From: Macrostomum lignano | Lineage: Eukaryota | Assembly (NCBI GenBank): GCA_002269645.1 | Contig: NIVC01000064.1 | Span: 124,001 to 188,000, forward strand | Length of the DNA: 64,000 bases | Direction of reading: 5' to 3' | Part shown: in pieces, positions 1 through 64,000 of the stretch | How positions within the stretch are numbered: position 1 is the stretch's first letter | Layout of the letters: every line of letters begins with the position of its first letter | The notes under the pieces: model-generated | Databases searched by the model: none | What the model saw: the letters and a program-made list of their open reading frames with translations, nothing else | Told to the model about the DNA's origin: nothing | Program-made: the position numbers and the translations under genes

Positions 1-495
1 TGGTCTGTGTCGCACTCTTCCTGCTTCCTACTTTTTGGTTTGGTAGTTCAATGCTTTGACCGTCTGTGTCGCAGTCAAAAAAAAGACGCACACACGCATC
101 GCATATTTGCCACAATGTTTTTTTAATCAATTCGCTTGTAGGCGAAGCTTTTGATGGGTTCGGCCTTTTTAAGCCTGTAGCTTCGGGCCTCAGAACTCAG
201 AAATGAATCACTTAGAACTCTGGCCTCTCACTCCTGTCAGATGGTCAGCCCCGTGGTAGCTAGATTGTGGGCGAGCAGCAAGGTCCTATAGCTAAGAGAA
301 GACAGCGAGAGACAAGCAGGGAGAATTTGAAAGGTAGAGATTAGCTAATCCACAGATTAACTAAACCGGTCCAACCAGTCCGTGCGCCCCGGCTCACCAA
401 ACCGGAGCTATCGAAATCGGAATTCCGACTAGAGGGGCACTGCACTTACCTGCCATCTAGTGTCTTTTAGCTATCTCGAAGTCATAGCCGAATAG

Positions 496-1876
496 GGGCG
501 CTTTCATTAGGCCAAAATTTCACTTTGCCAAAAAGCAGCCTCTTTCACTAGGCCGAAACTTCACTAGGCCGAAACTTTACTTTGCAGAAATGACTAGCAC
601 GCTCTTTCATAAGGCCGAAACTTCACTAGGCCGAAACTGCACTTTGCCGAAATGACTAGCACGCTCTTTCATAAGGCCGAAACTACACTAGGCCGAAACT
701 TTACTTTGCCGAAATGACTAGCACGCTCTTTCATAAGGCCGAAACTTCACTAGGCCGAAAAATCATCTTAGCAGCCTCTTTCACTAGGCCGAAACTTCAC
801 ATTGCCGAAAAATCATCTTAGCAGCATCCTTACTATGGTCGAAAGGGGATGTGAACTTAAGCGTCCAAAATGAAACCGCAAGCAAGCAGTGACGATTTCT
901 CTGCACCAGTTTCTTTATTTTGACCTAAGAGTTACTGCTACTAAAGTGGGAGCACGATATGGTCACTCAGTTTTTTTATGGAATACGAGCGTATTTTTAA
1001 CATTCCTTACTTCATTTGGGGTTAACTTTGATTGCTTATTATTTTCATTGCATTTTCTGTCTCAGTCGGATGGACTTTTAAGTTGTAGAGTGCTCGTATG
1101 TTGTTGTAAGGCTCCTTTGAAAGTATGCAGATTTGCCTGGATTCCGATTCATAGAATATGCATGGCTCTTAGTCTCTAATTCTTTGGCTTCTGTGAAATT
1201 CAACCCGTATGTTTTTAGTATCAAAAAGACAATGTACAATAGTATATGATTTTTTATATGCCCCATATTCTCTCTCCTCTCTTCCCCATTTTTTTCTTAA
1301 ATTGCTCGCTCATACCTTTCAGTCTAGCCGCTAGCGGGAACGAGCCCTATGCAGGCCTGGTCCTGTTGTCTGCTATTGGATCTGTGCAAGGACTCGTAGA
1401 TCTAGCAGGTTTTAGTTCTAGATCTCTAAGGTCTGTTTAATGATTAATGATTAATAATAATGATTAATTATTATTCAATAATAATAATAATAAAATAATG
1501 ATAATAATTATTAGTGATTAAAGATTCAGTTTAATGTTACCATGTTAGTTTCGGCCTAGTGAAAGAGGCTGCTAAAATGATTTTCGGCAAAGTGAAGTTT
1601 CGGCCTAGTGAAAGAGGCTGCATGCTAAAATGATTTTTCGGCGTAGTGAAGTTTCGTCCTTATGAAAGAGCGTGCTATAGTCATTTCGGCAAAGTGAAGT
1701 TTCGTCCTTATGAAAGAGCGTGCTAGTCATTTCGGCCTAGTGAAGTTTCGGCCTAGTGAAAGAGGCTGCTAAAATGATTTTTCGGCAAAGTGAAGTTTCG
1801 GCCTAGTGAAGTTTCGGCCTTGTGAAGGAAGATGCTTTCGGCAAAGTGAAATTTCGGCCTGGTAAACCCCCCCCCC
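496..1876. mobile_element. Foldback / non-autonomous Mutator-like element with long modular TIRs
   Basis: Arms at ~496-850 and ~1545-1876 are reverse complements built of TTTCACTAGGCCGAAAC subrepeats. The 9-bp direct repeat GCCGAATAG at 487-495 and 1877-1885 fits a TSD. No ORF inside. Confidence 0.8.
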
Positions 1877-2895
1877 GCCGAATAGAAGGGACGCTGCTGG
1901 GACTAAGATCGCATTGGCCATGCAGGGACAGAGAGGACTTTTGCAGGGGGTTCTTGCGCTGGCGAGCCTTTATACACGGCTGAATGCACTATTTCATTAC
2001 CAAATTCCCAGAAGTACATTCAAAAGTACACGTAACTGCACGCTTTTGGCACTAAATGTGTTAACGTGTCGACAGATAGCGATGATGTAGGGTATTGTCA
2101 CTTTCGGAGACCTTTAGACTAGCATTTAACTCATCTTAGCCGCTTAGCGGCCTGAGACCGCGCGAAAGCACCAGTCTGGCACTTAATTTGCATGCTTATC
2201 ATGATTTCTTAAATCGACTGATTGACTGGGAACTGTGCTGCTTCTGGTCCACCGTGACCCCTGCCTCTAGATTTAGCTACTCATCTCAGCCGGCATTGCG
2301 AAAAAGAAAGAAAACGCTAAGGTCTTTAACTTCCAGATTTAACTTTCTCACTTAATCCGCAATCCTAAACACCTTAAATTGAGTCAGAGCGAATGGCTAC
2401 TTTTAGTATTAACTGACACTTCTGCCTCGAGTTTGACACACAAAAGCAAGTAATCAAAAGTGCAAATCCTATCAGACTACTTAGGAAGGGGTCAGACAAA
2501 GGGCGCACCCAGTTAAGCAGGTCAAGAAAGCCTCTCACCCGACCAATCAGAGGACCTAACTGCCGGTAGCCAAGAGATCCGCAGAGACCGAAGCGCTCGG
2601 ATGGGATGCTGCTGCCGATCTTAACTGACGAGTGCCGCCGTTACTCTTCACTTGCCGGTTGCTGTTGAAGCTCTTTGTTCACGGCCGGGAGGTACCGGTG
2701 ATGCCTCTCAAGGGGAACTTAGCTGTTGAAGCCGAAACTGCCGGAGGAAGAGGGACCGGAGGCCGAAGAGGCAGCAGAAGCCGAAGGGGATTAGATTGGC
2801 AGGACCGGCCAAGGCCAAGGTCAGGGCGTGCCAGAAGGTAGGGGGATGCCGGGAACCTCGAACAGGCCTTTCCGAGCGCGGGTCGAGTTGCCGCC

Positions 2896-3027
2896 TTTTA
2901 TAACTTTCACGCGGCCGATTTGTTATAACGCACGCCGAATTTTCTGATTGGCTGAGAGCTTTTGTTAAAATAGCCGCCGAATTTTCTGATTGGTCGAGCC
3001 GGGGGCAGTCAGGTCGACTCTGATTGG
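2896..3027 (-). promoter_or_regulatory. Pol II promoter module: three CCAAT boxes plus TATA box
   Basis: ATTGG at 2947-2951, 2988-2992 and 3023-3027; TTTTATA at 2896-2902 (TATAAAA on minus). Confidence 0.55.
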
Positions 3028-3429
3028 CTGAGCTCGAGACTCCAAAACCCATCCCACTAGGTGGCCTTCGGACCCCAGGGAAGCTGGCAGGTGCGGTCAA
3101 AACATATGTGCAAAACATATTAAAAGTCACTTGTCTAGAAATCCTAGCGCCAAAAGTGACAGCAAAACGCCCATAAATCAAAGGAGAAAGTAACAGAGCG
3201 AGTGGGGAGAAAGCTGGAAAGGCCTCTTTGACCTAGACAGGCTGGAGCCAAGTAACAGCTAGACCGCCTTAAGTCACTGGAAGCAGTGAAAAAAGCCGCA
3301 AATCTGGGGGTCAGAATGGGGTTGAAACCATTCCTCCCAGACTTAGTGTCGCCCGTCTAGACTGTTAGAGGTCAATCCGCCTCAGACCCAGACAGCCTGA
3401 CCTTCAAAGATGCGTAAACAATCCAAAAT

Positions 3430-3935
3430 TAGAATCCTAAGAGAAGCACATTGAGATTAGAGAAGAGAGGGGAGAAGATGAGAGGAGAAAGGAGAGGAGA
3501 GAAGAGAGAATGGAGAGGAGAGAAAAGAGAGAAGAGGGAGACAGGAGATGATAGAAAGGAGAGAAAAAAGATGGGATATAAGAAAGGAGAGGGTGAGAGC
3601 ATATAGGAGAGATGAAAAATAAAAGCAGAGAAAAAAAAGAAAAAGAAGAGAGATGGTAGAGGAGAGACGATAGATAAGAGAGTTTGAGAGTTGAGAGAAT
3701 ACATGAGAGAGGAGAGAGGAGAGAAGAGGGGAGAGAGGAGACAGGAGAGAGTAGACACGAAGGACGAGGGAGAAGAGATAAATAAGGGAGTAGAGATGAG
3801 AGAAGAGAAAGGAGAGACTAGATATAAGATAGCAAAGAAGAGAGAGCAGATATGAGAGACTAGAGATGAGAGAGCAGATGAGAGAGGAGAGATAAGAGAC
3901 TACACTGTAGAGATGAGAGGGCAAAGAGGAGAACA
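3430..3935. repeat. GA-rich low-complexity tract
   Basis: Purine-rich GAGA/GGAGA run; the ORFs here are low-complexity artefacts. Confidence 0.85.
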
Positions 3936-5171
3936 AAAAGGCTTTACGGAGGATTTGCAGATGATTTGGAAGATGGGATTTAAGTCATGGGGTTTCAGCT
4001 GATGGATTTCAGGGAATGGAATTCCGGTGATGGGAGTTCTTTCCCTTTCTCCTCCGAAGGAGGCGTTCCACTCGTAATTAATAGTAATGTCATAAGTTAG
4101 TCTAGACGAGAGAATAGAGAGAAAATCCTAAGCTAGCCTACTGACAGTAGGGGAAAGGCGCATCGAAGCAAAATGTGCGGTTTTAATTTTTATCATCTAA
4201 CAGCGATGTTAGAGTGGCGCTGATTTGAACTTCGTTTTTGTCTTAGTAGTTGTATACTTCGAACGAAATAGAGCAGTTTTTTATCTTTCTTACTAAATAT
4301 TCCTTATTACCAACTCTATATCGAGAAATACACAACGTTGTAAAGTGCATCCTTTATTTTGTATTTTTCATTTGGGGCGTTTGGAACACAGCAGATATGT
4401 TTGTGAATAAAATCGTCAAGTCAAAAACGGTGCTCGCTTGTCTCTCAGTCAGAAAGCTCCATGCTTGTCTCCTGGCTCAACATGCTGTCTCTGTTCTCTA
4501 GGCTTGTATCTTTGGATGCCCTTTTTAAACTTAGTATGACAACAGCCATATTTTACAAATAGCTTCGTTCGTTATTATTAGCCGAATAATGCAAACAACT
4601 TTCTATACATGCTTCGGACCAACTATTGATGTGTGACAATTATACTGTCATTGGGATTCGTAAGTGGCACCGCAAAAGGCACTTTTTCAATTTAGCTTTC
4701 CATTGTTAAATTATATCTTCAATCTTATACTCAGCAACATTGAAGGGTCGCCACTCTATGAATTTCTCTTCAAGGACTATTCTGAAATCAAAGATGCGAG
4801 AAAACTGATCGGGGTCAGGTAGCTTTAATTCGTCAAGCCCTCGCACACCGCACTCCCACTTTATTCCTCAACTCAAGTCTGCACTTTCTTAATCTACTTG
4901 AGCATTGAGCAATCGATCACTGTATAATACTATACTGTATTGTCTGGAAACAAGGGAGTTTGAGAATGCGATTTTTCGTCCTCAAACAAACATTGGTCCT
5001 TGAGTAAATCCCTGAATCGGAGCAAATTTTCGCTTTATTCATTCCAGCTTTATTCGCTTGTCACATGTCGAAATAGGAAAGTTTTCATAAATCTACAAAC
5101 AACTGAAAACTGTAGCTCACTGCCTGTCGAGTTGTCAAACTCTATGCAGTGCTCTATGAGCCACAATAGTT

Positions 5172-7004
5172 TTATTTGCTTGTCCTGCCCGTCGGACCAA
5201 TCATCATCGGGTACTTTGTCGCGGAATCGACTCCGCTGACGTCAACAGTGGCGCTGCTGCTGCCGTATTTGTTGTTATAACTGACGCTGATCTTTGACCC
5301 TCGACGACGAGCATCTCGAGTATCGCCGTCTCCGGGCTGACCTTCACGCCGAGTAGCCATGCAGCGCGTGACCAGAATGCAGGCCAGCGAATAGCAGAAT
5401 CCCACAGCCAGGCCGAGAGACACGTCCAGCACGAGGACAGACACAGCGGTCAGTAGCCATGTGCTCAAGTCCAGGTACTTGGCTTCACGCCACAGTTTAG
5501 GAATATCGGTCACTTGTTTGAACAACCCGACTAAGGACACGACAATAACGGAGGCCAGAGCGCAGTCGGGAACGGCTTCGAACAACGGGCCAACTGCTAG
5601 CACAACCAGTAGCAAGACGAGGCAGCTCACTGCTGATGCCACCTGCGACTTCATGCCCGCTCCGACCACCACAGCGCATCGAGCCAGCGCGCCAGTAGCG
5701 TAGAAGCACTGGAAGAAGCTGCCAAACAGACTGGACGTTCCCAGTACAAAAAGTTCTCCATTGTAATTAACTTCATAGTCAAACTGCAGGGCGTACATTT
5801 TCCCGATAGACAGGGACATGGCCGCGCCGACTAAACTAACAGGCAGGCACGGGAGCAGGACGTTTGGCAGGAAGGAGAAGTCCGGTACTAGCGGTAGCGG
5901 CAAGCCTCTCGGGACGGTTCCGACTACGTCAACGCCGAAGCGCGACTGCAATTGCAACGCGTGTGACGCCACCAGCGCCGATAAAATGATAAGCAGTTCA
6001 ACTGGCAGTGGAACTTTGATGCACTTTTTGACGCGCGGATTCAGGTACTCTTTCATTAGGTAGAGCGGCACCATGCACGCAACGGAGGTGATTACGGTTG
6101 CCCAGTTAGTCGACGCGATGTCGTTAAATATTCCGGTGTAGCTGGCAATCAGTTTAACAAAGTTGTCGCCGCCAGTTGGCTGAACGCCCAGCAGCATCGG
6201 AACCTGGCTGGTGAAGATGTGCACAGCTGCGGCTGTTGTAAAGCCGCGAAGCATCGGGTTGGAGACGTACTTCATCACAAAGCCGAGCTGCAAGGTGCCA
6301 AGCGCCATGTTGATTACTGATGCCGCAAAACTGCCTAAAACGGCGACTTGAAGTCTAGCGTATTCTTCCACGGTGAGTCCGCCGTAGTACTCATCGGAGT
6401 CGCTCGAACAGTCGGCATTTAGATTGATCTCATCAACCTCTGAGTATAAAGAGCAATTACTTATGGTGCTGTTAGAGCCCGGAAGCTGGTCCATGTACTG
6501 ACGATAGGTCGTCCCGATCATGTCCGCTAGCAGGAGCGAGGTCAGTGAGAAAGTGCCTAGCGATAAGTGACGTGACCTCCCTAGCAGAGAGTAGAGAGCC
6601 ACGGGTATCAGCGAAGTGTACAGGCCGTTGATGGGTCTTAGACCGGCCAGTAAGCCATAGGCCAGGCCTTGTGGTATGTGAAAGACGCTCATTGTTAATC
6701 CGGCGAGCAGGTCCGACACCAGAGCTTTGCTGGAGTAGCTTCCGCTAGAGATCAGGGAATAGAACGGAAACAGCAGCTGGAACAAGCTCCCGGCTCGGTG
6801 CTTCAGCGCTACCATCGTTGGCTCGCTGCAGCAGGAGTTGCAGCAATTACTGCAGCCGCCGCGAAACGGCTTCTTACCGAGCAGGCCTCGTCGTCTCGTT
6901 GTTGAAGATCCGTACAGATGGTGCAAATCGTCCGACAACAACGGAATTGTTTCCGATCGAGTGCTCTCCAACAGGTCAGCCTCTGATTCAGTTGCCGTTG
7001 TCAT
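5172..7004 (-). CDS. SLC26/SulP anion transporter paralog A, single coding exon, 610 aa, no STAS domain
   Basis: Uninterrupted ORF with SLC26 motifs HIPQGLAYGLLAGLRPINGLYTS, GRSRHLSLGTF, GVQP, VVGTVPRGLP, FQCFYATGALAR, GMKSQ, VLDVSLGL. A short polar tail follows TM14. An AG acceptor at 7041-7042 lies 36 nt upstream of the ATG. Confidence 0.92.
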   Translation of the reverse strand: MTTATESEADLLESTRSETIPLLSDDLHHLYGSSTTRRRGLLGKKPFRGGCSNCCNSCCSEPTMVALKHRAGSLFQLLFPFYSLISSGSYSSKALVSDLLAGLTMSVFHIPQGLAYGLLAGLRPINGLYTSLIPVALYSLLGRSRHLSLGTFSLTSLLLADMIGTTYRQYMDQLPGSNSTISNCSLYSEVDEINLNADCSSDSDEYYGGLTVEEYARLQVAVLGSFAASVINMALGTLQLGFVMKYVSNPMLRGFTTAAAVHIFTSQVPMLLGVQPTGGDNFVKLIASYTGIFNDIASTNWATVITSVACMVPLYLMKEYLNPRVKKCIKVPLPVELLIILSALVASHALQLQSRFGVDVVGTVPRGLPLPLVPDFSFLPNVLLPCLPVSLVGAAMSLSIGKMYALQFDYEVNYNGELFVLGTSSLFGSFFQCFYATGALARCAVVVGAGMKSQVASAVSCLVLLLVVLAVGPLFEAVPDCALASVIVVSLVGLFKQVTDIPKLWREAKYLDLSTWLLTAVSVLVLDVSLGLAVGFCYSLACILVTRCMATRREGQPGDGDTRDARRRGSKISVSYNNKYGSSSATVDVSGVDSATKYPMMIGPTGRTSK

Positions 7005-7699
7005 GATCTCCCCGCGGAGCCTGTCCGACGAAATTCCTTGCTAAAAATGCGACTAACAGTTTTTTTGTGAGCATTAGAAGGAGCTCCTTTCACGCTAAAC
7101 TAGGTCGAACGAAACGCTTAAGAAAAGAAGCGGAGAGGGAGAGAGAGAGAGAGAGATAGCCATGAGATTCAAACTGGTTGCAACGCCTATTCCAGACTGA
7201 TCTTCTTATCAATGTGAGCATTTTGAGCGCGGTTTCTGATTGCACGTTGGGGGAGCGCCTGCCGTTAGTCTCTTAAAATCTAAAAAGCGGTCTTCTACGA
7301 CACCAATAGCCGTTGTTAATTGTCTGTACGGTGGATGTATAACTGGTTTTCAGTTTATTGCACCTACGTATTCACTATTTTTACTGAAGTAACTTAATGA
7401 ATGATCGTAACTTGGTGTACAACTATAGAAGTCGTCTTATCTATAGGTAGGGAAAGTGATTATTATTTCAGCAGGTAACAGTAGCTAGAGAGACCAGACT
7501 AATGTACACCTTTTTAGCGAACACCTGGGCTATTCCCGCACCTGAAAAGCGAGAACACTTGCGTAGTCTTTGCTGAAAAAGTGAAGCGCGTCTAAAAACT
7601 CCGAAGAGTATTTGGTCATCGGCATGCAGTGTAAGTGATTTTAGTTCTCGCTAACGCATGAAAAATGATCTTCTAGTTTGGAAATTACTCGACTAAAGC

Positions 7700-8413
7700 T
7701 GATCGCGACTTGGCCTTACTTTCGATCGAAGTCTTCAAGACGCGACTTGGCATTATTTTTGATCGAAGTCTTCAAGACGCGACTTGGCCTTACTTTCGAT
7801 CGAAGTCTTCAAGACGCGACTTGGCATTATTTTTTATCGAAGTCTTCAGACGCGACTTGGCATTATTTTTGATCGAAGTCTTCAGACGCGACTTGGCCTT
7901 ACTTTCGATCGAAGTCTTCAAGACGCGACTTGTCCTTATTTTTCGATCTACGTCTTTAAGACATGACTTGGCCTTACTATTCGATCGAAGTGTTTAAGAC
8001 ATGACTTGGCCTTACTATTCGATCGAAGTGTTTAAGACATGACTTGGCCTTACTATTCGATCGAAGTGTTTAAGACATGACTTGGCCTTACTATTCGATC
8101 GACAGGTTTAAGACACGACTTGGCCTTACTATTCGATCGAAGTGTTTAAGACATGACTTGGCCTTACTATTCGATCGACATGTTTAAGACACGACTTGGC
8201 CTTACTATTCGATCGACGTCTTCAAGACGCGACTTGTCCTTAGTTTTCGATCTACGTCTTTAAGACATGACTTGGCCTTACTATTCGATCGAAGTGTTTA
8301 AGACATGACTTGGCCTTACTATTCGATCGACATGTTTAAGACACGACTTGGCCTTACTATTCGATCGAAGTCTTCAAGACACGACTTGGACTTACTATTC
8401 GATCGATGTCTTT
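7700..8413. repeat. ~37-bp minisatellite (GACGCGACTTGGCCTTACTTTCGATCGAAGTCTTCAA)
   Basis: About 19 tandem copies; about 1.5 further copies occur at 10088-10145. Confidence 0.95.
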
Positions 8414-8793
8414 CGTTGTGTGTGTGTGCTTTTACATGTACTTTATACAAAGTATTATTAATATTTTCTGTTCAGCCATAGACATGCTTTGAACGCTCTA
8501 CAGGTATGAGCTTGAAGCCAGCGATCGCTATCTAAAAATACACAAGACAGGGAATTCTAAATCCTACTGGAATGACAACTGAAACAGCGGTGAGGACTTT
8601 TTATAAAAGATAAGGCTTACTGCGATTGCCACAGACATGGGATTTTTTTGCCGCATCAACTTAGATTGCCACTAAGAAGAATCATCTTCGTTCGCCTTAT
8701 TTTGTCTTTGTCTGCTTACAAGCACTAATATGCCAGATTGACTTTCCTGAAGCCAAGTCTCTGCGTCCTCTGCTGAAGTTTTGCGTCCTCTGC

Positions 8794-9750
8794 ATGCCAA
8801 ATAAATGCGCCGTTTTTGGCTGCAAGTCCAGCCGCGAGTCGGCAACGGCACGGTCAGCGAGGATTTCATTCCACAAGTTTCCGAATCGAGACGACCTGCT
8901 GGAAAAATGGTTAAGGAGCATTTCCCGAGAAGCAACTTTCAAGCCATCGAAGCACACTCGAATTTGCTCTCTTTACTGCACGGAATCAGATTTTATTGCT
9001 GAGAATCAGGACAGCAATGCATATCGGAAAAAGAAACAACACGTAGAAGGTGCCAATCTTGTAAAAAGAATATTAAGAGAAGATGCAGTTCCCACCCAAT
9101 ATAGCACGACCAGCATGACATCATATTTCACAAAAACTCCACTAGCTTCGCGATCAGGAAACGCATCTTGTCGCAACGGCGTCACGAGATCGATGTCGCA
9201 CAAGTGAAACAACAAGTGAGAGATTATTTTGCCAGTGAAAGAATTCAAGGTCGCTAAGTTTTCGAAAGAGAATTGAAGCCGTCCGGATTTATTGCGCATC
9301 AACCAGCAGACACTCTCAGCATTATGCTTATAGCTAATGGTCTACCTCCCATGGTCAAGAGTTGCATAGCCGTGAATTGTAAGTTGGAAGTCCTAGTTTT
9401 TTATGGCAGCCGGGCAGTATCGCCAAAACAGTACAGCCACATCATTCCAGTGTCCTCAACTCTGAGTTCAGCCACGCAGCTTGTAAATTTAATGGCCTTT
9501 GTGAAGTCTGCAACTGAATCCAATGCATTCCACGTTGACCACAAAGAGGCTACATGCTCTAGATAGTCTCAAACAGTTGCTCCAGCAGGACAATTGTCCG
9601 TCAGACAGCAGTGCGCCGTCTTGCCTGGCTTTTATTACTGAGCAGCTCAAGCTGGTTGATGTGGACAAGCATGCTCGACGCTATTCGCCTGAGTTGATCG
9701 TTTTCTCTTATATTCTGTTGTCTGTGAGTCCGGCTGCTTTGCTTGCTTGA
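8794..9750 (+). pseudogene. Decayed THAP-domain / P-element-like transposase fragment
   Basis: MPNKCAVFGC..FHKFP..W..P...ICSLYC is a THAP with the H ligand lost. Frameshifted downstream pieces end in LAFITEQLKL..ARRYSPELIVFSYIL..SPAA, which resembles the post-THAP region of P-type transposases. No catalytic core. Confidence 0.7.
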
Positions 9751-10259
9751 CATACTCCTGTGCCTACTTGTGTTACATCTAGAAATTGATATAATTTCAA
9801 CGTCTTCTTGTCGCGTTTCATTTCTGTGCTTTTGTTATTGTTTCGGAAATATACTTTGAAATATGATCCTTCTTTTTGAATATTCTGTGTGTTTACTCCG
9901 TACGCTTGCGATCTCTAATCTTGGCCTCATTTTTTACAACTGATATTTCAGTTGTCATTCCAGTCGCTAGATTTAGAATTGCTTGCACAAGCGCATAGGA
10001 GAGCCAAGGCTCATATTGAGTTTCGAACTCACAGTAGTTTGTGTCTCACGACTTCAACTCGATTCAATAAAGAAGCGGAGAACACAACATCTTTAAGACA
10101 CGGCTTGTCCTTAGTTTTCGATCTACGTCTTTAAGACGCGTGACTTCCAGAGTCGTATCCAGCTTCAAATGTACTATATATTTAATTACTCGTACATTAT
10201 TAAACAACTCATGCCACTTTCTGTCCGACTCCGTTGCACCCATACCTTTCAGACAACCG

Positions 10260-13200
10260 ATGGCAGACAATACCGAAGACCTGACCTACCATGTGCACAG
10301 ACCAGTCCTAGACTATGGCACTTTTGCTACAAAATATCGAGAGACATTCCGTCGAAAGCGATCCCTGCTAGAGGTTGCTCGCGATGAAGCTAAACAGCAG
10401 TGCGGAGGCTGCACCGGTCGGCACTGGGTCAGCCGTCTGCTCAACTTGGTGCCGTTAGTGAATCTGCTTCGACTTAATCAGTATAGCAGAACCGACCTGC
10501 TCTCCGACGTTGTGGCGGGGTTCACTACCTGCGTGTTTCACATACCCCAAGGCCTGGCTTACGGACTGCTAGTCAGCCTCAAACCAATCAACGGTCTGTA
10601 CACGTCTCTGTTTCCCGTATTCATATTCGGCATATTCGGCCGATCGAGGCACCTGTCTATTGGTACATTCTCTCTGATGGCTCTATTATTGTCCGACATG
10701 ATCGAAGCGAACTACGAAGCTTATATACGTCGGATGCCGGGTAACTTTAGTGCACCGATGAACTACACTAGGGCTGAATATGCCAAGTTGCAAACTGCCG
10801 TGGTTGGCACTTTTGCCGCCTCTGCTATGATTCTGACGGTCGGGATTCTGCGCCTGGGATTCTTTATGCGCTACATGTCGGATGCCATGCTGAAGGGATT
10901 CACCGCCGCGGCGGCTGTTCAGGTTGTTGTCAGCCAACTGCCTCTGCTGCTCGGGATTCAGCCCGAGAGAAGCAACAGTCACTTCAGGATTGTAGCTGTG
11001 AGTTGCTATAGAAGTCCCAATTCCAATTATATAGATGTCCTAATACTAAAAATGAGTTGTCTGTGGGTAGGTAGGTAGGTATGCGATAGATTTCAGAAAA
11101 AATGGCTCAACCGATTTTCTTCAAACTTGCACCATTCGATCAGAAATTTTCCTGGGACGGTACATGCATCTTGGCTAAGAAATTGCTCAATATTAAAGGG
11201 ATTAAATATTCGAAAAACATGCTTTTTTGCAAAGGTCAAGCAGCTCTTTCGACTTGAAATGCATTGTAATAATGCTAGAGAAAAAACTGACTGACTGAAT
11301 TTCAATTCTGATAAAGATTGCATCACAAAAAGATGAAAACAGTGTCGAAAAAATGCACACAAGGCTTGATTGTAATTGCGTAACCATATTGCTAACTTAA
11401 ATTGAGACTGATACTGGCTGACTGAGAAATTGATTATGTCATAACTTTTTACTCCAATTGACTTGCTGTAAGAATTGAATTATAAGGACCACAATTCATG
11501 TTCTCCAATTGAAAAGAGATAGCCAAGATGCGAACAGACTAGAATGCTAATGTAGCGACCTGGGTTCGAATCTTAGTAGTGTAAAAAGAAAAAGATTTTT
11601 TTTATCAAAACACCTTAAAAAACACAAAACTGCTAAACATAATAGAAGCGCAATGTCAAACATAGAAGAGCCACCATGTCAAACATAAAAGAGCCACCAT
11701 GCCAAACATAAAAGAAGCACTATGTCAAACATATATGTGACTCCACGTCAAACATTTAAGAGCCACCATGTCAAAACATTTAAGAGCCAACATGTCAAAA
11801 CATTTAAGAGCCACCATGTCAAACATTTAAGAGCCACCATGTCAAACATATATGTGACTTTATGTCAAATTTTAAAGAGCCACCATTTCGAACATTAAAT
11901 AGCCACTTTGTCAAACATTAGAGAGCCGCCGTGTCAAACATAAAAGAGCCACCATGTCAGACATTAAAAAGCCACCGTATTAAACATAAAAGAGTTACCA
12001 TGTAGAACAAAAAACAGCCACCATGTCAAACATGAAAGAGTCACCATGTAGAATATTAAAGAGCCACCATGAAGTACATTAAAGAGCCACCATGTCAAAC
12101 ATTTAAGAGCCACCATGTCAAACATATATGTGACTTTATGTCAAACTTTAAAGAGCCACCATTTCGAACATTAAATAGCCACTTTGTCAAACATTAGAGA
12201 GCCGCCGTGTCAAACATAAAAGAGCCACCAGGTTAACCATTAAAGAGCCACCATGTCAAACAATAAAGAGCCACCATGTCAAACATAAAAGAGCCACCAT
12301 TTCGAACATTAAAGAGCCACCATTTCAAACAGTAAAGAGCCACCATGTCAAACATTAAAAAGCCACTTTGTCTAACATTAAAAGAGCCACCATGTCAAAC
12401 ATTTAAGAGCCACCATTTCAAACAGTAAAGAGCCATCATGTCAAACATTAAAGAGCCACTTTGTTTAACATAAAAGAGCCACCATGTCAAACATTAAAGA
12501 GCCACCATGTCAAACATAAAAGAGGCACCATGTCAAACCTAAAAGAGCCACCATGTCAAACATAAAAAAGACACCATTTCGAACATTAAAGAGCCACCAT
12601 TTCAAACAGTAAAGAGCCACCATGTCAAACATAAAAGAGCCACCATGTCAAACATTAAAAAGCCACTTTGTCTAACATTAAAGAGCCACCATGTCAAACA
12701 TTTAAGAGCCACCATGTCAAACATAAAAGAGCCATCATGTCAAACATTAAAGAGCCACTTTGTTTAACATTAAAGAGCCACCATGTCAAACATTTAAGAG
12801 GCACCATTTCGAACATTAAAGAGCCACCATTTCGAACATAAAAGAGCCACTTTGTTTAACATTAAAAAGCCACCATGTCAAACATTAAAGAGCCACCATG
12901 TCAAACATAAAAGAGGCACCATGTCAAACCTAAAAGAGCCACCATGTCAAACATAAAAGAGCCACCATTTCGAACATTAAAGAGCCACCATTTCAAACAG
13001 TAAAGAGCCACCATGTCAAACATAAAAGAGCCACCATGTCAAACATTAAAAAGCCACTTTGTTTAACATTAAAGAGCCACCATGTCAAACATAAAAGAGC
13101 CACCATTTCGAACATTAAAGAGCCACCATTTCGAACATAAAAGAGCCACCATGTCAAACATTTAAGAGCCACCATGTCAAACATAAAAGAGCCATCATGT

Positions 13201-16200
13201 CAAACTTTAAAGAGCCACTTTGTTTAACATTAAAGAGCCACCATGTCAAACATTAAAGAGCCACCATTTCGAACATTAAAGAGCCACCATTTCGAACATA
13301 AAAGAGCCACCATGTCAAGTATAAAAGAGCCACCATGTCAAACAATAAAAAGCCACTTTTTCTAACATTAAAGAGCCACCATGTCAAACATGGCACTTTG
13401 TCTAACATTAAAGAGCCACCATTTCAAACATTTAAGAGCCACCATGTCAAACCTAAAAGAGCCACCATGTCAAACATAAAAGAGCCACCATTTCGAACAT
13501 TAAAGAGCCACCATTTCGAACAGTAAAGAGCCACCATGTCAAACATTTAAGAGCCACCATGTCAAACATATATGTGACTTTATGTCAAACTTTAAAGAGC
13601 CACCATTTCGAACATTAAATAGCCACTTTGTCAAACATTAGAGAGCCGCCGTGTCAAACATAAAAGAGCCACCAGGTTAACCATTAAAGAGCCACCATGT
13701 CAAACAATAAAGAGCCACCATGTCAAACATAAAAGAGCCACCATTTCGAACATTAAAGAGCCACCATTTCAAACAGTAAAGAGCCACCATGTCAAACAAA
13801 AAAGAGCCACCATGTCAAACATTAAAAAGCCACTTTGTCTAACATTAAAAGAGCCACCATGTCAAACATTTAAGAGCCACCATTTCAAACAGTAAAGAGC
13901 CATCATGTCAAACATTAAAGAGCCACTTTGTTTAACATAAAAGAGCCACCATGTCAAACATTAAAGAGCCACCATGTCAAACATAAAAGAGGCACCATGT
14001 CAAACCTAAAAGAGCCACCATGTCAAACATAAAAAAGACACCATTTCGAACATTAAAGAGCCACCATTTCAAACAGTAAAGAGCCACCATGTCAAACATA
14101 AAAGAGCCACCATGTCAAACATTAAAAAGCCACTTTGTCTAACATTAAAGAGCCACCATGTCAAACATTTAAGAGCCACCATGTCAAACATAAAAGAGCC
14201 ATCATGTCAAACATTAAAGAGCCACTTTGTTTAACATTAAAGAGCCACCATGTCAAACATTTAAGAGGCACCATTTCGAACATTAAAGAGCCACCATTTC
14301 GAACATAAAAGAGCCACTTTGTTTAACATTAAAAAGCCACCATGTCAAACATTAAAGAGCCACCATGTCAAACATAAAAGAGGCACCATGTCAAACCTAA
14401 AAGAGCCACCATGTCAAACATAAAAGAGCCACCATTTCGAACATTAAAGAGCCACCATTTCAAACAGTAAAGAGCCACCATGTCAAACATAAAAGAGCCA
14501 CCATGTCAAACATTAAAAAGCCACTTTGTTTAACATTAAAGAGCCACCATGTCAAACATAAAAGAGCCACCATTTCGAACATTAAAGAGCCACCATTTCG
14601 AACATAAAAGAGCCACCATGTCAAACATTTAAGAGCCACCATGTCAAACATAAAAGAGCCATCATGTCAAACATTAAAGAGCCACTTTGTTTAACATTAA
14701 AGAGCCACCATGTCAAACATTAAAGAGCCACCATTTCGAACATTAAAGAGCCACCATTTCGAACATAAAAGAGCCACCATGTCAAGTATAAAAGAGCCAC
14801 CATGTCAAACAATAAAAAGCCACTTTTTCTAACATTAAAGAGCCACCATGTCAAACATGGCACTTTGTCTAACATTAAAGAGCCACCATTTCAAACATTT
14901 AAGAGCCACCATGTCAAACCTAAAAGAGCCACCATGTCAAACATAAAAGAGCCACCATTTCGAACATTAAAGAGCCACCATTTCGAACAGTAAAGAGCCA
15001 CCATGTCAAACATTTAAGAGCCACCATGTCAAACATATATGTGACTTTATGTCAAACTTTAAAGAGCCACCATTTCGAACATTAAATAGCCACTTTGTCA
15101 AACATTAGAGAGCCGCCGTGTCAAACATAAAAGAGCCACCAGGTTAACCATTAAAGAGCCACCATGTCAAACAATAAAGAGCCACCATGTCAAACATAAA
15201 AGAGCCACCATTTCGAACATTAAAGAGCCACCATTTCAAACAGTAAAGAGCCACCATGTCAAACAAAAAAGAGCCACCATGTCAAACATTAAAAAGCCAC
15301 TTTGTCTAACATTAAAAGAGCCACCATGTCAAACATTTAAGAGCCACCATTTCAAACAGTAAAGAGCCATCATGTCAAACATTAAAGAGCCACTTTGTTT
15401 AACATAAAAGAGCCACCATGTCAAACATTAAAGAGCCACCATGTCAAACATAAAAGAGGCACCATGTCAAACCTAAAAGAGCCACCATGTCAAACATAAA
15501 AAAGACACCATTTCGAACATTAAAGAGCCACCATTTCAAACAGTAAAGAGCCACCATGTCAAACATAAAAGAGCCACCATGTCAAACATTAAAAAGCCAC
15601 TTTGTCTAACATTAAAGAGCCACCATGTCAAACATTTAAGAGCCACCATGTCAAACATAAAAGAGCCATCATGTCAAACATTAAAGAGCCACTTTGTTTA
15701 ACATTAAAGAGCCACCATGTCAAACATTTAAGAGGCACCATTTCGAACATTAAAGAGCCACCATTTCGAACATAAAAGAGCCACTTTGTTTAACATTAAA
15801 AAGCCACCATGTCAAACATTAAAGAGCCACCATGTCAAACATAAAAGAGGCACCATGTCAAACCTAAAAGAGCCACCATGTCAAACATAAAAGAGCCACC
15901 ATTTCGAACATTAAAGAGCCACCATTTCAAACAGTAAAGAGCCACCATGTCAAACATAAAAGAGCCACCATGTCAAACATTAAAAAGCCACTTTGTTTAA
16001 CATTAAAGAGCCACCATGTCAAACATAAAAGAGCCACCATTTCGAACATTAAAGAGCCACCATTTCGAACATAAAAGAGCCACCATGTCAAACATTTAAG
16101 AGCCACCATGTCAAACATAAAAGAGCCATCATGTCAAACATTAAAGAGCCACTTTGTTTAACATTAAAGAGCCACCATGTCAAACATTAAAGAGCCACCA

Positions 16201-19200
16201 TTTCGAACATTAAAGAGCCACCATTTCGAACATAAAAGAGCCACCATGTCAAGTATAAAAGAGCCACCATGTCAAACAATAAAAAGCCACTTTTTCTAAC
16301 ATTAAAGAGCCACCATGTCAAACATGGCACTTTGTCTAACATTAAAGAGCCACCATTTCAAACATTTAAGAGCCACCATGTCAAACCTAAAAGAGCCACC
16401 ATGTCAAACATAAAAGAGCCACCATTTCGAACATTAAAGAGCCACCATTTCGAACAGTAAAGAGCCACCATGTCAAACAATAAAAAGCCACTTTGTCTAA
16501 CATTAAAGAGCCACCATGTCAAACATAGAAGAGCCACCATGTCAGACATTGAAAAGCCACCGTATCAAACATAAAAAGAGCCACCATGTCAACATAAAAG
16601 AGCCACCATGTCAACATAAACGAGCCACCATGTCAAACATTAAAGAGCCACCATGTCAAACATAAAAGATACACAATTTCAAACGTAAAAGCAAGCGAAT
16701 TTTAAAGGAGCCACTATAATGCTAAGGAAATTGTCGCACTAGCTACTTATTGTCTGGTGGATGCTTGCTATTTGGGGATGCTATCTATCTGGGGGATGCT
16801 TGCTCTCTGGAAGATGCTTGCTATCTGGGGGATGCTTGCTATCTGGGGGAAGCTTGCTATCTTGGGGATGCTTGCTATCTGGGGGATCTTTGCTATCTGG
16901 GGGGTGCTTGCTATCTGGGGGGTGCTTGCTACCTTGGGGATGCTTGCTATCTGGGGATGCTTGCTATTTGGGGGATGCTATCTATCTGGGGGATGCTTAC
17001 TATCTGGGAGATGCTTGCTATCTGGGGGATGCTTGCTATCTGGGAGATGCTTGCTATCTGGGGGATGCTTGCTATCTGGGGGATGCTTGCGGTCTGGGAG
17101 ATGCTTGCTATCTGGGGGATGCTTGCTATCTGGGAGATGCTTGCTATCTGGGGGATGCTTGCTATCTGGGAGATGCTTGCTATCTGGGGGATGCTTGCTA
17201 TCTGGGAGATGCTTGCTATCTGGGGGATGCTTGCTATCTGGGGGATGCTTGCAATCTGGGGGATGCTTGCTATCTGGGGGATGCTTGCTATCTGGGGGAT
17301 GCTTGCTGTCTTGGGATGATTTCTTTTTGCATTGCACTTCATTTAAGTATTTTGTCTGTTTTCTTTGTGAATGCTTTATTTGGCTATATTTTTGTTACTT
17401 GTAGAGCAGAGATTCTATACAGATGTCCCCCAACGGGGGGCGAAGATTGCTAGTAGATGTCCTATTTCTGATGCTATAGATGTCCGATTTCGATGCTATA
17501 GATGTCCGATTCCTGATGCTATAGATGTCCGGTTCGTGGTGCTATAGATGTCCGATTCTTGATGCTATAGATGTCCGGTTCGTGATGCTATAGATGTCCG
17601 ATTCCTGATGCTATGGATGTCCGGTTTCTGATGCTATAGATGTCCGATTCCTGATGCTATAGATGTCCCGTTCGTGATGATATAGATGTTTGATTTGACT
17701 CTATGGATGTCGGAGTTCTGATGCTATAGATGTCCAATTGGTAACAATTAGCATAATGCGCTCATTTCCAATCCACCCACAGAGCTTAATCAATCAGTTC
17801 AAAGTGATCAAGTCCACCAACTTCGTCACTCTGGGCATATCGATCGGCTCCATTATCATTCTCTACCTCGTGAAAGAGTTCGTTAATCCGCGAGTTAAAA
17901 AGAAGATTAGAGTGCCTCTACCAATTGAACTCATAATGATTGTTATCAGTCTGCTAGTCTCAAATTTTGCCAAATTTAACGAACAACTCCAAGTGGCCAT
18001 TGTTGGCGAGGTGCCACGCGGTCTGCCATCTCCGCTGGTGCCGGATTTTGGCTTCCTGCCAGCGATGCTCCCAGCGGCCATCCCGGTTGGGCTGGTTGGC
18101 GGCGTGGTCACAATGTCGCTGGCCAAGATGTACTGCCTGGAGTTTCAGTACAGCTACGATTTCAATGAGGATTTCGCCATACTGGGAGTCAGCAGTCTGG
18201 TGTCCAGCTTCTTCCAGTGCTTCTTCGCCTGCGGAGCTCTGGCTAGGAACTCTGTGGTGGTGTCGGTGAGCCTGCGGCGGCCCAGCAACTGGGGATCTGG
18301 GAGGCTGACCCAGCAGCAGGGGATCTGGGAGGCTGGTCCAGCAGCTGGGGAGCTGGGAGGCTAGCCCAGCAACCGGAGATCTGGGAGGCTGGCCCAGCAG
18401 CTGGGGATCTGGCAGGCTGGCCCAGCAGCTGGGGATCTGGGAGGCTGGCCCAGCAGCTGGGGATCTGGCAGGCTGGCCCAGCAGCTGGGGATCTGGGAGG
18501 ATGGCTCAGCAGCTGGGGATCTGGGAGGCTGGCCCAGCAACTGATGATCTGGGAGGCTGGTAGCCCAGCAACTGAGGATATGAGAGGCTGGTGGCGGCGT
18601 AACTTTAGTAAATAATGTATACCTGGCAGTAGGCACAGCGTTTTGCAAACCTATTCATATTTTAATAAAATCGCTTGAAAATGAACAAAATGGTTGTGTT
18701 TTTGTCAAACCACCCGCCCAGGTAGGCATGAAGAGCCAGATCGCCAGCCTCATCAGCTGCTCAGGCATGCTGTTAGTGCTGCTAGTAATTGGGCCATTCT
18801 TCGAGACCATCCCTACCTGCGTGCTGGGCTCCATCATAGTCGTGTCGCTTATCAACGTCATGTCGCCGCTGAAAGAATTGCCGCGTATTTTTCGAGTTTC
18901 CCGCGTTGATTTCGCCGTTTTCGTTGTCTCCGGCCTGGCAGTCCTTGTCCTGGACGTGACACTTGGTTTAGTGATCGGTTTTGCTGTCACTTTGTTCTCT
19001 GTTGTGCTCAGGACTCAGCTGCCTTCGACGGCTGTGCTGGGTCGAGTCGAGGACACGGACTTGTACGAGGATTTGCAGGTCTGCCCATCGGCAAAGGCGT
19101 TGCCAGGGCTGGCCATCCTGCGATTCAATGCGCCGCTGAATTTCGCCAACGCCGAGGCGTTCGGCGACTTTGTGATTCGACTGGGACGCGATGGCCAGAC

Positions 19201-20382
19201 GATGGGCCAACCAGCTGAAGGTGCAGCGCCGCCTGAGGAGCCGGTGCACACCGTCGTACTGGACTGCTCGCCGTGGGGCTACGTCGACATGGTGGGGGTG
19301 CGCACTCTACGGGAGGTGAGCCAGTGACATCCCTGTCAGTTACATCCCAGTCAGTGACATCCCTGTCAGTGACATCCCTGTCAGTGACATCCCTGTCAGT
19401 GACATCCCTGTCAGTGACATCCCTGTCAGTGACATCCCTGTCAGTGACATCCCTGTCAGTGACATCCCTGTCAGTGACATCCCTGTCAGTGACATCCCTG
19501 TCAGTGACATCCCTATCAGTTACATCCCTGTCAGTGACATCCTAGTCAGTGAAATGAGATTCCCATGGATTTCCAAAGTGATTCCCATGGATTTCCAAAG
19601 TGATTCCCATGGATTTCCAAAGTGATTCCCATGGATTTCCAAAGAGATTCCAATGGATTTCCCAAGAGATTCCAAGGGATTGCCAAAGAGATTCCAATAG
19701 ATTTCCAAAGAGATTCCCATGGATTTCCAAAGAGATTCCCATGGATTTCTAAAGAGATTCCCATGGATTTCCAAAGAGATTCCCATGGATTTCTAAAGAG
19801 ATTCCAATGGATTTCCAAAGAGATTCCAATGGATTTCCAAAGAGATTCCCATGGATTTCTAAAGAGATTCCCATGGATTTCCAAAGAGATTCCCATGGAT
19901 TTCCAAAGAGATTCCCATGGATTTCCAAAGAGATTCCCATGGATTTCTAAAGCGATTCCAATGGATTTCTAAAGAGATTCCCATGGATTTCTAAAGAGAT
20001 CTCATGAGCTTTTAAATCGCCTATCAAGAACATCTTCACGATGGCTATGAACTTCCCCAAGCAGTGAGCAATGAAAGCTTCTAAAAGAGCAACTTTTCCA
20101 CTGCATCAGGTACATCGTCAGCTGACAGATCGTGGCCAGCGACTCCTGCTGGCAGGCTGCCAAGATCCGGTCAGAGCCAGCTTTGCTAAACAGGGTCTCA
20201 CACTGGAGGTGAATCCGGGACCATCTTCAGCCTGTTTTGTCAGCCTTTACGACGCGGCACTGTTTGCCATGGCAACTGCATCGCAGCCACAGGGTGCACC
20301 GTTATTCAGCAATTTTGTTGTAGTTGAGGATGACGTGGAAGGCTTAATCGTGAACGATGCTGGAGTATCTGAAGACTCTTGA
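10260..20382 (+). CDS. SLC26 anion transporter paralog B with STAS, ~695 aa; exons 10260-10997, 17783-18265, 18722-19315, 20110-20382
   Basis: GT-AG junctions, all phase 0, join contiguous SLC26 motifs and STAS motifs (LRFNAPLNFANA, VLDCSPWGYVDMVG). AATAAA near 20462. Confidence 0.9.
11655..16670. repeat. 23-bp satellite (GAGCCACCATGTCAAACATTAAA) with a 1444/1467-bp higher-order repeat
   Basis: Marker CATATATGTGAC recurs at 12123, 13567 and 15034; identical spurious ORFs recur at 1467-bp spacing. Confidence 0.97.
16750..17312. repeat. 18-bp minisatellite GGGGGATGCTTGCTATCT
   Basis: About 30 tandem copies. Confidence 0.95.
17454..17735. repeat. ~23-bp minisatellite GATGCTATAGATGTCCGATTCCT
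   Basis: About 12 copies; degenerate copies also at 11005-11040. Confidence 0.9.
18280..18590. repeat. 28-29-bp intronic minisatellite CCCAGCAGCTGGGGATCTGGGAGGCTGG
   Basis: Starts ~14 nt after the donor of paralog B intron 2; same family as 38270-38728. Confidence 0.92.
19322..19550. repeat. 15-bp minisatellite CAGTGACATCCCTGT
   Basis: About 15 copies starting 6 nt after the intron 3 donor. Confidence 0.95.
19555..20000. repeat. 22-bp minisatellite GAGATTCCCATGGATTTCCAAA
   Basis: About 20 copies in paralog B intron 3. Confidence 0.95.
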
Positions 20383-20924
20383 TTCGCGTGTGAAACCTTT
20401 GCTAATTTATGTTGTTCGATCTCTATTTGCTGATTTCCTAGACTGCTGAGTACCAATTTAAATAAAGTGTTCTGATCTATAAGCGTATTTTATGCGAAAT
20501 CACAAGATACTGTTATAAAAAGGTTTGGATCCTAACACAGAGCTTCAAACCATCTTTCTAAGAAATCTTTAAATTTTTCAATTTTGGACAAAATTATACA
20601 TCGCTTGTACATGTACTCGTAGCTACTCAAAAGCATATGTAACAAAAATCATTTCTAAGAAACCAACATTTTAATAAAACCAAGGCGCAGTAACTCGCTT
20701 CTTCAAAAAGCAACATAATGCGCAGTAAAACGTTTCGAAGACAACTGGATCTTAAAAACATTGCCAAATAATTTAGAGGTCATTTTAATCGTTTCTAAAA
20801 AAGAGCTTGATCGTTGTTTCTTAGAAATCTGGAACTTCAAAGTCATCGTTTCTAGGAAAGCTGGAGCTTGTAAATTCAGTTTTAAAAAATCTAGGTCTTT
20901 TATTAATATTTCTAAGAAAACCAG

Positions 20925-21150
20925 TGCTCATTAATCGTTTCTAACAAAACCAGTGCTCATTAATCGTTTCTAACAAAAGCAGTGCTCATTAATCGTTTCT
21001 AAGAAAACCAGTGCTCATTAATCGTTTCTAAGAAAACCAGTGCTCATATATTAATCGTTTCTAAAAAAACCAGTGCTCATTAACAGTTTCAAAGAAAAGC
21101 TGTGCTCATTAATCGTTTCTAACAAAACCAGTGCGCATTAATTTCTTAGA
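20925..21150. repeat. ~29-bp repeat TTAATCGTTTCTAAGAAAACCAGTGCTCA
   Basis: About 7 degenerate copies. Confidence 0.8.
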
Positions 21151-21276
21151 AAACCTGTGTTTAATAATAATTTCTCAGAAAACTGGAGCTCAATAGTTGG
21201 TGTCTAGAAATCTGAAGATTCAAAATAATTTCTAAGAAATCTAGATTATGTATTTTGTAATTTGAGAAAAGGTTAG

Positions 21277-23112
21277 TGATGTAACCACGCTCTGGTCGCG
21301 GGATAGGGCAGGGGAACTTTTTCGAAAGTGCCTCCTATTGCCGTGCACCCCCTGCACAGAGCTGTTGAGACTCGAGACTCTTCCCCTCGATTACTCATCC
21401 CCCCTCTCTTGCGCAACCCTTTCTCACGCTATTGTTCTCCTTCCCAAATTTCTCATGCGACACCCACCCCACCTCCGCTTCTATTGTTCTCGTTTTTGAT
21501 TCTTTGGTTCTCTTTACCCCCACCAATTATCACATTTTCTCCGATTTTCTCTTTCTATTGTTCTCATTTTCGCACCTAATTATCACCTTTTCTCCAATGT
21601 TTGCTTTTCTATTGTTCTCGATTCTCCCCAATTATCCCCGATTTCCAATTCCTTTGTTCTCGACCCCAGCCCCATTGTTCTCATGTTTGCTTGCGCAACA
21701 CTTTCTCGACCTCCCGCTGCGCCAATTATCCCCCACCCCACCTCCGGATTGCGCAATTCTCCCATTTCTCATGTTGCTATGCCGTTCTCATGCTTCTCAT
21801 CATGAGAAGCCAATCAGAGAGAGGGATCGTCATGGAAACGACTTTGGAGCGGCGGCCGGGAAGGCTATATAAGGAAGCGGTTTTCGGCATGAGAATCCTC
21901 AGACGCGTTCCTTCTCGTCCTACTGTGGACTTGCTGTCAGACCTTGATCTGACCTATTCGCCTATAGGACGAACCTCTGCCGGTCCGCGGTCTGATACCG
22001 CCCAGTTACCTTAGCTCCCCAAGTGAGCTCGCCTATCGGACAGCGGTCTGATACCGCCCAGCATCATCAGCATCGCCTGATCTACATCAGCGCCTCGTCG
22101 CTTCAGCGCATCGCCGCTTCACTGTCTGCCTGACTGCAGCCTACAGCCGTCCTCAGTCACTCCGCCGCTCGCTCTCTCTCTGTGCAGCTGCCAGTAAGTT
22201 CCTGTTACTAATTTGTGCTCTAATCGCCTTTGCTTATCCGGGGTTTGCCTATTTTCCATTGCTAGATTAGAGAGCTGAGCCAATTGTGATACCGTATCTT
22301 TTGCTGTATTTTACTCAATAGTGAAGCTGCCTAATTGCCTGATTATTTGCCTAAGGGCCTAATTATTAACTATTAACTAACCTCATCATTATTCACTCTT
22401 CCACCATCATTTCACTCATGGCTTGCTAAGCCTTTCTCCCGGGGTGGCAAAGCATAAGGAAGTTTGGGTAAGCTAATGGCGTCTCCCCGTGCAAAGCCCA
22501 GTAGAGGCAGTAGAGGGGATTAGCGAGTCTTGGCACAGAATGGCAGTAGGAAGGTTGCAACCCCATGCTGACGCGTCCCTTCGCCCTGAGAAATCTAAAC
22601 TATAGACAGCACATGTTCGTCTCATACTACTCTTAGTAATCAAAGTCGCAAGTCAGCCTCGCTCACAGTCACAAAGGATCCCCTGCTGAGAAATCCTCCA
22701 GATTGAGCCCAGAGTTCCCGATCATGCCCCAAGCAGAGTCCCTGTACTCGGCTGCATGTGTCTCCCCTGTTAGCCTAAATCCCCTGGTAACCAATCCAGG
22801 CGGGGCTCTAGCCTCGAGAGGTCTGGTAGTAAGATCTAGGTGCGCCAGGTCACATAGAGTGGTGGCAGCCACTCGGTCATACCATGACCGAGTGACCAAC
22901 TATTGCACCTTGGCTACAGGCGGGGTCCATGTGGGTACTTGGCCCTCTGGTCACAAAGCGCTACCAAAGCTATCAATCATGTGGACGGGACAGTCTGGTG
23001 CTGGAGGTCCGTCAGGTCATTGCCCGGTCATAGGCAGCCTACGGTCATTTCCCCCTCTGGTCATGCGTTCGTCTCTCAACGGAGCGGACAGGCGACAAGG
23101 GCGGTTACATCA
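21277..23112 (+). mobile_element. Solo LTR (Ty3/gypsy-like), 1836 bp
   Basis: Ends TGATGTAACC...GGTTACATCA form a perfect 10-bp inverted repeat. 4-bp TSD TTAG at 21273-21276 and 23113-23116. Internal CCAAT at 21810-21814 and TATATAA at 21866-21872. Confidence 0.82.
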
Positions 23113-23744
23113 TTAGTCTGAAATTAACATCCCTTAGGCTAATTTTAAGTATTCTAAAGTAATTTAAGAATTGATTTTTGGTCACCCTTTGTTGCGATTA
23201 TTCACAAAACTTCTTAGTCATTTCATTTCAAACTTCAGAAAGTTCACAAATAATGGCTAATTTAACACTATAATTATTTGTAGATATGCGCAAAGAATTT
23301 ATATCTAAAAAATTTGACAGCACAATGCAGTTGCGAGAGGTCAATTTAAGGTCAAGTTTCGACCGCCTTTCAACTCTCTCCTCTCCTAATGCAGTTTCAT
23401 TCATTAAAACAAATTTTAGCTATAGGGTTGCACAGCAGTGTTGTATATAGCATCAATGCTTCAAGAGCCAAATGAGCAATGCATTATTATTTTTCGAGAT
23501 TTTTGTACCCCATCAACCTCTCTTTCTGCGAGTAGCAGGTGTTTTGTTTATTCGCTCCGCCGGAGCATTCTAGCTAGATTGAGCCTTATGATGCCACTAA
23601 TGAGAAATGCTCTGCTGCAACCGTTAGTGTCTTCCAAAGCAGACTCCCGAGTCTTAGAGCCGGTTATGTTTACTCTTGCCACTAACAGCTCACACACCTG
23701 AAGCAGCACTCTCAAAGAAGTTGCCTCGCTAACAACAGCTCACC

Positions 23745-24180
23745 CATCAACAACAACAAGTCCCCATCAACAACAGCAACTCCCCAGCAACAACAGCAAC
23801 TCCCCATCAACAACAGCAACTCCTCATCAACAACAACAACAACTCCCCATCAACAACAGCAACTCCCCATCAACAACAGCAACTCCCCATCAACAACAGC
23901 AACTCCCCATCAACAATAGCAACTCCCCAGCAACAACAGCAACTCCCCATCAACAACAGCAACTCCCCATCAACAACAGCAACTCCCCATCAACAACACC
24001 AACTCTCTATCAACAACAACAACTCTCCATCAACCACAACAACTCTCCATCAACAACAACAACTCTCCATCAACAACACCAACTCTCTATCAACAACAAC
24101 AACTCTCCATCAACCACAACAACTCTTCATCAACAACAGCAACTCCCCATCAACAACAGCAACTCCCCATCATCAACAAA
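23745..24180. repeat. 20-bp minisatellite AACTCCCCATCAACAACAGC
   Basis: About 21 copies. Confidence 0.95.
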
Positions 24181-24911
24181 CGTCTCCCAAAGAACTGAAT
24201 TCAAAGCAGCGCTATTAAAATCGTTACCGAGTGAGACTCACAACGCGTGGATACAAAGAATGCTCTATTGAACTCCGCTTAGCATGAATACACTCTGATC
24301 AGCACCAAACGGTTACCGCTTGCTACAACAGCAAGCAGTAGTAGAGAGGCAAAGAAATTGGTTATGCACTCGACACGCAAGCATTAAATTTAAACACGCG
24401 CGCACACGCAGATTAAAACAAATATATAGCAACGAGACTGTTGTTTTTCTAACAAAAATATAACAAATCATCAAGCCAGCAAGATTTAGTTGAAACCGAG
24501 TTGAATTAGGAAATTTTTTACACAGTTCTACACAGCTTATCAATAAACATAAATACTACCAAAAAGCAAATAGACGAAGTGTTAACCCTGATTTGATTTG
24601 ACAGTTTTTAGTAATGCAACAAGGGCGCGATACACAGGATGAGCTACTGAAAAATTTCTTTACAAACTGACTTGTCAACGCCGGGTCTCTCATCGTGCAC
24701 AGGTGTAATTATATCAGGTAGGATTATGATTGCTTTTAGCGGCAGCAGACATTAGAAGTGGCAGTGAAGAAAATATAAATCATTCCCCCCCACTCCACTT
24801 GAGTTGACGCGTGAGCTTTTTAAGCCCCGACTATTTAGCGACAAAGTCGCGGGTTCGATTCCGTAGGGCTACTCACAGAGAGTGTACATGCCTATAAATG
24901 ACATTGAAATA

Positions 24912-25160
24912 GGGGGTTGTAGCCTAGTGGTCGGAGAGTCGGACTCACGATCTGAAGGTTAGGGGTTCGATTCCCGATCCCACCCGGAGCAATTTGTGTC
25001 CTTGAGCAAGACACTTAAGTCTGCATTGCTTCAGTTCACGCAGCTGTAAAATGGGTGCCAGCATTAGCTGGGGTAATTGAGGGTGTGTGCGGCGACCCCC
25101 CCCCCAGTATTCGGACAGCCGCATCTCAACTCAAGTAGGGATCGCTAAGAATCTGGACAG
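24912..25160 (+). mobile_element. tRNA-derived SINE with CORE(MIR)-like central domain
   Basis: A box TAGCCTAGTGG and B box GGTTCGATTCC, then GTCCTTGAGCAAGACACTTAA...CAGCTGTAAAATGGG resembling the CORE-SINE domain. A second orphan B box lies near 24853-24863. Confidence 0.75.
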
Positions 25161-28142
25161 TCACACTAGCGATTCCTGCTGATTCGCCAGCCGGAGCTCC
25201 AGCGGCTGGGGCAGCCGGGTTCGCGGCTTCGGCTGCAGCAGCTGCTGTTGCTGCTGCCTCGGACTGCTCAAAGCTGAGTTGGTTTCGCTTCGAGAAGCAG
25301 CAGCGCCTGCAGCCGTTGCCGCGGGTCCTCGCATTGGCGCGTGCCGGCTGGAGAAGTTCAACTGCCGCTGCTGCTGTCGACTTTGCCGGCCGCCAACCGT
25401 CGCCGAATCGAAGCTGTCCCGGGTGTGCAACCGGGACAACCGGTCGAATTCCTGACGCCGGTGTCGGGCGGTTTCGTCTCCGTCTGGCTGGTGCCGATGG
25501 TGCTGATGTTGGTGCTGCTGGTGCTGCTGGTGCTGGTGCTGCTGGTGCTGGTGATTCGATGACTGGTGCTTTGATGAAGATTCGAGGCCCAGCAGCTCCA
25601 AACGAGTCTCTGAACTGGAACGCTTGCGGAATTTGGACTGACGCTGGAGCTGCTGGAGCTGCTGCTGCTGCTGCTGATGCTGCGCAGCAGCCGACGTAGC
25701 CGCCGCTGCCGTCGAAGCCAACGAATTCGCTGGCACCGCTCGCACCGGTCTCGCTGCCGGCGAAGACGATGCCGTTGTTGTTGATGCAGAAGATGCCGAT
25801 GCGGACGCTGGAACTGACGAAGACGCGACTGTCGACACCAGCGGATGACGTGACTTGGACTCGGCTAGCGGATCGAATCCCGCCGGCAGCGGCTGCCGGC
25901 CCGACGTCCCCACCGACGCTGGCCGCCTGTTCATTCTGGCTGGCACCGGCGGCCGCTCCCGAGCAGGCGGCTTCGTCACCTCCTGGTAGGGCAGCTGCGG
26001 AGGCGGAATTGGCTTTCTTTGAGGCTTCTGCGGCGGCTGCTGCTGCGGCGCCCTGGACCGCTGACTTCGAACCTGCCTTTTGATAGCGATATCGTACGGC
26101 GGCGGCTGCTGACGCTCAGGAATGTCAATGGGAGCTGCGGCTGCCGATCGACGATTGTCGTCAAGCTGCTGATCGCTGAGCTGCAGCCCGGAGTCCTTGG
26201 ACAGGGAGGACAGCGACAGCGGCTCGGCGGCGTCCATCGCGGTTGGCCTGACTCCGTCGAGACTCTCCGTGGAGGACAGGTGCTCGTCAGTCTGGCAGAT
26301 GTGAGTCACGAAATCGTTGAGAGCTCGTTCGTTCTGCCGGGGGTCCGGCCAGATTTCGTCGAAATTGGTGATCAACAGCTCGATGAGTTTGTTGATGCGC
26401 TGCGCGTCCTGCTCCATGCTGGCCAGGTTGATGTCCTGCTGGTCCTGCTCCAGCACGGAGAACGAGACCGACCGGCCGATGTTCGCCGGGTTCATCTGGT
26501 TCTGCTCGTGATTGCTGGCCACTCGACGCAGTGCAGTCATCAGCATGTGCAACAGGTGGGCATTCTGCGGATGCATCTGCTGGATGACGCTGCGGATTTC
26601 ATCGGAAGCGGCCTTCGAGCTGAGCACGCCGTCCACTACGTCGCGTCCGATGCAGCTCCACTGGCCGAAGAGGTTCCTCTGCAGCAGGCAGCCGGGCAGG
26701 TTCCTGAGGTAGTGCTTCAACGCGTCGCCAATGCAGTGGTCGCCGAAGCTGTTGAGCTGCGGCAGATTGTCCGGCTTGGACAGATCGTACTGGCTCAGCA
26801 GCTGCAGCACCTGGTTCTTCTCGCTCACCGAGCCCGGCTGCCGGAAAATTCCTTTGGTGGCGTAGCAGCGGTGGTAGATCTGCGCCAGAAGACACGTGAC
26901 CGGACGCGACACCACGCCAGAGGGGAACAGCTCGGCCAGGGGCCGGCCGATTATTGGCGACGGCTCGCCGGACGAAGAGCCTCCACCGCTGATTCCGCCG
27001 CTGCTGCCGCCGCCCGACACTGTCAAAGCTTCCACTGAGGCCTGCCTGACCAGCAGCGACCGTCGGTTGCTGGAAATCCAGTTGCGAATTTTGCTGGGCA
27101 CTTCAGACGCTCGACGGGACTGCTGCTGCTGGTGCTGGTGCTTCTTCTTCTTGCTGGTCGAGCACACCCCGGCAGAGCAGGCGTCCTGCGAATGCAGCGA
27201 CAATCGAACCCGACAAGCTGTCGGCTGCTCAACGTCCAGATCCATCGAGTTCGACTCGTTCGGGCTGGTCGACGACGCCTCGGACATGACGCTGCCGCGC
27301 CGCCTCTCCGACTTGTGCTGCTCGTGGATGTGGTACAGCACGGTGGCGAAGATGGACTCGCAGCCCACCATGCAGTGATTGCCGCTGGAGCCTTCCAGGC
27401 ACAGCTGCGCTCTGAAGCTCGCATCGAGTTTAAACGCTGTTTTGCACTTTCGCGCCACATCGTTAGCCGTCTCGTACGGCTTGACCGTCAGCGTCTGGAC
27501 GGCGGCACCGGATGATGAGGCGGCGTCCGCTCCACCGTACGATGGCGACGGCGGATCGACGTAGACCTGGATGCAGCTGGCCAGGCTGACCTGGCACTGC
27601 TCGCTCGGCTCGGCGTCCTCGCCGTAGAGTCGACGCAGCGTCTCCAGGTTGACCTTCTGGAAGGCCAGCAGGAAGCGCTCCTTCTCGCTGCTGGTGCCGA
27701 AAGTGACAATCATGAGGTCAGTGTGCCAGCCTGCCAGCACCGCCAGGCTCTCGTCCTTGATCCGGTGGCTATCGCTGGGCACGTAGTCTGAGACGTTCCG
27801 TCTGACCCAAACGTAGTAGACAAATATCTTGGCCTTGATCTTGTCCTTCTTCTTTAGCTTGAGCTGGTCGCCTTGGAGCTGCAGCACCCTGTTGGACGGA
27901 TCCTGATCGAAGTGCACCGGCTGACCTTTGGAGGACTTTTTGCGCGAATGAACGTCAACCCGAGCCTCGAACAGGGTCTCGCCGGCGAGGTGTTCGTCCT
28001 CGGACGAGCTGACGCATTCGCCGCTGGAGTCGCGCAGCAATCTGGAGGCGCCGCTGCCGCCGAACGACTTGGAGAATGCAGGCGTCTGCAGGTACTGCAG
28101 CTGCTGCTGATTCCGCCTGACTGTGACACCTGTGTCGTCCAT
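25161..28142 (-). CDS. ARHGAP20: ARHGAP20-like Rho GTPase-activating protein (PH-like, RA-like, RhoGAP, Q/A/P-rich tail), ~993 aa single large coding exon
   Basis: RhoGAP motifs TKGIFRQPGS (arginine finger), DALKHYLRNLPGCLL and NQMNPANIG; an RA-like TLTVKPYETANDV lies upstream. Likely ATG at 28142, possibly extended by a micro-exon ending at 28647. C-terminus is ESLV. Confidence 0.82.
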   Translation of the reverse strand: MDDTGVTVRRNQQQLQYLQTPAFSKSFGGSGASRLLRDSSGECVSSSEDEHLAGETLFEARVDVHSRKKSSKGQPVHFDQDPSNRVLQLQGDQLKLKKKDKIKAKIFVYYVWVRRNVSDYVPSDSHRIKDESLAVLAGWHTDLMIVTFGTSSEKERFLLAFQKVNLETLRRLYGEDAEPSEQCQVSLASCIQVYVDPPSPSYGGADAASSSGAAVQTLTVKPYETANDVARKCKTAFKLDASFRAQLCLEGSSGNHCMVGCESIFATVLYHIHEQHKSERRRGSVMSEASSTSPNESNSMDLDVEQPTACRVRLSLHSQDACSAGVCSTSKKKKHQHQQQQSRRASEVPSKIRNWISSNRRSLLVRQASVEALTVSGGGSSGGISGGGSSSGEPSPIIGRPLAELFPSGVVSRPVTCLLAQIYHRCYATKGIFRQPGSVSEKNQVLQLLSQYDLSKPDNLPQLNSFGDHCIGDALKHYLRNLPGCLLQRNLFGQWSCIGRDVVDGVLSSKAASDEIRSVIQQMHPQNAHLLHMLMTALRRVASNHEQNQMNPANIGRSVSFSVLEQDQQDINLASMEQDAQRINKLIELLITNFDEIWPDPRQNERALNDFVTHICQTDEHLSSTESLDGVRPTAMDAAEPLSLSSLSKDSGLQLSDQQLDDNRRSAAAAPIDIPERQQPPPYDIAIKRQVRSQRSRAPQQQPPQKPQRKPIPPPQLPYQEVTKPPARERPPVPARMNRRPASVGTSGRQPLPAGFDPLAESKSRHPLVSTVASSSVPASASASSASTTTASSSPAARPVRAVPANSLASTAAAATSAAAQHQQQQQQLQQLQRQSKFRKRSSSETRLELLGLESSSKHQSSNHQHQQHQHQQHQQHQHQHHRHQPDGDETARHRRQEFDRLSRLHTRDSFDSATVGGRQSRQQQRQLNFSSRHAPMRGPAATAAGAAASRSETNSALSSPRQQQQQLLQPKPRTRLPQPLELRLANQQESLV

Positions 28143-29243
28143 ATTTGCGAGCTTTTGGATGCTATGCCATATGAAACTCAGGTAAACTAATAGAGTGGCA
28201 CTGCTAGCTGGGAGCCGTGCGCAGCTAGCTATAGTGGTATGAGAAGATCGACCTGTTTCTTTGCCTGGCTTTATTTTAACCAACTGCACACACACTTACA
28301 CACACAGGGCGAATTCGTCACCAGAGACCAAATCTGGTTCTACTCCGCTCAAGGTATAGTCATTCGCCTTCTGCAGGGGCGGCGGGGGTCACGGAGTGAG
28401 GGGAGGGGGAGGGGAGGGAGAGAGGGGGCAGAGTAGGCAGGAGAGTCGCAGTGCAGGTAAGAGAGAAATAGCCTGCGCCTTTGTGCGGCACAAATTCTCT
28501 CTCCTCTGCAGAAACGCGCCAGATTCTCTCAATAACCAGGTCGCCAGCTCGTGCATTCCGTCTCTCCTTACTGAACTAGCCCACCATGTAAAGGGCGCAC
28601 ACACCGCACACACACATGCATAAGTGCCCTTCACCCCAGCACTTACCTCATATGTAGCTCAATATGTATATTGCCTTCCTGCTCCTAATTAGATTAAATG
28701 CGCAAAGCAAACTGAGCCACGATATCTCTACAGCGAGCAAAGACAATAATATATATGGTCGCAGTTGAGACCTTGGGTGACTCTGCGCGCCGCGCTTAAA
28801 CAGAAACCTACTAGTAGTCCTTATTTGTTCGAATAAATAATATGAAGGCTCTATTGTCTTCAGAGCCATTCCACTGCCCTCGCAATGCAGATGGAAATTT
28901 TTCATTCAAGCTGAATGCAGACAGTGATGCAAAAAGGTATTTTGAAAAAAAAATTATGGCCCAATAAAGCTGCACTTTCTCTCATCTCTAACCGGAAATG
29001 TGTCCAGTGTCAGAACTAATGCCAAAACAATTCGCAATTTAATTTGGACACACAACAGATTAGATAACGAGAAAAAACTGGCTTAATTTAATTGTATGCT
29101 CACACAGCTTGTTGTTAAAAATAAAAATGACAAAATTTTGTGTCGGCAGTACACTGTAGAGAATATAGAAATGCCTCACAAGAGCTACTAAATAGACAAT
29201 CGGAGTTCAACTATGTAAATTATTGAACTGGAATGAACTCACT

Positions 29244-29881
29244 TAGGGTTGTAGCCAAATCTTTTTATTGAGGCGTCTTAGGTTGGGGCGCAGTTTCATT
29301 TTAGGGGGTGCCATTCTATTTCAGGGGGCGCCAGTCCATTTCAGGGGGTGCCATTCCATTTCAGGGGGCGCCATTCCATTTCAGGGGCGCCATTTCATTT
29401 GGGGGGCGCCATTTCATTTAAATGGGGTGCCAGTTCATTTTATGGGGTGCCATTCGACTTCAGGAGGCGCCAGTCCATTTCAGGGGCGCCATTTCATTTC
29501 AGTGGGCGCCATTCCATTTCAGGGGGGGTAATTTCATTTCAGGGGGCGCCATTCCATTTCAGGGGGCGCCATTCCATTTCAGGGGTGCCAGTCCATTTCA
29601 GGGGGCGCCATTTCATTTCAGGGGCGCCATTCCATTTCAAGAGGTGCCATTCCATTTCAAGGGGTGCAATTCCATTTCAGGGGCGCCATTTCATTTCAGG
29701 GGGCGCCATTCCATTTCAGGGGGGGGGGGCAATTTCATTTCAGGGGGCGCCATTCCATTTCAGGGGGCGCCATTCCATTTCAGGGGGCACCAGAGGCACT
29801 GCAATACTTGCACTAGGCCGTGCACTTTCACCAAGCAACAGGGGCGCGGCCTGCCCCTCCCCCCTCTCGGCTACGCCATTG
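29244..29881. mobile_element. MITE (hAT-like degenerate TIRs) filled with a 20-bp array TTTCAGGGGGCGCCATTCCA
   Basis: Ends TAGGGTTGTAGCC / GGCTACGCCATTG; flanks AACTCACT vs AACCCAGC match 5/8; array at ~29300-29790. Confidence 0.5.
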
Positions 29882-30589
29882 AACCCAGCGCAGCTCAAGT
29901 AGTTGGAGACTTCACCACTCCAGTGCTCCTGTGTGGGCGTACAGCACTTGAGTCAGCACCCACCCGGGTATCTTCCGACGCATTGATAAAATACACAGTA
30001 TGCAAACGCACAGCTGCCTCAACTGCTACATGTACCTATTATGTAGCTAAGACAGACCTAAGCAATTATAAATGGAACAAAAACCCTCACACAAATATAA
30101 GTGCATCGCTACGGAGTGTGTAGCGAAAAAGCCCAAAGATGCGGCTCATTGCGATGCATTGAGCGAACTTTCCTATCCTAGTGGCAGAGTTGTTCTTAGA
30201 ACTACGAGCTTGAACACAGTAAGGCAACACAATACTGAGCTAAAAAAAATTGAAGTTCTAACGATGTCGTTAGGACTGAGTCATATGAGCTGTGCCTACA
30301 GAGAAGATGAGCGCGAATATTTACATTGATGAGCTAGCTGTCGCTATTCGAAAACTAAGGCAGCTGCTAAATGGCTGAGTGTTGTGTACACCGCAGGCTA
30401 ATGCTGCGCAAACGGTATGACTAAGCACTGGCGTCATTGGGGCAACGATTGAAAGCAAGCGCAAGATGATTAAAGCAACAATGACAGGTGACTAATATAA
30501 ATGAATATAACAGATGACTAAACGAGGATGATAAAAGATTAAGCTAGAAAAGCAAGGATGATAGATGCCTCATCCAAGACGACAGATGA

Positions 30590-33500
30590 TTAAGCAATTA
30601 AGATAGATGACTAAGCGAGGATGATTGATAGATAACTAAGCGAGGATGATTGATAGATGACTAAGCGAGGATGATTGATGACTAAGCGAGGATGATAGAT
30701 GACTAAGCGAGGATGATAGATGACTAAGCGAGGATGATTGATAGATGACTAAGCGAGAATGATTGATAGATGACTAAGTGAGGATGATAGATGACTAAGC
30801 GAGGATGATTGATGACTAAGAGAGGATGATTGATAGATGACTAAGCGAGGATGATTCATAGATGACTAAGCGAGGATGATTGATGGATGACTAAGCGAGG
30901 ATGATTGATAGATGACTAAGCGAGGATGATTGATAGATGACTAAGCGAGGATGATTCATAGATGACTAAGCGAGGATGATTGATAGATGACTAAGCGAGG
31001 ATGATTCATAGACGACTAAGCGAGGATGATTGATAGATGACTAAGCGAGGATGATTGATAGATGACTAAGCGAGGATGATTGATAGATGACTAAGCGAGG
31101 ATGATTGATAGATGACTAAGCGAGGATGATTGATAGATGACTAAGCGAGGATGATTCATAGATGACTAAGCGAGGATGATTGATAGATGACTAAGCGAGG
31201 ATGATTGATAGATGACTAAGCGAGGATGATAGATGACTAAGCGAGGATGATTGATGACTAAGCGAGGATGATAGATGACTAAGCGAGGATGATTGATGAC
31301 TAAGCGAGGATGATAGATGACTAAGCGAGGATGATAGATGACTAAGCGAGGATGATTGATAGATGACTAAGCGAGGATGATTGATAGATGACTAAGCGAG
31401 GATGATAGATAACTAAGCGAGGATGATTGATAGATGACTAAGCGAGGATGATTGATGACTAAGCGAGGATGATAGATGACTAAGCGAGGATGATAGATGA
31501 CTAAGCGAGGATGATAGATGACTAAGCGAGGATGATTGATAGATGACTAAGCGAGAATGATTGATAGATGACTAAGCGAGGATGATTGATAGATGACTAA
31601 GCGAGGATGATTGATAGATGACTAAGCGAGGATGATTGATAGATGACTAAGCGAGGATGATTCATAGATGACTAAGCGAGGATGATTGATAGATGACTAA
31701 GCGAGGATGATTGATAGATGACTAAGCGAGGATGATTGATAGATGACTAAGCGAGGATGATTCATAGATGACTAAGCGAGGATGATTGATAGATGACTAA
31801 GCGAGGATGATTGATAGATGACTAAGCGAGGATGATTCATAGATGACTAAGCGAGGATGATTGATAGATGACTAAGCGAGGATGATTGATAGATGACTAA
31901 GCGAGGATGATTGATAGATGACTAAGCGAGGATGATTGATAGATGACTAAGCGAGGATGATTCATAGATGACTAAGCGAGGATGATTGATAGATGACTAA
32001 GCGAGGATGATAGATGACTAAGCGAGGATGATTGATGACTAAGCGAGGATGATAGATGACTAAGCGAGGATGATTGATGACTAAGCGAGGATGATAGATG
32101 ACTAAGCGAGGATGATAGATGACTAAGCGAGGATGATTGATAGATGAATAAGCGAGGATGATTGATAGATGACTAAGAGAGGATGATTGATGACTAAGCG
32201 AGGATGATTGATAGATGACTAAGTGAGGATGATAGATGACTAAGCGAGGATGATTGATGACTAAGCGAAGATGATTGATAGATGACTAAGTGAGGATGAT
32301 AGATGACTAAGCGAGGATGATAGATGACTAAGTGAGGATGATAGATGACTAAGCGAGGATGATAGATGACTAAGCGAGGATGATAGATGACTAAGCGAGG
32401 ATGATTGATGACTAAGCGAGCATGATAGATGACTAAGTGAGGATGATTTATAGATGACTAAGCGAGGATGATTGATAGATGACTAAGCGAGGATGATTCA
32501 TAGATGACTAAGCGAGGATGATTGATAGATGACTAAGCGAGGATGATTGATAGATGACTAAGCGAGAATGATTGATAGATGACTAAGCGAGGATGATTGA
32601 TAGATGACTAAGCGAGGATGATTGATAGATGACTAAGCGAGGATGATTGATAGATGACTAAGCGAGGATGATTAATGACTAAGCGAAGATGATTGATAGA
32701 TGACTAAGTGAGGATGATTGATGACTAAGCGAGGATGATAGATGACTAAGCGAGGATGATTGATGACTAAGCGAGGATGATAGATGACTAAGCGAGGATG
32801 ATAGATGACTAAGCGAGGATGATAGATGACTAAGCGAGGATGATTGATGACTAAGCGAGGATGATTGATAGATGACTAAGTGAGGATGATAGATGACTAA
32901 GCGAGGATGATTGAAAGATGACTAAGCGAGGATAGATGACTAAGCGAGGATGATAGATGACTAAGCGAGGATGATAGATGACTAAGCGAGGATGATAGAT
33001 GACTAAGCGAGGATGATTGATGACTAAGCGAGAATGATTGATAGATGAGTAAGCGAGGATGATAGATAGATGACTAAGCGAGGATGATTGATGACTAAGC
33101 GAGGATGATTGATGACTAAGCGAGGATGATAGATGACTAAGCGAGGATGATAGATGACTAAGCGAGGATAATTGATGACTAAGCGAGGATGATAGATGAC
33201 TAAGCGAGGATGATAGATGACTAAGCGAGGATGATAGATGACTAAGCGAGGATGATTGATAGATGAATAAGCGAGGATGATTGATAGATGACTAAGAGAG
33301 GATGATTGATGACTAAGCGAGGATGATTGATAGATGACTAAGTGAGGATGATAGATGACTAAGCGAGGATGATAGATGACTAAGCGAGGATGATAGATGA
33401 CTAAGCGAGGATGATAGATGACTAAGCGAGGATGATTGATAGATGACTAAGCGAGGATGATTGATGACTAAGCGAGCATGATAGATGACTAAGTGAGGAT

Positions 33501-34215
33501 GATTGATAGATGACTAAGCGAGGATGATTGATGATTAAGCGAGGATGATAGATGACTAAGCGAGGATGATTGATGACTAAGCGAGGATGATAGATGACTA
33601 AGCGAGGATGATTGATGACTAAGCGAGGATGATAGATGACTAAGCGAGGATGATTGATGACTAAGCGAGGATGATAGATGACTAAGCGAGGATGATTGAT
33701 GACTAAGCGAGGATGATAGATGACTAAGCGAGGATGATAGATGACTAAGCGAGGATGATTGATGACTAAGCGAGGATGATTGATAGATGACTAAGTGAGG
33801 ATGATAGATGACTAAGCGAGGATGATTGAAAGATGACTAAGCGAGGATAGATGACTAAGCGAGGATGATAGATGACTAAGCGAGGATGATAGATGACTAA
33901 GCGAGGATGATAGATGACTAAGCGAGGATGATAGATGACTAAGCGAGGATGATTGATGACTAAGCGAGGATGATTGATAGATGACTAAGCGAGGATGATT
34001 GATAGATGACTAAGCGAGGATGATTGAAAGATGACTAAGCGAGGATGATAGATGACTAAGCGAGGATGATTGATGACTAAGCGAGGATGATTGATGACTA
34101 AGCGAGGATGATTGATAGATGACTAAGCGAGGATGATTGATAGATGACTAAGAGAGGATGATTGATAGATGACTAAGAGAGGATGATTGATAGATGACTA
34201 AGAGAGGATGACATA
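30590..34215. repeat. 3.6-kb satellite GATGACTAAGCGAGGATGA(TTGATA), 21-25-bp variants
   Basis: Homogeneous core with degenerate edges. Confidence 0.97.
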
Positions 34216-34974
34216 TGAATAAGCGAGAATAGCTGACAGGTGATTAAGCGTTATTAAATGATTAAGATTCGGAGCGGATGCCGATAAATGATGCACTGAA
34301 GTTGCACCGCAAAGGTAGGCAGTAATTTCATCAACACACAAAACTCCACAAACTCATTCACTCTAAGTAAATTTGTGACGTGGGTCTGGCCACACAAAAA
34401 ACTTGTACAAATGCACTCGTGTCTACATCTAGCAAAATAAACGCAAAACACTGCGCAGTTATAGTTAATATTTTGCATTCTAAGCGCCAATTTAAATTGT
34501 GGCCGGTTTCTTAAGGTTGCACTATAATTAAAATACGCAGTTAAATCTAGTCGTTACATATTTATATACATAATATACTGGCAAAAGTCAATTTAAACAA
34601 AAAATTAACAAACAATTTTTTGTAGTCTATTAATTTTAATTTGACCTACTCAATTGATTAAAAACTAAATTTTTACGTATTTATTGCATACAAAGATTAA
34701 CACGAAAGAATTTTATAACGCAATATTTTTTAGTGAATAAATAACTAAGTAATGTTGGTTGATATTCAATATAACAACAGACATAAAAATTTCTGAGATT
34801 CAAAATGTCTTTTTACCTTGGCAAGAAATTATGAAATTAGAATACGAGCGTACTTGGCATTTTTGCAACAAAAAATTAACAGCGTATCAGACATTATGCT
34901 TTGCACTGCTTTGTACGCAGAAACAACAAGACGAAAAGGCTTTTCCAAAGCTGAGACTGTTGCTAACCTGAGGC

Positions 34975-36015
34975 AGGATAGGGAGTAATCTAGGTAGAGC
35001 GGATTGTAATCTGAGATGATGGATTGCAATCTAGGTAGATTAAGTTGTAATCAGAAAATATTGGGGTGTAATCTATAAAGATTGGGATGCAATCTATATA
35101 AAGGTTATGATGTAATCTAGACATATTGAGATGTAATCTAGAAAGATTCGGGATGTAATCTAGAGAGATTGGGATGTAATCTACAGAGATAGGGGTGTAA
35201 TCCAGACAGATTGGGATGCAATCTAGAAAGATTCGGGATGTAATCTAGACAGATTGGGATGTGATCTAGAAAGATTGGGATGTACATGTAATCTAGACAG
35301 ATTGGGATGTAATCTAGACAGATTAGGATGTAATCTAGACAGATTGGGATGTAATCTAGACAGATTGGGATGTAATATAGACAGATTGGGATGTAATCTA
35401 GAAAGATTCGGGATGAAATCTAGAGAGATTGGGATGTAATCTAGACGGATTGAGATGTAATCTAGGCAGATTGGGATGTAATCTAGACGGATTGGGATGT
35501 AATCTAGGCAGATTGGGATGTAATCTAGACGGATCGGGATGTAATCTAGAAAGATTCGGGATGAAATCTAGAGAGATTGGGATGTAATCTAGACAGATTG
35601 GGATGTAATCTAGACAGATTGGGATGTAATCTAGACAGATTGGGATGTACATGTAATCTAGACAGATTGGCATGTAATCCAGACAGATTGGGATGTAATC
35701 TAGACAGATTGGCATGTAATCTAGGCAGATTGGGATGTAATCGAGAGAGATTGGGATGTAATCTAGAAAGATTCGGGATGAAATCTAGAGAGATTGGGAT
35801 GTAATCTAGACAGATTGGGATGTAATCTAGACAGATTGGGATGTAATCTAGACAGATTGGGATGTAATCTAGAAAGATTCGGGATGTAATCTAGACAGAT
35901 TGGGGTGTAATCTAGACAGATTGGGGTGTAATCTAGACAGATTGGGATGTAATCTAGACAGATTGGGATGTAATCTAGACAGATTAGAATGTAATCTAGA
36001 CGGATCGGGATATAA
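34975..36015. repeat. 21-bp minisatellite CTAGACAGATTGGGATGTAAT
   Basis: About 48 copies. Confidence 0.96.
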
Positions 36016-36407
36016 TCTCGATTAACTTGACTACAGGAAATCATTAATTAGTGATGTAGCCACAGATTGCAATATGCAGAAGCAGATCACACTCGTAACA
36101 TTGTAGGTGATAAAAATTAAATGATTAATTATAAGCCTAACGAAAGACACTTAGCAGAGATTATAAAACTTGCTGACCTTTAAAATTTGCTCAATTAGTC
36201 AATGAGATTCAACAAATAGCAAATGTATATAAATAAATGAGTAAATCTAGCCACTACGAGTAAATAGAATGGTTCTTGAAAACGGTGCTAGATTTGCTTA
36301 CTACTACTTAATATCGGTCTCCAAGCAGTAGCAACAAGCGTATATTTCTTGATAAATATTTATTGTTAATAAAAAATGAGAACTTAAAAAAATATTGCTT
36401 TTGTCCG

Positions 36408-39400
36408 TTACAAATTCGTATCCATGGTAACGAGATTCGTGGCCGGCATCCCTTCTTCGCCTTCAATTTCGATAGCCTCGTTCACGTGCTCGCTTGAGGA
36501 CGAAATCTCGTCCTGAGAGATCGGGGGTACGTTGCTGGCGTAAAGTACAGCATCGTGCAGGCTGATGAAGAACAAGGACCTGTCAGCGTGCTTGTAAAAG
36601 TCGTGGAGATGAAGGTGGAGCCTCACAGACTCTTTGCAGCGGGCGAACAGGACGCGATAGCCTTGCTTTTTTAGTCGCTGATAAGTCTGCGCGAGTGATG
36701 ATAGCAAAGCGTATGTTTTCTTAAATGATCGCAATGCCTACTTTAAGTAGCTTGCGCGTGGGTGTTAAAGAACAATTCCACATATTTAAAAGTAAAGAAA
36801 TTAGATTTGGGAAAGGAACCTGACAATCTGGGAAGGAGTCTGAGGATTCGGGAAGGGAATCTAAGGATCCTGAAAGGAATCTGAGGATTCGGGAAGGCAT
36901 TATAAGGATCTAGGGAAAAAGCTAAGGATCTAGGGAGGAATCTGGGGATCTAGGGAGGAATTTTAAGAATCTAGGAAGGAATCTGAGGATCTGAGGATCT
37001 AGGAAGGAATCTGAAGATCTAGGAAGGAATCTGGGGATTTACGGAGGAATCTGGGGATCTAGGAAGGAATCTGAAGATCTAGGAAGGAATCTGAAGATCT
37101 AGGAAGGAATCTGAGGATCTAGGAAGGAATCTGGGGATTTAGGAAGGAATCTGAGGATCTAGGAAGGCATCTGAGGATCTAGGAAGGAATCTGAAGATCT
37201 AGGAAGGAATCTGAGGATCTAGGAAGGAATCTGAGGATTTAGGAAGGAATCTGGGGATTTAGGGAGGAATCTGAGGATCTAGGAAGGCATCTGAGGATCT
37301 AGGAAGGCATCTGAGGATCTAGGAAGGAATCTGAGGATCTAGGAAGGAATCTAAGGATCTAGGAAGGAATCTGGGGATTTAGGGAGGAATCTGAGGATCT
37401 AGGAAGGCATCTGAGGATCTAGGAAGGAATCTGGGGATCTAGGAAGGAATCTGAGGATCTAGGAAGGAATCTGAGGATCTAGGAAGGAATCTGAGGATCT
37501 AGGGAGGAATCTGGGGATGTAGGGAGGAATCTGAGGTTTAAACCAAACGAAAAAACTAGGATATCAAAATAGCTGCCATGAATTTCACCTCTTTAACGGT
37601 CCTAACGCCGACCATATCAACCGACACCCAAGAGGAGCAGTCCAGCACAAAAGTGTGCACCGCTGTTGCCTCATCTGATTCTGGATGCTCAGCTTCAACT
37701 CTGCCGACTGGTTCCGCCTCGGTGGGTCGCCGAGCCTCATGGGCCAGCTGCAGCACGAAGTCCTGGAATCGTTCCGCGTTGGCAAAGTTCAACGGCGCGT
37801 CGAAGCGGACAATTTTCAGTCCCGGCAGCTCCTCGGCCGCCGCGTACACCCGGACGTTTCTGTAGATATCCGTGTCGCCAATGCGGCCAAGGACCGCTAT
37901 CCTGGGCGACTGGGTGCGCAGGACCACGGAGAACAGGGTGAAGCCCAGACCGATAGCCAAGCCGAGGGTCACATCCAGGATGAGCACGGAGAGCGCTGCC
38001 ACCAGCCACACGCTGAAGTCGATCCGGGAGATGCGCCAGATCTGCGGCAGTTCCGTCACCTGCTTGATCACGTTGATTAACGATACGACTATGATGGAGC
38101 CCAGCACGCAGGTAGGGATCGAGCGGAAGTAGGGTCCGATGGCCAGCAGCACCAGCAGCATGCCTGAGCAGCTGATGAGGCTGGAAATCTGGCTCTTCAT
38201 GCCCACCTGAAAGTTTGCGCGATAAAATTGTCAGGTAATGTCAGCACTGAATGCTAAAATGCAACCGCTTCCCAGATCCTCAGTTGCTGGGCCACCTTCT
38301 CAGATCTCCAGTTGCTGGGCCAGCCTCCCAGATCCCCGGTTGCTGGGCCAGCCTCCCAGATCCCCGGTTGCTGGGCCAGTCTCCCAGATCCTCAGTTGCT
38401 GGGCCAGCCTCCCAGATCCTCAGTTGCTGGGCTACCAGCCTCCCAGATCCCCAGTTGCTGGGCCAGCCTCCCAGATCCTCAGTTGCTGGGCCAGCCTCCC
38501 AGATCCCCAGTTGCTGGGCCACCAGCCTCCCAGATCCCCGGTTGCTGGGCCAGCCTCCCAGATCCTCAGTTGCTGGGCCAGCCTCCCAGATCCCCAGTTG
38601 CTGGGCCACCAGCCTCCCAGATCCCCGGTTGCTGGGCCAGCCTCCCAGATCCCCAGTTGCTGGGCCACCAGCCTCCCAGATCCCCAGTTGCTGGGCCACC
38701 AGCCTCCCAGATCCCCAGTTGCTGGGCCGCCGCAGGCTCACCGACACCACCACAGAGTTCCTGGCCAGAGCTCCGCAGGCGAAGAAGCACTGGAAGAAGC
38801 TGGACACCAGACTGCTGACTCCCAGTATGGCGAAATCCTCATTGAAATCGTAGCTGTACTGAAACTCCAGGCAGTACATCTTGGCCAGCGACATTGTGAC
38901 CACGCCACCGACAATGCCAACGGGAATAGCGGAGGGGAACACGGTCGGAAGAAATCCCAAATCAGGAATGATAGGCACCGGCAAGCCCCTGGGCACTTCG
39001 CCCACTATGACAACGCCGAGGTTGGAGCTCATGTTGGAGAACTCTGACGCCAGCAGGGTAATTATGATAATGAGCAGTTCTATTGGCAGCGGCACTTTGA
39101 ACTTTTTTTTCACCAGGGGGTTGATGAATTCTTTGACGAGGTAGAGCACCGCGCAGCAGGCGGCGGATAGGCCCATGGTGACAAAATTTGCCGTCTCGAT
39201 CACTTGGAACAAATTGATGAGGCTCTGCAGGTGAGGAGAGGCTGGGCTAGTTGGTGTATTTATCCTAGCGTCACTGCCTCTACAGTATCCTACCCCAGCG
39301 TCGTTATCCTACCCCATTGTCGTTATCCTACCCCATTGTCGTTATCCTACCTTCAGTGTCTTTATCCTACCCTCAATGTATTCATCCTATCCCTCACTGT

Positions 39401-42400
39401 CTTTATTCTACCCTTAAGTGTCTTCATCCTACCCTAAGTGTCTCTATCCTACCTTAAGTGTCTTTATCCTAACCTAAGTGTCTCTATCCTACCCTCAGTA
39501 GTCTTTATCCTGCCCTCAGTAGTCTTTATCCTGCCCTCAGTGTCTTTATCCTACCCTCAGTGTCTTTATCCTACCCTCAGTGTCTCTATCCTACCCTCAG
39601 TGTCTCTATCCTACCCTCAGTGTTTATCCTACCCTCAGTGTCTCTATCCTACCTCAGTGTCTTTATCCTACCCTAAGTTTCTTTATCCTACCCTAAGTGT
39701 CTTTATCCTACCCTCAGTAGTCTTTATCCTACCCTCAGTGTCTTTTTCCTACCCTCAGTGTCTTTATCCTACCCTCAGTAGTCTTTATCCTACCCTCAGT
39801 GTCTTTTTCCTACCCTCAGTGTCTTTATCCTACCCTCAGTAGTCTTTATCCTACCCTCAGTGTCTCTATCCTACCCCCAGTGTCTTTATCCTACCCTCAC
39901 TGCGTTTACCCTACAGTCTATCCAGTGGAGTCTTTATTCCAATACCTCAGCATCCGAGGCTTCATTCTAAGCTGCCATCACCAGCTGCAGCATCGCAAAT
40001 CGCAGCAGAGCAGCCACTTACCCCGGCAATCTTGAACTGACTGACAGTTCGCTCCGGTTTAACTCCCAGCAGCAGAGGCAGCTGGCTGACCAGCACCTGT
40101 ACAGCAGCGGCCGCGGTGAACCCTTTCAGCATGGAGTCTGACACGTAGCGCATAAAGAATCCCAGCCTGAGCACACCGATGGCCAAGATGATGAGGGAGG
40201 CGGCGAAACTGCCAACAATAGCTGACTGAAGTTTGGCGTATTCCACTGCCGTGTAATTCAACGGCAACTCAAGCGCCGTGGCATTCAACCTCGGCAAATA
40301 GGCCTCATAATTTCCAAGAATCATGTCCGACAGTAGCAGAGACATCAGCGAGAATGTGCCAATCGATAAATGACGAGAGCGGCCAAACAATGCGTAGATG
40401 AATACGGGAATTAGCGAGGTGTACAGGCCGTTGATCGGCTTCAGTCCGGCTAGCAGGCCGTAGGCTAAGCCCTGCCGGGTTGGGTTTTATAAAAGGTCAT
40501 TTAAGGTCAGACAATTTGATTACGTGATTGCGGGGGCGGGTTTGTCACTGCCAACCGCGCCAGTCGTGTACTTTCTACCCCAAACCGGAACCGCGATTAT
40601 CCTGAAACCGGTTTTTTGCATCCGGTCTTACAGTGTTGAAATTTGCAATATATGCTGATACAATGAGGCTCCTATCGTGAGTTGCTACAAATAGACGCTC
40701 TGGGCAAGGTCTACTCAAGTAGAAGAACAGGAGATTACGTTTCTTGGAAAAAATTAGTAGGATAAAGACACTGAGGGTAGGATAAAGACTACTGAGGGTA
40801 GGATAGAGACACTGAAGGGTAGGATAAAGACACTGAAGGGTAGGATAAAGACACTGAGGGTAGGATAAAGACACTGAGGGTAGGATAAAGACACTGAGGG
40901 TAGGATAAAGACACTGAGGGTAGGATAAAGACACTGAGGGTAGGATAAAGACTACTGAGGGTAGGATAGAGACACTGAAGGGTAGGATAAAGACACTGAA
41001 GGGTAGGATAAAGACACTGAGGGTAGGATAAAGACACTGAGGGTAGGATAAAGACACTGAGGGTAGGATAAAGACACTGAGGGTAGGATAAAGACACTGA
41101 GGGTAGGATAGAGACACTGAGGGTAGGATAAAGACACTGAAGGGTAGGATAAAGACACTGAGGGTAGGATAAAGACACTGAGGGTAGGATAAAGACACTG
41201 AGGGTAGGATAAAGACACTGAGGGTAGGATAAAGACACTGAAGGGTAGGATAAAGACACTGAGGGTAGGATAAAGACACTGAAGGTAGGATAAAGACACT
41301 GAGGGTAGGATAAAGACACTGAAGGGTAGGATAAAGACACTGAGGGCAGGATAAAGACAATGAGGGTAGGATAAAGACACTGAAGGTAGGATAAAGACAC
41401 TGAGGGTAGGATAAAGACACTGAGGGTAGGATAAAGACACTGAGGGTAGGATAAAGACACTGAAGGGTAGGATAAAGACACTGAGGGTAGGATAAAGACA
41501 CTGAGGGTAGGATAAAGACACTGAGGGCAGGATAAAGACACTGAGGGTAGGATAAAGACACTGTGAGTAGAATAAAGACATTGAGAGTAGAGTAGGATAA
41601 TAGATGAGGTATCAATATTTTATCATTTATCAATTGATTAAGCTATTTATCAACTTTTTATCAATAGCTCAGATATCGTTTCATCCCTTTTATTTTCTTC
41701 AGTGTGTTTTTCTTACCCACAAACATAACAGTTCGTTTAGGGTTGCTTGCCCGCAAATTTTAAGTATATATTTATGAAAAAATAATCGTTATATCTGCTA
41801 TAGTCAATTAAATTAAATTCAAGTTAAAAGCAACAGTTAAAAAACCGGTTTAGAAACCGGTTTTTACAACAAATCACCTGTTTTGGCATTTCCTAAGTTC
41901 GTTGTATCGTTGCTCTCACTAACAGACTCGGTTTAGCGTTAGAAAGAAGCCTGTTCAGCCTACTGTCAGTAAGCTAGTTAGAATATTATTGAAATCTTTT
42001 AAAATATAATGCAAAATTATGCATTATTTTTGTTTCTTTTTAAAAGGAAGTCACGATCCCCAATAAATAATATAGGATCGCAACAGGGGTCATTCAAGGT
42101 CGCAAAGTATGAGCCCAATAGGCCTAATAAAGTCGCGTGTGATGACGCAACTTACCCGCTAAATTACATGTAATGCCTCGATTCCAAAAGGTTGGGTTGA
42201 ATGAGCCACACAGGCCAATGCAATGACGCTAGATGAGATAAGAAAGTGGAAAAAACACACTAATTATTATTATTTTGAAATCTAAGTTTACAAGCACAAA
42301 AAAGTGGAAATAACGAAAAAGTGAGTGGTTTTGACCGCAAATCTAAGATAACCGGATAGACCTGAAAACGTGGTTCTTTTGAGCCACCAGAGCCTTGAAC

Positions 42401-43737
42401 TGGGTCATGGTACAAGATTCAGTTAATTGCGTCAAATTCTAAAAAACCGTATGTTTTCATAACTGCAGTTAGAAACAATCCACTGAAATTTTTTTTGGAA
42501 TCTAAAAAATGAAACTGCTAAATTTAAGTCAAAAACGGGTTGTTAAAGTCAAGGAAAGCTCACGGGGATAACTAAGGCCAAGAGCCTAGCTATAGCGCCA
42601 CAAGTGAGATTTTAGCGCAGCAGGTGAGATTTTAGCGCCACAAGTGAGATTTTAGCGCCACAAGCAATATTTAAGTGCAACAAGTGAGATTATATCGCCA
42701 CAGGTCAGATTTTAGCGCCACAAGTGAGATTATAGCGCCGCAGGTGAAATTTTTGCGCCACAGGTGAAGTTTTAGCGCCACAGGTGAGATTTTAGCGCCA
42801 CAAGGGAGATTTTAGCGCCACAGGTAAGGTTTTAGCGCCACAAGTGAGATTTTAGCGCCACAAGTGAGATTTTAGCGCCACAAGAGATTTTAGCGCCACA
42901 GGTGAAATCTTCGCGCCACAAGTGAGTTTTTAGTACAGCAGGTAAGATTTTAGCACCACAAGTGAGATTTTAGCGCCACAGGTAAGATTTTAGCGCCACA
43001 CGTGAGATTTTAGCGCCACACGTGAGATTTTAGCGCCACACGTGAGATTTTAGTGCCAAAGATGAGATTTTAAAAACAAAAAACCTAAAGGAGCATGGAA
43101 ATGGAAAAATATTTTACGCCAAATTCACTCAAATATTTACCAGGAAAAATCACTGAAAAGAACGGACATCCCTCTACGAATGAGTGATTACTGACAAAAT
43201 AAATTTCCAAGGTAGATCGAGATAAGAATTTACGGAAACTTGCTCAGGCTTAAGCTTATAGTTTTAATTAGAAATTAAACTAAGCTCGTAACACACGAAG
43301 GTCAACAAGCGACAGGTGCTGGCCAACCTCACAATGACACATTAGCGCACACCTAGGGTAGCAAATGCAAGCATGGAAAGAGAAGCAAAATGCCTTACCT
43401 GAGGTATATGAAACACGCAGGTGGTAAAGCCGGCCACTAAATCGGACACAATGTCCATTTTGCTGTATTGTCCAGTTCTAATCTGGCCAACCAGAGGCAG
43501 CAGGTTTAGCGCTCGCAGACGCCAGGCGTCCCTGCTACAGCTGCAGGCTTTGGCCATAGACGATCGAACGGTGCTGCTGAACGGCGCGTGGCCCAGCAGG
43601 GCTTCTCCGTAGGCGTTGTTGAAGTCGGCATAATTGTACACTGGCCGGCGAACATGGAATTCCAGCGCTGGCTGCGACGGCGGCGGCACTGTCTTATTGG
43701 CGTCGACATTGTCGGTTTCGGCAGGTTGAGCTGACAT
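36408..43737 (-). CDS. SLC26 anion transporter paralog C with STAS, ~722 aa; exons 43737-43399, 40471-40022, 39224-38742, 38206-37589, 36686-36408
   Basis: GT-AG phase-0 junctions; three introns sit at the same positions as in paralog B. STAS motifs VRFDAPLNFANA and VLDCSSWVSVDMVG. The last acceptor could alternatively be at 36719. Confidence 0.9.
36820..37540. repeat. 20-bp minisatellite AGGAAGGAATCTGAGGATCT (paralog C intron 4)
   Basis: About 35 copies. Confidence 0.95.
38270..38728. repeat. 28-32-bp minisatellite (paralog C intron 3), same family as 18280-18590
   Basis: CCAGCCTCCCAGATCCCCAGTTGCTGGG units. Confidence 0.93.
39290..39905. repeat. 20-bp minisatellite CCCTCAGTGTCTTTATCCTA (left arm of an inverted pair)
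   Basis: About 30 copies in paralog C intron 2. Confidence 0.95.
40757..41600. repeat. 20-bp minisatellite TAGGATAAAGACACTGAGGG (right arm, reverse complement of 39290-39905)
   Basis: About 41 copies in paralog C intron 1. Confidence 0.95.
42590..43075. repeat. 20-bp minisatellite GAGATTTTAGCGCCACAAGT
   Basis: About 24 copies in paralog C intron 1. Confidence 0.93.
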
Positions 43738-43872
43738 TTGTCTTATCTCTTGAACTTTAATTGATGACTATAGCTTATGCAGTCGGTCTCGCCGGCCGGT
43801 TGCGTCCTGCTCTCTTACTGCTCTGCAAACGAAGGAAAAATACACACAACAGGAGAGAGTTTTGCTGTCTTT

Positions 43873-43897
43873 TATTTATAGCGGTTAGTGACAGCCA
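43873..43897 (-). promoter_or_regulatory. Candidate TATA box / CCAAT for SLC26 paralog C
   Basis: TATAAATA on minus at 43873-43880, ~135 nt upstream of the ATG; CCAAT nearby on the plus strand. Confidence 0.4.
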
Positions 43898-44024
43898 ATT
43901 AGAAACTTGCAGTATTTTTCTTTCGAAACTAATATAAATCTTGTCTGATGTGTACTACCTGTGTTGATAAAAATAGGCATTGGACATTAAAGGATTTACT
44001 CTATCTGCTAGACATCTCTACCTG

Positions 44025-44840
44025 CCCATTATGTCACCTGTCTTATCTCTATCTACCCCTTATCTCACCTGTCTTATCTCTATCAAACCATTATCTCTCA
44101 CCTGTCTTATCTCTATCAAACCATTATCTCTCACCTGTCTTATCTCTATCCACCCCTTATCTAACCTGTCTTATCTCTTTCCACCCCTTATCTAACCTGT
44201 CTTATCTCTATCCACCCCTTATCTAACCTGTCTTATCTCTTTCCACCCCTTATCTAACCTGTCTTATCTCTATCCACCCCTTATCTAACCTGTCTTATCT
44301 CTTTCCACCCCTTATCTAACCTGTCTTATCTCTATCCACCCCTTATCTAACCTGTCTTATCTCTGTCCACCCCTTATCTAACCTGTCTTATCTCTGTCCA
44401 CCCCTTATCTAACCTGTCTTATCTCTATCCACCCCTTATCTAACCTGTCTTATCTCTGTCCACCCCTTATCTAACCTGTCTTATCTCTGTCCACCCCTTA
44501 TCTAACCTGTCTTATCTCTGTCCACCCCTTATCTAACCTGTCTTATCTCTATCCACCCTTTATCTAACCTGTCTTATCTCTATCCACCCTTTATCTAACC
44601 TGTCTTATCTCTATCCACCCCTTATCTAACCTGTCTTATCTCTATCCACCCCTTATCTAACCTGTCTTATCTCTATCCACCCCTTATCTCTCACCTGTCT
44701 TATCTCTATACACCCCTTATCTCTCACCTGTCTTATCTCCATACACCCCTTATCTCTCACCTGTCTTATCTCTATCCACCTTTTATCTAACCTGTCTTAT
44801 CTCTATCCACCCTTGTCTCTCACCTGTCTTATCTCTATTT
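44025..44840. repeat. 31-bp minisatellite CCACCCCTTATCTAACCTGTCTTATCTCTAT
   Basis: About 26 copies, intergenic. Confidence 0.95.
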
Positions 44841-45344
44841 CCCATTTTCCTCTCTCATCATTAAAAAATCTCCTAACTGTAGCGGAGTGCATAACAATTG
44901 ATAAATAAATGCAACAATTTAAGTTGCAGAAACCAGTTTCTAAATTGAATTAGTGAATAATAAAGTTGAAGCACAACATATTTCTATTTTTGAATATGAA
45001 TCGATATATCAAACTAAAATTTAATAGAAAGATAATTTTATAATTATTTTTTTCTACAAACAGAAACAATGAAAAATGCTTTATTACGAGCGTAGTTAAA
45101 TTAAACTAATTAATCAACTAAACTATATTTCGGTGACCTTAGCATAAATCAACCCAAAAAAAAAATCTGGGACTTGAGTTGTCATTCAGACAACCGGAAA
45201 TGCTTTTACAATTAGATAGATCTATTTAATTAAAATACGATTACTAAACTTGCCAGTTTATCGTAAAACGCTAAAATACTACTCACAAGTAGGCAGCAAG
45301 TATATTATTCTAGCACAGAAAAATGATTGATACATGAAAAACTG

Positions 45345-48300
45345 TCAATCGATGAGGTCAGTCTCGTGTCTTTCCACCATGGCCCAGTAGTGGCCGCGCT
45401 TCTGCAGCAGATCGCTGCGTTTGCCTTGCTGTAAAATTAATTTGTTGGAGAATCAAGATTAGTTAGATGCGTTATTACAATTACTTCATTTTTGCAGAAA
45501 CTTTAGGGGGATGTACCTGAGGATTGGGGGTGGAATAGGGAGAATCTACCAGAGGATTGAGGGTTGGGGACGGATCTACCTGAGGATTGACGGGTGGAGA
45601 CGGATCTACCTGAGGATTGAGGGTTGGGGATGGATCTACCTGAGGATTGAGGGGTGGGGACGGATCTACCTGAGGATTGAGGGGTGGGGACGGATCTACC
45701 TGAGGATTGAGGGGTGGGGACGGATCTACCTGAGGATTGAGGGGTGGGGACGGATCTACCTGAGGATTGAGGGGTGGGGACGGATATACCTGAGGATTGG
45801 GGGGGGGTGGGGACGGATCTACCTGAGGATTGAGGGTTGGGGACGGATCTACCTGAGGATTGAGGGGTGGGGACGGATATACCTGAGGATTGAGGGGTGG
45901 GGACGGATCTACCTGAGGATTGGGGGGGGTGGGTACGGATCTACCTGAGGATTGAGGGTTGGGGACGGATCTACCTGAGGATTGGAGGGGTGGGGACGGA
46001 TCTACCTGAGGATTGAGGGTTGGGGACGGATCTACCTGAGGATTGAGGGGTGGGGACGGATCTACCTGAGGATTGAGGGGTAGGGACGGTATACCTGAGG
46101 GTTGGGGGGTGGGGCGGGTATACCTGAGGGTTGGGGGTGGGCGGATATACCTGAGGATTAGAGGGGTGGGCGGATATACCTGAGGATTAGAGGGGTGGGG
46201 CCGGTATACCTGAGGGTTGGGGTGGGGCGGATCTACCTGAGGATTGAGGGGTGGGGACGGATATATCTGAGGATGGGGGGTGGGGATATACCTGAGAAAA
46301 TAGGAGTGAAAGGTAACTCTTTGCAAAAAATTATTACTAGAATTCACACAATACTCGAAAAATAGCCAAAGCACTCGCCTCCAAAACGCGACCGTTGCCC
46401 ATGACAACCACATAGTCGGCGGATTCGATGGTGGACAATCGGTGAGCAATCACTATCACTGTGCGGCCCTGCATAGCCTGTTGCAGAGCGGCCTGGACAA
46501 GCCGTTCGCTCTCCGAGTCCAGGGCGCTGGTGGCCTCGTCCAGAATCTTGAAGGGATGGAGTGAGAGGAGGTGAGAGATGCTGAAAGCGAAATTTGATGC
46601 AGCTGTGTATGAAGATCGTTTGCATGAAAATAACTCTCTGAAGATTCAGAGAGGTGGATACACCTGAGGTTCAGAGAGGTGGATACACCTGAGGTTTAGA
46701 GAGGTGGATACACCTGAGGTTCAGAGAGGTGGATACACCTGAGGTTTAGAGAGGTGGATCCACCTGAGAATCGATGGGGAGGGGGCGGATCCACCTGAGA
46801 ATCGAAGGGGTAGGGGGCGGATCCACCTGAGAATCAATGGGGGAGGGGGCGGATCCACCTGATAATCGATGGGGGAGGGGGCGGATCCACCGGAGAGTTG
46901 ATGGGGGAGGGGGCGGATCCACCTGAGAATCAATGGGGGAGGGAGCGGATCTACCTGAGAATCAATGGGGGAGGGAGCGGATCCACCTGAGAATCGATGG
47001 GGTAGGGGGCGGATCCACCGGAGAATCGATGGGGGAGGGGGCGGATCCACCTAATAATCGATGGGGAGGGGGCGGATCCACCTAATAATCGATGGGGAGG
47101 GGGCGGATCCACCTGAGAATCGATGGGGGAGGGGGCGGATCCACCTGAGAATCGATGGGGGAGGGGGCGGATCAACCTGAGAATCGATGGGGGAGGGGGC
47201 GGATCAACCTGAGAATCGATGGGGGAGGGGGCGGATCAACCTGAGAATCGATGGGGGAGGGGGCGGATCCACCTGAGAATCGATGGGGGAGGGGGCGGAT
47301 CCACCTGAGAATCGAAGGGGTAGGGGCGGATCCACCCGAGAGAGGTACGCACCAGCAATTTGGGATCTTTGAGCAGAGCCCTGGCAATGGCGATCCGCTG
47401 TTTCTGACCGCCGCTGACCGCCAGCCCCCGCTCGCCAACGTGCGTGTCGTAGCCGCGCGGAAACGCCTTGATAAACTTGTGCGCCTGGGCAAGGCGGGCC
47501 GCCGCTTCAACCTCGGCGTCGGTGGCCTCTGGCCGGCCGTAGCGAATGTTCTCGCGAATGGTGGCGCAGAACAGGGCGGGCTCCTGTGGGATCAGGCCAA
47601 CCAGGCGGTCGCGCACCCAGCCAGGATCGTAGGAGCGGAGATCGCGGCCGGCTAGAAGCACCCGACCGTCCGTTGGGTCGTAAAACCTGACACAGTGGAG
47701 AGGGAGGAAAATATTGAGAATTGACTTGAGGGATAAGAAGAGCGAATACTTTAACACCCTAAGTTTTTTACACTTCTTTTAGTTAGAAAATTTAATCGAT
47801 CGATACATATCGGTATACTCGCAGTGGGGAGGGATTTTGTATATTTTGCGCGACTATTAGGCAAATTTAAGCAATAAAAACATATGCTTGGTTAATTAAC
47901 GTTATACATATCGGGTTATAGAAATACAAAACAAATACAATTAATAGTCTTGAGTGTTTTGACACATATAGGTACATTAGTTTAGGTAGGTAGCGCTTTC
48001 ATTGAAATCAAGTCAACAAAATGTTGCTGTTCATAAATAATTAAATTAAACTTTAATACTAATTTTCTATTGTTATGCTGAGTAATGAAATGCATTTATT
48101 AAAAAAATTGTCCCAAGGATACTTGAATCAAATAGGTTTTCGATACATATCGGCACTTTAACATATAAAATCGTACTTGAAAAAAAATTGGAGTTTTTAT
48201 TACTTTTGATACATATCGACGCTTTGAAAAAAGGTTTCGGATATTTTTAAACCGATACTTACTACTATTTCTACTCTACATGTAAGTAGTGCATAGCGCT

Positions 48301-50326
48301 AATCTGCACTCACCTGGTCAGCAGCTGGGTCACCGTACTCTTGCCCGCCCCAGACCGGCCGCACACGGCCACAACGCAGCCGCTGGGCACCGTCAGGCTG
48401 ACGCCGTCCAGCACTACGGCGTCCGGCCGGCCGGGATACGCAAACCGGACATTCTCCAACCGGACAAGATCCTGTCCGGCCGATACAGGGGCCGCCAGTT
48501 CGGTCAGCAGGCCCGGACGACCACGATCGATTTCTATGCAGGGCCGACTGTCCAGCAGGCGGAATACTCGACCGCCGGCTGTGGCGCCTTTGATTGCGTG
48601 GCCAAACAGGGGCGACAGGTTGGCGGCCGAGCGCATTGCGGTCTGCACGCCCACTAGGTAGGCCGTGAGCTCGCCGGCTGTGAGCTCGCCCCGGCCGATG
48701 CAGACGCCGCCGCCGCACAGGACTGTGAGTACTACTCCGTTCACGGCTAGATTTGATAGGGCCTGGTAGGATTTAATAAAATAAACAGCGTTTACTAAGC
48801 GAGATTTGTATAGTTTCGATACATATCGGATTTACTTAAGTAATTGTAGATATTTCCGATACAAATCGGCCTTCTTAATTAGCTGTCGATCAGAAGTTTT
48901 GCATACTTTCGATACATATCGGCATTTTCAATTATTAGATATCGACATACACTTATGTGGCTGGTTTTGCATACTTTCGATACATATCGGCATTTTCAAT
49001 TAGCTAGCGACATATACTTATGTGGCTGGTTTTGCATACTTTCGATACATATCGGTATGTTTTTAAATCCATAAAAACTTCACCTGGAACAGTCCAATGC
49101 CCAGTGCCAATCGTCTGGCCAGAGCAGCAGCCTCTTCCACCTGTCCCTCGTAGAGTCGCAACTCTTCGGCCTCCATGCCGAACGCTTTGACGCTGCGCAT
49201 CTGTGTCAGGGCTTCGTGCGCCACCGCGTTGGCGGCAGCTTGTTGCGCGGCGGCTCGCTTGCTCAGAGCTCGAAGCATAGAGCCGAGGCCCAAGCCGACG
49301 GCAACAACTAGGGGAATGTACAGCAGAAAAAATGCCGACAGTCTGGGCGACATGGCCACCAAATAGCCGAGGCTGCCAACTGTTTGGGTGGCGTTGCGGA
49401 GGCCCTGCGACACGGCCGACTTGAATGCGCTTTTGAAGTCCTGCGATTGAATTGGAATAAACGCAGGTATAGTTGTCTTGGACCGGGAGATGCACATTGA
49501 GGAGTAATGGGGAATCCTAAGGATCGTATGTACATTGAGGAGTAATGGGGAATCCTAAGAATCGTTATTACATTGAGGGGTAATGGGGAATCCTAAGAAT
49601 CGTATGTACATTGAGGAGTAATGGGGAATCCTAAGAATCGTATGTACATTGAGGAGTAATGGGGAATCCTAAGAATCGTATGTACATTGAGGAGTAATGG
49701 GGAATCCTAAGAATCGTATGTACATTGAGGGGTAATGGGGAATCCTAAGTATTGTATGTACATTGAGGAGTAATGGGGAATCCTAAGAATCGTATGTACA
49801 TTGAGGGGTAATGGGGAATCCTAAGAATCGTATGTACATTGAGGAGTAATGGGGAATCCTAAGTATTGTATGTACATTGAGGGGTAGTGGGGAATCCAAA
49901 GAATCGTGTGTAGATTAAGGGACAGTGGGGAATCCAAAGAATCGTGTGTACATTGAGGGACAGTGGGGAATCCTAAGAATCGTATGTACATTGAGGGACA
50001 GTGGGGAATCCTAAGAATCGTGTGTACATTGAGGAGTAGTGGGAATTCAAAGAATTGTGTGTACATTGAAGGAGAGAGTACATTATTAGATCGCGCAGCC
50101 ACTCACTTGAACATCGCCAGACAATCTGCTGAGCAGTTCGGCGGAGCGGTGCCGATCAAAGAAGGCCACGTCCTGAGTCAGCAGGGTGGCCATCAGCCGG
50201 CGTCGGAGTCGGGCGGCCAAATTTTCGCCAACGCAGCCGAGCAGGGAGATGTAGGCGAATGTGACGCCGCTCTGTTCGGGGGCAAAGGGGAGTTATCTGC
50301 TCTAAGCATGAGCTAACGATGGTATG

Positions 50327-50380
<54 letters not shown>

Positions 50381-51462
50381 AAGACAGACAGACCGACAGG
50401 CAGAAAGACAGACAGACAGACAGAAAGACAGGCAGACAGGCAGACAGACAGAGGAATAGACAGACAGGCAGACAGACAGACACAGACAGACAAAGACAAA
50501 GAAGACGAGCTTGCCAGTTATATGTTATTTGCCTCAGAGCCGCCATCTCACCTGAGCAGCATACACTCCCAGCAGCCTCAGAGCCGCCATCTCACCTGAG
50601 CAGCATACACTCCCAGCAGCCTCAGAGCCGCCATCTCACCTGAGCAGTATACACTCCCAGCAGCCTCAGAGCCGCCATCTCACCTGAGCAGCATACACTC
50701 CCAGCAGCCTCAGAGCCGCCATCTCACCTGAGCAGTATACACTCCCAGCAGCCTCAGAGCCGCCATCTCACCTGAGCAGCATACACTCCCAGCAGCCTCA
50801 GAGCCGCCATCTCACCTGAGCAGCATACACTCCCAGCAGCCTCAGAGCCGCCATCTCACCTGAGCAGCATACACTCCCAGCAGCCTCAGAGCCGGGCCCA
50901 TCACAGTCTTCAACTGGTCCCAATCTGCGCCCTGCAGGCGCATCACCGAGTCCACAACCTGGCTGATCCCGACAGGAATTTGAACGTTCAGCAGAGCGGC
51001 GGCAACGGAAGCGACCACCGCAGCCAGAAGCAAATGAAGATCCGGAAGCAGCAGACTGCCCAGCAGGCGCCAACTGAACTTACCGACGTCGTCGTCGACA
51101 GAACGGGACACCGCAGACGCATCTTCATCGGTGCGCGCCAGTTCTGCAGGCGGAGCAGTTTCTGCTCGAACAACTCCGCCGCCTAATGAGAACAACGATG
51201 CCGATGCTGACAGCCAATCAGAGCTTGCCACGTAGCAGCCCAACCCGACGCCACCGCCAACAACAGCAGCGGCCGAGCCTAATGCCAAACGAACTCCTCG
51301 TCGGCCTATTAAAGCTACTAAAGGTCTACGACGCTTAGCAACGGTTGCTAATAGCAAAGAGGCATAGGAAGAGATTGATCTGCTGCGGATTGCAGACGAC
51401 AAGTTGAAAATTTGACCAGCCGGTGGCCGCCTGGTGGGCAGCTGGCGAATTCGAACCACCAG
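45345..51462 (-). CDS. ABCB8: Mitochondrial ABC half-transporter ABCB8-like, ~720 aa; exons 51462-50860, 50271-50107, 49440-49084, 48762-48314, 47686-47353, 46546-46379, 45428-45345
   Basis: AALLNVQIP and [10 protein letters not shown] match ABCB8. Walker [10 protein letters not shown], signature [16 protein letters not shown], Walker [19 protein letters not shown]. Exon phases are consistent. The last intron is GC-AG. The first exon has no usable ATG. Confidence 0.9.
45505..46300. repeat. 30-bp G-rich minisatellite GGACGGATCTACCTGAGGATTGAGGGGTGG (ABCB8 intron 6)
   Basis: About 26 copies. Confidence 0.95.
46640..47340. repeat. 31-32-bp G-rich minisatellite GGCGGATCCACCTGAGAATCGATGGGGGAGGG (ABCB8 intron 5)
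   Basis: Shares the GGATCYACCTGAG core with the intron 6 array. Confidence 0.95.
49490..50065. repeat. 38-bp minisatellite ATGTACATTGAGGAGTAATGGGGAATCCTAAGAATCGT (ABCB8 intron 2)
   Basis: About 15 copies. Confidence 0.95.
50324..50500. repeat. (GACA)n microsatellite
   Basis: Direct inspection. Confidence 0.95.
50531..50887 (-). repeat. 44-bp tandem repeat of the ABCB8 exon 1 end plus 5' splice site, 8 copies
   Basis: Unit TGAGGCTGCTGGGAGTGTATGCTGCTCAG|GTGAGATGGCGGCTC. Confidence 0.95.
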
Positions 51463-51674
51463 CTGCGAGAGAGCCAGGAGCGTATTAATGACAGCAGTTA
51501 CAGCAACAATAAAGTCCTCCTTAGGAAGCCTTAAATCCCGTGTCTAAGCTAGAATCTTAATAAAAAGTACATCATGTCCCCAAAATCCTGGCTCAAGATC
51601 CCGAGCGGACACTGACATATCTCGGTACCGAAAATTTGCCAGAAGCCTACAACGAGTCTTTTTAACAAGCTCGA

Positions 51675-52385
51675 AGCTTCACAAGCTCTCACAAGCTCGA
51701 CACGCTCTCAAAAGCTCTCACAAGCTCGACACGCTCTCACAAGCTCTCAAAAGCTCTCACAAGCTCTCAAAAGCTCTCACAAGCTCGACACGCTCTCACA
51801 AGCTCTCACAAGCTCTCACAAGCTCGACACGCTCTCACAAGCTCTCACAAGCTCGACACGCTCTCAAAAGCTCTCACAAGCTCGACACGCTCTCAAAAGC
51901 TCTCACAAGCTCGACACGCTCTCACAAGCTCTCAAAAGCTCTCACAAGCTCTCAAAAGCTCTCACAAGCTCGACACGCTCTCACAAGCTCTCACAAGCTC
52001 GACAAGCTCTCACAAGCTCGACAAGCTCTCACAAGCTCGACAAGCTCTCAAAAGCTCTCACAAGCTCTCAAAAGCTCTCACAAGCTCTCACAAGCTCGAC
52101 AAGCTCTCACAAGCTCGACAAGCTCTCACAAGCTCGACAAGCTCTCACAAGCTCGACAAGCTCTCACAAGCTTTCACAAGCTCGACAAGCTCTCAAAAGC
52201 TCTCACAAGCTCGACAAGCTCTCACAAGCTCTCACAAGCTCGACAAGCTCTCACACGCTCTCACAAGCTCTCACAAGCTCGACAAGCTCTCAAAAGCTCT
52301 CACAAGCTCGACAAGCTCTCACAAGCTCTCACAAGCTCGGAGCTTCACAAGCTCTCACAAGCTCCCACAAGCTCGAAACTTCACA
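51675..52385. repeat. Mosaic 9/10-bp minisatellite (AAGCTCTCAC / AAGCTCGAC variants)
   Basis: Direct inspection. Confidence 0.95.
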
Positions 52386-52859
52386 AACTCCCAAGTTTCA
52401 CAAACTGGAAGCTTCACATGGTCGAGCTTATAAGCTTATATTATCAAAGCAACAAGCAGGATTTAAGTTTCCAGGTTGTGAAATTGGTCTCCGATGAAAC
52501 TTAGGCGTCCTTCTACTTGGCGTATCAACTAATATGGATGATTTCTCGACTTAACGGGAATCAGAACGGCCAAGAAAGGGTAATAAATTTCTTAGATATG
52601 GTTCTGTTACTTAATCTACACTGTTAGGTGGTAAAGGAAAATTGAAATTAAGAACTTAAGAACAAGAAGATTAACAAGGGATAAGTTTATTTATTCTAAT
52701 TTATTAACCTGGCAATAAATTATACGCTCGTAATAACATCAAATGCTTTAACAGTGCATCAAAATAGCAGAAAATTGAGATTATTTTTATACCAACAAAG
52801 AATTAGTTAACGTTATAAACACACAAATCTACAATAACTTGTAGACATAGACACAATGA

Positions 52860-52920
52860 ATGAGTGAATGACACTAGTTTACTAGTTTCAAACACTAGTA
52901 AACTAGTGTCATTCACTCAT
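52860..52920. other. Perfect 27-bp inverted repeat with 7-nt loop
   Basis: ATGAGTGAATGACACTAGTTTACTAGT-ttcaaac-ACTAGTAAACTAGTGTCATTCACTCAT. Confidence 0.9.
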
Positions 52921-53296
52921 GTTTGAAAAGTCACTTACGCTACATATCGGTTATTTGCTACAACTGGAATAGTTGAGAATTTGTAACCAGCTTAAAGTAT
53001 GAATAGTGCTTTTTAAGCATCGTCAGGATTTTAAAATAACCGTGTAAAGTTATTTACGCTACATATCGGTAATGAAAATAGTAGGCAAGATAGTAGTAGA
53101 GGGTAGACTAGAGTTTAAAAAGCTTTCTTAAGAGGTGATACGCGTAAATTGCTTTAATAAGCCGAAATGATCTCTTAGTCTCTTTAATAGTTAACTCGGT
53201 ACAAAGCTATTTTCGATACATATCGGCAAATCGGCAATCAAGTTAGCATAATCCCTTTAGTGCTTTTCTTTCCCAAGTAGACTATTTTGTTAGAGT

Positions 53297-54592
53297 CTAC
53301 TTGCTGCCGGCGCCGCCAGACACGATGGCGCCCAGACGGCCAAGAATAGCGCCGCCCAGCTCGTTAAGGGAGGCCGTCATCGACTGAGCATCAACTCTGG
53401 ACGAAACGGCGGCGCTAGCGGAGGTGGCGGCAGACTCAACAGCAGCGGTCAGCTGTTGACGCCTCCGACGGCGTTGATAGTCCTGCGCTAGGCGCTGCGC
53501 TCCAGCGTAGAGAACGGCGCCAAACAGGAAGGCCGTTATCAGGGCGGCGCCTTCCTGCATGGCATTTGCAGAGATGCAGATTTAATAAGTAAACTTCAAA
53601 CAAAATGTTTTCTATACTACTAGTTACAAAATTTAGTAGAGTGAAACGGTTTTAAAAAGCCTTAAAAAGCACAAAAAGCACGGATATAAAAAGGGGGTTT
53701 GTGCTTATTAGAAACATATTGCTGCTTTCAATCATTATCATCACTTTTCAAGGCAGCCTTCTTAATGTACATGTAGCCTTCAGGCTTCACCTGTAGCAAC
53801 ATATACTTCTCCAATTGTGAGACTTTGTGGGTCAAGATGAACCATGATGCGAGGATGCGAGGATCACTGGGTCATGTTGTACAGTGCAGGTCAATCTTCG
53901 GTAGGTTATTGTAAGCGTTAATATATAGCTAGTCTGCAAGATTCAATTCAGACTAATGAGAAAAGTAGACAAATAAAGATTTGAATTGTAAAATCTCTCT
54001 CATAGCCCCCGAAAAATGTCACCATAAAAGAAACGTTTGTCTGTGCACACTAAAAGTGGTGGGAGAGCACAGGATTAGAGAGCCAATCCCGAACCTGTAC
54101 TTTAGCGCGAGGTTCGACCTCTACTTTTAGTGTGTCAACACCCACCTTAGAGGCCAGAGCGACCGCAGCTCGAACGGACAAGCTAGAAATAATCTGCACT
54201 GTTCTCAACGCCGCAGAGGTCACCGACTGAGCAGCCCGACGCAGCCGATGCTCAGGCTCCAGCAGCAGCATCAAAGCCAGCTGCACGCACGAGGCGGCCG
54301 CCAGAGCGCCGCCAAGGATTTTGAAAATCTTCAACGAATACTGAATCCAGCCGTCAATAGACTTGTCCTTTGTAAAGCTACTAGTAGGAACTTGTTTAAC
54401 TTTTTTGACACTTTCTGCGAGACAAACACTACTAATACCACTTCTAGTAGTAAGACTAGCACGTACTATGCTACCCTGTGCATGCGCGAAAACAACTGCT
54501 GCCCCCGCAGTAGCGCCAGATAATAAAATCAACCGACGACAAGATGTTGACAGGGTCAGGCTGGTAGCCCGCTGGGCAAGGATGCGCCAAGC
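53297..54592 (-). CDS. Uncharacterised membrane protein with presequence-like N-terminus, ~235-252 aa; exons 54592-54095 (or 54146) and 53554-53297
   Basis: GC-richer open frames bounded by TTTTCAG and CATGCAG acceptors, phase 0, with several hydrophobic segments. No early ATG and no recognised family. Confidence 0.6.
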
Positions 54593-54829
54593 CTGAAAAT
54601 GTTATTAAGATAAGACTTGAAAACTAAAGAGATTTATACATGTACAATACACAGCTAAATACCTTTTTCTGAAAAATTACACTTTTGAAATCCGAATCGT
54701 GGGAGTGGCGTCCTATTCCCGAGAAGGGAAATTTAATGGGGGAATCCTGGACGACGGGGATTTCTGAATGAGTATTCGTGTGAGTGAATTCTGCTAATTG
54801 GATACCCCTCTTAGTGACCACTGCTGATA

Positions 54830-55530
54830 AGATTCCTCTCTTAGTGAAGTCTGCTAACGGTATCCCCCTTAGGGACCTCTGCCGATTGGATTCACCCCTT
54901 AGTGACCTCTGCTAATGGGATTCTCCCCTTAGTGACCTCTGCTGATGGGATTCTACCCTTAGTACCCCTGCTGATGGGATTCTCCTCGGGGTGACTTCTG
55001 CTAATGGGATTTTTCCCTCGGTGACCTCTGCTCTGCTGATGGGATTCTCCCATTAGTGACCTCTGCTGATGGGATTCTCCCATTAGTGACCTCTGCTGAT
55101 GGGATTCTCCCATTAGTGACCTCTGCTGATGGGATTCTCCCATTAGTGACCTCTGCTGATGGGATTCTCCCATTAGTGACCTCTGCTGATGGGATTCTCC
55201 CATTAGTGACTTCTGCTGATGGGATTCTCCTCGGGGTGACTTCTGCTAATGGGATTATTCCCTCGATGACCTCCGCTCTGCTGATGGGATTCTCCCATTA
55301 GTGACCTCTTCTGATGGGATTCTCCCCTTAGTGACCTCTGCTGATGGGATTCTCCTCGGGGTGACTTCTGCTAATGGGATTCTTCCCTCGGTACCTCTGC
55401 TCTGCTGATGGAATTCTCCCCTTAGTGACCTCTGCTGAGGGTTTTCCCTTCGTAGTGACCTCTGCTAATGGGATTCTCCCCTTAGTGACCTCTGCTGAGG
55501 GTATTACCTTCGTAGTGACCTCTGTGCTGA
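54830..55530. repeat. ~30-bp minisatellite TAGTGACCTCTGCTGATGGGATTCTCCCAT
   Basis: About 22 copies. Confidence 0.93.
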
Positions 55531-56582
55531 GAGGGTTCCCTCAGAGCGATTCTTGATAAAGGAAATCCCCGAGAATCTTAATTTCTGCTAAGGGATGCCC
55601 AGTTCTTGCTGAGTATTCCCCCAAGCAGTGATGAGTATAAAAATCGGTTCCTTACAGTGATTTCAGCTGAGGAATTTTCAGATTCTCGTAGTTTCTGCTT
55701 TGGTAAATCCCCAGAAGTGATTCTGCTTAGAATTACCTGGGTTTCATAGAGGCGACTGCTTTCAGGGGGACACAATCATAAAGTACATGTAACCTATAAG
55801 GAAGCAAATGCCTATTCAGTCCATGCCTTTTTTAAAGAGCGCAAATAGATTTTTGACTTACATTTATCACAATCTGATCTAATCCTACTATACGAAGTTG
55901 ATTTGTCTCAATCTATCTGTCTAGGTAGGTGAAACGTTAAATTAAGGCGCATTTTATACGAGTGCAGCTCGGTAATTGCCAGGTGTTTGTACTTCGCTTT
56001 GACTCGTGTATATGTATTTTACATGTAGCATACATGTGCAAACGCTACGTAATATAATCAATACAATCTCGAAGAGATTCTCTGCAATGTAGTTTTATAA
56101 AGTGCTAAACTCTACTACTCTAAGTAAGTAGATTAACCAAGTTAGATCAATTTTTTGTTATAAAATGAATAAGAAAGCACTTTGCTGCAACAAAGTTGGC
56201 TTAAAAATTGCATTTAATGTGTGAAATATTTTTTTATAATTCATTGCAAAGAATCTCTGTAATCTTGTAATGAAAGCGCTCTATTTCGATTTACGTGTAG
56301 TTTTGAATAAAAAACGGCACAATCTAAAATATTGAATAAACAAGAGGAACATGAAAATAACAATTGCAGATTAAGAATGTTTAATTGACGAAGACAAAGC
56401 AACAGCACAAATACAATGGCTAATAAATTGAATAGGGCCTGTTTGAAGATTACAATGATTCGAATTCTAAATATATGGATTCCGTACCCAAATACTGCCA
56501 AGGTGTTCAATATACTCGTACAAAAGGAGTTCGAAAAAAGTTTGGGTCTTAAAAAGGTGGAATCGCAACATATCGATTGCAG

Positions 56583-57470
56583 TCAGTCAGATTTGTCCAC
56601 TTCTGTAGCGTCCGTACTCAGCTGCTGCTGCTGTTGCTCTTGCAGCTGCAAAGGCGGCGACTGTACTGCACCCTCTTCGCACTCGCTAACGGGTTTCAAC
56701 AGCAATTGAGCAGAACTGCTTCGCTGAGGCTTTATCATTAGAGAAGCTGGCGGCGGCATGTGCGGAGGCTGTGAAGACGACAATGATGACGACAGTGGCG
56801 GCGGCGGGGTCGGTGGGCCTTGCGAAGCGTGAAATGACGTTGTTGTCGGAGGCGGCGGCGGTGGCGGCGGCGGCGCCTGACTGAAGTCGATGCCGGCAGG
56901 AATTTCTACGCTTTTAGTTGCCTGAGCTCGACGAATCAGATTCTGCGAATAGTCGATGGTTTTCGAGCGCAAGAAGGTCTTGGCCGATTCGAGCACAGAG
57001 CCAGAGCCAGAATTAGCAGCGGTAGCGGAACCAGCAGCACCAGCAGCATCTGGAGCATCGGCAGCTGTTGGAGAGTCTGAAGTGCTCAATCTGTGCACAA
57101 CATCGGCCGAGCTACGCTTAATAGCGTCAGTGACGCTGGCAGCCATGCTGCGCCGTCTCCGCTCGTAGTCCAGCTGCTGCTTTGTGAACAGGGCATTTCT
57201 AGCCAACTCGCCCATCGACTGAAAGCTGCTCCGACTACGGCCGATCGAACGCAAAGCCGACAGGACGCAATCAACGTCGGTCACGTGACCAGAAATATCC
57301 CGATCAAGGCGAGACACTTCGGCGCGTTGAGCTGTCAGACGGGGCACAGTCTTTCGCACGTGCTCCTCAATTCTATAGAGCGCTAGCGACGGCTCGTTTG
57401 CTAATATTCTAGCCACTTCGCTCATCCGATCGGCCAGGGCTCGAGCTCGGGACTCCGTTTCGTTTGACAT
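56583..57470 (-). CDS. BORCS8: BORC subunit 8 (MEF2BNB)-like with long low-complexity C-terminal extension, 295 aa
   Basis: ILANEPSLALYRIEEHVRKTVPRL matches the BORCS8 motif VLANEPSVALYRLQEHVRRSLP. An AG acceptor lies 7 nt upstream of ATG 57470. Confidence 0.85.
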   Translation of the reverse strand: MSNETESRARALADRMSEVARILANEPSLALYRIEEHVRKTVPRLTAQRAEVSRLDRDISGHVTDVDCVLSALRSIGRSRSSFQSMGELARNALFTKQQLDYERRRRSMAASVTDAIKRSSADVVHRLSTSDSPTAADAPDAAGAAGSATAANSGSGSVLESAKTFLRSKTIDYSQNLIRRAQATKSVEIPAGIDFSQAPPPPPPPPPTTTSFHASQGPPTPPPPLSSSLSSSQPPHMPPPASLMIKPQRSSSAQLLLKPVSECEEGAVQSPPLQLQEQQQQQLSTDATEVDKSD

Positions 57471-60255
57471 CTTGCGACTGTTAATATTATTAATGCTGCT
57501 AGGACTGCTGCCGATGCTGCCAACGCTAGCGAAGTTAGACCGACCGGCGTAGATCAACTGCACGCTGTTTTCCATATAAAAAGCACAATTCTTTGTAGGC
57601 CTTTGTCTCGCGCGCTCCTGCCGTGAAAAGTACCGGTTGTACGTTTGTTTTTTTAAACTGCGCCTTTCTGTGGCGGTTCGTCTTGTCATGCAAAAAAATA
57701 ATATTGGTAGGTTAGACTGATTTGCTATGTTGCAATCCCAAAACTTGATAAGAGTACTATTAATGTCACGTTTATAAGGCCGCCTCCACCCCTAACATCA
57801 AGTTACGAATTCTAGCTTAGCAACAAACTATAAATAGCTAAATAAAAAAATTAACAAAGGCGGCGGAAAGCTCAACAAGCGAGTCATTTATATATCACTG
57901 GGATGTTAGATCTCATTAACTTGAAAGCCTGTCGCGAGTCGCATCATTCTAGAACTATTTGGTTTGCTTTCAATGTAAATTCCAACTAAACAACTGGAGA
58001 TAGAGAGAGAGGCAACACAAGCAAAAGAACCATATAAGTATTCATCATAATCGAATTTAAAATATAGGGTATTTTAACAAGAAATTATTGGAAACAAAAG
58101 AGAAAACTAAGAATTTTGCAAACTAACTCGCGAACGCGTGGTCGGTTATAAGTTTTTTTTCCAGTTTCAGCAAAAACCATAACACAGTAATGATAGTATT
58201 AAACATAAGCAGTAAGAGTAGTAGCGTAATGCTAATCAACCGATGAAAATTGAATTATAATAGTTTGTACCTGGCAGGCGCAAATGAACTCGACAGAGGA
58301 TCGGGAGATTTCTATTTTGGAAGTTTAATCGTCTCGATATAATTAGTGGATAAAAATATTTTTTAATAGGACAGTTTGTCATTTATATAGTACGGGGAAT
58401 TAAGATAACAAACTGCATAGCATACTACTATAGTTGGCACTGCAATGCATTTTAAGGTTTGAAATTTATTAGAGAACAGGTGGCAAAGATTCAACTAATT
58501 AATGTTTCGTTAATTAGAGGTGCGCAGGTGCGAAGGTGTACAATTATTTATTCAAGCGCTTGTTATTCAAGTGTTATTTAAAATGACTGGCTTAGCTTTT
58601 TATTGCAGTAGGTACGGATACTTATTAAAGAAATCAGCAAGTTAAATAAAATGAGCCTCAGCCAATTTACCTACTCTAACCAGCCTGTCTAATCACGAAT
58701 AGAAAATTAATTAACCAACAAAAAATCGACTGGATTTTTTAGCACAAAACTTTTTTTCAAATTCACTGAAACAACACAGTCATCGCATTTTTTGTTTTCT
58801 ATTCATCTCTGCATCGGCAACATCAAAGGCCAACAACAAGGCATTATAGACCGCCGCACAGGCACACCGTTAAATTTATCGATAATTATAAAACGCGGCC
58901 CGCACCTTAGCCCCAGTTATCTCTTAAGTTTTTTATATTTAATTGTGTTGAACAAAATTACGCAAGTTAAAACACGTTATCATTAATGTAAATGTAATAT
59001 AATAGGAAGCGGCAGGAAGGCGGTGGGTGGGGGGATGGTACTTAAACGATCGCTTATCATCAGATAGCGCAGACAGACAGCCGCACAATTGCGACCCTGA
59101 AAGGCGCTGCTGCACTCTGAATTATGATAATAACAGCGCGAAAGTAGACTGATAACTACTGTAGCTTATAGGCTTTGAACTGGAAAGGGATAGCAGAGGG
59201 CGTTGTGGACTGTTAAATTAGTTATTTCTTGCTAACTCGGTAACACATAGGAAAAGAAAGCTAAATAGAACACACGTTTTTTAGGACTTATTTTGTTTAT
59301 ATGTATATAAACTGCTTTCCGAACAAAGAAGTTCGTTTCCTAGAGATGGTAAAAATACAACAGTTTAATTGTTTTTAACGCGCATCCGGTGCCAAATACT
59401 ACTACAAACAGGTCATGTATTTTTATAATTTTAAAACTGTTTACCCGAACAGTTAGGCGAGCTACTAGATAGACTTCAGATGCTCGGCAAAGATCGAAGC
59501 AATTCAAAAAGGAAAGAACGGCAAAACTGCATACGAATATGTTAAATAATTGATTAATTGAATTTCAACTTTGCCGGGCTGCTACAGAGTCTGCGCTGAA
59601 GCAATCAGTGCAATATTTATTGAGTGAAGGTATTAATAGCAATAGCAGGAGAGAAAAATAGAAGTTAACAAAATAAAACGACCTACAACTAAAAAATTAT
59701 TTTGTTTGTGTTCTCTAAAATAAGTCGCACCTTTTTAAAACAGTCTAAACAAATTAATATCGAGCTTATTTAATATTAATAATCCTTATAACTGATTTGG
59801 CAGACATTTTATTCGGCGCGATAACTATATTTTTGAACTCCTTAACCAGACGTTAGTCAATTAAATGTAATAATATTCGACTAGGGAGGGACCTGTGGAC
59901 ATGCGTTACAGTTAATAATTAATAAGTTTTAATTAGATGATTTGAAAGGCCGAAACGGAACGCGCAAAAAAGCTAGCTTAAACATGAAACGGATTTCCCA
60001 TGCCACTCTTGTAGGTAGATTATGAGCGCACAAAGATAGTAAACCACAAAATCGACTGGCCCACAATAGCAGCAATAAATGGAGTCAGTAGCCCCGGGCG
60101 CAGACTTGGCGGCTCCCCATCAAACCAAAAAAACAACGCAGACTCTTCATCATTGCAGACGACAGTCAAGATGGTAACAGTTCTACCGCCTCCCCATCAA
60201 AACAAACAGGCGAGAGAGAGAGAGGGGGTGAAAGACGACCGACCCTCTCTGCGCT

Positions 60256-60926
60256 TCACGGCTTGCTCTTGTCCTGCATAGCGCGAACGGCAACAACACC
60301 TTCTTCCTTCATTGAGGCCAGCACCTGCAATTGGAATTGGCGAGTGGAGCGGAACTTAGGGATATTTTTTTATCCTCGATTAACAACCATCATCAAACTC
60401 TCACACCTGGTGAATGCTAATCTCCTTGACCTTGAATACGAAATATCATACTTCGGGAATGCTAATCTCCAATTACCCGGATAATTGCAGAAAGATCACT
60501 CACCTGAATGACAAGAGACTCGTCAGCATCGAAGCGCCTGCGAATCTCGCTGCCAATATCGCCCTCGGGCAGACGGATGTCCTCCTTCATGTCGCCATTC
60601 TCTGACATGAGCTCGAGAAAGCCCTCATCCGAGATATTAACCAGCTGGTACTCACGCCTAGCCACATTAGGCACCTGCATGTTGGCGCTGGACGGGCTAA
60701 TATCTTCGTATTTCTTGTTAGTAAAGATGTCGATAGCGACCAGGTGCACCTTGGCAGAGCCGTGTTTGCCAGTCTTCGAGGTGCTCATTTCAACAATTTT
60801 GCAGGGGCGATCTTTGATTAGAACGTGGCCGCCTTTGCGCAAGTTGGAGCAGATGGTCGGGACGAACAGCGAAGCGCCGGCATCGGCGGAATGGTACTCA
60901 TTGTCGTCGTCGAAATTGTTGGCCAT
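60256..60926 (-). CDS. EIF5A: Translation factor eIF5A, 163 aa; exons 60926-60504 and 60324-60256
   Basis: [29 protein letters not shown] hypusine loop; GT-AG phase-0 intron; C-terminal [16 protein letters not shown]. Confidence 0.96.
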
Positions 60927-61249
60927 TGCTAATTTTAAAGGCTTAGTAGTTATGTAAATTTGGGGAATGAGCGGTCACTACGCTGTGCTGAAATGATTTT
61001 TGAAAGATATCAATTTTAGATAACAAACTACAGACAGTAAAATCTACTTTGAGTGCGATGGTAAGTCAAAACATTGAGGGCAGAATCTTAGAGACAGCTG
61101 AGGGACGATTCTGCGAGGCATCCGAAATTTAAAGACTTAAAGACAACTGAAAACGATTCTTAAAGACCGCTGAGGGTGACTGAGAAACAGCTGAGGAGCA
61201 ATTCATATAGACGGATGAGGGGCGATTTTTAGAGACAGCCGAAGAGCGG

Positions 61250-61980
61250 TTCTTAGAGACAGCTGAGGGGCGATTATTAGAGACAGCTGAGGGGGACTAT
61301 TAGAGACAGCTGAGGGGCGATTATTAGAGACAGCTGAGGGGGACTATTAGAGACAGCTGAGGGGCGATTATTAAAGACAGCTGAGGGGGACTATTAGAGA
61401 CAGCTGAGGGGCGATTATTAAAGACAGCTGAGGGGGACTATTAGAGACAGCTGAGGGGGACTATTAGAGACAGCTGAGGGGCGATTATTAAAGACAGCTG
61501 AGGGGGACTATTAGAGACAGCTGAGGGGGACTATTAGAGACAGCTGAGGGGGATGTTAAAGACAGCTGAAGGGGACTATTAGAGACAGCTGAGGGGGACT
61601 ATTAGAGACAGCTGAGGGGCGATTATTAAAGACAGCTGAGGGGGACTATTAGAGACAGCTGAGGGGGACTATTAGAGACAGCTGAGGGGGGATGTTAAAG
61701 ACAGCTGAGGGGCGACTATTAGAGACAGCTGAGGGGCGACTAATAGAGACAGCTGAGGGGCGATTATTAGAGACAGCTGAGGGGGGATGTTAAAGACAGC
61801 TGAGGGGGACTATTAGAGACAGCTGAGGGGGACTATTAGAGACAGCTGAGGTGCGACTATTAGAGACAGCTGAGGGAGACTAATAGAGACAGCTGAGGGG
61901 CGATTATTAGAGACAGCTGAGGGGCGATTCTTAGAGACAGCTGAGGGGCGATTCTTAGAGACAGCTGAGGGGCGATTCGC
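61250..61980. repeat. 23-bp minisatellite TAGAGACAGCTGAGGGGGACTAT
   Basis: About 31 copies between TOP2 and eIF5A. Confidence 0.95.
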
Positions 61981-62919
61981 TTATACTGTGTTGATAGGGA
62001 AGTTTAAAATAAAGTATAGCAAGAAACAGACAGCAAAACTTATCGATTTCGCAAATCCTGATTATATATTAAACTACAAAAAACGAAAAAGTTTGTAACA
62101 ATTTTTACTAAATCATTTCAGTTCATAAATAAAAAGCTTCATTAAGTTTTTTTGCATAAGCTAAAAGAGTAATGTTGATAAAACCCAAAGCTTAACAGAT
62201 CAAGCTTTCCTTTAAGATAAGACCAATAAAATGCACGACTTGCTTAAGCGTGGACTGAATACGTACGCGAACACACGGATAGCTAGGTGTGTGAAAAGGA
62301 GATTTTCAAAGTGTTACAGATAGATAAAATACAATGGCTAAAACACTTAGGAAATGATAAGAGCCATATACGTAGTAAATTAGCAAGCAATAAGGGAGTG
62401 TGTATACGTTTTCAAGACAAGAATACGATAATAAAAGCTGACAATCAAAACCGCTGACAAGTGTCTGTCAGTCTGTTAAACACAATCAGAACAAGCAAAA
62501 AATGACCGGGTGCTGATAACTACGTATATAGCTATTTAACTAAAACCAACGCTTATAATGCGCTTTGGAAAGAAACTTCTCAAGTTACAAACATTAGAAT
62601 GCAAAACGTAATTATGAAAAAATGCTCGCAATAACATAATTTTAGTATTTTTAATGTTGTAAAACAGGTTAAAAGCAGCACGCATACGTATTTAGAAATT
62701 GTAATATTATCGCATGTATATCATCTTTCGATTCAAAATTAACAATCAAAAAGAATATATTAAAAAGATCATAATTACTACTCGTAACTAGCAAAAAACA
62801 TCAATCAATAAATCAGAAATATTTCAACAGGTAAAAAATTCAATCATTAATTTAAAAACCGATCAAGAAGCATCAAGAAATCAAGAAGAAAAAATTCACC
62901 ATAACAATGTCCACGTCGC

Positions 62920-64000
62920 TCAATCCACGTCGCTCAGACCTTCGCTATCCGAATAGACATATTTAACAGTTGATTTAGAGCCACGACTTGGTCGATTGGC
63001 TGCCGTCGACGGGGCGGCACCTGAGGAGGCGCCGATTTCATCATCGTCAGAGGCGCCGCCGCCGGCGCCACCAACAAAGCTATCATCGCTGTCGCTGCCC
63101 CGTTCCCACGGGTTCCGTTTCGATGAGTTTTTGTTAGTAGTAGCGGTCGACTTTTTTGTTGTCGCCGATTTTGGTTTGTTGTCAGTTTTTGCTTTTTTAA
63201 CGGCCGGCTGTTTTGTTGGCTTCCTCGAGTCTGTAATTTTCTTCGATTTTGGCTTTGCTGTTGTTGCTGTTATTTTCTTTTTGACAGGCGTTGACTGACC
63301 GGCCGGTTTGAATTCAGCATCGTCGCTTAGCGAAGACAAAGAATCGTCGCTGGTATCGGAGCTGTCATCGGCAGCTTTGCGCTTCTTCGATGGCTGCTGC
63401 TTGGGCGACTTTTTAATCGTCGCCTGCTCTTTTTTAACAGCGGAAGCTGTTGGACGCTTAGAGTTGTTCGAGCCGGCGGCCGCGGAGGTGGATGGCTTGC
63501 CAACCAAGCAGGAGACATCGACGCCCGAGTCAGACAGTCTCTGCCAGAGCGGCTTAGGCCCGGCGCCACCAAATTCGCCGTCGCTATCGTCGAACTCGAA
63601 ACTATTAGCAGATGTTGATTTCTGCTGTTGCTGCTTACGCGGCGATTTCTCGATCTTATCGCCAGCAGCAGCAGTGGCGGCGGAAGCGGACTTAGCTCTA
63701 GCTAGCATCTGTTCGTCAATCTGAGGCGCTATTCTACGCGCACCTGGAGTTGGCAAGTGTTCAACACTAATCCGAGTTGATTTAGCCGCCCGAGCTTTAT
63801 TACTGGCCGCGTTAGAGGCGGCCAATTTAGCGGCGGTCAGTTTCTTAGCTAATTCTTCGGCTCGCTCAGCCTCAGCTTTATTGAGCTGGTCGATGGCAGC
63901 CTGAAGACTGTCTAAATCTTCCGACCACATTGTACGCGGCGTCTTCGCCCTTAAAGCGGTTAATTCGGCCGATTTAGCGTCTCGTTGACGCAATAATTCG
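62920..64000 (-). CDS. TOP2: DNA topoisomerase II, C-terminal part (runs off the window end)
   Basis: ELLRQRDAKSAELTALRAKTPRTMWSEDL matches the end of the Top2 core, followed by a K/S/D-rich CTD ending in a DTHCT-like RPSRGSKSTVKYVYSDSE. Confidence 0.85.
   Translation of the reverse strand, partial: ELLRQRDAKSAELTALRAKTPRTMWSEDLDSLQAAIDQLNKAEAERAEELAKKLTAAKLAASNAASNKARAAKSTRISVEHLPTPGARRIAPQIDEQMLARAKSASAATAAAGDKIEKSPRKQQQQKSTSANSFEFDDSDGEFGGAGPKPLWQRLSDSGVDVSCLVGKPSTSAAAGSNNSKRPTASAVKKEQATIKKSPKQQPSKKRKAADDSSDTSDDSLSSLSDDAEFKPAGQSTPVKKKITATTAKPKSKKITDSRKPTKQPAVKKAKTDNKPKSATTKKSTATTNKNSSKRNPWERGSDSDDSFVGGAGGGASDDDEIGASSGAAPSTAANRPSRGSKSTVKYVYSDSEGLSDVD

What the first reader, a model, noticed from the sequence alone, without database searches (positions are those of the whole stretch)
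18101..18307. 207-bp gene-conversion tract between inverted SLC26 paralogs covering the anion-binding helices
Seen: 18101-18307 matches the reverse complement of 38700-38906 at 206/207 nt, including synonymous sites, the splice donor and the first intronic repeat unit, whereas the rest of the same exon is clearly diverged even at protein level. The tract encodes the TM8-TM10 region and ends in a minisatellite shared by both introns. Inference: minisatellite-seeded conversion homogenises the substrate site. The inverted pair could also invert the 20-kb RhoGAP segment.
Basis: partly seen in the sequence, partly recalled or inferred. Interest (0 to 1): 0.7.

Follow-up and report, generated by a model that had tools for sequence, protein, structure and literature searches.

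The report
Gene-conversion patch between two flatworm SLC26 genes
Two old, oppositely oriented anion-transporter (SLC26) gene copies in the flatworm Macrostomum lignano share a 207-base patch of near-identical DNA, because one copy has repeatedly overwritten the other there; this is a clean but ordinary case of gene conversion between duplicated genes.

Summary
Window 18101-18307 (+) matches the reverse complement of 38700-38906 at 206/207. The patch is the last 165 nt of an exon plus the first 42 nt of the following intron. The window is Macrostomum lignano (assembly Mlig_3_7, contig NIVC01000064.1). It carries a cluster of SLC26 paralogs: A (+), B (-) and C (-), with a RhoGAP gene between A and B. 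A and B are saturated at synonymous sites (dS about 2) everywhere except this patch (dS 0.028). The same patch, with the same left border, is present in the two other subgenome copies of the locus on separate contigs. Its few variants are partly shared between A-type and B-type genes. This is interparalog gene conversion at about, or after, the recent genome duplication; a wholesale assembly artefact is very unlikely. B carries a second patch of similar age, shared with a fourth paralog D, with no minisatellite nearby. "Minisatellite-seeded" conversion is therefore plausible here but neither shown nor required. The patch covers the end of TM8, TM9 and the start of TM10, including the conserved arginine, but not TM1 or TM3. 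All three locus copies are colinear, so there is no sign of inversion. It is a new member of a known kind, of modest interest.

The parts
18101..18265 (+). Exonic part of the tract in gene A: the last 55 codons of A exon 2 (GVVTMSLAK...ALARNSVVVS)
   Evidence: It differs from B at 1/165 nt. dS is 0.028 and dN is 0.
18266..18307 (+). Intronic part of the tract in A: GT donor, 13 further unique nt, and the first 28-nt minisatellite unit
   Evidence: It is 42/42 identical to B.
18279..18591 (+). 28-nt minisatellite in A intron 2 (about 11 units)
   Evidence: It is about 87% identical to the B array in any register.
38700..38906 (-). The tract in gene B: exon 3 positions 38906-38742 plus intron positions 38741-38700
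38270..38728 (-). 28/31-nt minisatellite in the homologous B intron (about 16 units)
18722..18861 (+). Start of the next A exon, with intermediate A-B identity. This is an older or patchy homogenised segment. The B counterpart is 38206-38067.
   Evidence: There are 19 fixed A-versus-B differences in 140 nt. dS is 0.49 for the slightly shorter segment of codons 408-452.
37925..38072 (-). Second young conversion tract in B exon 4, shared with paralog D (L002 12860-13007). A roughly 90%-identical extension runs to about 37755.
   Evidence: B-D differ at 1/148 nt and B'-D are 148/148 identical. dS is 0.025.
10260..20382 (+). SLC26 paralog A, 695 aa. Exons: 10260-10997, 17783-18265, 18722-19315, 20110-20382.
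   Evidence: GT-AG splice sites and an intact ORF. It matches UniProt models P0004, P0005 and P0125.
36408..43737 (-). SLC26 paralog B, 722 aa. Exons: 43737-43399, 40471-40022, 39224-38742, 38206-37589, 36686-36408.
   Evidence: It is 99% identical to P0001. P0124 is the NCBI protein model called on this window's contig and sits in the same 90%-identity cluster.
25161..28142 (-). Single-exon RhoGAP gene lying between the two paralogs
5175..7004 (-). SLC26 paralog C: a single exon with no STAS domain. It does not take part in the tract.
   Evidence: It is 61-62% identical to A/B in the tract region.

Best explanation
This is non-allelic (interparalog) gene conversion within a cluster of SLC26 anion-transporter genes in Macrostomum lignano.

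Genes A and B are old duplicates with synonymous sites saturated. They lie tail-to-tail, and the two tracts are about 20 kb apart. A short island has been copied non-reciprocally between them. The island consists of the last 165 nt of one exon, the splice donor, and a homologous 28-nt minisatellite at the 5' end of the following intron. This erased all divergence there while both flanks stayed diverged.

The last exchange dates to about, or after, the split of the three subgenome copies created by the recent genome duplication. The island probably exchanged more than once.

Inferred mechanism, not shown: a break or stalled fork in or near the unstable array is repaired from the paralog, for example by synthesis-dependent strand annealing. 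The 0.3-0.6 kb of array homology would serve as the pairing anchor. Heteroduplex or new synthesis would run about 180 nt into the adjacent exon and stop where homology falls to about 65%. That stop keeps the left border sharp and identical in all copies.

One consequence is that TM9 and the start of TM10, including the conserved anion-site arginine, are identical in A and B. Nothing indicates that this was selected for.

The tract is one piece of a wider mosaic. B also carries an equally young tract shared with paralog D. Older, decayed patches link A with B and A/B with D.
For: Shown:
- 206/207 identity spanning exon, donor and intron.
- A-B dS is 0.028 in the tract against 1.9-2.3 or saturated elsewhere. 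At four-fold degenerate sites, 1/25 differ in the tract against 119/196 elsewhere.
- Both flanks are diverged. On the left, 113/318 nt differ in the same exon. On the right, the 3' part of the intron is unalignable and the next exon has 19 fixed differences in 140 nt. This makes it a patch, not a crossover.
- Permutation of mismatch positions gives a maximum run of 39 nt against 143 observed.
- The tract is present in A', A'' and B' on two other contigs of the assembly, with the same left border. Only 5 sites vary in 207 nt across the five copies. Two of those are shared between A-type and B-type genes. At 18118, A, A'' and B carry G while A' and B' carry C, and A' and B' are on the same contig.
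- dS between homeologous A copies is 0.03-0.05, which is at or above the A-B tract dS. All A copies are intact with dN/dS 0.12-0.29.
- Mlig_3_7 is known to hold about three paralogous subgenome copies that differ by about 1-2% (PMC10733133).
- Of all the intron arrays in A and B, only this one is shared. Paralog D has the same intron position but no such array.
- Intron and array lengths differ among copies: 456, 550, 452, 535 and 682 nt.
- There is a second tract, B-D, with dS 0.025.
Against: - No reads were available, so every copy rests on a single assembly.
- That assembly was Pilon-polished with multi-mapping Illumina and RNA-seq reads (PMC5730564). This could blur the SNP-level pattern inside a 207-nt sequence present in at least five copies.
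- The case for exchange after the subgenome split rests on only two sites. One of them (18288) lies in a repeat unit, where parallel change is easy.
- The direction of transfer is unresolved. GC3 and unit-variant hints weakly favour B as donor.
- The role of the minisatellite is correlative, and the B-D tract shows that conversion in this family does not need one.
Confidence: 0.88

Rival explanations
1. Assembly or polishing artefact: reads from one paralog were used to correct the other, creating a false identical segment.
For: Mlig_3_7 was polished with Pilon using Illumina and RNA-seq reads. About 93% of read pairs map to multiple loci in this genome (PMC10733133).
Against: - The flanks are only about 65% identical, so short reads from B could not map onto a diverged A sequence and overwrite 207 nt.
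- The identity continues 42 nt into the intron, where RNA-seq polishing cannot act.
- The tract appears in five gene copies on three contigs, each with private SNPs.
- Protein models from the older ML2-derived UniProt set show the same peptide in both A-type and B-type genes.
Confidence: 0.04
2. There was a single ancient event and no ongoing process. This could be one conversion, a double crossover, or template-switch patch repair before the genome duplication. All later differences would be private mutations or homoplasy.
For: The left border is identical in all five copies. Three of the five variable sites are singletons. One of the two shared sites lies inside a repeat unit.
Against: - Site 18118 groups A' with B' (same contig) against A, A'' and B.
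- The A-B tract dS (0.028) is not larger than the dS between homeologs (0.03-0.05).
- The family shows tracts of several ages: dS 0.03, 0.3-0.5 and 0.9. This points to repeated events.
- A shared border is also expected under recurrent conversion, because conversion is confined to the island of homology.
Confidence: 0.15
3. There was no transfer. The segment is identical because of very strong nucleotide-level constraint, such as an embedded RNA element or splicing signals.
For: Third-position identity in this region is somewhat raised in all paralog pairs (A/B-D 0.65, A/B-C 0.53-0.55, against 0.31-0.51 elsewhere in the exon). GC3 is high there.
Against: - Paralogs D and C, under the same protein constraint, differ from the tract at 18% and 38% of sites.
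- No Rfam family matches there.
- Identity includes a fast-evolving intronic repeat unit.
- Polymorphism shared between paralogs cannot be produced by constraint alone.
Confidence: 0.02

Closest known systems
RHD/RHCE locus in humans (from my own knowledge: Wagner and Flegel 2000). Two membrane-protein paralogs lie tail-to-tail about 30 kb apart with an unrelated gene (TMEM50A/SMP1) between them, and exchange exon-sized segments by conversion in cis.
   Same: Inverted tail-to-tail paralogs, an unrelated gene in between, short exon-level non-reciprocal patches, and no inversion required.
   Different: RHD and RHCE are about 92-96% identical throughout. Here the paralogs are saturated at synonymous sites, and homology survives only in a roughly 0.5-kb island.
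Human fetal globin genes HBG1/HBG2 (from my own knowledge: Slightom, Blechl and Smithies 1980). The conversion tract ends at a simple-sequence repeat in IVS2, which was proposed as a recombination hot spot.
   Same: The converted exon-plus-intron segment has one border at an intronic tandem repeat.
   Different: The globin genes are direct repeats and are young. The repeat there is a dinucleotide run, not a 28-nt minisatellite.
Polar conversion at human minisatellites such as MS32 and MS31A (from my own knowledge: Jeffreys et al. 1994).
   Same: An unstable array, with exchange concentrated at one end and reaching into flanking DNA.
   Different: Those events are allelic and were measured directly in sperm. 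Here the partners are paralogs, and polarity is only suggested by a single assembly.
Arm-to-arm conversion in inverted repeats or palindromes such as the human Y-chromosome ampliconic palindromes (from my own knowledge: Rozen et al. 2003).
   Same: Intrachromosomal conversion between inverted copies keeps them identical.
   Different: Palindrome arms are identical over tens to hundreds of kb. Here only about 0.2 kb of unique sequence plus an array is homogenised.

Membership tests
Interparalog (ectopic) gene-conversion tract | Local collapse of divergence that includes synonymous and non-coding sites, against a diverged background | tested here: met
   dS is 0.028 in the tract against about 2 or saturated elsewhere. 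The 42 intron nt are identical.
Interparalog (ectopic) gene-conversion tract | Diverged paralogous sequence on both sides, making it a patch rather than a crossover or chimeric gene | tested here: met
   Left flank: 113/318 nt differ. Right flank: the 3' half of the intron is unalignable, and the next exon has 19 fixed differences in 140 nt.
Interparalog (ectopic) gene-conversion tract | Run of identity longer than expected from permuted mismatch positions (a GENECONV-type test) | tested here: met
   143 nt observed against a maximum of 39 in 10,000 permutations.
Interparalog (ectopic) gene-conversion tract | Paralogs not reciprocally monophyletic within the tract (variants shared across paralogs) | tested here: met
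   Two of the 5 variable sites are shared between A-type and B-type copies. This is a small number of sites, and the Pilon polishing caveat applies.
Interparalog (ectopic) gene-conversion tract | Both copies confirmed by reads spanning unique flanks | not testable with these tools
   No read data were available. The indirect support is five copies on three contigs.
Interparalog (ectopic) gene-conversion tract | Donor and acceptor identified | tested here: inconclusive
   Tract GC3 is 0.78-0.80, closer to B (0.70) than to A (0.62). The first A repeat unit is of the B type, but B' carries the A-type variant.
SLC26/SulP anion transporter | Sulfate_transp transmembrane domain plus a C-terminal STAS domain | tested here: met
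   P0001 (a subgenome homolog 99% identical to window gene B) and P0004 (an A-type model) carry PF00916 and PF01740. A aligns end to end with prestin, SLC26A2, pendrin and SLC26A9. Paralog C lacks STAS.
SLC26/SulP anion transporter | Conserved arginine at the N-terminus of TM10 in the anion site (prestin R399) | tested here: met
   Residue 49 of the tract (ALARNS) aligns with residue 399 of prestin chain 7v73. The role of R399 is described in PMC9584906.
Minisatellite-initiated (hot-spot, polar) conversion | Tract abuts an unstable tandem array that both partners share | tested here: met
   Intron lengths are 456, 550, 452, 535 and 682 nt in the five copies.
Minisatellite-initiated (hot-spot, polar) conversion | Conversion depends on the array, that is, it is absent where no array is shared | tested here: not met
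   The B-D tract (dS 0.025) lies wholly within an exon with no shared array.
Minisatellite-initiated (hot-spot, polar) conversion | Breaks or initiation events mapped to the array | not testable with these tools
   This needs germline or somatic break mapping, or sequencing of repair products.
NAHR inversion between inverted repeats | Alternative orientations of the intervening segment, or swapped 3' halves of the two genes | tested here: not met
   A and RhoGAP are colinear in all three subgenome copies, and B is in the two copies that reach it. A-type 5' exons are always joined to A-type 3' exons.

The most novel reading that the evidence does not exclude
The island is not a one-off. It would be a long-lived hot spot of concerted evolution, anchored by an intronic minisatellite, that has kept the TM9-TM10 segment (half of the anion site) exchanging among cluster members since an ancient duplication. 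The flanks would escape one after another, giving the observed graded dS of 0.03, then 0.5, then 0.9, then above 2. On this reading, a tandem repeat decides which part of a transporter may diverge functionally after duplication.
Probability: 0.2. Interest if true: 0.5.

Novelty: new member of a known kind. Interest (0 to 1): 0.27.

Why it matters
It is a compact, well-bounded example of an island of concerted evolution inside otherwise ancient paralogs. It lies in a neopolyploid animal whose three subgenome copies act as internal replicates for dating the exchange.

In practice it warns that trees, dN/dS scans or subfunctionalisation arguments for the M. lignano SLC26 genes will mislead unless they are computed segment by segment. 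The same applies to other clustered families in this repeat-rich genome. Short reads in this exon also cannot be assigned to a single gene.

It does not reveal a new mechanism.

Tried and rejected
- An Rfam scan of the whole window found only a tRNA-Val at 24912-24985 and nothing in the tract. An embedded RNA element is therefore unsupported.
- I looked for the 28-nt unit elsewhere in the window and in the D locus and found none. It is not a dispersed element inserted independently in both introns.
- I looked for a D copy in window 1-5200. Only D's 3' flank (about 75% identical) and intron-type repeats are present, with no D exons. Whether D sits in the same cluster in this subgenome remains open.
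- I tried to infer donor and acceptor from GC3, repeat-unit variants and the D outgroup. The result was inconclusive.
- I tried to obtain a third B copy, but contig NIVC01002775.1 ends about 3 kb past RhoGAP''.
- I considered a chimeric-gene or crossover origin and rejected it because both flanks are diverged.
- I considered RNA-seq polishing as the cause and rejected it because the identity runs into the intron.

Full report
**1. The observation**

Window 18101-18307 (+) and the reverse complement of 38700-38906 are identical at 206 of 207 positions. The one mismatch is at 18244 (T versus C, a synonymous GCT/GCC change). In the same register, the 400 nt upstream are 62-67% identical and the sequence after 18307 is 21-33% identical.

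**2. Source and gene content**

- An exact look-up of the window's RhoGAP protein places the window on contig NIVC01000064.1 of assembly GCA_002269645.1, known as Mlig_3_7.
- Guided by M. lignano protein models, I built gene models with canonical GT-AG introns:
  - SLC26 paralog A (+): exons 10260-10997, 17783-18265, 18722-19315, 20110-20382; 695 aa.
  - SLC26 paralog B (-): exons 43737-43399, 40471-40022, 39224-38742, 38206-37589, 36686-36408; 722 aa.
  - Paralog C (-): 7004-5175, a single exon with no STAS domain.
  - A single-exon RhoGAP gene (-): 28142-25161, lying between A and B.
- A and B are tail-to-tail, and the two tracts are 20.4 kb apart.
- The tract is the last 165 nt of A exon 2 (equivalent to B exon 3), followed by the GT donor, 13 further unique intron nt and the first 28-nt unit of a minisatellite.

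**3. The tract is an outlier against the gene background**

- Over 681 aligned codons, A and B are 65% identical in nucleotides and 45% identical at third positions.
- Nei-Gojobori dS is 1.9-2.3 or saturated in every segment except the tract, where dS is 0.028 and dN is 0.
- Four-fold degenerate sites differ at 1/25 in the tract and at 119/196 elsewhere.
- The longest perfect run in the coding alignment is 143 nt. In 10,000 permutations of the mismatch positions the maximum was 39.
- The rest of the same exon differs at 113/318 nt.
- To the right, the two introns share only the minisatellite; their 3' unique parts do not align.
- The first 140 nt of the next exon carry 19 differences that are fixed between all A copies and all B copies. 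dS is 0.49 for codons 408-452, which cover most of that stretch.
- The young tract is therefore a patch with diverged sequence on both sides. That is the signature of non-reciprocal transfer rather than a crossover or a chimeric gene.

**4. The minisatellite**

- Every intron of A and B holds tandem arrays. The units differ between the genes except in this one intron.
- The 28-nt unit GGCCCAGCA(A/G)CTGGGGATCTGGGAGGCT occurs 25 times in the window, all within 18279-18591 and 38266-38728, with 0 expected by chance.
- Paralog D has an intron at the same position and phase, but with unrelated content.
- The homologous island is therefore the 179 nt of unique sequence plus 0.3-0.5 kb of array.
- The five available copies of this intron are 456, 550, 452, 535 and 682 nt long. 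One of them (A') has an insert built from units of two other arrays of the same gene. The array is unstable.

**5. Internal replicates**

- Mlig_3_7 is known to contain about three paralogous subgenome copies of most loci. These differ by about 2% overall and about 1% in coding sequence (PMC10733133).
- I recovered the other two copies of this locus:
  - NIVC01000209.1 carries B', RhoGAP' and A' (loci L001 and L004).
  - NIVC01002775.1 carries D, C'', A'' and RhoGAP'' (loci L002 and L005).
- All A copies are intact. Between them dS is 0.03-0.05 and dN/dS is 0.12-0.29.
- In the five-way comparison A, A', A'', B, B':
  - The tract has the same left border in all copies.
  - Only five sites vary in 207 nt.
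  - The 318 nt to the left carry 112-113 differences between any A copy and any B copy.
- Two of the five variable sites are shared across gene types:
  - 18118 is G in A, A'' and B, but C in A' and B', which lie on the same contig.
  - 18288 is G in A'' and B', but A in the others.
- The A-B divergence in the tract (0-4 differences in 207 nt) is no greater than the divergence between homeologs of the same gene.
- This rules out a wholesale assembly error. It also dates the last exchange to about, or after, the subgenome split, with at least one exchange probably after it.
- Caveats:
  - Only two sites carry this last inference, and one of them lies in a repeat unit.
  - The assembly was Pilon-polished with Illumina and RNA-seq reads (PMC5730564).
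  - Polishing cannot explain the tract itself. The flanks are too diverged for cross-mapping, and the identity extends into the intron.

**6. A wider mosaic**

- Segment-wise dS shows a second young tract. B and D have dS 0.025 over A-codons 453-502.
- At the nucleotide level B'-D are identical at 148/148 positions and B-D at 147/148. The coordinates are window 38072-37925 and L002 12860-13007.
- A segment at dS 0.30 follows this tract.
- D lies about 31 kb upstream of A'' on the same contig, so D belongs to the same cluster there.
- The A/B tract is also less diverged from D (dS 0.88) than most of its surroundings (1.1-2.0). Codons 247-352 are closest between A and D.
- Conversion in this family is therefore recurrent and of several ages.
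- The B-D tract lies wholly within an exon with no shared array.

**7. Position in the protein**

- The 55 residues align with prestin residues 351-405 (PDB 7v73).
- Residue 49 of the tract (ALARNS) corresponds to R399. This is the conserved arginine at the N-terminus of TM10 that, together with TM3, forms the anion site (PMC9584906).
- Residues 354-375 span the intracellular ends of TM8 and TM9, and residues 378-387 lie in TM9 (PMC10699807).
- The tract therefore covers the end of TM8, TM9 and the start of TM10. TM1 and TM3 are encoded in unconverted exons.

**8. Mechanism**

Shown:
- Non-reciprocal homogenisation of a short island between inverted paralogs.
- Recurrence of such events within the family.
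- An unstable shared array at one border.

Inferred:
- A lesion in or near the array is repaired from the paralog.
- The array supplies the pairing homology.
- Synthesis or heteroduplex runs into the exon until homology fails.

I give the array-anchor sub-claim roughly 0.35-0.4. It explains why this intron, alone among the introns of A and B, shares an array, and why the tract abuts it. However, the array could equally be a passenger that was copied along with the exon, and the B-D tract shows that an array is not needed.

**9. Inversion**

- A and RhoGAP keep the same relative order and orientation in all three subgenome copies. B does in the two copies that reach it.
- A-type 5' exons are always joined to A-type 3' exons.
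- A crossover within 207 nt remains possible in principle but is not observed.

**10. Comparison and verdict**

From my own knowledge, the closest analogues are these:
- The human RHD/RHCE pair: tail-to-tail paralogs with a gene between them that exchange exons by conversion in cis.
- The HBG1/HBG2 tract, which ends at an intronic simple repeat.
- Polar conversion at human minisatellites.
- Arm-to-arm conversion in palindromes.

The present case differs mainly in how old the paralogs are and how small the surviving island is. It is a new member of a well-known kind. It is useful as a caution for analysing this gene family, and as a tidy natural example. It is not surprising to a specialist.

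Noticed in passing
window 37925-38072 (-), extension to about 37755; L002 12860-13007: Second conversion tract, between B exon 4 and paralog D, which lies on contig NIVC01002775.1. B'-D are 148/148 identical and B-D differ at 1/148. dS is 0.025, followed by a segment at about 90% identity. No minisatellite is involved.
   Followed up: yes
window 39286-39914 and 40757-41590: B exon 2 (40471-40022) is flanked by inverted arrays of the same 20-nt unit. They are about 90% complementary over about 660 nt and could pair in the pre-mRNA, which might favour exon skipping or back-splicing.
   Followed up: no
window 10998-17782; L005 13335-13905: A intron 1 is 6.8 kb in the window, mostly a 23-nt array of about 220 copies at 11635-16691. 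The same intron is only 571 nt in the third subgenome copy A''.
   Followed up: partly
window 5175-7004 (-): Paralog C is a single-exon SLC26 gene of 610 aa that ends just after the transmembrane domain and has no STAS domain. It is retained in another subgenome at 95.5% nucleotide identity. It could be a retrocopy-like, STAS-less transporter.
   Followed up: partly
L004 19859-20408 (A' intron 2): The 28-nt array is interrupted by an insert of about 190 nt made of units of the 23-nt array (A intron 1) and the 15-nt array (A intron 3) of the same gene. This suggests template switching between arrays, or a local assembly error.
   Followed up: no
window 24912-24985 (+): A tRNA-Val (anticodon CAC) lies about 180 nt beyond the RhoGAP stop codon (Rfam 31.8 bits; also found by ARAGORN).
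   Followed up: partly
window 10260-20382: Gene A is intact and under constraint in all three subgenomes, yet no gene is called there in the NCBI annotation of the two contigs where the called genes were listed. It appears only in UniProt A0A1I8 models.
   Followed up: partly
window 43398-40472 versus 10550-10570: B has an intron within the conserved HIPQ|GLAYG motif where A has none. This is an intron gain or loss between the paralogs.
   Followed up: no
window 38207-38741: UniProt model P0003 translates B's minisatellite intron as coding sequence. The B reading frame stays open through most of the array (ORF 39308-38283), which invites mis-annotation.
   Followed up: no
window 4197-4692 and 495-1879: These stretches resemble the 3' flank of D (75% identity) and D's intron-2 repeats. 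No D exons are detectable in window 1-5200. D may be lost or displaced in this subgenome copy.
   Followed up: partly

Follow-up and report, generated by a model that had tools for sequence, protein, structure and literature searches.

Two neighbouring genes of Macrostomum lignano probably take their start codon from the spliced leader

In the flatworm Macrostomum lignano, we have found two neighbouring genes on the minus strand, one for the transporter ABCB8 and the other, upstream of it, for an orphan protein, that open directly after a 3' splice acceptor without a start codon. The best explanation, and in our judgement a probable one, is that the terminal AUG of the spliced leader (SL) is the start codon of both. 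At each acceptor the exon opens in phase 0 of the main open reading frame and no stop occurs from the junction into this frame, and no genome-encoded in-frame AUG gives a conserved or complete N-terminus of either protein. The mechanism itself has been described for flatworms since Cheng et al. 2006. That is, what is new here is two further genes and no new mechanism.

The locus and the spliced leader

The window, by which we mean the whole 64-kb stretch of DNA analysed, belongs to M. lignano Mlig_3_7 scaffold NIVC01000064.1 (100% identity). The scaffold coordinate is the window position plus 124000, which places the first exon bases of the two genes at NIVC01000064.1:175462 and 178592 on the minus strand. 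M. lignano has a single SL of 35 nt, CGGTCTCTTACTGCGAAGACTCAATTTATTGCATG, and its 3' end is ATG (PMC8629364), as the earlier note on this DNA had stated for flatworm spliced leaders in general. About 30–39% of M. lignano genes are trans-spliced, with conserved genes over-represented among them (PMC5730564, PMC8629364), and the published trans-splice motif is [T/C]TNCAG (PMC8629364). An SL RNA gene is absent from the window, where an Rfam scan has given one tRNA as the sole match.

The novelty of SL-AUG use was overrated in the earlier note. Since 2006 it has been textbook matter in flatworms, and those who work on Macrostomum already describe the SL ATG as the translation start codon or the likely start codon (PMC10468722). 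In the literature searched, we have found no experimental proof of SL-AUG initiation in Macrostomum. The searched portions of the text of PMC5730564 and PMC8629364 hold no analysis of the SL ATG as initiator and mention neither gene.

The 5' ends of the two genes

The central claim of the earlier note, that both genes begin without a start codon, agrees with what we observe (Table 1). The first base of ABCB8 exon 1, 51462, comes directly after CTCTCTCGCAG in phase 0 on the minus strand. The junction reads ...GCTCCTGGCTCTCTCGCAG then CTG GTG GTT CGA ATT CGC, with the frame open from 51462, and the acceptor TCGCAG has one mismatch to the published motif. No ATG is present from the upstream TAG (51546-51544) to exon 1. 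Ahead of the in-frame ATG at codon 174 there are three out-of-frame ATGs (51365, 51128 and 51122), and transmembrane (TM) helix 1 spans residues of about 133–168.

In the upstream gene, the first exon base is 54592, after ACATTTTCAG, also in phase 0 on the minus strand. Here the junction reads ...CTTAATAACATTTTCAG then GCT TGG CGC ATC, and the exon is open from its first base. One out-of-frame ATG (54483) lies ahead of the in-frame one. A second in-frame CAG acceptor occurs 21 nt into exon 1 (GCCCAG then CGG), and because of it the exact orphan junction is uncertain.

Table 1 Features of the two genes and the DNA between them, in window positions.
Feature	Position	Strand	Details
ABCB8 3' splice acceptor (putative SL trans-splice site)	51463..51482	-	Pyrimidine-rich tract + CAG, GCTCCTGGCTCTCTCGCAG
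ABCB8 exon 1	50860..51462	-	603 nt, phase 0; encodes N-terminal extension and TM helix 1
Nearest in-frame stop 5' of ABCB8 acceptor	51544..51546	-	TAG, 28 codons upstream
First in-frame genomic ATG of ABCB8	50941..50943	-	Codon 174 of the exon, beyond TM helix 1
ABCB8 whole coding range	45345..51462	-	6+ exons; stop TGA 45347-45345
Orphan 3' splice acceptor	54593..54612	-	TCTTATCTTAATAACATTTTCAG; TTTCAG, perfect match to published [T/C]TNCAG
In-frame stops 5' of orphan exon 1	54602..54607	-	TAA TAA, 4-5 codons upstream
Orphan exon 1	54146..54592	-	447 nt; AWRILAQRATS...ALASK; donor AAG/GTGGGT
Orphan exon 2	53297..53554	-	EGAALITAF...GAGSK; stop TAG 53299-53297
First in-frame genomic ATG of orphan	54269..54271	-	Codon 108, inside main hydrophobic segment
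Tandem repeat between orphan and ABCB8	51674..52374	.	701 bp; 10/19/29-nt units

The ABCB8 gene and its N-terminus

The ABCB8 product has one ABC_membrane domain (Pfam 5.8e-47) and one ABC_tran domain (Pfam 1.3e-30). Its best half-transporter match in the PDB is human ABCB8 (7EHL/5OCH; 524 bits, 4.7e-156), with ABCB10 scoring lower (383 bits, 2.5e-113). From this similarity, the product is predicted to be a mitochondrial ABC half-transporter whose closest characterised relative is human ABCB8. In addition, the exon 1 product matches residues 2-202 of P0061 exactly and shows a single P->S difference, at exon codon 105, to P0001. A Logan contig of a 46%-identical ABCB8 relative carries an ATG of its own without any SL and is uninformative for the SL question.

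The alignment to human ABCB8 covers residues 122-693. As it begins at residue 122, coding must start 5' of every genomic ATG. With a Met supplied by the SL, the N-terminal extension would have 128 aa ahead of the conserved KFxW motif, and it is about 102–126 aa in three complete ABCB8 orthologues; the predicted extension thus agrees with the orthologue lengths. The acid-free, Arg-rich character ascribed to this N-terminus is confirmed: the first 60 residues contain 12 R and 1 K, no D or E, and the first acidic residue is number 83. The net charge of these 60 residues is +13 and an amphiphilic segment reaches muH 0.52, a composition that would suit a presequence.

Overall, the ABCB8 N-terminus is a candidate mitochondrial presequence by orthology to human ABCB8. 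The earlier note expected mitochondrial targeting of both proteins. This expectation is well founded for ABCB8; for the orphan, a presequence might be suggested from amino-acid composition.

The orphan gene

The spliced orphan product equals UniProt A0A1I8HLL4 (P0068) without its first two residues. Its N-terminus is acid-free as previously described, with 6 R, 15 S/T and no D or E in the first 60 residues and the first acidic residue at 61. The orphan appears to be a small lineage-specific gene: among 1.84 billion representative proteins we have found no homologue outside M. lignano, and an exhaustive HMMER search and a search with the SL peptide joined to the orphan have given nothing beyond M. 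lignano models except a single spurious match of low complexity. We reject the further possibility that orphan exon 1 is spliced in cis to ABCB8 as its 5' exon: the phases would permit it, 0 at either junction, but this arrangement has no annotation support and would still be without an ATG.

Such a gene might be non-coding or decaying, or its internal ATG at codon 108 might be used to give a 127-aa product, which would leave ABCB8 as the sole genuine case of SL-AUG use. The lack of outside homologues is in line with this, as are the lack of a Pfam domain, the low confidence of the AlphaFold model (all-helical, pLDDT 53), the fact that the gene is unannotated in the window copy, and the 3 non-synonymous and 3 synonymous differences in exon 2 between the window copy and a paralogous copy. 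On the other hand, a 234-codon open reading frame runs across a canonical intron, exon 1 is identical in the two copies (no substitution, no indel), and between the copies the 705 nt of exon show no indel, against 6 for the 591-nt intron. Since the gene is also protein-coding in two independent annotations, and an out-of-frame ATG stands ahead of the internal one, we regard an untranslated or internally initiated orphan as quite improbable.

The same comparison for ABCB8 exon 1 gives 3 substitutions and 0 indels, and codon 1 changes from CTG to TTG (Leu=Leu). Judged from the paralogous copy, coding constraint reaches up to the acceptor.

Annotated 5' ends

We have compared the annotated 5' ends with the two acceptors. 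GenBank PAA92079.1 (ABCB8, window copy) starts with QLVV at 51465, in the acceptor's own CAG (i.e., at -3 nt), and PAA87959.1 (ABCB8, paralogous copy) starts with LVV at the first base after the AG, while PAA87960.1 (orphan, paralogous copy) starts 9 nt after the AG. All three are flagged as 5' partial with complete 3' ends. The two orphan UniProt models, which open with FQAWRIL, have their 5' end 6 nt ahead of the AG and are 5'-incomplete, and the three UniProt ABCB8 models start mid-exon 1. In other words, the 5' ends of the GenBank coding sequences (CDSs) and the orphan UniProt models fall at -6 to +9 nt of the two AG acceptors, which is more than chance, and none of these models has an upstream ATG exon.

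The M. lignano annotation was made by cutting transcripts at mapped SL-read sites and then applying TransDecoder to the genomic sequence (PMC5730564). By this procedure, an SL-AUG-dependent gene would appear as a 5'-partial CDS. The scatter of the ends (-3, 0, +9 and -6 nt) indicates that some models, at least, were not cut at the SL peak. In the protein collections searched, there is no transcript-derived M. lignano product of either gene, Logan included, and Mlig001875, Mlig014609 and Mlig016839 are not mentioned in the full texts and supplements searched.

Alternatively, each gene may have an upstream ATG exon that is unassembled, cis-spliced in phase 0 and hidden behind the intergenic tandem repeats. 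The intergenic regions are indeed rich in repeats, transcript models break in repeats according to the annotation authors (PMC8629364), and the annotated 5' ends vary by a few nt. Searching the upstream intergenic DNA for a phase-0 mini-exon of the form ATG...GT[AG]AG, we have found 0 strong candidates for either gene and 5 weak ATG...GT candidates 5' of ABCB8, one of which is conserved in the paralogous copy. None of them, however, has a GT[AG]AG donor, which is present in 122,399 of the 187,627 M. lignano cis-junction regions (PMC8629364). Moreover, two assemblies and annotation pipelines, across the paralogous copies, end no more than 9 nt from the same AGs with no added exon, and the ABCB8 extension is already of orthologue length. 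A hidden exon is therefore an unlikely source of the start codon.

Proposed initiation at the spliced-leader AUG

Under the SL-AUG explanation, which we infer from the two acceptors and their frames, the pre-mRNAs would be trans-spliced to the 35-nt SL at the acceptors ending at 51463 (ABCB8) and 54593 (orphan). Because both exons begin in phase 0, the terminal AUG of the SL would become codon 1. The predicted products with the SL Met are 720 aa for ABCB8 and 235 aa for the orphan (MAWRILAQRATS...), and the 5' UTR of both mRNAs would be 32 nt, all of it leader. Without trans-splicing, neither gene would have a usable AUG: a scanning ribosome would reach the out-of-frame ATGs first and the in-frame ATG only then, and with a start at the latter, ABCB8 would lose its N-terminal extension together with TM helix 1, and the orphan would lose 107 residues.

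Initiation might instead take place at a near-cognate codon in the genomic exon, such as CUG or GUG at ABCB8 codons 1-2, independently of the SL AUG. The window copy of ABCB8 does open with CTG GTG, both exons have several near-cognates among their first 40 codons, and near-cognate starts in SL-spliced mRNAs have been reported from other phyla (PMC9851317). Yet on an SL-spliced mRNA the ribosome would first come to the AUG near the cap, which is in frame and immediately ahead of these codons. In addition, the first near-cognate of the orphan is ATC at codon 4, and codon 1 of the paralogous ABCB8 copy, TTG, is a weaker initiator. We thus hold non-AUG initiation to be very improbable.

Intergenic regions and the SLC26-A gene

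Between the orphan and ABCB8 lie 1,833 nt, including the 701-nt array, three copies of a 31-nt dispersed repeat and an inverted repeat of 27 nt, and the gap of about 1.6 kb between ABCB8 and SLC26 includes an 825-nt array. Operons in M. lignano are defined as neighbouring genes on one strand that are both trans-spliced and lie less than 1 kb apart after adjustment for repeats (PMC8629364). The orphan and ABCB8 are on the same strand with a raw gap of 1,833 nt, and trans-splicing of either is presumptive.

The earlier note also pointed to an acceptor 36 nt before the ATG of SLC26-A (exon start 43773). It is in frame as stated, but the next two codons read CTA TAG. With TAG as the second codon after the acceptor, SLC26-A fails as a further SL-AUG case. 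Nor do we claim an SL remnant 5' of the BORCS8 ATG, for about 0.7% of window tiles score equal or higher.

Implications

PAA92079.1, PAA87959.1, PAA87960.1 and the UniProt models are recorded as 5'-truncated, and they are probably complete once the SL Met is added. Adding the leader Met may likewise mend many other 'partial' M. lignano genes, and such a correction touches orthology calls, targeting predictions and transgene design in this animal. If SL-AUG initiation is true for the two genes, what was observed in schistosomes would reach to a basal free-living flatworm as well, and there would be a clean case of a presequence-bearing protein that cannot be made without trans-splicing.

A broader reading is conceivable, though we consider it rather doubtful: the SL AUG would be obligatory for co-oriented, possibly co-transcribed genes of mitochondrial proteins, with SL trans-splicing gating both translation and import, and many 'partial' CDSs would be complete with Met1 supplied in trans. 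SL-AUG dependence would then be far commoner in basal free-living flatworms than the >40 schistosome cDNAs indicate.

Comparison with known systems

Human ABCB8 (7EHL, 5OCH), the ATP-binding subunit of mitoK-ATP, has the same half-transporter architecture of ABC_membrane and ABC_tran as M. lignano ABCB8, and both carry a long basic N-terminal extension ahead of TM1. These extensions are not alignable in sequence, and the human gene has its own ATG while the M. lignano gene is without one.

Within M. lignano, Wudarski et al. 2017 (PMC5730564) and Ustyantsev & Berezikov 2021 (PMC8629364) deal with the same organism and the same SL as these genes. The operons described there (PMC8629364) and the ABCB8 region share a same-strand arrangement with gaps padded by repeats. 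The slORFs of slORFfinder (PMC9851317) share the concept that the leader gives the start codon and that genome-only annotation misses or truncates the CDS. They were predicted from SL-read trans-splice sites and are backed in that paper by ribosome footprints, whereas our pair is proposed from the genome sequence and its annotation; many of them are novel or alternative open reading frames, whereas our pair are canonical ones.

The closest parallel is Schistosoma mansoni (Cheng, Cohen, Ndegwa & Davis 2006, J Biol Chem 281:733; as reported in PMC9851317, PMC12582326 and PMC5832876). That the SL AUG can serve as initiator in flatworms is documented (Cheng et al. 2006, cited in PMC9851317 and PMC12582326); according to the account of Cheng et al. 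2006 in PMC9851317, 28% of the trans-spliced S. mansoni mRNAs have the SL AUG in frame and over 40 cDNAs depend on it. As in those mRNAs, the SL of M. lignano ends in AUG, the acceptors are in phase 0, no genomic initiator is present, and Met1 would come from the SL AUG. M. lignano differs in being free-living and of a different order (Macrostomorpha), and in that the SL junction and initiation are deduced here. It also differs from the S. mansoni cases in that two neighbouring genes on the same strand show the SL-AUG pattern.

Two genes opening at a splice acceptor

When the reverse complement is read, both junctions are as the earlier note had described: GCTCCTGGCTCTCTCGCAG/CTG GTG GTT CGA for ABCB8, a mitochondrial ABC half-transporter gene, and TAATAACATTTTCAG/GCT TGG CGC ATC for its upstream neighbour, here called the orphan gene (slashes mark splice junctions). 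Translation bears out that both exons are open from their first base (phase 0), with in-frame stops upstream. The nearest one 5' of ABCB8 is TAG at 51546-51544, 28 codons upstream, with no ATG between it and exon 1, and TAA TAA (54607-54602) lies 4-5 codons upstream of the orphan. The earliest in-frame ATG is exon codon 174 in ABCB8 (50943-50941, minus) and codon 108 in the orphan (54271-54269, minus), preceded by three and one out-of-frame ATGs, respectively.

The spliced leader (SL) of M. lignano, a single 35-nt sequence CGGTCTCTTACTGCGAAGACTCAATTTATTGCATG carried by 30-39% of genes, does end in ATG, as had been presumed (PMC8629364, PMC5730564). This end is common to all reported flatworm SLs (PMC12582326), and the M. 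cliftonense and M. hystrix genome paper expressly treats the SL ATG as a translation start codon, for which reason its authors kept it on their reads (PMC10468722). [T/C]TNCAG is the leading motif among trans-splice acceptors of M. lignano (PMC8629364); the orphan acceptor TTTCAG fits it perfectly, and the ABCB8 acceptor TCGCAG, with a pyrimidine-rich tract ahead of it, has one mismatch. At the sequence level, both genes have every feature of the SL-AUG-initiated class. Overall, it is quite likely that the SL AUG would serve as the initiator of both mRNAs.

Annotated 5' ends

For the Mlig_3_7 annotation, SL-containing reads were leader-trimmed and mapped, transcripts were cut at the peaks (TBONE), and TransDecoder was then applied to the genome-derived transcript (PMC5730564). 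A gene with a leader-only AUG would leave this pipeline as a 5'-partial CDS beginning at the acceptor. The GenBank entries for both genes are all flagged partial, yet their 3' ends extend to the stop codon, so the absent part is the start. A search with the full-length ABCB8 protein gave a GenBank entry of 100% identity, 'hypothetical protein BOX15_Mlig014609g1, partial [Macrostomum lignano]', whose cluster includes a second entry, BOX15_Mlig001875g1, likewise 'partial'. The latter sits on NIVC01000064.1 (GCA_002269645.1, Mlig_3_7), which agrees with window 61465-35345 at 100% identity over 26,121 nt, placing the window at 124001-188000 of this contig. The former sits on NIVC01000209.1, a paralogous or duplicated copy of the locus 92-99% identical to the window, as is expected since the DV1 genome is duplicated (PMC8629364). 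ABCB8 codon 1 is TTG in the paralogous copy and CTG in the window, Leu in both; the orphan has no annotation in the window copy. As the annotated starts scatter by a few nucleotides, an SL peak cannot be claimed as the cutting site of every model. Possible sources of this spread are incomplete transcript ends and the mapping of reads end to end (STAR was used in EndToEnd mode, PMC5730564).

Minus-strand genes and annotated starts (window coordinates)
Feature	Position	Strand	Detail
eIF5A	60926-60254	minus	
BORCS8-like ORF, unannotated	57689-56583	minus	
Orphan exon 1	54592-54146	minus	donor AAG/GTGGGT
Orphan exon 2	53554-53297	minus	acceptor CAG/GAA
ABCB8 exon 1	from 51462	minus	
SLC26-A	ATG at 43737	minus	
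RhoGAP ORF	28295-25161	minus	stop codon at 25161
Second SLC26 ORF	7004-5172	minus	
PAA92079.1 (GenBank), ABCB8, window copy	51465	minus	QLVVRIRQ; starts at the acceptor's CAG (-3 nt relative to AG)
PAA87959.1 (GenBank), ABCB8, paralogous copy			LVVRIRQ; starts at the base directly after AG
PAA87960.1 (GenBank), orphan, paralogous copy			ILAQRATS; starts at AG + 9 nt
A0A1I8HW53, A0A1I8HLL4 (UniProt), orphan			FQAWRIL; starts 6 nt ahead of AG

Encoded proteins and alternative starts

The ABCB8 protein, assembled from six ORF blocks, contains the Pfam domains ABC_membrane and ABC_tran, and its best PDB half-transporter is human ABCB8 (7EHL/5OCH, 524 bits over residues 122-693; ABCB10, 383 bits). 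With a leader-supplied Met, 128 aa precede the conserved KFxW motif, against about 102-126 aa in three orthologues with complete N-termini, and a long missing exon is therefore unneeded. This length speaks against the main alternative, in which an unassembled upstream exon supplies the ATG. Since the coding frame is fixed, such a cis-spliced exon must end in phase 0. We have scanned the intergenic DNA at 53296-51466 and 60270-54596 for phase-0 ATG.../GT and found five weak candidates, all 5' of ABCB8, but none in either interval with a consensus GT[AG]AG donor; we regard this alternative as improbable. The other rivals are less likely still. Among them, a near-cognate start at the CTG or GTG of ABCB8 codons 1-2 is possible in principle, but on an SL-spliced mRNA a same-frame AUG would stand immediately ahead of them.

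Residues 1-60 of ABCB8 hold 12 R and one K without any D/E, the earliest acidic residue being 83, and the opening 11-residue segment is amphiphilic. From this composition, together with orthology, the N-terminus can reasonably be read as a mitochondrial presequence. The orphan N-terminus (residues 1-60: 6 R, 15 S/T, D/E absent) may be one as well, solely on composition.

The orphan comprises 234 codons and has no Pfam domain, and 1.84 billion representative proteins include no homologue of it from beyond M. lignano; its single-sequence AlphaFold model is helical and of low confidence only. Compared with the paralogous copy, its exons show six substitutions and no indels in 705 nt, and its intron seven substitutions and six indels in 591 nt (the probability of all six indels landing in the intron, given six in total, is about 0.009). 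Because the indels are confined to the intron, the orphan is probably protein-coding.

At the other end of ABCB8 exon 1 lies a tandem array of 8.3 copies of a 44-nt unit, with 98% matches (50531-50894, plus-strand coordinates of this minus-strand gene). The unit consists of the final 33 nt of the exon and its 5' splice site (GCTCTGAGGCTGCTGGGAGTGTATGCTGCTCAG/GTGAGATGGCG), giving about eight near-identical donors in series. Since 44 nt is not divisible by three and the unit contains TGA, only the first donor gives the annotated protein. The array length appears to differ in the paralogous copy.

Gene neighbourhood and SL-like stretches

A same-strand gene run covers 5172-63993 on the minus strand, in the order eIF5A, BORCS8-like ORF, orphan, ABCB8, SLC26-A, RhoGAP ORF and SLC26 ORF from high to low coordinates; its intergenic and intronic spaces are filled by a wide variety of tandem arrays, whose periods range from 10 to 125 nt. 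If all are trans-spliced, the orphan, ABCB8 and SLC26-A could form an operon by the repeat-adjusted criterion (PMC8629364). The acceptor claimed 36 nt before the SLC26-A ATG is in frame but offers no usable start: ataag/CTA TAG has an immediate stop, so an SL AUG there makes a two-codon uORF only. Another AG, 30 nt upstream of the ATG (tatag/TCA), is in frame and open (43737-43775, minus); if the SL were joined there, SLC26-A would gain MSSIKVQEIRQ.

The BORCS8-like ORF is an intact single exon of 368 aa (BORCS8 domain PF10167, 6e-30), uncalled as a gene in both GenBank copies. Its ATG lies within TTTTTTGCATG, similar to the SL 3' end TTTATTGCATG, which could be the SL remnant of a retrocopy; about 0.7% of window tiles align to the SL equally well or better. 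The top SL-like stretch is TCTCTTTACTGCACGGAATCAGATTTTATTGC at 8967-8998 (plus; SL TCTCTTACTGCGAAGACTCAATTTATTGC), with a local score of 30, against a mean of 12.4 and an sd of 2.7 across the window. TGAG, not ATG/GT, comes directly after it, and an SLC26-like ORF on the plus strand (10140-11078) lies about 1.2 kb downstream. A pseudogene of the SL, the remnant of a retrocopy or chance could each account for the stretch.

A motif of ~30 nt with CGATATGTAGCG or CGATACATATCGG occurs three times in the orphan-ABCB8 spacer (52924-53230), adjoined by a perfect 27-nt inverted repeat (52860-52920), and again in an ABCB8 intron (48896-49055); the motif has the look of a small MITE-like dispersed repeat. 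A weak tRNA-like Rfam match (24913-24982, plus; 31.8 bits, gathering score 29) sits just past the 3' end of the RhoGAP ORF.

Comparison with known SL-AUG initiation

That the 3'-terminal AUG of a flatworm SL can act as initiator, as the earlier note stated, is already established for Schistosoma mansoni according to PMC9851317. There, 28% of trans-spliced mRNAs are reported to have the SL AUG in frame, and more than 40 cDNAs need it (Cheng et al. 2006); the idea was later generalised as 'slORFs'. ABCB8 and the orphan, which share the sequence-level features of that class, are probably further cases of this known mechanism, and their chief value is for annotation.
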